Made by a program: the position numbers and the translations under genes
In this document: positions 1-40,439 of the stretch, piece after piece
Position numbering within the stretch: the stretch's first letter is position 1
How the letters are laid out: each line of letters begins with the position of its first letter
The notes under the pieces: model-generated
Told to the model about the DNA's origin: nothing
What the model saw: only the letters and a program-made list of their open reading frames with translations
Databases searched by the model: none
Assembly: GCA_019057635.1 (NCBI GenBank)
Contig: DXJL01000114.1
Coordinates: forward strand, 1 to 40,439
Reading direction: 5' to 3'
Source: Candidatus Heimdallarchaeota archaeon
GTDB lineage: Archaea; Asgardarchaeota; Heimdallarchaeia; Hodarchaeales; Hodarchaeaceae
DNA: 40,439 nucleotides

Positions 1-141
1 ATTTTGTATTTCTTCATCATTTAATGCGAGCTCGAATTTCCTCACAGCTTTTTTCCATTTTTTGTTATTAAGTGCAAAGATTCCAGATCGTACAAGTTTC
101 ACGGGATCTTTCGTTTCTTTAATTCGAGGAGGCACTATCAT
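1..141 (-). CDS. TPR-like protein, N-terminal part (runs off the window edge)
   Basis: Manual translation from ATG at 141: MIVPPRIKETKDPVKLVRSGIFALNNKKWKKAVRKFELALNDEEIQN, open to base 1. The G..A.....W..A...FE.AL pattern resembles a TPR helix pair. Confidence 0.55.
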   Translation of the reverse strand, partial: MIVPPRIKETKDPVKLVRSGIFALNNKKWKKAVRKFELALNDEEIQN

Positions 142-379
142 TCAACAGTTACGAGAGAATTAGAAGGGACTAAAAAGAACTTACCAAGGACGAGTGAAAA
201 ATCAGATTTTTGTTCCTGACTTGAAATTACACTCATCTTGCTTTATAATTGTTTCCAATTTCCACTAATTCGACCTAGTAGCACTTAGGTAGTAACGTTC
301 TTTATTAGTATAATTACTCCACTATTTCTCGGGCCTTTGAGAGAGCAAAATACTAACAAAGACCCCGGAATGAGAAAAG

Positions 380-520
380 GTGGAACCAAGTACTGATAAA
401 AAGGCGGATGATGTGATTCTTCAGAAGGGATTGCACAAGAAAGAAAATCTTCATCCTTTGGAAGTAAAGTATGGACTGGAACCTAAGATCGAGCCTACGG
501 ATAAATGGCGTTGGCATTAG
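380..520 (+). CDS. possible small protein (46 aa)
   Basis: GTG..TAG ORF (M)EPSTDKKADDVILQKGLHKKENLHPLEVKYGLEPKIEPTDKWRWH. TTTATTAG lies at ~301 upstream and a T-rich tract at ~540 downstream. No recognisable domain. Confidence 0.35.
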   Translation: MEPSTDKKADDVILQKGLHKKENLHPLEVKYGLEPKIEPTDKWRWH

Positions 521-698
521 ATCTTTTCCATATCCAAATTCTTTTTTCTTTTCCCTACAAACTATTTTGAATCCCTAATTGGGATTATTAAACGTTAACC
601 AGCCTTCACCCAGAGTTAAGGTAGCGATTAACTTTATTAATAGTCATTTATCCCACATTAGGAAAACAATACTATTCAGATTTAAGGTGCAGTTCGAA

Positions 699-2450
699 AT
701 GGTTACTCCAGATGATATTCCTTTATACCCAGAAAAAGTCCCAAAACATATAGATTATCCAGAAATCCCTCTTTTTCAATTTTTAGATGATGCGGTGAAA
801 GATTTTCCTGAAAATGATGCTCTTGTGCTGGAAACTACTAGTTTTGACAAAATTGCAAGTGTTAAATATGCTGAATTAGGCGACCAAACTGATAGGTTCG
901 CTTCCTTTTTAGTAGAAAAGGGAATTCAGCAAGGAGATAAAATTGCAGTATTTCTACCAAATATGGTGGAGTTTGTAGTAGCTTATTATGGAATTTTAAA
1001 AGCAGGTGCAACAGTAGTGAGCTTGAATTTCCAATATCCAGCGAGTGAGCTAGCTGCGCAAGTTATCCAAAGTGAAGCACGTGGAATTGTGTGTGCAGAT
1101 ATGATAACAGCAAGTGCTTCTCCTTATGAAACTTGTAAGGCGGTAAGGGATGAGAGAAAAACTCCTTTGGAATTTATTGTGGTAGCTAGTGTTAAACCCT
1201 ACCTTTCTAAGATAAAAGCATTTTTAGGCGGATTGATGGGGAAAATCAGTAGGTTAGATTCCCGAGATATCTATATGAAAGGTATTTTTGAAAAGTATAA
1301 CCCCAAAGGACGTTCAAAAGTTACAATTAAACCTGACGATGTTGCTGTAATTATGTTCACAGGAGGAACAACTGGTACACCTAAAGGAGCCATGTTAACG
1401 AATAGAAATCTTGTAAGTAATGTGATACAGTGTTCAGTATGGATGGATCCAGCTCCAGAACGCGGAACAGTAATTGGAATTGGTAGTCTACCCTTTTTCC
1501 ACAGTTATGGAGCGACAACATCTATGAACTTAGGAATATTTTTTGGGGGCCTCATGGTTTTAATGCTCGATCCCCGTGAAAATAAGTTCAGCCAAATTCT
1601 GTATCTCCTCGAAAAATATAAGGTACAAATTTTCAACACAGTACCCACTCTCTACATGGCTTTACTCAATCATCCAGATTTGAAGAAATATGATTTGAGC
1701 TTCTTATTGACAAGTACAAGTGGGGCAGCCCCATTACCAGTTTCAGTTTTACAGGAATTCGAAGCCTTATCTGGAGCTAATCTTGCCGAAGGATACGGTT
1801 TGACTGAAACCTCTCCTGTTTCTCACATCATTCCAATGTCTCCAGCTCCAGGAACAGATACACCCCTGAAAAAAGATGGGTCTGTCGGGATTCCAGTTCC
1901 TGATACAGAATCAATCATCCTTGATATTGAAACAGGCACAAAACAACTAGGAATCGACACGGAAGGAGAAATAGCAATTTCTGGACCTCAGGTAATGAAA
2001 GGATATTACAAGAGACCTGAAGAAACGGCTGAAGTCATGAGGGATATTGATGGGAAACGATATTTTCTCACTGGTGATATTGGTAAGTATGATTCGGACT
2101 TTTATTTTTATATAACTGATAGGAAAAAGGATTTAATTAATGTTGGAGGATTTAAAGCCTATCCACGAGAAATTGAGGAGGTTATGATAGAACATCCAAA
2201 AATTTCTAATGCTGCGTGTATTGGGGTATCTCACCCTTCAGTAGGTGAAACTGTAAAACTCTATATAGTCCCAAAACCAAATATTGATTTAACTAAAGAA
2301 GAAATTTTGGAGTATTCTCGAAGAAAATTAGTCAAATACAAACAACCGTATGATGAGCGTTACATAGAGATACGTTCGCAATTACCTCTGTCAGACATCG
2401 GGAAAGTATTAAGACGTGTCTTAAAAGATGAGGAACGATCACAAGAGTAA
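699..2450 (+). CDS. long-chain fatty acid--CoA ligase (AMP-binding family)
   Basis: Motifs MFTGGTTGTPKG, EGYGLTETSP, TGDIG, DRKKDLI. Start moved from TTG 579 to ATG 699 because the upstream extension is not domain-like. Confidence 0.93.
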   Translation: MVTPDDIPLYPEKVPKHIDYPEIPLFQFLDDAVKDFPENDALVLETTSFDKIASVKYAELGDQTDRFASFLVEKGIQQGDKIAVFLPNMVEFVVAYYGILKAGATVVSLNFQYPASELAAQVIQSEARGIVCADMITASASPYETCKAVRDERKTPLEFIVVASVKPYLSKIKAFLGGLMGKISRLDSRDIYMKGIFEKYNPKGRSKVTIKPDDVAVIMFTGGTTGTPKGAMLTNRNLVSNVIQCSVWMDPAPERGTVIGIGSLPFFHSYGATTSMNLGIFFGGLMVLMLDPRENKFSQILYLLEKYKVQIFNTVPTLYMALLNHPDLKKYDLSFLLTSTSGAAPLPVSVLQEFEALSGANLAEGYGLTETSPVSHIIPMSPAPGTDTPLKKDGSVGIPVPDTESIILDIETGTKQLGIDTEGEIAISGPQVMKGYYKRPEETAEVMRDIDGKRYFLTGDIGKYDSDFYFYITDRKKDLINVGGFKAYPREIEEVMIEHPKISNAACIGVSHPSVGETVKLYIVPKPNIDLTKEEILEYSRRKLVKYKQPYDERYIEIRSQLPLSDIGKVLRRVLKDEERSQE

Positions 2451-2497
2451 CTCAAGGGGGTAGAGGGGAGTTGGAAATCAAACCATGAGGATTTCTT

Positions 2498-3220
2498 ATG
2501 AACCCAGAATCAGTTGAAAGAGCCAAGAGAGAGGCAGCTAAGTTAGCGGTAAAGGAGAATCTACGTGATAACGTAATAATTGGGGTGGGTAGTGGATCAA
2601 CAATTATTTATGTTGTTCGTGAGTTAGCTGCCCTCGTTGCTAAGAACAGCTGGAATATTACTTGTATCCCAACTTCTTATCAAGCGAAGAAGTTAATTAT
2701 AGACGAAGGATTACCACTTGGATCATTAGATCAATTTCCAGTGCTGGACTTAGCAATAGATGGAGCAGATGAAATTACATCAGATTTAAATGTAATCAAG
2801 GGGGGTGGAGGATGCTTAGTTCAGGAGAAAATTGTTGCTGAAAGTGCCAAAAAGCTGATCATCATCGCTGATTGGCAGAAAAATTCCTCCCAATTGGGTG
2901 AGTATTGGGTACAAGGGGTTCCTGTTGAGATAATTCCTGAAGCTCATATCCCACTTGTACAAAAACTTGAGAAAATGGGGGGAAAAGCTAAATTAAGGCA
3001 AGGACTTGCGAAAATTGGCCCTCTAATTACTGATAATGGAAACTTCATATTGGATGTAGATTTTGGAAAAATATCTGATCCAGAAAAGCTCTCTTCACAA
3101 CTAAAAGTCTTAACTGGGGTAGTAGATTCAGGATTATTCATAAATATGGTGAATAAAGCCTATATTGGAGAAAAAAATGGTCTTGTTAAAATTCTAAGTA
3201 AGCAAGGATACAAATCTTGA
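2498..3220 (+). CDS. rpiA: ribose-5-phosphate isomerase A
   Basis: IGVGSGST, DGADEI, IKGGGG, EKIVA and TDNGN signature motifs. Confidence 0.96.
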   Translation: MNPESVERAKREAAKLAVKENLRDNVIIGVGSGSTIIYVVRELAALVAKNSWNITCIPTSYQAKKLIIDEGLPLGSLDQFPVLDLAIDGADEITSDLNVIKGGGGCLVQEKIVAESAKKLIIIADWQKNSSQLGEYWVQGVPVEIIPEAHIPLVQKLEKMGGKAKLRQGLAKIGPLITDNGNFILDVDFGKISDPEKLSSQLKVLTGVVDSGLFINMVNKAYIGEKNGLVKILSKQGYKS

Positions 3221-3229
3221 CTCTCAGCC

Positions 3230-3517
3230 CTAATCGCAACTCTGGAACCACTCATCGTAGCATTCTCGTGCTTTAAGTACATTGCATTTATCTACAGGTA
3301 GGTTACCCTCTTGGCATTTCTTTTTTACAGATAGAATCCAAAGTTCTTCACTTGAAAATCTTTCTAAAATAGCTGAATCAGTTCTTTGAGTTTCATTCTT
3401 TTCCGTATGAACCAAAACTAGATCACCAAACTTTAGATTATAATGAGTATCAATGAAAGCAGTTTCTAACCCTCTACCAACCATTAGCAAATTTCCATAA
3501 TTTCTATTATAGTACAT
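3230..3517 (-). CDS. hypothetical protein, Cys-rich C-terminus
   Basis: 95-aa ORF fills the gap between rpiA and the next gene. No recognised domain. Confidence 0.5.
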   Translation of the reverse strand: MYYNRNYGNLLMVGRGLETAFIDTHYNLKFGDLVLVHTEKNETQRTDSAILERFSSEELWILSVKKKCQEGNLPVDKCNVLKARECYDEWFQSCD

Positions 3518-3587
3518 TTCAGTAAGATTTTAGAGTTAGGTTGTTTTGGAGAATTTGTGAGCTAGTAATATCCAATTTACTCTGTCG

Positions 3588-4340
3588 GTGTTTACCCATT
3601 CCAATTATATAAAAAAGGTTTTAGGCAAACACTACACAAGAGGTAGAAAATTGTATCTCAAAAAAGAACATACGCTTCCCCTAGTGTTTATAGGAACCTT
3701 TCATTTTATTATTTTAACCTTTATAGCCATGATTTTCTATACAGGTGGTACAAGAATTGATGAAACAGCTCAGGGATATAGTTTTTTTACTAATTTCTTT
3801 AGTGATTTAGGTAGGACTGTGGCGTACTCAGGGAAGGGGAATTTAATATCTGTAATCTTGTTTATTGTAGCTCTTGTGGGACTGGGTCTTACCTTTCTTA
3901 GCTACTTTCGATTTATCCCAGAAATTTTTAATTCTACAGAAGAAGAGCAAAAATTGAGTAAGATAGTGGCAAAAATTGGGACTGTTGCAGCAATTGCTTT
4001 TATCGGGATTGCTTTCACCCCCGCAAACTTAGTAACAATTATTCACGATTCATTGGTGGTAACTGGATTCACACTTGTCTCAATAGTATTAGGCATATTA
4101 CTTATACTGACAATAAAAGATCAAAAATTTTCAAAAGTATATGCCATCACATATCTAATACTTATATTGATAGTTCTAGCTTATGGCGGGTTGTTTTTTC
4201 TGATTCCCAAGATAGTGACTTATGAAGACCTGTTGATAAGAGTAAGCATGCAGAAACTAGTTGTCTATAGTCTATTGGCATGTTTTCTGTTCCAAAGCTT
4301 TGGAATTTGGCGTCACAGATATAAATCGAGTGTATCATAG
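3588..4340 (+). CDS. integral membrane protein (DUF998-like)
   Basis: About 6 hydrophobic segments and a GYSF..NFFSDLG motif. The true start is probably slightly downstream. Confidence 0.7.
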   Translation: MFTHSNYIKKVLGKHYTRGRKLYLKKEHTLPLVFIGTFHFIILTFIAMIFYTGGTRIDETAQGYSFFTNFFSDLGRTVAYSGKGNLISVILFIVALVGLGLTFLSYFRFIPEIFNSTEEEQKLSKIVAKIGTVAAIAFIGIAFTPANLVTIIHDSLVVTGFTLVSIVLGILLILTIKDQKFSKVYAITYLILILIVLAYGGLFFLIPKIVTYEDLLIRVSMQKLVVYSLLACFLFQSFGIWRHRYKSSVS

Positions 4341-4450
4341 ACCCGTTTTTGTGATTGCACTGAGTTTCCAATAAAAAGAATTGGGAGATAATAAACTTCC
4401 TTGGGAATAAATTAGTGGACTGAGATTAACTCTTGGAATCGTGAATATTC

Positions 4451-4834
4451 ATGAGCTTTGAACAATTATCGCTATCACAGATAATAAATATCGGATTATT
4501 TGGTTTTGTCTTTGGCTTTTTTGAAACCATTACGAATACCTACTATCTTCTAACTGACAATCTTAAGCTATCTAGACTCCAACATGGTAGAGAACTTCCT
4601 CGTCAAGTTAATGATAGAACAGTTAGACATAAGGTTGTCCAAATGTTAATTCTTGGACTGTTACTCCAAGTGATAGCTGTGATATCTATATTTATCACTC
4701 CTCAACTATTTATAGTGGCAATAGCCTTAATCTTCCTCAATGGCTTAATTGATTATGGTAAATTTCGCCAAAAGGAGACATTACTACTTTGGAGTGTGAT
4801 TTCGCTAATTGCATTAATGCTTTTACTATATTGA
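4451..4834 (+). CDS. hypothetical membrane protein
   Basis: 127 aa with about 4 hydrophobic segments. Confidence 0.7.
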   Translation: MSFEQLSLSQIINIGLFGFVFGFFETITNTYYLLTDNLKLSRLQHGRELPRQVNDRTVRHKVVQMLILGLLLQVIAVISIFITPQLFIVAIALIFLNGLIDYGKFRQKETLLLWSVISLIALMLLLY

Positions 4835-4840
4835 AGATAT

Positions 4841-5689
4841 TTACTTTAGTTCAATTCTCAATTCATGTGCATCAGACCACATTTCGTGAAATTTTGGTTT
4901 TAATTCCTCTGCAAACTTTTTCTGCCATACATATATCCAGGCAAAAAATTCATCAGGTTTGACAGGATTCATTACCTTGACGATTACTTTCTCATTATCA
5001 ATAACATCGAAAGCAGTTGTGCATTTTAAACAATACTTGACAATTTTTCTATCGAAAACATCAAAGAATTTTGCGATTGAGGCCATATATTCCTCTTCTA
5101 AACTTCCTGGTGATACTCCACTTAACAAAATTTTGATAGAAACTCCTCTTGAGTTTAATATTGTAATAGTGTCAATAAGAGTCATAATTATATCTTTTTG
5201 AGGCATTCGAGAAGCGACTCGAAGATTAACGATTGTATTTAGTTCTTTTTTTGTTTCACTTAACTTCTCAATATATTGACCTATGGCCTTTTCGCCGAGA
5301 GCGACACTCCAAAATAAGCTTTCCTCTGGTTTGATGGTGTGTAATTTAGTCAACTTTTCTTCAACTAGAACAGCTTTCTGAGTTAGAGATTCAAGTTCCA
5401 AATTTTTAATTGTTAAGAGATTACTAAGTGTTGACTTAGGATCCTTTGCAACGAATTTCTTAGGACGAGATTCCTGTTTATCAACAAGACCTTTGTCTTC
5501 TAAGGAGCTTAATACATCATAAATTCTCCCAAATGGGATTTTTGATTCAGAAGAAATTTCTTTTGCTGTTCTTATACCAGAGGATAACAAAGATAGGTAA
5601 ACCCGAGATTCATAGCTGGATAAACCAAATACTTCAAGTTCATCAGACGTTATTTCCTGAAAACCATTAGTTGTCATAAAATGATTCAC
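4841..5689 (-). CDS. TrmB-family transcriptional regulator
   Basis: N-terminal FGLSSYESRVYLSLL..TAKEIS..SKIPFGRIYDVLSSLEDKGLV..RPKKF wHTH plus a C-terminal effector domain. Confidence 0.9.
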   Translation of the reverse strand: MNHFMTTNGFQEITSDELEVFGLSSYESRVYLSLLSSGIRTAKEISSESKIPFGRIYDVLSSLEDKGLVDKQESRPKKFVAKDPKSTLSNLLTIKNLELESLTQKAVLVEEKLTKLHTIKPEESLFWSVALGEKAIGQYIEKLSETKKELNTIVNLRVASRMPQKDIIMTLIDTITILNSRGVSIKILLSGVSPGSLEEEYMASIAKFFDVFDRKIVKYCLKCTTAFDVIDNEKVIVKVMNPVKPDEFFAWIYVWQKKFAEELKPKFHEMWSDAHELRIELK

Positions 5690-5726
5690 TTGAGCTTTGA
5701 AGGAAAATTAACCTTTAAATAGTTTT

Positions 5727-5783
5727 CAACATTATGTTGTGGAATTGTGAGTGAAAAATATTTAATATAACCACTATATGTTG
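5727..5783. promoter_or_regulatory. divergent promoter with putative TrmB-family operator sites
   Basis: Perfect palindrome CAACAT-T-ATGTTG (5727-5739) and a 10/13 copy CCACTATATGTTG (5771-5783), adjacent to TATA-like boxes at ~5713-5721 (minus) and ~5761-5769 (plus). Confidence 0.55.
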
Positions 5784-5828
5784 TTTTACTTGAATTACAT
5801 ACAAATTATTACGATAAACGAATTTTAG

Positions 5829-6686
5829 ATGATTTTGATGGATTATAATCAACGATTAGGATTTCTCCTATCATTTGTTGGAGCCGTAATAGGCATCGTA
5901 GGTGGTCTTGGCCTTTTTATATTCACCTATGAACCGTATATCCTTGAAGAAATGACCAATCTTGCTGCTGAATCAGGTTGTGAGGTTATTATTAAGGATT
6001 ATCTCCCAATTATCTTTGATCTCAGTTTCATTGGTGGAATTTTATTTGCTTTAAGTGCATATGGTTTCTACACCAATGAAGAGTGGTCTGTTTCCCTAGC
6101 TGTTGTAGGGAATACTCTTTGTCTGCTAGCGGGTTTTTGGCCCATGATACCTGCAATGCAAATGGGTTTGATACCAGTTTGGGGAATAATTTTCCTCCCA
6201 AATCTTGTTATATTCTTAGTACTTACACATTATGTCGAAAATATTCCATGGATCACAGTATTATTTGCTTTAATGACAGGAATAGCTTATGTAATGTGTT
6301 TCTTGAATGGTGTCGCCAGTACAAATCGTATGGGACTTTATCCACCGAGTTCAGATTCTTATCCTCCCATACCAGATCCTCTTGTCACTTTACATGCAGT
6401 CTTCAAAGGATTACAACGTGTTAACTGGATAGCAGCTATTGGATTTGGTATTGTAACAATTGGAATTCTACGTCGGCCTAATAAGGAATGGGTGCGTATC
6501 CTTGCTTTAGGGACCGCATTACTTGGTATAGTAGCTGGTTATCCTGTAGCAACGGCATCTTCCATCAGTTTTAATAAATTTTCAATGTTTTTTATGGCAC
6601 CAATACTAGCAACCGTCTTGTTAGTAATCCCCCTCTGGCCTACTTTATGGAAGCGTCTTGTAAAGGCACCAAAAGAAACATCGTGA
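5829..6686 (+). CDS. polytopic membrane protein of unknown function
   Basis: 285 aa with about 8 hydrophobic helices, divergent from the TrmB gene. Confidence 0.8.
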   Translation: MILMDYNQRLGFLLSFVGAVIGIVGGLGLFIFTYEPYILEEMTNLAAESGCEVIIKDYLPIIFDLSFIGGILFALSAYGFYTNEEWSVSLAVVGNTLCLLAGFWPMIPAMQMGLIPVWGIIFLPNLVIFLVLTHYVENIPWITVLFALMTGIAYVMCFLNGVASTNRMGLYPPSSDSYPPIPDPLVTLHAVFKGLQRVNWIAAIGFGIVTIGILRRPNKEWVRILALGTALLGIVAGYPVATASSISFNKFSMFFMAPILATVLLVIPLWPTLWKRLVKAPKETS

Positions 6687-6708
6687 TTTCAGATCTTTAT
6701 ATCTAGTG

Positions 6709-6752
6709 GGAAATATGATAGAGAATCTTTATCATATTTCCAATTTTTTTTT
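6709..6752 (+). terminator. hairpin + U-tract terminator
   Basis: GGAAATATGATA (6709-6720) pairs with TATCATATTTCC (6730-6741) and is followed by AA and 9 T. Confidence 0.65.
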
Positions 6753-6828
6753 AACTAAACTGATCTTCTGATCTAATAGAACCTTTTTATAGTAGTAAAT
6801 ACGAGTTAAACTGAAAAATGAATAAGAA

Positions 6829-7737
6829 GTGTGTGTGAATATGGGAATTGTTGAACAAATTGGGTTTAGCTTGATTTCAAAAACTCTCCAGGAGAATCCG
6901 CTTCCTTTTGATACCTATGGAGCAATCTCAGGAGTGTTTGTACTTTTTTTATGGTTAATTACTTTTTTATTCTGTATTATGTTGATTGATGCAAAATTAA
7001 TGACCCGAAAAGCAGCTACAGTTATCTATCTAATTACTTTAATTATTGGGGGTCTTATCATGGCTGCGATTCCCAATCCTCTTCTGCCTATTCAAGAAAT
7101 TTTTCTAGCACTGGCTTCAAGAAATGATCTGTGGTATCTTCTTCCAGTCTTAGTCGTTTTGAGTATTCTATTTGGGACTTCTCTCCTCGTAGGTCGAATT
7201 TTTTGCGGATTTGCCTGTCCCTTAGGCACATTTCAAGAACTACTGTCATTAATCAATTTCAAATCGAATATAAAGCAGCAAAAGAAAAACAAATTTCATT
7301 TCGAAGTTTCAAGGCAAGTTACAAACAAAATACGCTGGTTATTTTTCGGTGTAGTTTTTTTATTTGCCCTTCTTTGGAGTATCCTAATTCTTCCCTTATT
7401 TAACCCTTTTTCTGGTTTCCTATTTTTACATCCTCCCTTTGATTTTACCCTGTTGATTTCATTCTTCGGTTTGATTGTAATTGGAATTGCCAGTATTTTC
7501 TTTTATCGTCCGTATTGCAGGTTTTTATGCCCATTTGGAGCAGGGTCAGATCTTTTAAGTCGATTTGCTAAAAACACATATCAACGGACTGAAGATTGTA
7601 CAGAGTGTGGACTCTGTGAAAAAATATGTCCAACTCAAGAAGCAGCATCTAATAGTAAAAAAGGGGAATGTTATTATTGCAATCGATGTGTAGAGATTTG
7701 TCCTGAAGATGCTATAAAATTGAATTTAGATGGATAA
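6829..7737 (+). CDS. membrane 4Fe-4S binding protein (NapH/MauN/YccM-like)
   Basis: GRIFCGFACPLG and RPYCRFLCPFG (CxxxCP) motifs, two C-terminal CxxCxxCxxxCP ferredoxin motifs, multiple TM helices. Likely start is ATG 6841. Confidence 0.9.
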   Translation: MCVNMGIVEQIGFSLISKTLQENPLPFDTYGAISGVFVLFLWLITFLFCIMLIDAKLMTRKAATVIYLITLIIGGLIMAAIPNPLLPIQEIFLALASRNDLWYLLPVLVVLSILFGTSLLVGRIFCGFACPLGTFQELLSLINFKSNIKQQKKNKFHFEVSRQVTNKIRWLFFGVVFLFALLWSILILPLFNPFSGFLFLHPPFDFTLLISFFGLIVIGIASIFFYRPYCRFLCPFGAGSDLLSRFAKNTYQRTEDCTECGLCEKICPTQEAASNSKKGECYYCNRCVEICPEDAIKLNLDG

Positions 7738-7846
7738 CATAAGGAAAAATCTATTTATTCATATTAAATGTCCGATGTTTCGTCTGGTTTAATAATACAG
7801 ACTTGATTTTTGAGTCCTAATGAGTGTGTAAAAATCGCAGAAAAAA

Positions 7847-8377
7847 TTGTCCCTTCGTTTACTCGTGATACTTCTTCTCATTTCTCCATATTCATCGGTC
7901 AATGAATTGGAAACTCAGGCCAAGATAACCAATAGCTACAATGATATCTCGGTTTCTGAAGCCTACAATTTAATAGATAATATGAGTAGTCTATATATCT
8001 TGGATGTGAGAACTAAAGAAGAATATGCGCTTGGTCATATAACTTATGCTCACTTAATCCCGCATGAGGAAATAGCTTTTAGACAAAACGAACTCCCAGA
8101 AAATAAAACTCAACCCCTTCTTGTGTATTGTAGGTCAGGATCAAGATCTGTGATTGCATCAAATTCATTGATAGATTTAAACTATACTTTGGTTTATAAC
8201 ATGTTAGAAGGGTTCAACGCCTGGAAAAATGCAGGTTATTCATATGAATCATCTTTCATTGATCCTACCGAGGATTTAATCAAATTATTGCTAATTATAA
8301 CGATTATAGGTATTTCAATGGTCTTTTTTGTTATTATAGTAAAAGAATTAATCAAAAGAAGGCAAATTCCTCAATAA
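7847..8377 (+). CDS. membrane-anchored rhodanese-domain protein
   Basis: LDVRTKEEY..GHI, active-site loop YCRSGSRS, LEGFNAW. Signal-peptide-like N-terminus and C-terminal TM with basic tail. Confidence 0.88.
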   Translation: MSLRLLVILLLISPYSSVNELETQAKITNSYNDISVSEAYNLIDNMSSLYILDVRTKEEYALGHITYAHLIPHEEIAFRQNELPENKTQPLLVYCRSGSRSVIASNSLIDLNYTLVYNMLEGFNAWKNAGYSYESSFIDPTEDLIKLLLIITIIGISMVFFVIIVKELIKRRQIPQ

Positions 8378-8476
8378 AAATAACTCCTGGATATTGGCTT
8401 CATTAAGAATTGACTCTTTTATTAGGCAAAATGATAAAATCACTAATTTCTATTCATAGAAGTAATGTGAAAAATC

Positions 8477-9610
8477 ATGAAAATAACCATACCAGAGAAG
8501 GTTGCAGAACTTCCACATGAGATAGATTCCTTTATTGTTCCTGATTTTGTCAAGAAAATGGATGAATTTATCTCACGAGCCAAACAATTGAAAAAGAATA
8601 TTCCTAATGTCTTGGGTGACTATTCACATTTAGGAATCGTTGGTATCGGAGGATCTCAGGTACAACCCTTAGTGTTCAAAGCACACGCTACAGTTCCAAC
8701 CACTCACTTGGAAGTTCCTGATCCGTACATCTTGAAAACATTTCTAGAGGCTGATAAGAAAAATACCCGGGTTATATACTGCTCTCGCTCGGGAACTACA
8801 AATGAAGTGCTTAGTTTTATCCCCTATTTTTTAGATTACGAATCTCTCGTTGTAACGAATGGTGGGCCATTATTAGAAGTAGCGAACCAGTTCGGATGGT
8901 CTATAGTCTCTGTAACACATGATATTTCTGGACGCTTTGCTATTCAAAACGAACTTGGTATTGTACCAATGATTGCCATGGGTCTTGATCCAGAAGAATT
9001 TTTATCTAATTTAAAAAAGAGTTATAAACAGTTTTTTAAGAAAGGATCCTTAGCAGAACAAACAGCTATAAAATTTTGGAATCTGGAACAATCGGGGATA
9101 AGTAAGGCAAAAATTCTTCCCTCTGGTCATTTCACCGAAGGATTAGGGATATTATTTACACAACTCCTAAATGAATCTGTACCAAAAACTCCGACTGATA
9201 CTCTCGACACATCTTTGCATATAATGCCTCGAAGTGCACATTCTGATCTTCAACGATGGTATGGTGGCGTCAATGACTCTTTTCTTGTAAGTATCTTATG
9301 TAATAACTATATTAATGATCTCACAGAAGAAGATTATCCAAAAAATTTAAGAAAATTAGTACCTGGAATAAAAGGAACAGCTGGGCAACATCTGAACATT
9401 ACTTCTCGGGCTGTCGCGGATACTTTTCCAGGTCCTGTCTTTCAAATAGAACTTGAAAAAAACACAATAGCAGAAACAGCTCAATGTGTAGGCTTTCTTC
9501 ATGCAGTAACGGTTCGTTTATGTCAATTAAAGGGGTCTAATCCCTTTGATCAACCCGCAGTTCAACATTACAAAGACAGAGCCTCGCAGATATATAAAAA
9601 GATGAAGTGA
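8477..9610 (+). CDS. pgi: glucose-6-phosphate isomerase (SIS-domain, compact form)
   Basis: VGIGGS, SRSGTTNE, DISGRF, QLLNES, AHSDLQ and NPFDQPAV..YK match PGI family motifs. Confidence 0.78.
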   Translation: MKITIPEKVAELPHEIDSFIVPDFVKKMDEFISRAKQLKKNIPNVLGDYSHLGIVGIGGSQVQPLVFKAHATVPTTHLEVPDPYILKTFLEADKKNTRVIYCSRSGTTNEVLSFIPYFLDYESLVVTNGGPLLEVANQFGWSIVSVTHDISGRFAIQNELGIVPMIAMGLDPEEFLSNLKKSYKQFFKKGSLAEQTAIKFWNLEQSGISKAKILPSGHFTEGLGILFTQLLNESVPKTPTDTLDTSLHIMPRSAHSDLQRWYGGVNDSFLVSILCNNYINDLTEEDYPKNLRKLVPGIKGTAGQHLNITSRAVADTFPGPVFQIELEKNTIAETAQCVGFLHAVTVRLCQLKGSNPFDQPAVQHYKDRASQIYKKMK

Positions 9611-9617
9611 ATCTCAC

Positions 9618-9641
9618 CTTTAGACAAAGTGTTGTCTAAAG
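9618..9641. repeat. perfect 10-bp inverted repeat (terminator or operator)
   Basis: CTTTAGACAA-AGTG-TTGTCTAAAG just after the pgi stop codon. Confidence 0.55.
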
Positions 9642-9756
9642 CGAATACAGGTGTTTGTTCACACACAAGTAAGCACTTATCACTTCATCCATAATAGGAT
9701 ACCAAGGAGAATGTGTGAGGAAAAAGCTCCTTGGTAATGGTTTTGGGTAGGCTATT

Positions 9757-10230
9757 ATGTTATTATCACTTAAAATTGTACTAAGTTCTATTATTACTGT
9801 CTGTCTCTTGGGTTTAATTGTTGTTGGAGCTTTCATTATAAATCCAATATTATTTCTTGAAAGTGAGGATATTTCAGTAAATAACTCCCAGTATCTCTCT
9901 GCTCCTCGAGATAATATTCTGATTAATGATGTTTCGATGGTGGGAAATAAACTAGTAATTAACGCTTCTTATGGTGGTGGCTGTAAAGACCATATATTTT
10001 GTTTAATCGCTTCTGATACTTGGTTAGAGTCGTATCCTGTCCAAACTTCAATCCTCTTCAGTCATGAAGCAAATGAAGATATGTGTACTGCTTTTTTCAC
10101 GAAGCTCTTCATTTTTAATTTGTCACCACTGAAAGAGCGGTATAAGGACTTATATAGAGAGAACTCAGCAACCATTCGATTACGAATTGAAGGTGGATAT
10201 GAATTGGTTGAAATTAGTTATTCATTCTAA
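9757..10230 (+). CDS. hypothetical exported/membrane-anchored protein (YGGGC motif)
   Basis: N-terminal TM segment, SYGGGCKDH..ESYPVQ..H....D.C pattern. Confidence 0.7.
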   Translation: MLLSLKIVLSSIITVCLLGLIVVGAFIINPILFLESEDISVNNSQYLSAPRDNILINDVSMVGNKLVINASYGGGCKDHIFCLIASDTWLESYPVQTSILFSHEANEDMCTAFFTKLFIFNLSPLKERYKDLYRENSATIRLRIEGGYELVEISYSF

Positions 10231-10243
10231 TTTTACCTCAAAT

Positions 10244-10792
10244 TCATTCTTGTGTATCTGAACTTGGATTATTTTTATCTAAGTCCTGATAATACATGGT
10301 AATGAGATCCTGATGATCAAATCCCACTCCTTCGTAAGCTCGACGAGCTGGAATATGAGCATCATCTAAACCAGTTTCTACTAATGCAAATCTAAGGCCA
10401 GTTGATTTAAAAAATTTTAAAACCTGTCGATACATAAATTTCCCCCATCCTTGACCTGCATAAGCAGGTAGGACTCCACTATTATCAAAAATTCCATAAT
10501 TCTTCTCAGGCTTAAGCTTGAAGGATACAAATCCGAAAATTAAATCCTGTTCTTCTAAAACCCATAACCAATCAGGATGCTCTGCGAATAAATTGTGATT
10601 CTGTATCGTTTTGCTTTTAGGCCAGGGTAAATCAGGTTTATGATATATCTCTTTATAAATTTCCTTTCCCACCATTTCTACAAAGCTCTCATAAATAGCA
10701 GAGTAACAAATCATCGTGAGTTCATCGATTTGAGGAAAATCTTTCTCTGTGGCATGGCGAAGAATCACCTGATTCTTTTGACTAATAATCAC
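10244..10792 (-). CDS. GNAT family N-acetyltransferase
   Basis: VLPAYAGQGWG acetyl-CoA motif A and PARRAYEGVGF motif B. Confidence 0.88.
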   Translation of the reverse strand: MIISQKNQVILRHATEKDFPQIDELTMICYSAIYESFVEMVGKEIYKEIYHKPDLPWPKSKTIQNHNLFAEHPDWLWVLEEQDLIFGFVSFKLKPEKNYGIFDNSGVLPAYAGQGWGKFMYRQVLKFFKSTGLRFALVETGLDDAHIPARRAYEGVGFDHQDLITMYYQDLDKNNPSSDTQE

Positions 10793-10849
10793 CTACATTT
10801 CACCCTATTTATACACTTATTCTGAAAAGTTTTTTCTCTTCTTATCGAT

Positions 10850-11482
10850 TCAATGATTTCTTTTTTTATCAGTCGAATCAGGTATCATTACTTCTTGGTT
10901 ATTTAAGTAAACACTACATGTGTTGCTGGTTAACTGAATTATTGAATGAGGAAGCTTTTTAACAAATTTACTGGAGAGAACAAGTTCGTTCAAGTTTCTG
11001 AGATTACCAATTACTTCAGGGATTGAAAAAAGGTTATCTTCAAGTATATAAAGAATCTGGAGATTATTTAGCTTTTCAATTGACTTCGGTATCACTGTAA
11101 GCTGATTTCCTCCAATATAGAGTTCTTTTAATGAAATTAAAGATCCGATCTTTGTGGACAATTCATTCAATCCACAATTCACGAAATTAAGGACTTCTAA
11201 GTTCTTCAGGGCCCATATTTCGTTCGGAAGAGCGTTTAATTCTTGAGAATAGAATCCGAAACCAGTAATGGCTTTGTTGTGAAGAAACACTCCAAAATCA
11301 TTCCATATCACTTGAGAATCAAGAAGTGGAATTTTTCTCTGTAATCGTTCTTCGATTATACCTAGAATCCTAATTTCATTCCTACTATCAAGATATTTTG
11401 CCCAGATCAAATTTTCACCATCCAAGTAATTTAGGTCAAATGTCTGTTTATTTTCTTTCTGAGGAAGAACAATTTTGTTCAA
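10850..11482 (-). CDS. leucine-rich repeat protein
   Basis: Repeated LxxLPxxIxxLxNLxxLxL units. Start codon uncertain. Confidence 0.85.
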   Translation of the reverse strand: MNKIVLPQKENKQTFDLNYLDGENLIWAKYLDSRNEIRILGIIEERLQRKIPLLDSQVIWNDFGVFLHNKAITGFGFYSQELNALPNEIWALKNLEVLNFVNCGLNELSTKIGSLISLKELYIGGNQLTVIPKSIEKLNNLQILYILEDNLFSIPEVIGNLRNLNELVLSSKFVKKLPHSIIQLTSNTCSVYLNNQEVMIPDSTDKKRNH

Positions 11483-11553
11483 CTTGTGGAGCTATTATTG
11501 AATTTAACGAGCGGTACTGTCCCAGATGTGGATCTGCGCCTCATAACTTCTGA
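11440..11553 (+). CDS. small zinc-ribbon protein (37 aa), absent from ORF track
   Basis: Manual translation MSVYFLSEEEQFCSTCGAIIEFNERYCPRCGSAPHNF*, containing CxxCG-x9-CPxCG. Confidence 0.6.
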   Translation: MSVYFLSEEEQFCSTCGAIIEFNERYCPRCGSAPHNF

Positions 11554-12008
11554 GTTTCTTCCTCTAGAAGATTGTTATGCAGTTGTTGTAAATAAATTTC
11601 AAACTGATCTCTCTCTTCATTTGTAAAATTCTTATAAAAAATTTCAGTCATCTTTTTCGATACTAAAATATAATGTGATTGTAATTGTTTATTTTTGGCA
11701 GTAACAAAAATTAATATTTTCCTTCTATCATTTGTCGAGTGAACTCTTTTAATGAGTCCAGATTTTTCTAAACGATCCAACATCGGAGTTAAAGTTGATT
11801 TACTGAGTCCTGTTTCTTTAGAAAGTTTAATAATAGATAATCCATTATTTTGCCATAAAGCAAATAGAATTCTTCCTTGTGCAGGATTAATGTCTTGTAT
11901 GTTGTGCTCTTTGAGCTTCTTCGCAAAGATACGTCCACTTCTTTGATGTATTTTTGCAATCAAGTAACCCGCTGCTCGTTGCTCTTTCATAGAACTCATG
12001 AAACTCAC
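11541..12008 (-). CDS. MarR family transcriptional regulator
   Basis: INPAQGRILFALW..LSKSTLTPMLDRLEKSGLIKR..DRRKILI. 4-bp ATGA overlap with the upstream gene. Confidence 0.92.
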   Translation of the reverse strand: MSFMSSMKEQRAAGYLIAKIHQRSGRIFAKKLKEHNIQDINPAQGRILFALWQNNGLSIIKLSKETGLSKSTLTPMLDRLEKSGLIKRVHSTNDRRKILIFVTAKNKQLQSHYILVSKKMTEIFYKNFTNEERDQFEIYLQQLHNNLLEEETQKL

Positions 12009-12466
12009 GTAAACTGAAATTTAAATTTACCCTTATACCAAACCTCGACGGTTTTTGGTTGTAACTTGAGAATGGTATAATCTTCATCTTCAATCCCTTT
12101 TGGGTAATATCTATCCCACCAATCAAGCCAAAGCTCCTTTTTTATCGTCTCATCTGTCACAATTTCAATATTCCCTCCAAGTGTTAATCCTCTAAAATCT
12201 TCAGGATCCGTAAAACATAGAGATACCGCAGTATTAGTACGGATATGTTTCACTTTGGTAGATGATGTATTTGTGGAAATATAGATCAGAAGATCTTCCT
12301 TTTGATTTTCAAATATCTTAGCGAGTGTGGGGAACTGTTTTATATTTCTGAGATTGAATATTGCTCTCGTATGAGGATATCCAGTTTCGTCCATAGTTGT
12401 GAAGCATGTTACATTAGCTTCTTGCATTAATTTAATACTAAAATCTTTCATTTCTTGTTCGTTCAT
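12005..12466 (-). CDS. pyridoxamine 5'-phosphate oxidase-like (general stress protein 26-like) FMN-binding protein
   Basis: GYPHTR, STNTSSTKVKHIRTN..VSL, LW..W..YYPKG.ED.DY..L pattern. Confidence 0.85.
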   Translation of the reverse strand: MNEQEMKDFSIKLMQEANVTCFTTMDETGYPHTRAIFNLRNIKQFPTLAKIFENQKEDLLIYISTNTSSTKVKHIRTNTAVSLCFTDPEDFRGLTLGGNIEIVTDETIKKELWLDWWDRYYPKGIEDEDYTILKLQPKTVEVWYKGKFKFQFT

Positions 12467-12488
12467 CGTGGATCAATTTTTCATATTT

Positions 12489-12533
12489 GTACGATATAAG
12501 ATAATACGATATAGGAATGTTCTATATCGAACT
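12489..12533. promoter_or_regulatory. three tandem 15-bp imperfect palindromes, putative MarR operator
   Basis: GTACGATATAAGATA / ATACGATATAGGAAT / GTTCTATATCGAACT, lying between a minus-strand TATA-like TTTATTAG (~12532-12539) and the operon start. Confidence 0.55.
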
Positions 12534-12621
12534 AATAAAGCTGTTGATTATGACAAAAATTTAGGCTAATAATTTAAACGGCAGAAGTTAAGGAGCGAGG
12601 TGTGGGTTGTGAACATCTAAA

Positions 12622-13446
12622 ATGATTCATCTTTTTGCTATTTGTAACATTGAGACTGGAATTGGACACGAAATTTTCTTGAATGACGATATTGATTTAA
12701 AAGTGGACCCTACTCTCCTCTGGCCTTTAGTGAGCGCGTTAACTGCTTTCTCTAGAGAGTTCGCAGGAGAAGGTAAATTACGTAGTATTCATTTAGCTAA
12801 TTTTCAATTAGTGATGTACAATCCGAAAGAAGAAAACACTATACCAATAGCCTATATTGTATTACAGGATATTTTTGATAATGTGGGGTATACAAAAGCC
12901 AAAATCGAAGCTATCGATAGAAATTTGAACGTCTTTCTCTCATCAATTGTAGACTCCAATTTTTCAAGACTAAATGTCATTCCTTTGTCGGAACAAACCC
13001 GAATAAAAGAAATTATACAATTTTCACAACATTTTCCCTCCCATCTCTCTAAACACATTACTACTGAAATTTCTCGGTTTGAAGCAAAAAATATGCTGGG
13101 TATGCGGTTTCTAAGTCTGTATATTGCCGATTTAGATGAAGGAATAATCAGGAACTTTGGTTTAAATGATCCAAATGAACGAGCAATATTTCAATCATTT
13201 ATACCAATTATTCCATCAGAAAAAGATCTCTGGTTAGAGGCAAAAAGGACTGAAACTGATGATTCAGAAGAAATGGATAGAGAGGGATGGATAATAAAGC
13301 GAATTGGGAAAAATACAGATTTTCTATTGATGTGTCGATTTTTCTACAATAATGACATTAAACCTTACCTAGAGGCATTGTTAAACAAAATCAATTCACA
13401 GCTTTATGAGGGAATAAAGGATGAATTACCCCCTCGGCCATTTTAG
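12622..13446 (+). CDS. longin-like domain protein (Asgard-type)
   Basis: N-terminal MIHLFAI....G..DPTLLWPLVSALTAFSREF...LRSI pattern resembles longin/sedlin-like domains. Confidence 0.55.
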   Translation: MIHLFAICNIETGIGHEIFLNDDIDLKVDPTLLWPLVSALTAFSREFAGEGKLRSIHLANFQLVMYNPKEENTIPIAYIVLQDIFDNVGYTKAKIEAIDRNLNVFLSSIVDSNFSRLNVIPLSEQTRIKEIIQFSQHFPSHLSKHITTEISRFEAKNMLGMRFLSLYIADLDEGIIRNFGLNDPNERAIFQSFIPIIPSEKDLWLEAKRTETDDSEEMDREGWIIKRIGKNTDFLLMCRFFYNNDIKPYLEALLNKINSQLYEGIKDELPPRPF

Positions 13447-13614
13447 TACCGATTAATTTTAGGTGAAGATTTGTTACTATATCGGTAATATTATAGTTGA
13501 AAATGCAATGGCTAATTGTCCAAATGGGTAAAGAATTGGGCCAATCATGAGTCAACTAAAAATGAGTGAATATAGACGGTTTCTCTTTTAAGGCTATTAA
13601 CCCAAATTGAAACT

Positions 13615-14037
13615 TTAATCAGCTCGTTCTTTCACAAACTTCACTGATTCACTAGCTAACGTTTTTAGAATATCACTATTCACATCAGAAAGTCTTTTGA
13701 GATACAAACAAGATTTTCCTGTTTTGTATTTTCCGAGTTTTGCTAATAAATCTTCATAATGATCAAAACCTGCCACGATATACAGTGTAAGATACTGCTT
13801 GCGAGGTGAAAATCCAATCAAGAACCAATCACCTTCCCGACCGCTCTTATATTTATAATGATAATCTCCAAAACCAACAATACTATTTCCCCACATACAG
13901 GGCTCTTCCTTTGTGACATCTTTCATTAGTTTTAAGACTTCAAAAGAATCAGCACGTTTTTTTGGATCAGTGACAGAATTCAGGAATTCTTCAACATTTT
14001 GATCATTCTTTTTAGTTTTTAATTCCGCCATAGACAA
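13615..14037 (-). CDS. DUF1801 (YdhG-like) protein
   Basis: MWGNSIVGFGDYHYKYKSGREGDW..GFSPRK..LGKYKTGKSCLY. Confidence 0.88.
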   Translation of the reverse strand: MSMAELKTKKNDQNVEEFLNSVTDPKKRADSFEVLKLMKDVTKEEPCMWGNSIVGFGDYHYKYKSGREGDWFLIGFSPRKQYLTLYIVAGFDHYEDLLAKLGKYKTGKSCLYLKRLSDVNSDILKTLASESVKFVKERAD

Positions 14038-14120
14038 ACCTATGAATCTCCAAAATAAAGGACTTCTTATTATCTAATCGTAAAAAAAATTTAATTGATC
14101 TCAGGAAAAGATGGTGTATA

Positions 14121-14663
14121 ATGACTATAGCGTTACTAATTCTTGATTTACAGGTTGGAAACTTCGTTGGATCAGCTCCAATATTCCAAGGTGACCTCTT
14201 ACTAGAGAATACTAAAAAAATTCTGTATGAAGCTAGAAAAGCAAATTGTAAAGTGATTTACATTCAAAATATAGGTGGAAAAGATGATCCAGATGAACTT
14301 GGATCTGAAGGGTGGGAAATTCATCCAAAGGTCAATCCACAAATCAAGGAACCCATTCTTCAGAAGACTACACCTGATTCTTTTCATAAAACAAACTTAG
14401 ACAAATTATTAAAATCAATGAGCACGAATGAAATTATTGTACTCGGACTTCAAACAGAATATTGCATTGATACGACTATAAGACAAGCCTTTAGTTTGGG
14501 ATATGATGTGACGCTTGTAAAAGACTGTCACAGTACATGGCCTTCTAAAAATCTTTCAGCATCCCAGATAATTGATCATCACAACAGTATTCTCGGAGGT
14601 TACTTTGCAAAATTAACAAGTGCGGATGAGCTTCTTCTTAAGCTTTCAACAATCCATTCTTAG
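14121..14663 (+). CDS. cysteine hydrolase (isochorismatase family)
   Basis: ALLILDLQ, KTTPDSF, GLQTEYCIDTT (D-K-C triad). Confidence 0.92.
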   Translation: MTIALLILDLQVGNFVGSAPIFQGDLLLENTKKILYEARKANCKVIYIQNIGGKDDPDELGSEGWEIHPKVNPQIKEPILQKTTPDSFHKTNLDKLLKSMSTNEIIVLGLQTEYCIDTTIRQAFSLGYDVTLVKDCHSTWPSKNLSASQIIDHHNSILGGYFAKLTSADELLLKLSTIHS

Positions 14664-14842
14664 ACCATAGAATAAATAAACCAGAAGTTAAGTGGTTTTC
14701 ATTAGATTAACTCTCCTTTACCGATGAAAATAGATTCTATGAATTTCTGACAGTTCATTTCTCCCAATTAATTCTGAGCGTTCGTCAGTTTTTAAGTCTG
14801 ATAAATCTCGTTATTCTTCTTCACAATTCCGTTTACAGATTT

Positions 14843-15235
14843 TCAGAGAGCAAAAGCAACTAAGAAAAGACAGATACATGCTGTCAAAGATATTGGAGTC
14901 ATAATTTGCTTTTCCAGCTTACTTTCAGATAGAAAATTTGCTACTGTGTTGAGAGCTAAATAAAATGCTAATACCCATACACCTAAATTAGCTAAATCAG
15001 GAAAGGGAAAATTTATAAGAATTTCCGCCCGAACTGCTACAAAAATTGATGCAATCACGAATATGATGATAGCTAACCCACTTAAAATTTTCATATTGTT
15101 CGGTAGAACCTCATATTTCCCTCCATAGGCTGCTTTTCCATATGGTTTTCCTAGAACAAGTAAGAATTGAAAAATACTAAGGCCTATAAAGATTAGAATC
15201 GCGATACCTGCAGAAATTAATGTAATAATGCTCAT
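14843..15235 (-). CDS. small membrane protein
   Basis: 4 TM segments, LGKPYGKAAYGG motif. Confidence 0.75.
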   Translation of the reverse strand: MSIITLISAGIAILIFIGLSIFQFLLVLGKPYGKAAYGGKYEVLPNNMKILSGLAIIIFVIASIFVAVRAEILINFPFPDLANLGVWVLAFYLALNTVANFLSESKLEKQIMTPISLTACICLFLVAFAL

Positions 15236-15398
15236 TTTTATTTCCTCAAGTCTTTTCTTAGAATGTTTATTGAGTTTCTTCGATAGGGATTATCTCGAGT
15301 AGATTTTATAAGAGCTATTTACGATTGACCTAGTTGTTATTTGAAAATTCTTCTTTAAATATATAAACAAAATTTCATTTGTTATTGGTGAAAAGAGC

Positions 15399-15713
15399 GT
15401 GTATGACTGTAAAATATCCATTATTAAAAGAACTGTTAATAGTGATATAATAAAGGAGTACGTAAAGGACGAGTATCATGACATAAAACCCTGTGAACGG
15501 TTTAAGGATGGACAGGAGTTTAAAATTACGAAAGAGAGTCGATATAAACCTCCAGAAGGTTTTTGCGAATGGGCGTGGGCAGATATACGACATGATCTTT
15601 TAACGCTTGCTTATGGAGGAAATATTCCTCATATGGTGGATGAAAATAGTAACATCGTTGGTTGTACCGATTGGTTTCGACCAGTATATTTTAAAATTGA
15701 ACGAGTAGAATGA
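15399..15713 (+). CDS. TIGR04076-like small Cys-containing protein
   Basis: PC..FK.GQEF..PEGFCEWAW..GCTDWFRPVYFKIER. Confidence 0.82.
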   Translation: MYDCKISIIKRTVNSDIIKEYVKDEYHDIKPCERFKDGQEFKITKESRYKPPEGFCEWAWADIRHDLLTLAYGGNIPHMVDENSNIVGCTDWFRPVYFKIERVE

Positions 15714-15728
15714 GATGATAAGTGAACA

Positions 15729-16640
15729 GTGTTGAAAACTTCAATTCAGGTACTTTTATATGGGCTAGAAAGGAGTGGAAAAACAACTCTCATAAATTCC
15801 TATCAAAAAGGTGAGTTTAAACCAGGAATACCATCAACCGCTCATCAATCTTATGATATCATACTCAACGGGAAAATTAATTTTACTATAATTGAGGTTG
15901 GTGGTAGAAAAGAAGTACGGAGGTTCGTTGAGGAATATTTGGAACATGTAGATGCAAGTATATTTGTTATTGATGGGAGTGAAGAAGAAAGTTTTCCTGA
16001 AGTACGGAGAGAATTCCTTAGAATTTTAAACAATCCTCTGATGTTAGGTAAGCCTTTAGCTATTGTTTTTAACAAAGTAGATATCGCAAGAACTCATCCT
16101 TCAGTAATTATTGATCAATTAGATATTTTAAATAGATATGATCGCCCACATCGTGTTTTTTCCACAACGGGGAAAATTCCCAAATCATTCGAACAAGTAC
16201 TCACATGGGTTCAGGAATGCTTGACGGAAGATAAATTTCCTCTTGAAGACCGTGTTTCAAGGCTTCTTTCTATATATATCTTTGATATACTTGTAGAAAA
16301 GAAATTAGGCTTACCATTATTATCCATCTTAGGTCAACTTGAGATAATATCACGCACAGGCCAAGTAGAATACAATCGGGATAAAATTTTGGGTTTGCTT
16401 CGCAAATTGCGTTCGAATGGTGAATTGGAATTTGATGATTTTAAGCAAGTCTGGAAAATTACTACCAAAGGACGTGAAAAATTACAAAATCCAGATCTGA
16501 TTAAGGGTACCAAATATGAGAAATTACGAGCCATTTTAGATGAGGATGAAACTAGTTCTCTAAATGAACAGAAGGAAATTCTAGAAGAATTTGATATCGA
16601 CGAACTAGCCGATTTATATAAAAAAACAACTAAAAGATGA
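15729..16640 (+). CDS. Arf-like small GTPase with C-terminal winged-helix-like domain
   Basis: G1 GLERSGKTT, variant G3 EVGGR, IFVID, G4 NKVD. C-terminal LRKLRSNGELE..WKITTKGREKL resembles a wHTH wing. Confidence 0.8.
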   Translation: MLKTSIQVLLYGLERSGKTTLINSYQKGEFKPGIPSTAHQSYDIILNGKINFTIIEVGGRKEVRRFVEEYLEHVDASIFVIDGSEEESFPEVRREFLRILNNPLMLGKPLAIVFNKVDIARTHPSVIIDQLDILNRYDRPHRVFSTTGKIPKSFEQVLTWVQECLTEDKFPLEDRVSRLLSIYIFDILVEKKLGLPLLSILGQLEIISRTGQVEYNRDKILGLLRKLRSNGELEFDDFKQVWKITTKGREKLQNPDLIKGTKYEKLRAILDEDETSSLNEQKEILEEFDIDELADLYKKTTKR

Positions 16641-16727
16641 TCTAGACCAAGATTAAGAATATATAAGGAAAAGGAAGTAAAGAACGGCCAATAATTACAT
16701 ATTCCAAGTATTAAAGCTGAGTCAAAA

Positions 16728-17348
16728 ATGTTAGACTATGTGATTATAGGGTATGTTGTAGGAATAAATCTGCTTTTATATCTAATGATCTCTTTACCAC
16801 TCGATTTTGTTACTTACAGACGTAAAGAAAGTACAAGGAAGGGAAACATCCGACCTGATGCAAAACAAGATAGTTTGTCAATAGTCACTTATTTTTCATC
16901 AATGGTAATCTGGTTTTTGATGATATGGATAGCAGTAGAAAATTTGTTTGATTCAAATGTCCTGTATCATCCATGGTTAACTGATTTGGGTTTCTATGGC
17001 TTTTTTATTCAATTTCTAGGCATTGTTGTTATTTCCTGTGCAACAGTTGTAGCAATCGGAGGACGCATCTCACGATGGAATCGTGCTTTCTCATGGGGAA
17101 TACCAATAATACTAGAAACAGGTGGGATGTATAGATATATCCGACACCCACTCTATGCTTCATACTGTTACTATTTCATAGGATTTCTATTTATAATGCA
17201 AAATCCTTTACTTTTGTTCCTCCTCCTTGGAATCCTAGGGTACTATAATATTTCCAAATATGAGGAAGAGATTTTAATAGAATATTTTGGCTTAGAATAC
17301 ATTACATATCGGAAAAAGACTAAGAGGTTTATTCCCTTTGTATGGTAG
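16728..17348 (+). CDS. isoprenylcysteine carboxyl methyltransferase / PEMT family membrane protein
   Basis: GMYRYIRHPLY and EEEILIEYFG.EY..Y...T.RFIP. Confidence 0.88.
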   Translation: MLDYVIIGYVVGINLLLYLMISLPLDFVTYRRKESTRKGNIRPDAKQDSLSIVTYFSSMVIWFLMIWIAVENLFDSNVLYHPWLTDLGFYGFFIQFLGIVVISCATVVAIGGRISRWNRAFSWGIPIILETGGMYRYIRHPLYASYCYYFIGFLFIMQNPLLLFLLLGILGYYNISKYEEEILIEYFGLEYITYRKKTKRFIPFVW

Positions 17349-17639
17349 AGCTTTCGATTTCAATTTAGAGACAGGTATGATGGACAAGGTATTTTTTAGA
17401 GTTATAACTTGAAAAAGACTTGTGACGATTAACGAAAGACTAGGCGAAAATTTGTTTAGAGAGAACTTGATGATAAAGATCAAATTTACTTATTAGATGG
17501 TATTCATGAAAGGATCCTGCTGGACTATATGAAGCAAATCAAAAAGAGAACTGATATCTTCCCTCTTTTTTTCTCCATAGCAGTTTGAATTAGTATTCTC
17601 GCTTTACAGTAACTATCCCGGTTTATTAAATGCTTCTTC

Positions 17640-18299
17640 CTAAGCATAACGTGTTACTTTTCGTGCTTCTCCTTCCGCTTCTTCTTTGGCTCTCTGAATT
17701 TGTAGTAATGCTTGAGAATCATCTTTTCTGTGTGATAAATGACCTTTAGTAGTTACAGTGTACCAAACTCCACTTAAAGCAAGAACATTATCAACTTCTT
17801 TGAGGAATGAGATAATTTCATCTGTTTCTGGATATCTTATCCATTGTATAGCAAAATCGAATTCACCAATAAGAGTAAGTGGCTTATTGTTGATTGTGCC
17901 TTCACGAAGAAGAGGTAATTGGTCAACTAAAGTATTCATTGCCTCCAAGGCAACGCTTATTCTTGGACCGAAAAATTTAAAAAAGGAATACGCTCCATTG
18001 GGGGTATCTTCTATTGCTTCTTCTATATCAATGTTCTTATCATCCTTTGTTGTTATAGTATAACGGGATTTCAGTCCGAGGAAGGATTCATCAATCAAAG
18101 TGACGAGTTCTAACAGTTCTACAATCGTAGGCTCCGAAGTCCATTCAAAAGTGAAGTCTACAGGGCCTATGATTGCTTTTCCATGGGAAAACACTTTTGA
18201 TTTAAGGGAACTATGCTCCTCAAGAGTATCAGATAGATTCACGAGTTTTTCTAGAGCGTTATGGATCTGGGGCCCGAAAAGCTTAATTTCACTCAACAC
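17640..18299 (-). CDS. hypothetical protein made of two tandem ~85-aa repeats
   Basis: Both halves share K.FGP.I..ALE..IG..DF...W...P...E..YT.TTK. Confidence 0.78.
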   Translation of the reverse strand: MLSEIKLFGPQIHNALEKLVNLSDTLEEHSSLKSKVFSHGKAIIGPVDFTFEWTSEPTIVELLELVTLIDESFLGLKSRYTITTKDDKNIDIEEAIEDTPNGAYSFFKFFGPRISVALEAMNTLVDQLPLLREGTINNKPLTLIGEFDFAIQWIRYPETDEIISFLKEVDNVLALSGVWYTVTTKGHLSHRKDDSQALLQIQRAKEEAEGEARKVTRYA

Positions 18300-18700
18300 A
18301 CAAATTGCTCCTTAGAGAATACAGAGCAACACCTAATATAAACCCTTTCACGGAGCGAGGTGAAAATTCCAGTTCTATTTCTTAACCTCGGTTGGGAATG
18401 CCATTTTCTCCATTCCTGTTGGAATTAAACTTGAGGATTAAAGAAAATAGTGGGAATTTCGGTTCTTATTCAGTTTTACAAGTGAATTCCTTACAAAGAA
18501 AGGTTGGTCTTGTATTTGTTGGAGATGAATTATATAAATTCGAATGTCTAGGTAGAGAAAAAACTGTTAATAGATCGAAAACCGTGATTACGATGGGAAA
18601 AACCACAAGCATACCCGTAGTACTTGTAATTATCCTTCTTGGAGTAAATCTGTCCTAATTTGTGAGAAAATATAATTGAAAAAGTGATGTTCTTGTCTCC

Positions 18701-19735
18701 CTAACCTGTAGGAATTGATGTCATTTCAAACATTTTTTCGAGAGAGGCTTTTGCTCGAGTGGCAATATCCGTAGGTACATTTATTTCTTGTTCAGGTTGG
18801 GGAGATCGAAGAACTTCTAACGTATTCTCTAAATTTATCGCTTTCATATATGGACACAACACACAGCTTCCTATAAATGTTTTATTCGGGAACTCTACCT
18901 TTAATCGTTCGGTTAATCCACACTCTGTGATTAAAGCGTAGCTATCCTCATTTGAAGTTCTGACATACTCAATCATACCGCTAGTACTACCCACGTAGTC
19001 AGATTCAAGGACAACTGAAGGATCGCATTCAGTGTGAGCCAGAATTTTAATCCCAGCATTTTCTGAACGAAGCTGTTGAACCTGTTCTCCAGTAAATTGA
19101 TCGTGTACAATACATTCAGCGTCCCATCCGATAATATGTTTACCTGTTAATGGTCCTAGGTTTTTCATCATATGTCTATCAGGCACAAAAATTACCTTAT
19201 CAGAATCCAATTTTTTGATGATCTCAATCGCATTCGAGCTAGTAACACAGACATCACATTCAGCTTTTACTGCTGCAGAAGTATTAACATAGCAGGCAAT
19301 GGGAACCCCTGGATATTCGTTTCGAAGATTCTTAATATCCTCTGCTGAAATCCCTTCTGCTAAAGAACATCCAGCTTTTAGTGACGGTAGTAAGACTCTT
19401 TTCTCGGGGTTAAGAATTTTGGCTGTCTCTGCCATAAATTCCACTCCGCAAAATACGATGGTGTCGGCTTGAACATCCATGGCTTGACGACTGAGGCTGT
19501 AACTATCACCCACATAGTCGGCCACCCCAAAAATGATCTGAGGCAGCTGGTAAGAATGAGCTAGTATTACAGCATCTTTCTCTTTCTTCAAATGATTAAT
19601 TTGCCAAGTAAGAGGGGCTATTAACTCGCAATCCTCTTTTGTCCAGTGTAATATTTTCATCTTCTCGTACAGACGTTCAATTTCTAACTCTAGATCCGCT
19701 TTTGAAGGTGAATGACCTGAAACTGATAGATTCAC
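18701..19735 (-). CDS. nadA: quinolinate synthase
   Basis: ILAHSYQ, GDSY.LS, VFCGV.FMAETAKILNP, AGCSLA, YVNTSA, CIVH, AHTEC, CPYMK. Confidence 0.96.
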   Translation of the reverse strand: MNLSVSGHSPSKADLELEIERLYEKMKILHWTKEDCELIAPLTWQINHLKKEKDAVILAHSYQLPQIIFGVADYVGDSYSLSRQAMDVQADTIVFCGVEFMAETAKILNPEKRVLLPSLKAGCSLAEGISAEDIKNLRNEYPGVPIACYVNTSAAVKAECDVCVTSSNAIEIIKKLDSDKVIFVPDRHMMKNLGPLTGKHIIGWDAECIVHDQFTGEQVQQLRSENAGIKILAHTECDPSVVLESDYVGSTSGMIEYVRTSNEDSYALITECGLTERLKVEFPNKTFIGSCVLCPYMKAINLENTLEVLRSPQPEQEINVPTDIATRAKASLEKMFEMTSIPTG

Positions 19736-19853
19736 AACGAATTACCTCTGAGGATTCATTTTTTGAGAGATTTCATAAATATAGATATTCAGGTAGACTC
19801 GGGGGAATATGGCATGAATGGAACAATAAAAACAGAAGGAGAAATGAGAATGT

Positions 19854-20324
19854 TTATTTCTCACTGTTTTTTACTCTGGGAGGACCAATAAGAAAGATGT
19901 TATTCTTATCTGGATCTTCGAAGGAAATCATTGAAACCATATCAGGATAATCAATAATATCTGAAGTTGATACTCCTTTTGATTCAAGTGAGGTTTTGGC
20001 CTTTTCTACATCAGAAATAGATATATTCAACGAGTTAGCAGGTTTGAATTCACCCGATTCTTCCCGATATTGACTTAAACCTAACATTGCACCTTTTACA
20101 GGTAATTGAAATTCGTACCATCCCGCCATAGGAATTTCCAGATTAACTGGTAACTCTAAAATATCTTCATAAAACTTCTTTGAAATTTCGTAATTCCTAA
20201 TGGGATGGGTTATGTAGATGGAAGTTGAATCATAAATCTTTGATAATGGCATCGTCTTTACTGTTTTTTTAGCAGTTGTTTTTTTTGGGGCTGCTGCCTT
20301 CCTTCCCCCTTTCTTTTTTGGCAT
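19854..20324 (-). CDS. VOC (glyoxalase/bleomycin-resistance) family protein with Lys-rich N-terminal tail
   Basis: KFYEDILEL..SDVEKA...L..KGV..FEDPDKN fold motifs. Tail MPKKKGGRKAAAPKKTTAKK. Confidence 0.82.
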   Translation of the reverse strand: MPKKKGGRKAAAPKKTTAKKTVKTMPLSKIYDSTSIYITHPIRNYEISKKFYEDILELPVNLEIPMAGWYEFQLPVKGAMLGLSQYREESGEFKPANSLNISISDVEKAKTSLESKGVSTSDIIDYPDMVSMISFEDPDKNNIFLIGPPRVKNSEK

Positions 20325-20469
20325 TTTTATTCGTCTCTTAACGATTATTTAGATGATTAAGGATAGAAGTAAGGTACTTTAAGAGGTATTTTAGTCATAG
20401 TTCGTTAACCAGTATATATGGTTTTATTCCTTATGATTAACAATTGACCATAATGATAATTGCTAAGTA

Positions 20470-21723
20470 TTATTTATCTGTCGCTTCCTCCAAATATGGA
20501 TGGATTAGGTAGACTGCAATTAAGAAAAATGGGATTAGAAATAATTCCACACCAATGGATAAATAAAAAGGTGATTTTTGTCCATAAGAATCCCACAAAA
20601 AACCTCCGAGAATCGGGCCAATTACTCCTCCCAAGTTGCTAAATGTCGATTGAAAGCCAAAAATTTTGCCGCGATGGTTTTTTGATATTCGACTAAGGAA
20701 GTTTTGAAGCACTAAGATGCCTGCAGACACTATTATTGTATCTAACGTTAAAAGGAAAGTAAAAGTGAATAAATTGCTAGTATTTATCAAAAAAAAGGTA
20801 ATTATTGCTCCCAATATGCTAGCGATGCTAATACCTGAATAAGGATTTATTTTGTCTGCGATTCCCCCAAGTTTTGGTGCAAAATATACTGAAGCAAATC
20901 CTGCTGGGATGTAAATATATGTAGCTAAAGTTGGATCAGTTGTAAGATTTTCTAATAAATATACAAGTAAAAATGGCTTGGCTAGTGACCCATTTATTGA
21001 TCCTAATAAGATCACGATTAGAAAGAAGAAGAGACTCATCATCAAAATATTAGGAATCCTTTTCTCATAGTTAGATGCCAGATTCTCACTTGTAGAATCA
21101 TATCTAAGATTTTCATTTACATTGAGAAAAAATAATATTCCAGCAATGATATTTCCGAAACAATAAACTAGTAATGGGCTGTATACAAATAATAAATTTG
21201 GAGTTTCAAAAGAATTCGCAAATCCCCAGATACCAAATCCAATGAATGCACCAATAAGTTGTCCTCTTCCTATAGTAGCATTCCGGAGACCGTATGCTTT
21301 GGATCTATGAAATTTTGATGATTTTTCTGCAATCATTGTGTTTAAAGGAACCCAGAATAAACCAACTATGAATCCTAGGAAAAACATACCCAATAGGATA
21401 CCTGATAAAAATTTAGCTAAAATCGAAAGGAATAGGATAATATAAGAAACTGCTCTTCCAAAAGACCCAACTAGAACCATTTTTTTCTTACTTATTCCAT
21501 GATCAACTAAAATTCCAGCAATTGGGGAAGATATCATATACCCAATGACATTCATGGAAAATATTAACCCCATTTCAGTTCCAGATGCGTTAATTTGCTG
21601 ACTGACAACAAATGGTATCAAAAAACCAAAAAAAAACATGCCTAGGCTATTTAAAGTAATGAGATCAAGCATCGAAGCAAAATCTGAGGTAAAATCAGCT
21701 GAGGAGGTGCTTATTCTTTCCAT
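20470..21723 (-). CDS. MFS transporter
   Basis: About 12 TM segments, G.LVD.G, GGIADK, HRGKIFG, GP.LGG.L. Confidence 0.9.
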   Translation of the reverse strand: MERISTSSADFTSDFASMLDLITLNSLGMFFFGFLIPFVVSQQINASGTEMGLIFSMNVIGYMISSPIAGILVDHGISKKKMVLVGSFGRAVSYIILFLSILAKFLSGILLGMFFLGFIVGLFWVPLNTMIAEKSSKFHRSKAYGLRNATIGRGQLIGAFIGFGIWGFANSFETPNLLFVYSPLLVYCFGNIIAGILFFLNVNENLRYDSTSENLASNYEKRIPNILMMSLFFFLIVILLGSINGSLAKPFLLVYLLENLTTDPTLATYIYIPAGFASVYFAPKLGGIADKINPYSGISIASILGAIITFFLINTSNLFTFTFLLTLDTIIVSAGILVLQNFLSRISKNHRGKIFGFQSTFSNLGGVIGPILGGFLWDSYGQKSPFYLSIGVELFLIPFFLIAVYLIHPYLEEATDK

Positions 21724-21824
21724 ATTTGATCTTCCAGATGAATTTTCACTTTATTTTGAACTTTATGTCATTTTTTATTATTAAATTAGCAGAAACTCTG
21801 TCTTTCTTGCTATAGAGCAAATTG

Positions 21825-22370
21825 CTATTCATTCTGATGTGTTAATTGTTTTTTTTGAATTGGCTCAATCGTTTCTTTTAGTAAATCATCTAGTTCTTGA
21901 GTGTTTAAACCTGTAATTTTTTCTAGGAGCGTATTACTCGGAATCACCCATTTACTTTTAGCTTCTGCAAGAATTAGTCCAATTTTAGACTGGATTCTCG
22001 CAAGAACTGTGATATTTTCCCCGTTATGCTCTAGAATCTCCGCTTTGATTACTAACTCTTCTTCTGTCGGGACGGGTTTCAGATACTTTACCGTTATTTG
22101 GACTGTAATACCTATTCGAAATAGGTGTGTTATTATGGTCCATGCTGCTACCTCATCTAGGAGTGTAGCGATTATACCTCCATGAACCAATCCCGTAAAT
22201 CCACAATATTCTTTGGGTATACTATGGTAACTAACACATCCATTCTCTGTATACCAAAATTGAAGTTTTAATCCTTTCGTATTGTGCGGAGCACAACCAA
22301 AACAATCACCAAACGCCCGTTTAGGTAATAACCACTGTTTTGATTTATTTTGTGACATAATTGAATTCAT
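21825..22370 (-). CDS. PaaI family (hotdog-fold) thioesterase
   Basis: CFGC...N..GL and VHGGIIATLLDE. Confidence 0.9.
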   Translation of the reverse strand: MNSIMSQNKSKQWLLPKRAFGDCFGCAPHNTKGLKLQFWYTENGCVSYHSIPKEYCGFTGLVHGGIIATLLDEVAAWTIITHLFRIGITVQITVKYLKPVPTEEELVIKAEILEHNGENITVLARIQSKIGLILAEAKSKWVIPSNTLLEKITGLNTQELDDLLKETIEPIQKKQLTHQNE

Positions 22371-22584
22371 CTGACGAATTTATTAAAAAGAGCTCTATTT
22401 ACACCAGAGATAAAGTATCCTCACGTGATTGGATATCGTTCATTGTTATGGAATTCGGAGGTGTACAAACAAAAGAACAAAGAAGTAATTTAGATGTCAG
22501 AGAGACATTTAATACAAAATGAATAATTAGAGGAAATAATTAAAGGGCCTAAATCTATTGCAGTTGATCAAGGATGGATTTTAG

Positions 22585-23271
22585 GTGAATGGACAACTTA
22601 ACGGAATAATTAAGAAGACTCTAAGTAGAGCAATAAGGAAGCAGATTAAATATCCAAAAACACTCCTCTTCTCTCTTTCCTTGTTAATGGTATTTGCCTT
22701 AATCGCCATCCTACTCAAATCGAATCTAGATATTTCTTTGGAAACTGAGAAAGATCTTGGAAAGTCATTCGGAAACACAGCAAATTCATTTGCAGGGTTA
22801 TTAATTGTACCATTTGTATTGTGGATCTACCTTAAAGATCTACTAGTCTATTCGTTAGAAAAACCGATAGTTCGCTACCATCAATATCAGAAAAATAGAA
22901 CGATTGAGGGAGGAGATGAAGAATTAACGAAATACAAATCCAAAAAAACGAGTCTTTCCATATACTTCACGATTCGTAGGTTTTTATTAAATGTACATTG
23001 CATTGGGTGTCTAATACTCTGTGGATTCGTGATTATTCATTTGATTAGTTTATTTGAAGACCATAGTGGCCCAAATTTCTTTTTCGCGTGGATTGCTATA
23101 TCTTATGGAACATATTTGTCAATTGCAGGGATATTAGTGAGAGTAAATTGGTGGAGAAAGGCCCTTTTGATGAAAAAAGCTAGACGTATCGCCAGAGGGA
23201 TTCATACGCAGGTAATAATTGCATTAATAGCTCTCATAGCACTCAATCTTCATCTAGCGTGGGCTGATTGA
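22585..23271 (+). CDS. membrane protein, possible di-heme cytochrome b-like
   Basis: About 5 TM segments with two His pairs in helices (VHC..IHL, IHT..LHL). Confidence 0.55.
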   Translation: MNGQLNGIIKKTLSRAIRKQIKYPKTLLFSLSLLMVFALIAILLKSNLDISLETEKDLGKSFGNTANSFAGLLIVPFVLWIYLKDLLVYSLEKPIVRYHQYQKNRTIEGGDEELTKYKSKKTSLSIYFTIRRFLLNVHCIGCLILCGFVIIHLISLFEDHSGPNFFFAWIAISYGTYLSIAGILVRVNWWRKALLMKKARRIARGIHTQVIIALIALIALNLHLAWAD

Positions 23272-23273
23272 TT

Positions 23274-24752
23274 CTAATTGGGGTCAACAATAAAAAGATG
23301 ATTTTGAAAAGGTTGAAGATCTACAAAAAGGCCGTATTCCTCTAGATCGGCTCCCTTTCTGGAGTATTTTTTCTCATTTAACATATCGTAAAGGGTGAAT
23401 TGTTCAATTTTACTGAATTCACTATGGAGTGGAAGGAAAACATTTCCTTGGGATTGAAAGGATGAGTAGTTAACCACGACAAGACATAATTTGGATGAAT
23501 TGGGGTTATACCATTTCCAAGCTAAGATATTAGAGTTTGACGTAGACAATAATGCCCACTGGTAATCATGAGACTTGATTTGTTTTGTAAATTCCAAAAT
23601 TCGATCATAAGCTTCTTGAATCAAAGGATCAGATTTTTCTGATTGTTTTTGTCTCAATTGCACGGGAATTTTGATTTTTTCACCTTCCAGCTGACCTTGA
23701 TGGTATAAACTCAACCCAGGCACGGTTCCCATAATGATTGCTGCAGCAATTGATTTTTCATGTCCGAAAACGTCGTGAGCTCGTCTTTCATCATGATTCT
23801 CGATAAACCTCATATTTTTCATGAGATAAGATTTGTCTGCGGAAAGATGAGTTTGGATTTTTACCGTTGATCCATTCTCTAATAGGTCATAAAGGTCTTT
23901 ATCATAAGTATAATCAAACCCCATTTGCTGTAATTTCCAACCAAGATTCCAATATACTTCAGCAAGAAAACTAAATTCAGGAAAATTAGATTTTGTACTC
24001 TTTATTGCATCAGGCCAAAATTCTGAAGAAAGGTTATCAAAATACCCCTTTTGTTCAAAATGAAATCCCCACGTCTGTTGTATAATATCGCTGAGACAAA
24101 GCATAGCCATATCGCATCGAACACCATCACACTCATTAGCAACTTTATTTAATACTGTGATCATGTACTCACGTGTATTTTCATTGAAATAATTGAGCTG
24201 AAACGTATCAGTCCATGGAGAAAAGTAAGGGTCTTTCCCATAAGCTATCCATTGTATTCCTTTCTCTGTTTCTACCTGTTTAAATAGCGATTGATCTTGT
24301 GGCTTATTGTCTGTTGAGATAAAATACTCTGGATTTGTTAAAACTAGTTCTGAAGCACCCCCAAAGTGATTGGGGACAAAATCAAGCATTAGCTTTGCAC
24401 CCAAATCATTCAATTTCTGTTTAACGGACTTTAAATCTCCAGGGAGGCCTAATTGTGGATTTAATTTATATTTGACAATTGAATATGGTGACCCAATCAC
24501 ATCTACAGGATTCCATTTGGGGAGTGAATTGCTTATTTCTTTGATTAATCCGGGATGTTTTTCTAATTCTTCTTGGGTAAGCGATGAATGTTCCCAAACT
24601 CCCATAAGCCAAATCCAATCAAACCCTTTTTCGATAATACTTATCCAAAGTTCGTCTGGAATAGTCATCAGAGTTAAATCTTTGTTGAAATTTCTTTGAA
24701 GTGAATATAGCCAAACTCTTGTATTAATTTCATACAGCTGGTTTAGTTCGAT
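23274..24752 (-). CDS. alpha-amylase family (GH13) glycoside hydrolase
   Basis: LDFVPNH, DGVRCDMA, LAEVYW, IENHDE catalytic regions. The frame extends upstream of the listed ATG 24668 through LYEINTRVWL to ATC 24752, 8 nt after GGAGG. Confidence 0.9.
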   Translation of the reverse strand: MELNQLYEINTRVWLYSLQRNFNKDLTLMTIPDELWISIIEKGFDWIWLMGVWEHSSLTQEELEKHPGLIKEISNSLPKWNPVDVIGSPYSIVKYKLNPQLGLPGDLKSVKQKLNDLGAKLMLDFVPNHFGGASELVLTNPEYFISTDNKPQDQSLFKQVETEKGIQWIAYGKDPYFSPWTDTFQLNYFNENTREYMITVLNKVANECDGVRCDMAMLCLSDIIQQTWGFHFEQKGYFDNLSSEFWPDAIKSTKSNFPEFSFLAEVYWNLGWKLQQMGFDYTYDKDLYDLLENGSTVKIQTHLSADKSYLMKNMRFIENHDERRAHDVFGHEKSIAAAIIMGTVPGLSLYHQGQLEGEKIKIPVQLRQKQSEKSDPLIQEAYDRILEFTKQIKSHDYQWALLSTSNSNILAWKWYNPNSSKLCLVVVNYSSFQSQGNVFLPLHSEFSKIEQFTLYDMLNEKKYSRKGADLEEYGLFVDLQPFQNHLFIVDPN

Positions 24753-24788
24753 TGGTTAAACCTCCTAACAAATTTATTGGATTTCCAC

Positions 24789-27464
24789 CTACATCCTTAC
24801 CTCATTTTCACTAAGTTGTTGAATTAGAATGGCTATAAGGCCTGTCCAGCCTGTTTGGTGACTTGCGCCTATACCAGAACCATCTTCGCCATGAAAATAT
24901 TCATAGAATAGGATTAAATTCCGCCACGCTGAATCAAACTGAAATTTATCTGTTTGACCATAAACAGGTCGCTTTCCAGAATTGTTTCTCTGAAAAATTT
25001 TACTTAGCCTGCTGGAAATCTTTTGGGAAACTTCCCCGAGTGTCAAGTAATTCCCTGAATTTGTGGGGTATTCAATTTTCATACTATCTCTAAAATAGTG
25101 GGAGAACTTTTTTAGGGACTCAATAATTAAGAAGTTCACAGGAAACCAAATCGGCCCCCTCCAATTCGAATTTCCACCAAACATGCCACTGAGTGATTCA
25201 CCAGGTTCATAGGAAACGCTATGACTGTGGTTTCCAACTTGAAAGACATAAGGTGACTCTTGATGAAACTTTGAAAGTGCGCGGATACCATATTGACTGA
25301 GAAATTCATTTTCGTCCAGTAATCTCTTTAAAATGCCTGTTAATTGAGCCTTTTTAACGAGTGAAAAGATGTGCTGTGTTGATTCCCCAGATTGGCAGAT
25401 AATGTTCTTAGCTAAATCGGGTCGATTTTCAATAAACCATTCCATTCTTCTTTTGAAATCAGGAAGGTTTTCAATGAGTGATCGGTCAATTATTTCAACT
25501 CCAAAAAGAGGAATTAAGCCCACCATTGACCTAACTTTTAATGACTCATGCTCCTGATTTGGAAAATGAATAGTATCGTAGTAAAACCCATCCTTTTCAT
25601 CCCATAACCCAACGTCATTCATCGCATTCGCAATGTACAAGAAATGCTCAAAGAATTTGCTAGCAATGTCCTCGTAGACTTTGTTTTCTTGAGCTAACTC
25701 TAATGAAATTCTAAGCATGTTAAGGCAATACATACCCATCCAAGCGGTTCCATCTGCCTGATCAAGGGAAGAGTAGGGTATATCTTCCTCTAAATGTCGT
25801 CCACTACGGTCAAAAACACCAATGTTGTCTAACCCTAAAAATCCACCTTGAAACACACTTTTTCCATCTCTATCTTTCTTGTTGACCCACCACGTGAAAT
25901 TAAGCAACAATTTTTGAAATACTCGTTCAAGGAAAATGCGGTCTTTTTTACCATACATTTCAGTTTCTATTCTGAATATTCTCCACGCTGCCCACGCATG
26001 TACAGGCGGATTTACATCCTCAAAATTCCATTCATACGCAGGAATTTGACCATTGGGATGCATATACCATTCTCTCGTTAAGAGAAGTAATTGCTTTTTG
26101 GCAAATTCTGGATCAACCATAACTAAAGGAATCAAGTGAAAAGCAGTATCCCAACTAGCAAACCAAGGATATTCCCATTTATCAGGCATAGATAATATAT
26201 CATCTGTATAGAGATGAACCCAATCTGAATTGCGGCCATGAAATCGTTCTGGTGGAGGTTTTGAATCTTTATCCCCTTTTAACCATGTTTGGACAATATA
26301 ATGATAATATTGTTTGGTCCATAACATTCCTGCGAATGCCTGTCGTTGGATATTCTTCAGATCTTCATCTGACGAGGTGGGAATAAAACTATTATAATAA
26401 TCATCAGTTTCTCGCATACGTTGTTCAAAAATCTCTTCAAAACCATGACCAAAAACTAAGGTAGGGTTTGAAATGTCTAAGAGTTGATTAGTTAACCTTA
26501 AACGGACAATAAAGTTAGATTTCGATGTTATAGTACGTTTATAAAGAACTGCGAGTTTGGTTCCCCGTTTCTCATGATTAATGGATTCTTTATGACTGTT
26601 GACAATATAATCATTTATGCCGTCTTTTGTATAAAGAGAATTATTATTAATTCCGTATAAACGTTGAAAATTTGTCTCGTTTTCCGTAAATAAAAGATTT
26701 TCTGGATTTTCACTATAAAACCAGCGTCTTCCTAAGCTAGGATGAGATGCCTCAACTTCTGAGATAGAATTAGCCCTGTTCTTCTGAATTAAAGATGGCT
26801 TCTCATCTGTTTCATTCCAAGACCATGTATTACGAAACCACAATGTGGGTAAAAGGAATATTTCAGCCTCTTCAGGTCCTTGGTTGGTGATAGTAATTTT
26901 GATAAGAATATCCTCAGGGTTTGATTTCGCATATTCCACTGTAACATCAAAATATTTGTTTTCATCAAATAAAACCGTGTCAAGAAGTTCATACTCTGGG
27001 TCTGCACGCGAACGTTTTTGATTTTCAGACACGAGTTGTTCGTATGGAAATTTTAACTGAGGATATTTATAGAGGAATTTCATATAAGAGTGGGTGGGAG
27101 AGGAGTCTAAATAGAAGTAATATTCCTTTACATCCTCACCATGATTACCCTGAGGATTAGTTAAACCAAATAATCTTTCTTTAAGTAATGAATCTTTTCC
27201 ATTCCAAAGAGCTAGGGCAAAACATAAGCGCTGGTGATTGTCACTAATTCCCCCAAGTCCATCTTCTCCCCAACGATAAGCTCTAGATTGTGCGTGATCA
27301 AAAGGAAAAGAACCCCACGCATCACCATCAGAACTATAATCTTCTCTAACGGTTCCCCACTGGCGTTCACTGAGATAGGGTCCCCAGCGTTTCCAGTGTT
27401 TTTGTTTATCACGATCTTCCAGTAGACGTTTTCCCTCTTCAGTTTCCAAAATACGATTTGACAT
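24789..27464 (-). CDS. GH63-like (MGH1-like) glycoside hydrolase / glucosidase
   Basis: WGPYLSERQWGTVREDYS, MPDKWEYPWFASWD, NSNWRGPIWFP, FYEYFHG..G.GIGASHQTGWT. Start taken as ATG 27464 behind GGTGAG. Confidence 0.9.
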   Translation of the reverse strand: MSNRILETEEGKRLLEDRDKQKHWKRWGPYLSERQWGTVREDYSSDGDAWGSFPFDHAQSRAYRWGEDGLGGISDNHQRLCFALALWNGKDSLLKERLFGLTNPQGNHGEDVKEYYFYLDSSPTHSYMKFLYKYPQLKFPYEQLVSENQKRSRADPEYELLDTVLFDENKYFDVTVEYAKSNPEDILIKITITNQGPEEAEIFLLPTLWFRNTWSWNETDEKPSLIQKNRANSISEVEASHPSLGRRWFYSENPENLLFTENETNFQRLYGINNNSLYTKDGINDYIVNSHKESINHEKRGTKLAVLYKRTITSKSNFIVRLRLTNQLLDISNPTLVFGHGFEEIFEQRMRETDDYYNSFIPTSSDEDLKNIQRQAFAGMLWTKQYYHYIVQTWLKGDKDSKPPPERFHGRNSDWVHLYTDDILSMPDKWEYPWFASWDTAFHLIPLVMVDPEFAKKQLLLLTREWYMHPNGQIPAYEWNFEDVNPPVHAWAAWRIFRIETEMYGKKDRIFLERVFQKLLLNFTWWVNKKDRDGKSVFQGGFLGLDNIGVFDRSGRHLEEDIPYSSLDQADGTAWMGMYCLNMLRISLELAQENKVYEDIASKFFEHFLYIANAMNDVGLWDEKDGFYYDTIHFPNQEHESLKVRSMVGLIPLFGVEIIDRSLIENLPDFKRRMEWFIENRPDLAKNIICQSGESTQHIFSLVKKAQLTGILKRLLDENEFLSQYGIRALSKFHQESPYVFQVGNHSHSVSYEPGESLSGMFGGNSNWRGPIWFPVNFLIIESLKKFSHYFRDSMKIEYPTNSGNYLTLGEVSQKISSRLSKIFQRNNSGKRPVYGQTDKFQFDSAWRNLILFYEYFHGEDGSGIGASHQTGWTGLIAILIQQLSENEVRM

Positions 27465-27475
27465 CGAGCTCACCA

Positions 27476-28594
27476 CTACTGTTCAGGAAAAGGGCTAATC
27501 TCACAAAATAATTTAATGACTCCCTTTGAAGGGCCACAAAGAGTTTTTACTAATCCTTTATATTGATCTAATCCCTTAATTGGATGAGTAAGAAGTTTTG
27601 AAAGCCAATTTGGATATTGAAGGAGCGCTTGGGATAAATCCCTGACTCCTTGCTCAAAATGTTCCCTGTTAGCATTTACTGTTCCAAAACAAACCTTATT
27701 TCCTAATACAAAGTCTAAATTGATTTTATCGGCAGGAATTTCAACTTTTCGATCATTAGCAGTTATGCTCGAAAGTATAAGGACCCCATTTTTGCCTAAA
27801 AGTTCCATAGCTTCAAAAACTAGTGGTGAAAAACCAGTTGCTTCAAAAATTATGTCAAAGGGGCCAAATTTGTCTGCGGCATCTTTAAAAGAAATGTCCT
27901 TTGTGCTAATATACTTGGCTTCAATCTCCTCTACTAAATCAGAATTTAAATAGGGAGCTTGAGTACGAGAAATAACGTAAGTTTCAATTCCTCTTAACCT
28001 CAACATTAGTGCTGCTAATATGCCAATTGGCCCCACTCCAAGAACAGCAGCTCGTTTAGGTCGCCAGATTTTCAATCGGCGTTGGATCTCAACAGCGTGC
28101 ATAATACCTTTTTCAACAATACTTGTTGGTTCAAGAAGCACAGCCACTTCTTTGAGATTACTTGGAATCCGCACTAAATTTTCTGGCTGATCGACGAAAT
28201 ATTCTGTTAAAAAGCCATGAAGTAAATTGATTCCATGTTCGTAGTAAGTGTCAGCAGTGGTCACGTCAGAAGTACCAATTTTATCATAAATAGTATTTCC
28301 ATACGCTCTCCTAACGGTGGGGACAACAAAGTCACCGGGGTTAAGTTCAGTCACATTTTGGCCTACCTTTTCTACAATTCCAAGGCATTCATGGCCTAAA
28401 ATTAAATGATCATCTCCTAAAGGGGGATTTCCATAGTTAGCCTCAACGATCTCCTTGTCTGTCCCATCTACCCCACATTGTAATATTCTAATTAATACTC
28501 CTCGATGATCTTGTATTTGATCAATAGATGGTTTATCTTGGTCAATTAATTGTAAACTCCCTTTCTTTTTTGGTATAACAGCTATTGCTTTCAC
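27476..28594 (-). CDS. gdh: glucose 1-dehydrogenase (Zn-dependent MDR family)
   Basis: GVDGTD.E, LGHE, VPTVRR, LLEP.S, G.GPIG, G.VNA. Start taken as GTG 28594 behind GGAGG. Confidence 0.88.
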   Translation of the reverse strand: MKAIAVIPKKKGSLQLIDQDKPSIDQIQDHRGVLIRILQCGVDGTDKEIVEANYGNPPLGDDHLILGHECLGIVEKVGQNVTELNPGDFVVPTVRRAYGNTIYDKIGTSDVTTADTYYEHGINLLHGFLTEYFVDQPENLVRIPSNLKEVAVLLEPTSIVEKGIMHAVEIQRRLKIWRPKRAAVLGVGPIGILAALMLRLRGIETYVISRTQAPYLNSDLVEEIEAKYISTKDISFKDAADKFGPFDIIFEATGFSPLVFEAMELLGKNGVLILSSITANDRKVEIPADKINLDFVLGNKVCFGTVNANREHFEQGVRDLSQALLQYPNWLSKLLTHPIKGLDQYKGLVKTLCGPSKGVIKLFCEISPFPEQ

Positions 28595-28808
28595 TATAAA
28601 CATCCTCCACGTTCTTGACGTGAAATATTTTTCGTCATGCAAATTAGACTTTATTAAGGTATTAAAAACTCCTATTGAGTATATTAAGAAATACCTAATT
28701 GTAATAAAATCGAAAAGATTTCTGATATTTCGAAAATTTCGTTGATATGAATAAGAATGTATTCAATTCAAGCCCAATATGAATCAAAAATATCTCTAAG
28801 GTGGACCA

Positions 28809-29426
28809 ATGAAAATCATTGATATTTCTCTCGCAATGGAACAAAATATGGTAGTTTATCCAGGTGACCCTCAATTTAAACTGACTTCTGTGTTAGATAT
28901 CTCAAAAGGAGATAGTTTGAACCTCTCAGAAGTACAAATGGGAGTCCATACTGGGAGTCATCTTGATAGTCCTTTGCATTTTTTGAAAAAAGGAGAAAGT
29001 ATTACCGATATTCCACTAACAAGATTCTATGGCCGCTCTCAAGTCCTAGATTTGACATCTATTGAATTTGGGAATGAAATAACAGAGAAGCATCTAAAAA
29101 CGCAAGAATTTGACCCAGAATCTATTATTCTTTTTAAAACTAAGAATTCTAATATAATCAAGGGTGACTATAGAGAAGATTTTGTTTCTCTTTCATTAGA
29201 GGCTGCAAAATTCTTGATTAATTCAAAAGTTAAAACTGTTGGAATTGATTATCTTAGTATCGGTAGTACAAATACACACAAGTTATTACTTTCTAACGGA
29301 ACTATTATTTATGAAGGACTCGTATTAACTCATGTAACTCCAGGGATATATACCTTTATTGGTTTTCCTCTAAAAATGATAGGCAGTGAGGGAGCACCTA
29401 CTAGAGCTGTTTTAATTAAAGATTAG
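28809..29426 (+). CDS. cyclase family protein (kynurenine formamidase-like)
   Basis: YPGDP, HTGSHLDSP.H, VGIDYLS, EGAPTRAVL. Confidence 0.9.
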   Translation: MKIIDISLAMEQNMVVYPGDPQFKLTSVLDISKGDSLNLSEVQMGVHTGSHLDSPLHFLKKGESITDIPLTRFYGRSQVLDLTSIEFGNEITEKHLKTQEFDPESIILFKTKNSNIIKGDYREDFVSLSLEAAKFLINSKVKTVGIDYLSIGSTNTHKLLLSNGTIIYEGLVLTHVTPGIYTFIGFPLKMIGSEGAPTRAVLIKD

Positions 29427-29433
29427 TAATTAT

Positions 29434-29720
29434 TGGGTACTGCAATTACGGAATTAATAAGATCAAGAAAGATGATAGTGATACCTACAAAGCCATTGCA
29501 ATGATGAGACATGACTAAATTTGTCAGACAACCCTTTTAAAAAAGAGTTCTGGACAGGATGAGCCACACATCCGCTATCCGGCAGGCGAGAAAAAGATAG
29601 ACTTTTTTCCACCGTTGGGACTACTTGTGTTTACAACCCCGTCTTTGACGAGTAACACATCTAACCTAGTTTCGAGGGTGTCACATAGGGACAATGACAA
29701 TTCCGTAATCGCATTTCCCA
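29434..29720 (-). ncRNA. candidate structured non-coding RNA (~287 nt); alternative interpretation is a MITE
   Basis: 19/22-nt terminal complementarity (29434-29455 vs 29699-29720), several internal hairpins with G.U pairs on the minus strand, ~42% GC by hand count, TATA-like TTTAAAAG (29748-29741) about 20 nt upstream. Confidence 0.5.
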
Positions 29721-29950
29721 TGACATGCTAGGAGTAAGATCTTTTAAAGGTTTAAGAGAGAGAGGTTACTGAAACTGACATTGGTTTTGAATCCAAATAA
29801 GTTTCAGATTTCCATTTTTCAGATTAAATCGATCGTGGCTTTGGGGGTCATCTTTTTGGAAAATCAGAATACATATCTAATGAGCGAAAAACTAGTCGTT
29901 TAGCTCCATTATAAACAAAATTCATCATGAATCCATTTCAGTTGTGAAAA

Positions 29951-31381
29951 GTGAAGGTGCCCCTAATGAAGAACTATGATGTTATTATGATCGGATCAGG
30001 ATCCGCAAAGAGAATCATTGGTCGATTGATCAATAAGAATCCTGAAATAAGAATTGCTATGATCGATAAAGATGAACCAGGTGGAGTCTGCTCGATAAGA
30101 GGGTGTATTCCCTCTAAACGCTTGATTTATCCAGGAATAGTAATTAGAAATATTGAACATGCAAAAAAACATGGAATTACTGTTAACATTGAAAGTATTG
30201 ATTATAAGACAATAATGGGTAAAGTACAGGATGAGATTCAGTCTAATATTCAAAAAACTAAGTTCAAGTTTAACAATGCCACCCAAGTGGACTATTATCG
30301 TGGTGTAGGAGCTTTTGTAGACAACTATACAATCGAAATTAACAATGAAATAATAAAAGGGGATAAAATTCTATTATGTCTAGGAAGTGATATCTCAATT
30401 CCCCAAATTGTTGATATAGATTCAATAGAGTATCATACAAGCAAGACAATCTTCCTAGAAAATTCACTCCCAGAGCTTCCTAGAAGAATTTTAATTGTAG
30501 GAGGAGGGTATATTGCTGCTGAACTAGGTCATTTTTATTCAGCAATGGGTTCAGAGGTCATTATCATTGGTAGAAACCCTCAATTCCTTCCTCAGGAAGA
30601 ATCCGAAGTATCAAAATTAGCTAGAAAAATATTATCCAATTATCTTACCATTATAACAAATTCAGAAGTAACAAAAGCCCAAGCAACTGCAGATGGTAAG
30701 CAATTAATGGTTAAAAACCGTACATCAGGAGAAACTAAGTCTTATACAGGAGACGAAGTAATAATTGCGACTGGAAGACGATCGAACTCTTATCTCCTTC
30801 AGGCAGAAAAGTCTGGAGTTGAGACAGATAAGAGAGGATGGATTTTAGTTGATGAATATTTGGAGACCTCTCAAAAGAATATATATGCATTTGGAGATGC
30901 AAATGGAAAATTCTTACTTAAACACAAAGCCAATTATGAGACTGAAATTGTCTATAAGAATGCTTTCCTAAATAAACAAGAAAAAGTTGATTATCATGCA
31001 ATTCCTCATGCGGTTTTTACTTACCCAGAAATTGCTGCGGTTGGATTACGCCAAAAAGAAGCAGTAGAGCAATATGGAGAAGAGAACATATTGATTGGGA
31101 GTATTCGATATGAAAATACTGGGTATGGACAGGCTATGGAATCGAAAGATTTCTTTGTGAAAGTAATTACCGAAAAACACACGGCCAAAATTTTAGGTGC
31201 TCATATAATTGGGCCTTATGCAAGTATCTTAATACAAGAGATTATTACTCAACTGTATACAAAAGAGAGAACATTTTCTCCAATATTGAATGGAATGCAT
31301 ATCCACCCCTCGCTAAGCCAAGTAGTGGAAAGGGCGTTCGCACGCTTAAAGCCTGTTAACCAGTATACACCCCCAATATAA
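29951..31381 (+). CDS. class I pyridine nucleotide-disulfide oxidoreductase (dihydrolipoamide dehydrogenase / mycothione reductase-like)
   Basis: IGSGS FAD site, GGVCSIRGCIPSK redox disulfide, GGGYIAAE, C-terminal HIHPSLSQ. Confidence 0.9.
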   Translation: MKVPLMKNYDVIMIGSGSAKRIIGRLINKNPEIRIAMIDKDEPGGVCSIRGCIPSKRLIYPGIVIRNIEHAKKHGITVNIESIDYKTIMGKVQDEIQSNIQKTKFKFNNATQVDYYRGVGAFVDNYTIEINNEIIKGDKILLCLGSDISIPQIVDIDSIEYHTSKTIFLENSLPELPRRILIVGGGYIAAELGHFYSAMGSEVIIIGRNPQFLPQEESEVSKLARKILSNYLTIITNSEVTKAQATADGKQLMVKNRTSGETKSYTGDEVIIATGRRSNSYLLQAEKSGVETDKRGWILVDEYLETSQKNIYAFGDANGKFLLKHKANYETEIVYKNAFLNKQEKVDYHAIPHAVFTYPEIAAVGLRQKEAVEQYGEENILIGSIRYENTGYGQAMESKDFFVKVITEKHTAKILGAHIIGPYASILIQEIITQLYTKERTFSPILNGMHIHPSLSQVVERAFARLKPVNQYTPPI

Positions 31382-31397
31382 AACATTTTCACTTAGA

Positions 31398-32276
31398 GTG
31401 GCTAAAAAAATGATAGATCTATTAGTATATTGGTTCATGTTTCCTATTGCGATAATAGTTGCGTCCATTGCAATGACCCTCGGAATTGGTGGTGCATTGT
31501 TTTTTTCTCCTATATTCATTATCCTTTTTCCAATTGTAGGGGTTCCTACTCTTTCTCCAGCTGATGCATTCGGAGCTGCGTTATTAACTGAAGTGTTTGG
31601 TTTTGCTAGTGGGTTGTTTGGCTATTCTAGAAAAAAATTGATTGACTTCAAGACTGGTATGACAATATTAGCCATTTCTATCCCTGCAGGAATTGTCGGA
31701 GTGGTAGCCAAACGTGTGATCGAAGATTTTGATTTAAATGAAGTCTTGAGTCTTCTTTTTGGGTTAGGACTTTGGATTTTAACAATTTACATAATAATTA
31801 ATAAAAGGAAAGAAAAACATGGTTCACCTGTTCCAAAATCATCTGATCCCAGTAGGGTTATTTTAGATAGTGAAAATAACAAATATGAGTACAAAGTATG
31901 TAATGCTCGGCAGGGAAGAGTATTAAATGGTATAGGTGGTTTTGCTGCTGGATTTATTAGTTTCGGAATAGGAGAGTCTGCAATCACTACTCTACGTGTT
32001 AGATGTGGCTTACCTATGAAAATAGCAGCTGGTACATCAGTATTCATAGTCACTGTAACAGTTCTCATTGCCACTTTAGCTGATACGGTATTAGTTGGAA
32101 TAGAATCCGTTCCATGGGAATTGGTTATATTCACTATCCCTGGAGTATTAATTGGTGGGCAAATAGGACCACGAATAGCAACACGTGTAAGTTCTGAAAC
32201 ATCTGAAAAATTAATGATTGCAATATTCGTCACTTTTGGTTTAATAATGATGCTGAAAGGGTTAGGAATATTTTAG
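31398..32276 (+). CDS. TauE/SafE (TSUP) family sulfur-compound exporter
   Basis: LGIGGALF..P, A.GTS, G.LIGGQIG.R, about 8 TM segments. Confidence 0.88.
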   Translation: MAKKMIDLLVYWFMFPIAIIVASIAMTLGIGGALFFSPIFIILFPIVGVPTLSPADAFGAALLTEVFGFASGLFGYSRKKLIDFKTGMTILAISIPAGIVGVVAKRVIEDFDLNEVLSLLFGLGLWILTIYIIINKRKEKHGSPVPKSSDPSRVILDSENNKYEYKVCNARQGRVLNGIGGFAAGFISFGIGESAITTLRVRCGLPMKIAAGTSVFIVTVTVLIATLADTVLVGIESVPWELVIFTIPGVLIGGQIGPRIATRVSSETSEKLMIAIFVTFGLIMMLKGLGIF

Positions 32277-32451
32277 CTGAACCTCTACCTTCATCGATGC
32301 TTTTGAAATGCTAGTTTTTCCTTTGGAAACATTTTTCGCTTCAATCCCCATTATTAGTGCTTCGATTCTCGAAACTTTCGAGATTCATTGGAAATTGTCT
32401 TTAAAATTTGCTTCTAAGTGTCCAGTATCATACGCTAAATTGGTGACCTTC

Positions 32452-33195
32452 ATGTTACAAAAAAAATATATCAAAATTACTTCTATATTCCTATTTTTCA
32501 GTTTTCTCATCGCTGGAACTCAAATAGCAAGTGCACGAGAAATTAACTTTGATGTACTGCAAGCTCCAGTAGTCGATGGAATCATTAATTCTAGAGAATA
32601 TAATTCATCAAAATCTTTTGGCAATGGAGCATTTGAACTCTCTTGGGAGCTCATAGATGATACAAGTATTTCAATTGGAATTGTAGCACAAACCACAGGA
32701 TGGGTTGCAATCGGTTTTGATCCAACAACCCAAATGCAAGACGCCGACATAATATATGCGTGGGTAGAGGCAAATGGGACGGTGGTAATTATCGATGCTT
32801 TTTCCCTCAATCCAACGGGGGGCAATCATCCACTTGATACCGATCTTGGAGGAACTGATGATATCCTTTCTTATAATGGGACAGAAAATGCAACAAGCAC
32901 TACCATAGAATTCACTCGTCTCCTTTCAACTGGTGACGAAAATTATGATAAAGATATCCCCGTTGAAGGTGAAATTGATATTATTTGGGCTTATGGTGCA
33001 TCAGACAGTTTTAGTGAATACCATGGTGGAGCTAGAGGATCATCAATTATGACAATCGGTACGCCTCAACAGACTACAACTACTACTCAAGAGAATCCCT
33101 CTACTACCACTACGGATAGTGCGCCAGGATTTCAAGGAATTTTTCTGCTAATTAGTCTATTTAGTCTCGCGCTCGTTTACCATGAAAGAAGATAG
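32452..33195 (+). CDS. DOMON-domain cell-surface protein with PGF-CTERM-like anchor
   Basis: GWVAIGF..QMQDADII..IEFTR.L.TGD..IIWAYG..YHG, Thr-rich linker, APGF + TM + basic tail. Start taken as ATG 32452 (signal peptide). Confidence 0.85.
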   Translation: MLQKKYIKITSIFLFFSFLIAGTQIASAREINFDVLQAPVVDGIINSREYNSSKSFGNGAFELSWELIDDTSISIGIVAQTTGWVAIGFDPTTQMQDADIIYAWVEANGTVVIIDAFSLNPTGGNHPLDTDLGGTDDILSYNGTENATSTTIEFTRLLSTGDENYDKDIPVEGEIDIIWAYGASDSFSEYHGGARGSSIMTIGTPQQTTTTTQENPSTTTTDSAPGFQGIFLLISLFSLALVYHERR

Positions 33196-33380
33196 GTTTT
33201 TTACCTACCTCCTTGCTTTTTTCTTTTTTCCAGAAATAGAAAAAAGATACTAGTTGGTCACATTTTCTGTTCGTTAGCAATTCTGAAGCGTGGGTGAAAA
33301 AAAACGGTTATCATCAACAATCCAGTCTGATCAACTTGGTAGTGAATTCTGAATCGGATAAAAAAGAGTGAGTGTAAATA

Positions 33381-33396
33381 AAAAAAGGTTTAAATA
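33381..33396 (+). promoter_or_regulatory. archaeal BRE/TATA promoter
   Basis: AAAAAAGG-TTTAAATA, 32 nt upstream of ATG 33429. Confidence 0.55.
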
Positions 33397-33428
33397 CTCT
33401 GAAAGAAAGGGAACGTTTGGAGTTAAAA

Positions 33429-33485
33429 ATGACAAGAAGGGATCAAGAAATTAATTTTTCACAGTCAAACAACCTTCAAATCTAG
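33429..33485 (+). CDS. possible 18-aa leader/precursor peptide
   Basis: MTRRDQEINFSQSNNLQI*, preceded by GGAG and a TATA box, upstream of the radical SAM gene. Confidence 0.3.
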   Translation: MTRRDQEINFSQSNNLQI

Positions 33486-33584
33486 AAAATACTCCGTCTC
33501 TTTTAGTAATTTAGTTCCTAGAACTTGGAGATACTCCAGCTATTATAATTTTAACTTGCCAGAGGTGCATTATCATGAGGACTT

Positions 33585-35108
33585 ATGAAATTCAACGATA
33601 GCCAAATTACATCAGTTAAGCTTGTTTCAATAAGCTTTCCAGGTCGAGATCTCTCTCTTGCCCCTGTTAGTATTAAAAGTTATATCCTTAAGGACCCTGA
33701 GATTTCAAAGAAATTTTCGGTACATATTTCCCAATATGATATTAATACTTCGAACGAGGATATATTTCAGGACTTAGAGACTGGTAATGAACAGATATAC
33801 GGGTTTACAGTCTATGTGTGGAATTTTGAGAAAATTCTTGCTCTCGCTGAAAAATTGAAAGAAACAAATCCTAAAAGAATTATCGTCTTAGGAGGACCCG
33901 AAGCAAGTGGTCTAGCTGAACAAATTCTAGTGAAATATGAATTTATTGATTTTGTATTCAACGGAGAAGGAGAATCTGCGTTCAAATCGTTTTTAACAAC
34001 TAAAGATTTGAGCACGGTTCCTGGTCTAGTATATCGAAAAAATGGAACAGTTTTAAGTAATCCAGAAGCTCAAATGAAGAATCTTGATGAACTAGCTTTA
34101 CCATATGAAAGTCAAGATTATCGAGAATATTTAGAGAACAGTAAAACACCTGTTAGGGCCGCGATTGAAACTTCTAGAGGATGTCCGTTTTCGTGTGCGT
34201 ACTGTACTTGGGGAGAAAGAAAGATGAAATATTTCAGTCTAGAAAAAATAAAACCAGCTTTCGAATTTTTATTTAATCATCCTAAGGTCAGAACCGTCTA
34301 TATCACGGATTCAAATCCATTTTTACGAAAAGAAAGATCCTTAGAGTTATTGAATTTCTTAATAGAAGCCAATAAACATAAAAAATCGGTTACATTTGAA
34401 GTAAGTCCCGAATACTTGACCAATGAGCGGATAGTTGAACTTATTAGTCAGCTGAACAATGAAGAATTCGCATTTGGGGTGCAATCAACAGCACCTGAAG
34501 TACTAAGTCGGATAAAGAGGAAGTTTAATGCAGAACTGTATCGTAAAAACATTAAATTGATCAGGCAACAGAATAAAGCAGTCGAATTTTGGTTTAGTTT
34601 AATTATTGGATTACCTGGGGACAATTACTCTCAATTCATTGATAGTGTTGACTTTGTGCTAAAATTGAAACCAGAAGGAATCTATTTTCACGAATTACTG
34701 TGTCTACCAGGTAGTGATTTATATAAGAATCCGAGTGAATATGGTATCGAATATATGGAGGAGCCTCCTCATAAATTAATTTCAAATGAGAGTTTTCCAC
34801 ATTTTGAATATAATCAGGCAAAGGAGCTAGCTTTCTTGATCTACTTGCTTCATAGAACATCGAATTTAAAGCAGAGTTTTTATGATCTATTTGAACACCA
34901 AAATGGTCAAGGATTACGGCTCGTAGATTATTATATCCAGTTTCAGACATTTCTCAAAGATCAACTTGATGTTCTGGATGGGAAATCCATCCAAGACCTT
35001 ACTTCATGGTTTTTTGAGCAAACTGCATCTGAATTCTTACAAGATCAACATAAAGTGGAGCAATTGACTCATTTGTACCATTCCTTTGAAACGGGGGTAA
35101 CTAGTTGA
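33585..35108 (+). CDS. cobalamin-binding radical SAM enzyme (class B methyltransferase-like)
   Basis: B12-binding domain (GFTVYVWN, VLGGPEAS, GEGE), ETSRGCPFSCAYC (CxxxCxxC), GVQS, LIIGLPGD. Confidence 0.92.
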   Translation: MKFNDSQITSVKLVSISFPGRDLSLAPVSIKSYILKDPEISKKFSVHISQYDINTSNEDIFQDLETGNEQIYGFTVYVWNFEKILALAEKLKETNPKRIIVLGGPEASGLAEQILVKYEFIDFVFNGEGESAFKSFLTTKDLSTVPGLVYRKNGTVLSNPEAQMKNLDELALPYESQDYREYLENSKTPVRAAIETSRGCPFSCAYCTWGERKMKYFSLEKIKPAFEFLFNHPKVRTVYITDSNPFLRKERSLELLNFLIEANKHKKSVTFEVSPEYLTNERIVELISQLNNEEFAFGVQSTAPEVLSRIKRKFNAELYRKNIKLIRQQNKAVEFWFSLIIGLPGDNYSQFIDSVDFVLKLKPEGIYFHELLCLPGSDLYKNPSEYGIEYMEEPPHKLISNESFPHFEYNQAKELAFLIYLLHRTSNLKQSFYDLFEHQNGQGLRLVDYYIQFQTFLKDQLDVLDGKSIQDLTSWFFEQTASEFLQDQHKVEQLTHLYHSFETGVTS

Positions 35109-36397
35109 GTGAAGACAACAATTCTTTTGAGGATTGCGGATCCTTTGTCGACCAGTTAGGTTCTCCAGTGGTATTTCTCCACGAAATCAATACTTTACCC
35201 AATTTCTCCAAGATTATAACCCAAGTAGAAGGGATTGAGAGGTATGATCGTGCTATATCGATAGCTAGACCCAACGATGTGATTCTTACAAAAACACATC
35301 CTGAGAAATCATATTTGAGGTGGCTCCAAAGCGTAAATCTCGGAACAAACCGAATTATTGTCTTAGATGGTAGTCCAAAAGAAACGTTGCCTGAACGAGT
35401 CTTGAAAAATGGGACAAAATACACTATTCGATCGCATTTAGGAAATCGACAAAAGAAAGCAGTACTGAGTCCATATTTCGGAGGACTCCTAGAACAACAA
35501 GTTTCTACATATTTAGATCTCGAAATGTATTCCTCTCCTCATATAGTAAGAAAATTTGACAGTAAAATCAATTTTAAAAACGCTTGTCGGAAAATTGGTG
35601 TTCCCGTCATTGACGAAGTCATTTTTACCATTAATTCAAAAAGTGAACGGTGTTTAATGGCATTAGTTAAAGTTGTAAAAACAAAACTGGTAGAGACAGG
35701 AAAAGTTATTCTTAGAGGGGAATATGGAGCGTCTGCATCGACTACCTATGTTCTTGACAATCTAACTTCACCGCTTTTGAGGGAACTTATTCACCATAGC
35801 CAACCAGGTGATCGGTATATGGTGGAACCTTTTTATGAAACACAATCGAATCCATCCTCAGTTTGGTTTATTTCTAAAAATAAAAGAATATTACATCTTA
35901 AGACCTCAAATCAGATCCTAGATGAGGAAACTTCCCATATGGGGAATGAATTTCCGGCTTTTTTTGATGAACAGGAAGTTAAAAGACTTTCCTATAAAAT
36001 TGCTCAGCATTTTGTAAGTGAAGGGTACATTGGGCCCTTTGGTCTTGACTATATTGAAAGAAAAGATGGATTTTTCGCTGCTGAATGTAATCCTCGTGTA
36101 ACTGGGTCAATGTATCCATGGGAACTTGTAACTCGTCTTGAGAATCGAGATGGGAGAATAAAAGCGGCCAAATCTGAGAATTTGCATATGCCTCGAAAAG
36201 GTCTGACTTTTACTGATCTTCAACGGATTTGGGATGCTCTCCTTTACGATGGGGAACAGACTACAGGAGTTATTTTACCCTTCAATGTTGGGCCTATTTC
36301 TGACGGTAAAATATCTGTACTCGGGACAGGTTCATCAAGCAAGCAGGTCGAAACACTACTTGATGAAGCCAAAAAGAGCCTTATGGAGTTACAATAA
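35105..36397 (+). CDS. ATP-grasp ligase, PGM1/pre-ATP-grasp-like
   Basis: DSKINFK, LRGEYGASA, MVEPF, GYIGPFGLDY, ECNPRVTGS. 4-bp TTGA overlap with the radical SAM gene. Confidence 0.78.
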   Translation: MSEDNNSFEDCGSFVDQLGSPVVFLHEINTLPNFSKIITQVEGIERYDRAISIARPNDVILTKTHPEKSYLRWLQSVNLGTNRIIVLDGSPKETLPERVLKNGTKYTIRSHLGNRQKKAVLSPYFGGLLEQQVSTYLDLEMYSSPHIVRKFDSKINFKNACRKIGVPVIDEVIFTINSKSERCLMALVKVVKTKLVETGKVILRGEYGASASTTYVLDNLTSPLLRELIHHSQPGDRYMVEPFYETQSNPSSVWFISKNKRILHLKTSNQILDEETSHMGNEFPAFFDEQEVKRLSYKIAQHFVSEGYIGPFGLDYIERKDGFFAAECNPRVTGSMYPWELVTRLENRDGRIKAAKSENLHMPRKGLTFTDLQRIWDALLYDGEQTTGVILPFNVGPISDGKISVLGTGSSSKQVETLLDEAKKSLMELQ

Positions 36398-36630
36398 TCA
36401 TTTTACTGATCCCGATAGAAGAAATATCCATAGACTAAGACAAATCCTATATGCATAATAATTATACTCCATTAAACATTTTAAAAAAATAGTAATCGAT
36501 GTTTTTCCAAATAATTATAAGAAATGCTTGTATCCTCAATAATGTCAATGGTGTTAGAATGATGGATTATGAATTTTGAGGATTATTCCTATCATACTTT
36601 TGACAAAAAAATACCCTATGAGACTTAAAA

Positions 36631-37470
36631 ATGAAAGTATATGATCCTGAACTAAATCCTGGAAAAACCCTTGAAGAAACAATTCAGAATTTTATTAATT
36701 GGATCCGAATGAGTAACCGAAACACAGCAAATGTGCTAAAAAGTGTTAATGAAAAATTACAGGATATCTCAAAAACAGAAGAAAATTTAAAGACCCTTGA
36801 GGCTTCACAACTCACAGAATTAGATAAAATAGATAAAATGTTGACATCAATCTCTCAGATCACTCAACAAAATAATTCCCAAGATGAAACCACAGATTCT
36901 ATTCGAGAATTACAATTCATGATCAATTCCTTATCCACCCAGATGAAGGATATCACTAGTTTCATTACAAATTTTCAAGAAATTATGGAATCTGAATTCA
37001 CTCAGGGCATGAATAAAATTGAAGGTGACATATTAGACGTAAAATCAGATATAGCGTTGATAAATTCTCAATTAAAAATACCACTGGAAACAATTAGCCC
37101 ATCGGGTGGTGGTGAGAAAGATATTAAACAAGAATTGACAAAGATCCGAAAACAAATAAATTGCAAAACAGAACAAGACAAAGCTAGCATTTTAGCAATT
37201 ATTGATGGATTAATTGAAGATCTTTCTCGGGAAATGATCGAAATATCGGGTCTAGATCTCAAAAAACGATTAATCCAGGCACGAACGCAGGTATATGAGC
37301 AAACAGAGGGATTAGCTCCTCGGTTTAGAAAAATGATGGACAATCACATGGATACAATAAATGATGGAACATTGTACTCTGCCGTCGCATTAGCACCGTT
37401 ACTGATTGAAGGAATTCGTCATATTCGAGAAATTTATGCCAGTGCTCCTGTTGGCCAAATTGACATATAA
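36631..37470 (+). CDS. hypothetical coiled-coil protein
   Basis: Long heptad-rich helical sequence, no catalytic motif. Confidence 0.75.
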   Translation: MKVYDPELNPGKTLEETIQNFINWIRMSNRNTANVLKSVNEKLQDISKTEENLKTLEASQLTELDKIDKMLTSISQITQQNNSQDETTDSIRELQFMINSLSTQMKDITSFITNFQEIMESEFTQGMNKIEGDILDVKSDIALINSQLKIPLETISPSGGGEKDIKQELTKIRKQINCKTEQDKASILAIIDGLIEDLSREMIEISGLDLKKRLIQARTQVYEQTEGLAPRFRKMMDNHMDTINDGTLYSAVALAPLLIEGIRHIREIYASAPVGQIDI

Positions 37471-37644
37471 AGGGACCATATTTCTTTTTCAATGATTCAC
37501 GTAAATCAACCAGTTTCGATCGATGACATTCTAGATCTGTAAGAACAAAAATTGACATTTCTGTCCCTCTCTTATATGACAACATACACTTGATATATTG
37601 TTTTTTAAATTCATTTTTCTTCCAGTTCTACAAGGGAAATCACA

Positions 37645-38217
37645 GTGAACCTAAAGACATTCGCAATAGAAATCTATGAGATAGCTGAGTGGAATGTTCT
37701 AAAAGCTATTTTTAGATTAAGCCCCAAAGATTTTGAAAAACAAATAACGAAAAACTTGAATCCAATAAGATGGGTTCTTGGCCATCTTACAATACATATG
37801 GATACGATTTTTAACTATCTTTGCCTTGGAGAAAGGAAGCTAGATCAAGATTTTCGAGATTATTTCACTTTAGGTCCAGATAGAGCAAACCAAAGAGAAT
37901 TTCCCATCTCGTATATGGAATTAATTGAGAAATTACTTGAATTTTCTAAAATCAGCTTTGATTTCCTTATTAATTTACCTGAAGAAAAGTTTTTACAAGT
38001 ACCAGAGCACAATACTGGGAATAATACAGAAACTATTGGTGAATTAATACAGAGAATTTCCCTCCATTTTTTAGGTCACACTGGACAGATTTATCAGATT
38101 AAGAGAGAACTAGGAAAGGGAGGTACTTTTGTAATGGGTGTGAAAAAGAAGAATCGTTATGATAGTAGAGCTAAATGGCTGAATTGGTGGAATGAAAACA
38201 AATCTCAATACAGCTAA
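37645..38217 (+). CDS. DinB/YfiT superfamily protein
   Basis: NPIRWVLGHL and H...HTGQI His triad. Confidence 0.85.
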   Translation: MNLKTFAIEIYEIAEWNVLKAIFRLSPKDFEKQITKNLNPIRWVLGHLTIHMDTIFNYLCLGERKLDQDFRDYFTLGPDRANQREFPISYMELIEKLLEFSKISFDFLINLPEEKFLQVPEHNTGNNTETIGELIQRISLHFLGHTGQIYQIKRELGKGGTFVMGVKKKNRYDSRAKWLNWWNENKSQYS

Positions 38218-38333
38218 GTCAATTTTTCTCTTTTGCATCAAGCTATCTCATTTAAATGAAAGAGTATAAAGAATTCAAAGTATACATTTCAAAGATCTAA
38301 TTTCACAGTATAAAGAAAAATAAGGGAAAAGCT

Positions 38334-39284
38334 ATGGAGAAAATTGTTGTTTCAGCACCAGCGACAATCGCTAATATTGGACCAGGATTTGATGTTTATG
38401 GATTAGCTGTTGATTCACCTGTAGATATCATTAAGGCTAAAAAATTAGATGATAACCCTAAAAAAGTAATTATTAGTAAGACAAATCTTCCAGAACTACC
38501 CCTGGAGGCAGATCAAAATACAGCTGGAATTGCAGCCCAATTCGTCCTGAATAAAGTCAATGCTGACTTTGGAGTAGAGTTTAAACTTGAAAAAGGAATG
38601 GGAATTGGAACTGGCCTAGGAAGTAGCGCTGCCAGTGCCGCTGCTGGTGTTAAAGCCGTTGCCCATTTTCTAAACAATGATGATGAAAATTTAGAGTCAA
38701 TTTTATTAGAAGGATGTATTGTCGCGGAAGAGGCTATCGACGGAGGAATTCATGGAGATAACGTGGCACCATCGCTTTTTGGAGGATTTATTGTGATTCC
38801 TTCATCTAGAAATCCTTTACTCTATACTAAATTTGTATTACCAAAAGAGTTGCGAGTAATCCTTGCTACGCCACCCATTTCTATCTTGACAGCAGATGCT
38901 CGAAGAATTATTCCCAAAGAAATTCCATTACAACATTCAATCCACAGTACTGGCTATGCAGGCCTAGTTATGGCTGGAATTATCAAAAAGGATCTCAAAT
39001 TAATGGGTCAAGGAATTGTTGATACAATTATTGAACCAGTCAGAGCAGGTCTCATCCCCCACTTTTACAAAGTCAAACAAGCAGCTTTAGATGCAGGAGC
39101 TTATGGTTGCTCCATTTCTGGGGCAGGACCAACTGTTTTCGCAATTGCTGATGAAAATTCTGATGTAAAAAATATTGGAAAAGCCATGGCGGAAGCATTT
39201 GAGATGCATAAACAAGTAACGGTTAGAATAGGTTTACCTAATAATGATGGAGCGAAAGTTCTTGCCAGAAGTTTCCACTTTTAA
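38334..39284 (+). CDS. thrB: homoserine kinase
   Basis: APATIANIGPGFD, GLGSSAAS, HGDNVAP, ISGAGPT. Confidence 0.96.
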   Translation: MEKIVVSAPATIANIGPGFDVYGLAVDSPVDIIKAKKLDDNPKKVIISKTNLPELPLEADQNTAGIAAQFVLNKVNADFGVEFKLEKGMGIGTGLGSSAASAAAGVKAVAHFLNNDDENLESILLEGCIVAEEAIDGGIHGDNVAPSLFGGFIVIPSSRNPLLYTKFVLPKELRVILATPPISILTADARRIIPKEIPLQHSIHSTGYAGLVMAGIIKKDLKLMGQGIVDTIIEPVRAGLIPHFYKVKQAALDAGAYGCSISGAGPTVFAIADENSDVKNIGKAMAEAFEMHKQVTVRIGLPNNDGAKVLARSFHF

Positions 39285-40439
39285 ATGTATAACTTGTAAA
39301 AAGACTTATTCTATCGCATCTGGGATCATTAGATGCTCCTGTGGAGGGTTACTCGAAATCAACCATGAGTGGACATTGATTTCACCAAAGAAGAAACTAA
39401 AGCAATATGAACACCATCTTTCAGGAGTTTGGCGATTTAAACCTATAATTCATCCTGATATTCCTGATAAAAATATAGTCATGCGAGGTGAAGGAAACAC
39501 AGGATTATATAACGCTTCGCAACGTATACTTGATTATGCTGGATGTACAAACCTCCTCTTTAAACATGAAGGAGAAAATCCAACAGGATCATTTAAAGAT
39601 AGGGGAATGACGGTGGGAATTTCGGAAGCAAAACATCTAGGTATGCATACAGTAGTTTGTGCTTCAACAGGGAATACATCCGCATCATTGGCCGCATATG
39701 CTTCATATGCAGGTATGAAAGCCACTGTGATTCTACCCAAAGGAAAGGTCGCTTTTGGAAAATTAGCACAAGCATTAGCTTATGGAGCTAAAGTCTATAC
39801 GGTAGAAGGGACATTTGATTTAGCATTGCAACAAGTAATCGATCTAGCCTCCAAAGATGGAAGGTATTTATTAAATAGTATTAACCCCTGGCGAATTGAA
39901 GGTCAAAAAACCATTATTTTTGAACTCCTGGAGAATTTGAGGTGGGAGACACCCGATTGGATAGTGGCTCCAGCAGGAAATTTGGGAAATACCTCCGCGT
40001 TTGGAAAGGCGTTGAAAGAGGCACAAGAATTAGAATTAATCACAGAAATACCACGCCTAGTAGCGGTACAAGCAAAAGGGTCGGAACCATTCGTAAAATA
40101 TTGGGAAAGTGGAAAATATGACCCTGAACCGAATCCTCGAACGATAGCAACAGCAATAAATATTGGTAATCCAGTTAGTCATTCAAAAGCGTTCGAAGCG
40201 TTGAAATTTACTAACGGAGTAGCTACTAGCGTCTCTGATCAATCAATTTTGGATGCGAAGGCATTAATTGACGGTGCGGGAATTGGCTGTGAACCAGCAT
40301 CCGCTTCGACGTTAGCAGGCATAAAGAAGTTAGTAGATGAGGGAACAATCCTAGCGTCAGAGAAAATTGTCGCAATTTTGACTGGACATTTACTGAAAGA
40401 TCCCCAAATCATAATTGATTATCATCAGCATCAGCTTGA
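39244..40439 (+). CDS. thrC: threonine synthase (3' end truncated by the window; absent from ORF track)
   Basis: Manual translation: N-terminal C..C/C.CG knuckle, GEGNT, KHEGENPTGSFKDRG, CASTGNTSASLAAY, NSINPWRIEGQKT, PAGNLGN, CEPASA, LTGHLLKDP. Start is ATG 39244 or TTG 39262, overlapping thrB. Confidence 0.95.
   Translation, partial: MMERKFLPEVSTFKCITCKKTYSIASGIIRCSCGGLLEINHEWTLISPKKKLKQYEHHLSGVWRFKPIIHPDIPDKNIVMRGEGNTGLYNASQRILDYAGCTNLLFKHEGENPTGSFKDRGMTVGISEAKHLGMHTVVCASTGNTSASLAAYASYAGMKATVILPKGKVAFGKLAQALAYGAKVYTVEGTFDLALQQVIDLASKDGRYLLNSINPWRIEGQKTIIFELLENLRWETPDWIVAPAGNLGNTSAFGKALKEAQELELITEIPRLVAVQAKGSEPFVKYWESGKYDPEPNPRTIATAINIGNPVSHSKAFEALKFTNGVATSVSDQSILDAKALIDGAGIGCEPASASTLAGIKKLVDEGTILASEKIVAILTGHLLKDPQIIIDYHQHQL

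What the first reader, a model, noticed from the sequence alone, without database searches (positions are those of the whole stretch)
29434..29750. Unannotated ~287-nt structured RNA candidate with its own TATA box
Seen: read on the minus strand, the 5' end UGGGAAAUGCGAUUACGGAAUU pairs with the 3' end AAUUCCGUAAUUGCAGUACCCA over 22 nt (19 Watson-Crick, 1 G.U, 2 mismatches). Internal hairpins lie at 29627-29658, 29575-29600, 29557-29573 and 29525-29552. At four imperfect positions the pair is G.U on the minus strand but A.C on the plus strand, which suggests selection on RNA folding rather than a DNA palindrome. GC is ~42% (hand count), visibly above other intergenic DNA here. TTTAAAAG at 29748-29741 would put a start site at ~29718-29721, right at the closing helix. 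Known: archaeal SRP and RNase P RNAs have similar size and paired ends, but I find neither the SRP helix-8 CAGG/GNRA/AGCA motif nor the RNase P GAGGAAAGUCC motif. Inference: an independently transcribed, possibly new ncRNA class. A 48-codon ORF (29721-29575, minus) overlaps it, so a dual-function RNA is possible.
Basis: partly seen in the sequence, partly recalled or inferred. Interest (0 to 1): 0.8.

Follow-up and report, generated by a model that had tools for sequence, protein, structure and literature searches.

The report
Worn TnpB mini-transposon, not new RNA
The "structured RNA" is a decayed, gene-less miniature copy of a jumping element that encodes the RNA-guided nuclease TnpB, and its hairpins are that nuclease's guide-RNA scaffold, so it is an ordinary member of a known kind and not a new RNA class.

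Summary
The unit they were taken to form is not real.

Window 29510-29837 (minus strand) is a 328-nt, internally deleted copy of a ~1.42-kb TnpB-only insertion sequence.
- The genome holds 6 such elements with tnpB between paired ends, 17 gene-less copies of 355-365 nt, and further solo ends.
The AUG is the tnpB start codon.
- Three of the four hairpins are helices P1-P3 of the conserved 3'-end scaffold, where TnpB guide RNAs (omega-RNAs) are encoded. Covariation over 38 copies supports this fold, and the window copy forms 38 of its 39 pairs.

A sister genome (95-98% identical flanks) has the empty site: one CATG inside an intact 311-aa 6-phosphogluconate-dehydrogenase-like gene.
- In the window that gene was split by the element, then lost ~810 nt.
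- The 3' arm of the "closing helix" lies outside the element, in the antisense pseudogene remnant, abutting the deletion junction.
- The helix is therefore young and locus-specific: 1 of 200 shuffles matches it.

No Rfam family matches. Transcription is not shown. Earlier notes of this scan describe the same CATG family in another Hodarchaeales genome. Verdict: new member of a known kind, low interest.

The parts
29510..29837 (-). 328-nt gene-less, internally deleted copy of the TnpB-only insertion sequence (MITE/PATE-like element)
   Evidence: Its pieces map in order onto the full 1421-1424-nt element. The sister genome G002 joins window 29513 and 29836 directly.
29815..29837 (-). Decayed left terminal inverted repeat
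   Evidence: 16 of 23 identical to the left end of the MITE consensus. It was not picked up by the TIR scan that allowed 4 mismatches or fewer.
29741..29748 (-). TATA box: relic of the tnpB promoter
   Evidence: Aligns with the TTA.AAG box, whose specified positions are invariant in 7 of 7 aligned copies. It lies 27 nt before the ATG, as in the full elements.
29699..29721 (-).
   Evidence: Aligns with the start of tnpB in the full elements. Inverted-repeat arm.
29619..29680 (-). Relic of the tnpB coding region next to RuvC motif I (element positions 758-823)
   Evidence: blastn 78-83% identity to three full elements. ORF residues 16-32 match TnpB residues 211-227.
29510..29627 (-). Omega-RNA-type scaffold overlapping the tnpB 3' end and the right end. 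Helices: P0 29618-29621/29577-29580; P1 29603-29613/29585-29595; P2 29569-29573/29557-29561; P3 29543-29556/29522-29536; candidate pseudoknot 29562-29567/29511-29516
   Evidence: Alignment of 38 copies and pair counts. The window copy forms 38 of 39 pairs. Coordinates.
29490..29509 (-). Predicted guide segment (flank directly 3' of the right end). The length is inferred, not measured.
   Evidence: Similarity among copies stops sharply after ...TTTAGTCATG. Placing the guide here follows published TnpB biology (inference).
29437..29513 (+). Pseudogene remnant of a 311-aa 6-phosphogluconate-dehydrogenase-like gene, part upstream of the insertion, with a frameshifting 4-nt gap
   Evidence: 82.7% identical to G002. 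Alignment.
29837..29911 (+). Last 25 codons of the same pseudogene, beyond the insertion
   Evidence: tblastn: residues 287-311, 92% identity.
29434..29455 (-). It lies outside the element, antisense to the pseudogene remnant.
   Evidence: The G002 version matches the 5' arm at only 15 of 22 positions (counted by eye).
29430..29437 (.). Junction of the ~810-nt deletion that removed most of the dehydrogenase-like gene
   Evidence: Window 28701-29430 matches G002 79-808, and window 29437-29513 matches G002 1625-1705.

Best explanation
Window 29510-29837 (minus strand) is a worn, gene-less miniature of a TnpB-only insertion sequence. That element is ~1.42 kb, has 22-nt terminal inverted repeats, and abuts CATG at both ends.

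The copy keeps:
- the left-end relic;
- the tnpB promoter (TATA box 27 nt before the former start codon);
- a scrap of tnpB coding sequence;
- intact, the ~118-nt folded module that overlaps the tnpB 3' end and the right end. This is where TnpB guide RNAs (omega-RNAs) are encoded.

It landed at a CATG 25 codons before the stop of a 6-phosphogluconate-dehydrogenase-like gene. That gene then decayed through an ~810-nt deletion and a frameshift.

Inferred mechanism: transcription from the relic promoter starts near 29721 and runs through the scaffold into the flank. This gives an omega-RNA whose guide is the ~16-20 nt after ...UAGUCAUG. TnpB made by the intact copies (C133, C152, C72) could use it in trans to cut the unoccupied CATG-plus-target site, which helps the element persist and does nothing for the host.

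The 22-nt closing helix is incidental. It is chance complementarity, possibly extended by templated filler DNA when the deletion was repaired.

Shown: homology, boundaries, empty site, covarying fold. Inferred: transcription, use by TnpB, CATG as the TnpB target motif.
For: Family and copy number
- The internal 118 nt recur at 78-92% identity across the genome (46 matches; 56 HSPs).
- 38 right-end-bearing copies other than the window's were anchored.
- Longer copies encode a 423-aa protein that scores 235 bits on NCBIfam guided_TnpB (cut-off 100), with Pfam OrfB_IS605 and Cas12f1-like_TNB.
- A scan for termini found 25 inward-facing pairs: 17 of 355-365 nt without ORFs, 1 of 255 nt, 6 of 1336-1424 nt with tnpB, and 1 coincidental.

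Anatomy of the window copy
- Its pieces map in order onto the full element: left end, TATA, ATG, positions 758-823, positions 1302-1421.
- ORF residues 16-32 match TnpB residues 211-227.

Structure
- 89.8% of cells are paired, against 35.6-46.7% when partners are slid.
- The covariation score is 0.261 against 0.053-0.107 slid; 0 of 500 shuffles reach it.
- 17 of 39 pairs change on both sides.
- G.U cells outnumber A.C cells 130 to 34.
- The window copy forms 32 Watson-Crick and 6 G.U pairs out of 39.

Empty site
- G002 is 98.1% and 95.0% identical in the flanks, lacks exactly 29514-29835, and carries an intact 311-aa gene there.

Literature
- Standalone omega-RNAs work in trans (PMC10691335, passages read).
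- PATE-like elements often encode omega-RNAs (10.1101/2023.03.14.532601, passages read).
Against: - Transcription is not shown. Only the right-end core (29510-29586) appears in one RNA-library contig, at depth 2 and with different flanks, so from another copy.
- This copy is more diverged than the others: 78-92% identity, left end only 16 of 23. It may be an inert fossil.
- No full-length partner with its particular P1 stem was seen in this genome. The nearest look-alike is L014, in another MAG.
- No transposase that could move the family was found. Y1 TnpA, DDE_3 and Cas1 had no match over their cut-offs; two serine recombinases sit beside distant TnpBs. The genome is 91.6% complete.
- The helix at 19 of 22 is reached by only 1 of 200 shuffles. 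'Incidental' is therefore a judgement, not a demonstration.
Confidence: 0.85

Rival explanations
1. Same identity, but a dead fossil. The copy is no longer transcribed or used, and its good fold is inherited rather than maintained.
For: - The left end is decayed (16 of 23).
- It is the most diverged scaffold in its own genome.
- No RNA evidence exists for the unique parts.
- No matching full-length partner of its subtype is in this genome.
Against: - The scaffold forms 38 of 39 pairs, among the best of the 38 copies.
- TATA box and spacing are intact.
- The insertion is no older than the split from a genome with 95-98% identical flanks, so there has been little time for decay either way.
Confidence: 0.4
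2. One reading: an independent, possibly new class of ~287-nt structured ncRNA closed by the 22-bp helix, perhaps recruited by the host from transposon debris.
For: - z = -4.6 on the minus strand.
- 19 of 22 pairing is reached by 1 of 200 shuffles.
- Compared with G002, 4 of the 5 differences in the 3' arm increase pairing (by eye).
- Intact promoter box.
Against: - The unit does not exist in the sister genome.
- The two arms derive from a tnpB start relic and from a pseudogene.
- The outer end of the 3' arm abuts a deletion junction.
- The '4 of 5' count is biased, because the best present-day 22-mer was chosen first.
- No homologue of the whole unit was found in its own genome or in 30 relatives.
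- The global MFE does not reproduce the covarying family helix P2.
Confidence: 0.04
3. The conserved hairpins act as DNA, not RNA: subterminal palindromes recognised on single-stranded DNA by a transposase, as at IS200/IS605 ends.
For: - P3 lies 12-47 nt from the right end, where IS200/IS605 ends carry their hairpin (recalled, and described in PMC3119063 passages).
- Compensatory changes would preserve a DNA hairpin as well.
Against: - G.U cells outnumber A.C cells 130 to 34. Setting aside the two near-invariant G.U pairs (31 and 38 cells), the count is 61 to 34.
- All one-sided changes in P2 are G.U-compatible on this strand.
- The module extends 118 nt into tnpB, with long-range pairs P0 and PK.
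- No Y1 transposase was found.
- This reading is not exclusive of the RNA reading.
Confidence: 0.15

Closest known systems
Standalone (effector-less) omega-RNAs and PATE-like gene-less derivatives of TnpB/OMEGA transposons. Sources: Altae-Tran et al. as summarised in PMC10691335; Meers et al. preprint 10.1101/2023.03.14.532601. Passages read in both.
   Same: - Gene-less and mobilised.
- Shares ends with tnpB-bearing elements in the same genome.
- Keeps the guide-RNA module, which would have to be used in trans by TnpB encoded elsewhere.
   Different: - This family has 22-nt terminal inverted repeats and CATG at both ends.
- It keeps the tnpB promoter and a start-codon relic.
- No TnpA was found in the genome.
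- Use in trans is not tested here.
PATEs of Haloquadratum walsbyi and their IS1341-type (tnpB-only) parents. Source: Dyall-Smith et al. 2011, PMC3119063, passages read.
   Same: - An archaeal, non-coding derivative of a tnpB-only element, made by internal deletion.
- Strain-specific insertions with contiguous empty sites in a sister strain.
- Some PATEs retain C-terminal coding remnants.
   Different: - PATEs are defined there as lacking terminal inverted repeats. This family has them, so it is formally MITE-like.
- Asgard (Hodarchaeales) host.
Haloarchaeal sotRNAs, which are omega-RNAs (Rfam RF02656 and RF02657, as described in PMC12558985, passages read).
   Same: A sense transcript overlapping the 3' end of tnpB, in archaea, with a conserved structure.
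   Different: No match to any Rfam model, neither at the gathering score nor in the E-value scans. The sequence and helices are different.
TnpB elements with symmetrical ends, linked to IS630-type DDE transposases (PMC10691335, passage read).
   Same: Symmetrical (inverted-repeat) transposon ends around a tnpB gene.
   Different: - No DDE_3 transposase was found in this genome.
- No TA duplication.
- Whether this TnpB belongs to that branch was not tested.

Membership tests
Gene-less TnpB mini-transposon carrying an omega-RNA module (standalone omega-RNA / MITE-PATE-like) | Both ends and internal pieces homologous, in order, to a tnpB-bearing element of the same genome | tested here: met
   left end, TATA, ATG relic, element positions 758-823 and 1302-1421.
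Gene-less TnpB mini-transposon carrying an omega-RNA module (standalone omega-RNA / MITE-PATE-like) | No protein-coding capacity | tested here: met
   The only ORF is 48 codons, has no Pfam hit, and is made of tnpB relics. The TnpB C-terminal relic lies in another frame (coordinates).
Gene-less TnpB mini-transposon carrying an omega-RNA module (standalone omega-RNA / MITE-PATE-like) | Dispersed copies with sharp common boundaries | tested here: met
   38 other right-end copies. 17 paired elements of 355-365 nt and 6 with tnpB. The window copy is itself a unique 328-nt variant.
Gene-less TnpB mini-transposon carrying an omega-RNA module (standalone omega-RNA / MITE-PATE-like) | Insertion polymorphism with a precise empty site | tested here: met
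   G002 joins window 29513 and 29836 at a single CATG.
Gene-less TnpB mini-transposon carrying an omega-RNA module (standalone omega-RNA / MITE-PATE-like) | Conserved folded module at the tnpB 3' end and right end, on the tnpB sense strand | tested here: met
   89.8% paired against 36-47% slid; covariation 0.261 against 0.05-0.11. G.U 130 against A.C 34; window copy 38 of 39 pairs.
Gene-less TnpB mini-transposon carrying an omega-RNA module (standalone omega-RNA / MITE-PATE-like) | The RNA is made, and is bound and used by TnpB | not testable with these tools
   Only contigs of public runs were available. One RNA-library contig covers the shared core of another copy.
PATE in the strict sense (PMC3119063) | No terminal inverted repeats; near-terminal palindromes; no target duplication | tested here: not met
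   The family has 22-nt terminal inverted repeats: 19 of 22 identical between the left-end consensus and the reverse-complemented right-end consensus. CATG stands at both ends and once in the empty site, so a 2-4 bp duplication cannot be excluded.
IS200/IS605 family in the classical sense | Y1 (HUH) TnpA transposase in the element or genome | tested here: not met
   PF01797: 0 matches in the own genome, which is 91.6% complete. The elements carry tnpB only.
IS200/IS605 family in the classical sense | TnpB (OrfB_IS605 / guided_TnpB) gene | tested here: met
   for the full-length copies. The window copy has only relics.
   No Rfam family at the gathering score in the window. Neither family is listed at E up to 10 in 29300-29950.
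Rfam sotRNA families RF02656 / RF02657 (haloarchaeal omega-RNAs) | Match to the covariance models | tested here: not met
   Not listed or 4 (window), nor (one full element and two mini copies, E up to 1).

The most novel reading that the evidence does not exclude
The family to which this copy belongs was mobile recently: the sister genome has an empty site. Yet no Y1 transposase, DDE_3 transposase or Cas1 was found in this genome. The elements carry only tnpB, have inverted-repeat ends, and abut a palindromic CATG. The boldest reading not excluded is that these Asgard elements move by a route not yet described for TnpB elements. That could be TnpB itself, a host enzyme, or an unlinked recombinase acting at the CATG. 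Promoter-bearing mini copies such as this one would then be guide-RNA satellites of that system.
Probability: 0.08. Interest if true: 0.6.

Novelty: new member of a known kind. Interest (0 to 1): 0.2.

Why it matters
- It removes a false lead: a strongly folding intergenic "RNA with its own promoter" in an Asgard archaeon turns out to be transposon debris plus a pseudogene scrap.
- It gives a clean, dated example of how such look-alikes arise. The chain is complete: insertion at a CATG inside a gene, gene decay by deletion, and a fortuitous long helix across the junction.
- Modest positive value:
  - a covariation-supported model of the guide-RNA scaffold for a Hodarchaeales TnpB family;
  - a defined empty site (CATG plus target), which gives a testable target motif and guide;
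  - a further case of a recently mobile tnpB-only family with no transposase in sight.

Tried and rejected
- Known RNA families. Rfam at gathering score found 0 matches in the window. In E-value mode only weak snoRNA-like and T-box matches appeared, all far below their gathering scores. Nothing relevant was found in one full element and two mini copies. No tRNA or tmRNA.
- SRP RNA and RNase P RNA: rejected on these scans. A GGAAAAAAGUC stretch that I first thought RNase-P-like is simply one strand of helix P1.
- C/D-box reading of the plus strand at 29496-29585 (snoZ30, 19.8 bits against a cut-off of 50): rejected, because the stretch is the reverse complement of the conserved transposon end.
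- Bacterial-type promoter and terminator scan: 1 promoter-like site against 1.7 expected, and 0 terminators. Uninformative for an archaeon.
- Expression. In the three RNA-labelled runs nothing covers the unique parts (29434-29509, 29587-29837). Only the shared core 29510-29586 is seen, with foreign flanks. This is no evidence either way.
- Outgroup for the 3' arm. The 311-aa dehydrogenase-like gene has a true orthologue only in G002 among the 22 genomes of the genus searched; the other matches are 36-41% identical paralogues. The changes could therefore not be polarised.
- Autonomous partner. No element with the same inverted repeats carries another gene. The one odd pair, C31:55324-56688, encloses part of an unrelated membrane-protein frame. 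The IS607-type elements on C54 and C56 do not share these ends.
- A covariance model of the scaffold was prepared (alignment A2) but not built. The apical part of P3 was aligned inconsistently there, and the pair counts on A1 already answered the question.
- Supplementary files of the papers were not opened. The PATE end tables of PMC3119063 and the extended data of Meers et al. might show closer parallels, for example PATEs that keep a promoter.

Full report
**1. The observation**

- The arms 29434-29455 and 29699-29720 are 19 of 22 complementary. One more position is a G.U pair on the minus strand.
- The minus-strand 288 nt fold at -88.7 kcal/mol, z = -4.6. The plus strand gives z = -2.7.
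- TTTAAAAG lies at 29748-29741, and the 48-codon ORF at 29575-29721.
- GC is 0.405-0.435 over 29500-29799, against about 0.29-0.33 just upstream. Coding DNA nearby reaches similar values.
- No Rfam family reaches its gathering score anywhere in the window. A permissive scan of 29300-29950 lists only weak snoRNA-like and T-box hits. There is no tRNA.

**2. A dispersed repeat with a TnpB parent**

A search of the window's own genome (214 contigs, 91.6% complete) with 29420-29760 gave 46 matches. A more sensitive BLAST gave 56 HSPs.
- Almost all cover window 29510-29627, at 78-92% identity.
- In seven loci a second piece (window 29619-29680) lies about 480 nt upstream.

Those loci encode 420-430-aa proteins.
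- One of them scores 235 bits on NCBIfam guided_TnpB (cut-off 100).
- It also carries Pfam OrfB_IS605 and Cas12f1-like_TNB.
- The genome has 20 matches to guided_TnpB, 14 of them over the cut-off.
- The RuvC-type motifs (IDLG, DEAYTSQ, NADYNAA) can be read in the sequences. That these are the catalytic motifs is recalled knowledge.

**3. Anatomy of the family**

The right end is sharp. Every copy ends ...GTTGTCTGACAAATTTAGTCATG, and similarity stops there.

Two families of gene-less copies (13 and 8 aligned) start with CATGATCA(A/T)TTTTGTCCGACAA. This is the inverted repeat of the right end: 19 of 22 identical between the two consensus ends.

A genome-wide scan found 96 such termini and 25 inward-facing pairs:

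| Pairs | Length | Content |
|---|---|---|
| 17 | 355-365 nt | no ORF |
| 1 | 255 nt | no ORF |
| 6 | 1336-1424 nt | tnpB |
| 1 | 1365 nt | coincidental; encloses part of an unrelated membrane-protein frame |

Two of the short copies (C182 and the start of C133) have identical flanks and are probably one locus assembled twice.

The full element reads as follows:
- left end;
- about 100 nt;
- a CTCTCTC tract and a TATA box (CTTATAAGAG);
- 27 nt;
- the tnpB start ATGGGAATGCG.

**4. The window copy**

Aligned to the family, the element runs from 29837 to 29510 on the minus strand, 328 nt.

| Window part | Corresponds to |
|---|---|
| 29815-29837 | left end, 16 of 23 identical |
| 29721 AUGGGAAAUGCG | the tnpB start, 27 nt after the TATA, as in the parent |
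| 29619-29680 | element positions 758-823 (coding region next to RuvC motif I) |
| 29510-29627 | element positions 1302-1421 (tnpB 3' end plus right end) |

- The 48-codon ORF is therefore a patchwork. Its residues 16-32 match TnpB residues 211-227. The relic of the TnpB C-terminus lies in another frame.
- The start region resembles the full element more than it resembles the two mini families.

**5. The structure is the guide-RNA scaffold**

I aligned 38 copies of the last ~118 nt plus flanks: the window, 10 from tnpB-bearing or partial copies, 12 + 8 mini copies, and 7 from other Hodarchaeales or Heimdall-group MAGs found with the protein. I left out six partial or poorly matching copies (C204, C111, C88, C207, C158, C145), the partial C72:6037, and the probable duplicate C182.

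- RNAalifold recovers P3 with strong covariation.
- A five-helix model (P0, P1, P2, P3 and a loop-to-3'-end pseudoknot) was counted:
  - 89.8% of 1480 cells are paired, against 35.6-46.7% with partners slid;
  - the covariation score is 0.261, against 0.053-0.107 slid;
  - 0 of 500 shuffles reach either figure;
  - 17 of 39 pairs show changes on both sides, a count that 34 of 500 shuffles also reach.
- P1 and the top of P3 are rebuilt with entirely different sequences in the different subfamilies.
- P0, P2 and the pseudoknot hardly vary, so they are consistent with the model but not proven by it.
- G.U cells outnumber A.C cells 130 to 34. Without the two near-invariant G.U pairs the count is 61 to 34. 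This favours RNA of the tnpB sense strand.
- The window copy forms 38 of 39 pairs.
- This module sits where TnpB omega-RNAs are encoded, and the guide is taken from the flank (PMC10691335 and PMC12558985, passages read). That this RNA is an omega-RNA is an inference from position, strand and structure.

**6. The empty site and the true nature of the 3' arm**

Among 31 genomes searched, G002 carries the same neighbourhood.

| Window | G002 (reverse complement of L116) | Identity |
|---|---|---|
| 28701-29430 | 79-808 | 98.1% |
| 29437-29513 | 1625-1705 | 82.7% |
| 29836-30700 | 1704-2568 | 95.0% |

- G002 thus lacks exactly the element. It reads ...GAGACATG|GTTTTGGGGG..., with one CATG where the window has CATG at one end and CGTG at the other.
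- Between the cyclase gene and the pyridine-nucleotide-disulphide oxidoreductase gene (Pfam), G002 has an intact 311-aa frame. By my reading it resembles 6-phosphogluconate dehydrogenase. This name is recalled from the sequence and from the 36-41% identical 473-496-aa frames in relatives; no family scan was run.
- In the window this gene is a wreck. About 810 nt are gone, with the junction at 29430-29437. A 4-nt gap shifts the frame. The element sits 25 codons before the stop.
It begins at the deletion junction.

**7. The closing helix**

- With G002's sequence, the arm would match the 5' arm at 15 of 22 positions (by eye). That is the modal value for shuffled flanks (14-15).
- The present 19 of 22 is reached by 1 of 200 shuffles. 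None of the other 23 elements reaches it against its own flank (range 14-18).
- Four of the five differences from G002 raise the pairing. This count is biased, because the best present-day 22-mer was chosen first. No outgroup exists to polarise the changes.
- Because the repeat ends exactly at the deletion junction, I favour this origin: chance microhomology (ATTAC.GAATT), extended by templated filler synthesis when the deletion was repaired. This is inference.
- Either way the helix is younger than the split from G002. It links transposon debris to pseudogene debris, and it has no homologue elsewhere in the genome.

**8. What moves the family, and expression**

Searches of the own genome for possible transposases:

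| Family | Result |
|---|---|
| Y1 TnpA (PF01797) | no match |
| DDE_3 | no match |
| Cas1 | best match 17.8 bits, below the 22.3 cut-off |
| Resolvase-type serine recombinase | two, each next to a distant TnpB (23-38% identical), with unrelated ends |

- Absence in a 91.6% complete MAG is not proof of absence.
- Public runs: the stretch is fully held only by the probable source sample. Three RNA-labelled runs hold only the shared core 29510-29586, with other flanks. Transcription of this copy is therefore untested.

**9. Comparison with what is known**

- Standalone, mobilised omega-RNAs that work in trans are described (PMC10691335, passages).
- PATE-like gene-less elements "often encode omega-RNAs" (10.1101/2023.03.14.532601, passages).
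- PATEs derived from tnpB-only elements by internal deletion were defined in a haloarchaeon, with strain-specific insertions (PMC3119063, passages). Strict PATEs lack inverted repeats and this family has them, so MITE-like is the better label.
- Symmetrical ends around tnpB are reported with IS630-type transposases (PMC10691335). None was found here.
- A search for TnpB together with Asgard returned 14 papers, 13 listed. I read only PMC10691335 and PMC12558985 from that list, so I make no claim that the family is unpublished.
- Earlier notes of this scan describe the same CATG-abutting ~362-bp mini-TnpB family in another Hodarchaeales genome and reach the same reading. I reached it here independently, before looking those notes up.

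**10. Verdict**

- Novelty: new member of a known kind.
- Interest: low (0.2).

Noticed in passing
window 29859-29934 (-): C/D-box-like candidate with a C box (AUGAUGA), a D box (CUGA) and a terminal stem. It scores 25 bits on SNORD64 (E = 0.021, gathering score 40) and 23 bits on SNORD30. It overlaps the last codons of the dehydrogenase-like pseudogene and the spacer before the oxidoreductase gene.
   Followed up: no
window 29430-29513 and 29837-29911 (+); G002 locus L116: A 311-aa 6-phosphogluconate-dehydrogenase-like gene is intact in the sister genome and destroyed here by insertion, an ~810-nt deletion and a frameshift. With this protein as query, the own genome gave no match at E <= 1e-20. 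10 of the 21 other genomes of the genus did, and 9 of those have only 36-41% identical 473-496-aa frames.
   Followed up: partly
G000:C54:5879-7419 (-) and G000:C56:27316-29189 (-): Two IS607-type pairs: a serine recombinase directly upstream of a TnpB that is 23-38% identical to the family studied. Downstream of the C54 tnpB there is a GGATAG.GGATG...CATCC motif resembling P2 of the scaffold.
   Followed up: partly
mini-element consensus A positions 179-244 and consensus B positions 196-290 (for example L087, L098): The two abundant mini families carry 65-95 nt of internal sequence with no BLAST match in the full-length element. The window copy lacks it. An earlier scan note calls a 'second conserved folded module' unexplained.
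   Followed up: no
window 29463-29495 and 29836-29860: The host sequences on the two sides of the insertion are weakly complementary to each other (two 13-nt stretches at 85%, I2 and I3). The element may therefore have landed in a palindromic part of the gene's 3' end. Significance was not assessed.
   Followed up: no
run X2, contig record 11: A DNA contig from another metagenome covers 29507-29900 with 11 differences, but its 99 letters beyond the right end do not fit the window at 85% or more. The same insertion seems to exist in a related population with a different (perhaps less decayed) flank.
   Followed up: no

Follow-up and report, generated by a model that had tools for sequence, protein, structure and literature searches.

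Which reaction do two tightly packed genes of a Heimdallarchaeota genome carry out together, and how is their expression controlled? The question is raised by the window, i.e., the whole stretch of 40,439 nucleotides which was analysed. On its plus strand, an ORF of 507 amino acids with an ATG start (positions 33585..35108; here called the methylase gene) is followed by an ORF of 430 amino acids with a TTG start (35105..36397; the ligase gene); the ligase start and the TGA stop of the methylase share four bases, TTGA, at position 35105, an overlap which had been noted in the original prediction. A chance pair of ORFs is excluded, since other genomes contain orthologs of the two, again as direct neighbours. 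The pair had been described as isolated by gaps of 230–390 bp and as a module of the pheganomycin kind. The neighbouring listed ORFs are indeed separated from the pair, by 389 bp on the upstream side (33196-33584) and by 233 bp on the downstream side (36398-36630), but the upstream gap holds a conserved leader with tiny ORFs. We propose a self-contained two-enzyme cassette, acting on a small amino-acid-derived molecule and gated by leader peptides, rather than a pheganomycin-like cluster, and consider that this proposal has about an even chance of being correct.

The first enzyme is predicted from Pfam matches to be a class B cobalamin-dependent radical SAM enzyme (mean model pLDDT 90.7). Both of the features ascribed to it earlier, a cobalamin-binding domain and a CxxxCxxC motif, were recovered. 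The B12-binding Rossmann domain (PF02310, E 5e-13, 49.4 bits, cut-off 32.1) comprises residues 47-135 (33723..33989, plus strand); PF04055 (Radical_SAM) matched residues 194-358 with E 4.6e-23, and the cysteines of the [4Fe-4S] motif, C200, C204 and C207 (34182..34205, plus strand), are invariant in 22 orthologs. Sequence matches in the PDB were TokK (8.5e-28) and CysS (6.4e-25). The structural model was closest to CysS (Z 32.1, 487 aligned residues) and TokK (Z 26.8, 490 of 507 residues aligned), with the B12-binding region aligned to both; further matches were MgmA (Z 24.8), AprD4 (Z 23.6) and OxsB (Z 23.2). Judged by the model, CysS and TokK, which act on small molecules, are thus a closer match than MgmA.

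With CysS (cystobactamid) and TokK/ThnK (carbapenem) the methylase shares the predicted build, in which a cobalamin-binding Rossmann domain at the N-terminus is followed by a CxxxCxxC-containing radical SAM core and by helices at the C-terminus. It differs from CysS and TokK in its identity of only 20–21%, its length (507 versus 645–681 amino acids), its archaeal host, the lack of an antibiotic cluster, and its partner, which is an ATP-grasp ligase instead of carrier-protein chemistry. Enzymes of the CysS/TokK type methylate unactivated sp3 carbons in substrates which bear a handle; CysS and TokK belong to antibiotic pathways and extend methyl to ethyl chains. Not every class B radical SAM enzyme methylates, OxsB and AprD4 being non-methylating relatives. 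The fold, which shows the type of chemistry and not the function, points to C-methyl transfer as the probable reaction. In TokK, the pantetheine handle of the substrate is reported to be bound in a tunnel. All 25 NCBIfam families listed for the methylase scored below their cut-offs, the best being KedN5 (NF033712, 145.4 bits, cut-off 700); weak matches to RiPP C-methyltransferases were among them (TIGR03975, 98.7 bits, cut-off 281.85; ApyD, 61.8 bits). Since no curated family model passed, the methylase is assigned, on its sequence, to a separate and unnamed subfamily of class B radical SAM enzymes.

The second enzyme is a predicted ATP-grasp amide ligase (Pfam; model pLDDT 90.0). ATP-grasp_3 (PF02655) matched residues 248-335 with 27.5 bits (cut-off 23.2), and a pre-ATP-grasp-like N-terminal region, residues 48-122 (35246..35470, plus strand), gave 20.5 bits with PF18604, below the cut-off of 27.5; PF18604 is precomputed for 9 of 60 clusters of ligase homologs and present in 13 of 22 more distant relatives. 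Both motifs named in the original prediction were found. In G310-P-F-G-L-D315 the residues G310, G313 and D315 are invariant across 22 homologs, as is the entire E-C-N-P-R motif (residues 327-331; 36083..36097, plus strand), which we take to bind Mg and phosphate as in ATP-grasp enzymes. The fold alignment starts at residue 20 and runs to residue 426. Structure matches were BesA (Z 35.0, 397 aligned residues), the Streptomyces ATP-grasp peptide ligase 8ynd (Z 33.2; also the top match in Foldseek, E 3e-21), PGM1 (3wvq_A, Z 32.7, rmsd 3.1, 390 aligned residues) and LdmS (Z 30.8), and the next clade was that of PurK with Z 23.8. By its predicted fold, the ligase falls into one clade with BesA, PGM1 and LdmS, and PurK follows at a clear distance; the expected PGM1-like character was thus confirmed for the fold, and a grouping with ATP-grasp enzymes of primary metabolism was not seen.

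By sequence profile, however, PGM1 is not the nearest relative: a profile of 22 ligase homologs matched BesA (E 4.4e-6) and LdmS (E 1.6e-5) best, and PGM1 only with E 0.19. A PDB search with the single sequence gave nothing significant (best E 0.067), and profile and fold were required for the assignment. There was no Pfam match of the ligase to the PGM1 C-terminal domain family at E ≤ 1, the LdmS equivalog NF047900 gave 28.4 bits (cut-off 475), and neither enzyme of the pair contained a PqqD-like or other extra Pfam domain. Ligases of the BesA/PGM1/LdmS type join a carboxylate to an amino group via an acyl-phosphate. BesA (L-propargylglycine–L-glutamate ligase) and LdmS (L-aspartate–L-methionine ligase) resemble the ligase of the window in the predicted order of a pre-ATP-grasp-like region and an ATP-grasp domain, and each couple two amino acids; the dipeptide ligase LdmS is reported to be encoded in an operon linked to amino-acid regulation by Met/Cys regulatory elements. 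The ligase of the window is only 14–15% identical to these two and has a different partner enzyme. PGM1 (pheganomycin) and 8ynd match its fold over the whole chain; precursor genes of the PGM1 type encode about 38 residues, and, unlike PGM1, the pair has neither a cluster for a guanidino or other unusual acid nor a recognisable precursor gene.

Linkage of the two genes was followed through other genomes. Among 12 loci of the ligase family in species genomes, the methylase is directly upstream on the same strand in seven; three end within the ligase gene at a contig end, and two, from Woesearchaeota, are without methylase. Of 18 close metagenome loci, 10 contain the pair, two lack the methylase and six were not assessable. 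A set of 400 Asgard genomes yielded the ligase in 10 and a methylase ortholog (E ≤ 1e-40) in nine; both were present in eight, and in all eight they were adjacent. The three cases with a single gene occur at contig ends (G068, G350) or before an N gap (G064), and methylase paralogs at E ≤ 1e-40 were absent from the other 391 Asgard genomes. The pair is thus strictly linked in Asgard genomes; its occurrence is patchy (4 of 21 congeners). Conserved biosynthetic, export or precursor genes were not found around it, and the neighbours differ in every locus examined. A complex prediction for the two proteins (score 0.00) was uninformative either way. Alphaproteobacterial relatives (24–28% identity) occur in a decarboxylase / CN-hydrolase / aminotransferase cluster and were set aside as a different system.

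The leader, which lies in the 389-bp upstream gap, is a new finding. It is shared by the window and 11 related loci, in the following called type-1 loci, among 18 with sufficient upstream DNA. A short ORF with start codon and ribosome-binding site, i.e., with predicted translation, heads the operon in all 12. In the window (all features on the plus strand), a TATA-like box TTTAAA (33389..33394) lies about 40 nt before this uORF1; TTTAAA or TTTATA is equally spaced in L001–L005, and archaeal promoter geometry would make it a putative promoter. A ribosome-binding site GGAG (33419..33422) follows, 6 nt before the ATG; GGAG is found at this distance in 11 of the 12 type-1 loci, and GTGAG in L003. 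uORF1 itself (33429..33485; 18 codons plus stop, MTRRDQEINFSQSNNLQI) contains the core M-x-R-R-D-x-Q/E-I in all 12 loci, with ATG as start codon in nine and GTG in three; its pattern occurs once in the 3.19-Mb genome, at the pair locus. After uORF1 there is CTCC and then a T-rich tract (33492..33504), CTC being invariant and the fourth base C in eight of nine aligned leaders. RNAalifold paired CTCC with the GGAG of uORF1 in the type-1 consensus, weakly (-2.9 kcal/mol, one compensatory pair).

A second ribosome-binding site, AGAGGTG (33561..33567; GGAGGTG or AGAGGTG in type-1 leaders), precedes uORF2 by 7 nt and the methylase ATG by 17 nt. uORF2 (33575..33601; 8 codons plus stop, MRTYEIQR) runs out of frame over the methylase start codon, and its motif M-R-x-x-Q/E-I is found 135–155 nt after uORF1 in 12 of 12 type-1 loci. 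In the Thorarchaeota-type loci the variable residue of uORF2 is the same as that of uORF1 (Cys/Cys, Tyr/Tyr). When a conserved precursor ORF was sought by comparing the small flanking ORFs all against all, uORF1 was the only match beyond near-identical relatives, and it led to the leader; the five ligase loci without methylase contained no leader of this kind. Shuffled sequences folded as well as the window leader (z 0.20 and -0.59). An Rfam scan of 32900-36900 had no match at E ≤ 1, and therefore no known riboswitch or T-box is present in the leader. The invariant AGAAGGGAT could also be an RNA or DNA site instead of a peptide.

Related loci suggest to what the leader may respond. L006, L010, L075 and L089 each have a run of at least four consecutive Ile codons in the 200 nt before the methylase; in the genome of the window, such runs occur at a background rate of 0.039 per kb and strand. 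In L088, with 64% GC, the only 3-codon Ile run of the locus is likewise within 200 nt upstream of the methylase, and L090 has no Ile run upstream. In L010 the run closes an ORF of 148 codons, not a tiny one. A hairpin and U6 follow the Ile run in L075 (z -1.45) and L010 (z -2.35). In the methylase tree, leaders with Ile runs occupy at least four deep branches. The window leader contains two Ile codons among the 18 of uORF1 and one among the eight of uORF2. A wider Ile-run regulon was looked for in G081 and G397 and not seen, other runs of six Ile codons being mostly outside small ORFs or in genes for membrane proteins.

A short ORF as the predicted first element of the transcript, and in relatives an Ile run followed in some by a putative hairpin and U-run, resemble the ilv, thr, his and trp attenuators. 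In contrast to bacterial attenuators, the window leader has a conserved peptide motif and no codon run, the host is archaeal, the controlled genes are no known biosynthetic operon, and alternative pairings would be only hypothetical. To our knowledge, no leader-peptide attenuator has been described in Archaea; the papers listed in a literature search concern bacterial systems or other topics.

Taken as a mechanism, the patchily inherited cassette would act on a small amino-acid-derived molecule. One step would be the alkylation of a side chain by the radical SAM enzyme, a C-methyltransferase like CysS and TokK; in the other, an amide-linked partner would be made or used by the ligase, which resembles BesA, PGM1 and LdmS. 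Because the genes appear to be co-transcribed and translationally coupled, the enzymes most likely act sequentially on one substrate. Ribosomes would read the leader first, in the window the peptides M-T-R-R-D-Q-E-I... and M-R-T-Y-E-I-Q-R, the second over the methylase start codon, and this reading may serve as a gate on expression. The output of the cassette probably depends on isoleucyl-tRNA or on the status of isoleucine, since leader ORFs on deeper branches end in Ile-codon runs, some with hairpin and U-run. Regulation may go in either direction, with the genes on at scarce or at plentiful isoleucine.

The tiny ORFs could instead encode the substrates of a minimal RiPP-like system, in which Ile and other residues would be C-methylated as by polytheonamide-type methylases and the PGM1-like ligase would cap or extend the peptide; we regard this as rather unlikely. 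The ORFs are directly upstream, co-oriented and provided with ribosome-binding sites, yet the type-1 peptides, with 7–18 residues, do not show the leader plus core build of precursors, and we know of no RiPP precursor as short as peptides of 7–12 residues. Their tails past the motif vary freely even between close relatives. An in-frame indel of two codons, by which L075 and L089 differ in the first Ile-rich ORF, counts in favour of the RiPP reading. Orthologs which are about 50–60% identical would need unrelated peptides, the hydrophilic RRDxQI in some and poly-Ile in others. The weak TIGR03975 and ApyD matches, and the similarity of the methylase model to MgmA, a protein-glutamine methylase, would suit a peptide substrate, but the model is closer to CysS and TokK. 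PGM1 is reported to act on small ribosomal peptides, to which it attaches an acid (PMC8939145); no protease, exporter or recognition-domain gene is, however, conserved near the pair in the loci examined. The position of uORF2 over the methylase start codon is a typical regulatory arrangement, and a hairpin with U-run after Ile runs suits attenuation.

A free-standing module similar to those for pheganomycin or ketomemicin, which would join a methylated non-proteinogenic acid to a peptide encoded elsewhere, with the leader being irrelevant, appears quite unlikely. From the original prediction of such a module, the enzyme classes and their linkage stood; conserved pathway genes were not found, and the leader implies amino-acid-linked regulation. 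The patchy distribution as an accessory trait (10 of 400 Asgard genomes) and the antibiotic-pathway origin of CysS and TokK would agree with it, as would the match of the PGM1 fold along the whole ligase; against this, two genes are too few for building a non-proteinogenic acid de novo, further pathway genes are not conserved nearby, BesA and LdmS, which form dipeptides, are closer to the ligase profile than PGM1, and the conserved leader and the Ile-codon runs would be left unexplained. Because the tiny upstream ORFs of related loci are Ile-codon runs, amino-acid-linked regulation is preferred over a free-standing antibiotic module; a methylated building block joined to a peptide is a possible product. 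Very improbable is the modification of a macromolecule, by methylation and then amino-acid addition on a ribosomal or other protein or on tRNA in a translation-stress response: some ATP-grasp enzymes do extend proteins, residues of proteins are methylated by certain B12 radical SAM enzymes such as MgmA, and the leader could be a translation sensor, but all the ligases nearest in structure have small molecules or short peptides as substrates, patchiness within the genus speaks against a core role in translation, and no target gene is linked to the pair.

Within the preferred reading of a leader-gated cassette, a more specific version would be a non-canonical supply route for isoleucine in Asgard archaea without ilv genes: the ligase would tether a C5 amino acid such as valine through an amide bond, the methylase would convert a side-chain methyl to an ethyl group and so create the carbon skeleton of isoleucine, and ribosomes stalling at Ile codons of the leader would switch the genes on. 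This is a long shot, suggested by the Ile-codon leaders on at least four deep branches, by the methyl-to-ethyl extension known for the nearest methylase structures, and by the genome itself (91.6% complete), in which IlvC, IlvD and AHAS were not found above cut-off. Absence of IlvD was tried as a signal specific for the pair and abandoned: IlvD is present in one of 11 genomes with pair or methylase, versus 181 of 400 in the phylum, yet the host families are generally poor in IlvD (6/21 in f1, 0/12 in f7, and 9/89 in three further families which hold the pair). CimA (TIGR00977) was above cut-off in none of 22 congeners and IlvA (TIGR01127) in 14 of 22, including the genome of the window; neither divides genomes with the pair from those without it.

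Both enzyme superfamilies are well studied, and this pair of subfamilies has no characterised member; a literature search found no paper on an Asgard radical SAM enzyme with ATP-grasp ligase, or on an archaeal cobalamin-dependent radical SAM enzyme with such a partner. The pair is a compact two-gene system, in which an unactivated carbon is probably methylated by a radical route and this step is coupled to the ligation of an amide. More surprising than the enzymes is the leader. If its proposed role is true, ribosome-mediated attenuation would extend to Archaea, and a B12 radical enzyme would be tied to amino-acid status in organisms which are apparently unable to make branched-chain amino acids; should the isoleucine-supply version hold, Archaea would thereby have their first described leader-peptide attenuator. 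As substrates, the leader peptides would instead rank with the shortest known ribosomal precursors, and either outcome, regulation or substrate, would be new biology. Together, the Asgard pair and the Ile-codon leaders suggest an undescribed amino-acid pathway which is switched by isoleucine supply.

The pair consists of two ORFs on the forward strand, namely a cobalamin radical SAM enzyme of 507 amino acids (33585..35108), here called the methylase, and an ATP-grasp ligase of 430 amino acids with a TTG start codon (35105..36397). The TTGA overlap between them, described in the original prediction, was read directly in the sequence, and the predicted isolation was confirmed by gaps of 389 bp to the upstream ORF and 233 bp to the downstream ORF; the upstream gap is not empty, however, since it contains a conserved leader with tiny ORFs. 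Upstream (29951-33195), the neighbouring genes encode a pyridine-nucleotide-disulphide oxidoreductase, a TauE/SafE-type exporter and a DOMON-domain protein whose tail is Thr-rich and whose C-terminal end is hydrophobic. Directly downstream lies a 279-aa ORF (36631-37470), which has a high content of Glu, Gln, Ile and Lys and belongs to no Pfam family. A GHMP-kinase gene (homoserine-kinase-like) and a gene for a PALP enzyme (threonine-synthase-like), which overlap by about 40 bases (38334-40437), follow 2 kb downstream of the pair; the PALP gene runs off the end of the window, and this neighbourhood is not kept at other loci of the pair.

The cobalamin-binding domain and CxxxCxxC motif noticed earlier in the first gene were verified by Pfam matches to B12-binding (residues 47-135, E 5e-13) and Radical_SAM (residues 194-358, E 4.6e-23) and by the motif C200-x3-C204-x2-C207, which was invariant across 22 orthologs. 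None of the curated NCBIfam models was passed; the best was the KedN5 C-methyltransferase family with 145 bits (cut-off 700). The nearest solved relatives by sequence were TokK (8.5e-28) and CysS (6.4e-25). An AlphaFold model, for which the 22 orthologs served as alignment input (pLDDT 90.7), could be aligned over nearly its full length with CysS (Z 32.1, 487 residues, rmsd 3.0) and TokK (Z 26.8, 490 residues), followed by MgmA, a protein-glutamine methylase (Z 24.8), and then AprD4, OxsB and TsrM. CysS and TokK carry out stepwise methyl additions onto sp3 carbons. According to the TokK preprint, a tunnel between the cobalamin and C-terminal domains of this enzyme accommodates the pantetheine handle of the substrate. 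Identities of methylase homologs decreased from 49-100% among Asgard orthologs to 38-42% in a small bacterial group (Planctomycetes, CSSED10-310) and then to about 30%.

In the ligase, the predicted motifs GPFGLD and ECNPR were found, with G310, G313, D315 and E327-R331 invariant across 22 homologs; ATP-grasp_3 was above the Pfam cut-off, but the PreAtp-grasp match, with 20.5 bits versus 27.5, remained just below it. Foldseek searches with the ligase model (pLDDT 90.0) ranked 8ynd, a Streptomyces ATP-grasp peptide ligase, BesA, PGM1 and LdmS at the top. The original label "PGM1-like" is valid at the level of the fold, because VIA-align scores were Z 35.0 for BesA, 33.2 for 8ynd, 32.7 for PGM1 and 30.8 for LdmS and fell to Z 23.8 for PurK; in the sequence-profile comparison, however, BesA (4.4e-6) and LdmS (1.6e-5), both amino-acid ligases, were nearer than PGM1 (0.19). 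The abstract on LdmS describes it as a dipeptide ligase. An exhaustive profile search yielded 1802 cluster representatives at E<=0.001 and 132 at E<=1e-30; among 22 sampled representatives, PreAtp-grasp was present in 13 and ATP-grasp_3 in 12. One of the 22, P0101 (1103 aa), naturally combines in one chain a glutamine-amidotransferase/asparagine-synthase enzyme and a PreATP-grasp/ATP-grasp ligase of the same superfamily. Distant relatives (24-28% identity) occur in Kiloniella and Rhodospirillales (loci L022 and L014, about 170-8300) in a conserved, seemingly polyamine-related cluster, which also encodes a class-III aminotransferase, a CN-hydrolase, an Orn/Lys/Arg decarboxylase and a protein resembling AAT (C45) acyltransferases.

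All of the 60 close ligase clusters which carried names belonged to Hodarchaeales, Heimdallarchaeota, Thorarchaeota or unclassified archaea. At 12 loci from species genomes, the methylase was directly upstream on the same strand in seven, the contig ended inside the ligase gene in three, and two, from Woesearchaeota, were without methylase. These Woesearchaeota ligases (37-38% identity to that of the window; L011 3554-7266, L012 3534-7335) are preceded by a NOG1-type GTPase and a DAO-family FAD oxidoreductase in place of the radical SAM enzyme, an arrangement which is a second partner for the ligase family. Close metagenome loci (n = 18) contained the pair in ten cases and no methylase in two, and six were not assessable. 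Of 400 Asgard genomes surveyed, 10 carried the ligase and 9 a methylase ortholog (E<=1e-40), and the two genes were adjacent in all eight genomes holding both, in agreement with the proposed linkage; in one genome (G397) the ligase gene was broken across two contigs. Single genes were found at contig ends (G068, G350) or before a run of N (G064), and no methylase paralogs at this threshold were found in the remaining genomes. The N run in G064 (contig C1, about 685700; locus L076) lies directly 3' of the methylase in a single-contig assembly, is followed by an unrelated flavoprotein-like frame, and is likely a scaffolding join which hides the ligase gene.

Within the genus, the ligase was present in four of 21 other genomes, and those without it include nearly complete ones. 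Flanking genes were different at every locus examined. In view of this patchiness, the differing flanks and the falling identities of the methylase homologs, the pair is a self-contained accessory cassette, which probably spread horizontally. In a Heimdallarchaeota genome, the pair is followed after 1.5 kb by a TnpB/Cas12f-like gene (L010 8770-10296; OrfB_IS605 and Cas12f1-like TNB domain), and beside the cassette of L003 (3626-4305) an 80-aa ORF and a PIN-domain gene with a 4-base overlap look like a toxin-antitoxin module.

Alignment of the upstream gaps revealed a conserved leader block, which had escaped the original prediction. It comprises a TATA-like box (33389-33394), read as such from the spacing of archaeal promoters, GGAG (33419-33422), uORF1 MTRRDQEINFSQSNNLQI (33429-33485), CTCC with a T-rich tract (33492-33504), AGAGGTG (33561-33567) and uORF2 (MRTYEIQR, 33575-33601), which overlaps the methylase ATG (33585) in another frame. 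Twelve loci shared this architecture, namely those of the window, L001-L005, L076, L083-L086 and L096; several are close relatives. uORF1 starts with ATG in nine and GTG in three and has the core M-x-R-R-D-x-Q/E-I; uORF2 follows after 135-155 nt with the core M-R-x-x-Q/E-I. At Thorarchaeota-type loci the variable residue is identical in both uORFs, with mostly unlike third codon bases: Cys is TGC/TGT at four of six Cys loci (TGC in both uORFs of L086), and Tyr in L085 is TAC/TAT. This would fit selection on either the peptide or its codon; alternatively, it could reflect homogenisation of repeats. The 3.19-Mb genome has a single occurrence of the uORF1 pattern, and an Rfam scan of the leader region gave no match. 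Only a weak consensus fold was obtained for the leader RNAs (-2.9 kcal/mol, one compensatory pair), and the leader of the window folded no better than shuffled sequences. The nucleotide-invariant AGAAGGGAT may thus also act as an RNA or DNA site.

A second type of leader was found at L006, L010, L075 and L089, where ORFs ending in at least four Ile codons lie less than 200 nt upstream of the methylase; the background for such runs in the window's own genome is 0.039 per kb per strand. The ORF of L006 has 12 Ile in 22 residues, L010 contains seven consecutive ATT, and L075 and L089 have two such ORFs each. In G081 a pure ATT run is found nowhere except in this leader, and in L088, with 64% GC, the sole 3-codon Ile run sits at the same position; L090 had no Ile-codon run in its leader, and five ligase loci without methylase had no such leader. 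Hairpins join the ORF start to its Ile-rich end in L075 and L006, and a hairpin with U6 follows the run in L075 (z -1.45) and L010 (z -2.35). In the methylase tree, RRDxQI leaders form two well-supported clades and Ile-run leaders occur on at least four other branches, one of them sister to the Thorarchaeota clade, which suggests that the Ile-run leader is the older form.

The best-supported reading, to which about an even chance is given, is a leader-peptide-gated pathway, in whose two steps the enzymes would act on a small substrate derived from an amino acid. A small molecule is favoured because the nearest enzymes act on handle-bearing small molecules (CysS, TokK) or amino acids (BesA, LdmS), and because accessory RiPP genes are absent. 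A minimal RiPP, whose substrates would be encoded by the tiny ORFs, appears unlikely. A module of the pheganomycin kind, the peptide for which would be encoded at another place, is rather improbable; the ligase has the fold of PGM1, and its profile lies nearer to BesA and LdmS.

The boldest reading, conversion of a valine-type side chain to isoleucine, is quite doubtful; it may be set beside the methyl additions of CysS and TokK and the metabolism of the host. In the window's own genome (G000, 91.6% complete), IlvC and IlvD were not found and no AHAS was above cut-off, three acetolactate-synthase-like genes all being below it; judged from these genes, the host is probably unable to make branched-chain amino acids. 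This was rejected as a trait specific to the pair, being common to whole lineages where the pair occurs. An IlvA-type threonine dehydratase was above cut-off (C190), whose 2-oxobutyrate has no obvious ilv route onward. Modification of a macromolecule is very improbable.

A regulatory role of the leaders in the proposed two-step pathway is favoured because transcription is predicted to begin at the first uORF, uORF2 extends across the start codon of the methylase, relatives carry Ile-codon runs with hairpin/U-run units, and orthologous enzymes have entirely different leader peptides. Classical attenuation would activate the operon during a shortage of isoleucyl-tRNA, whereas pyrBI-like coupling would work in the opposite direction.
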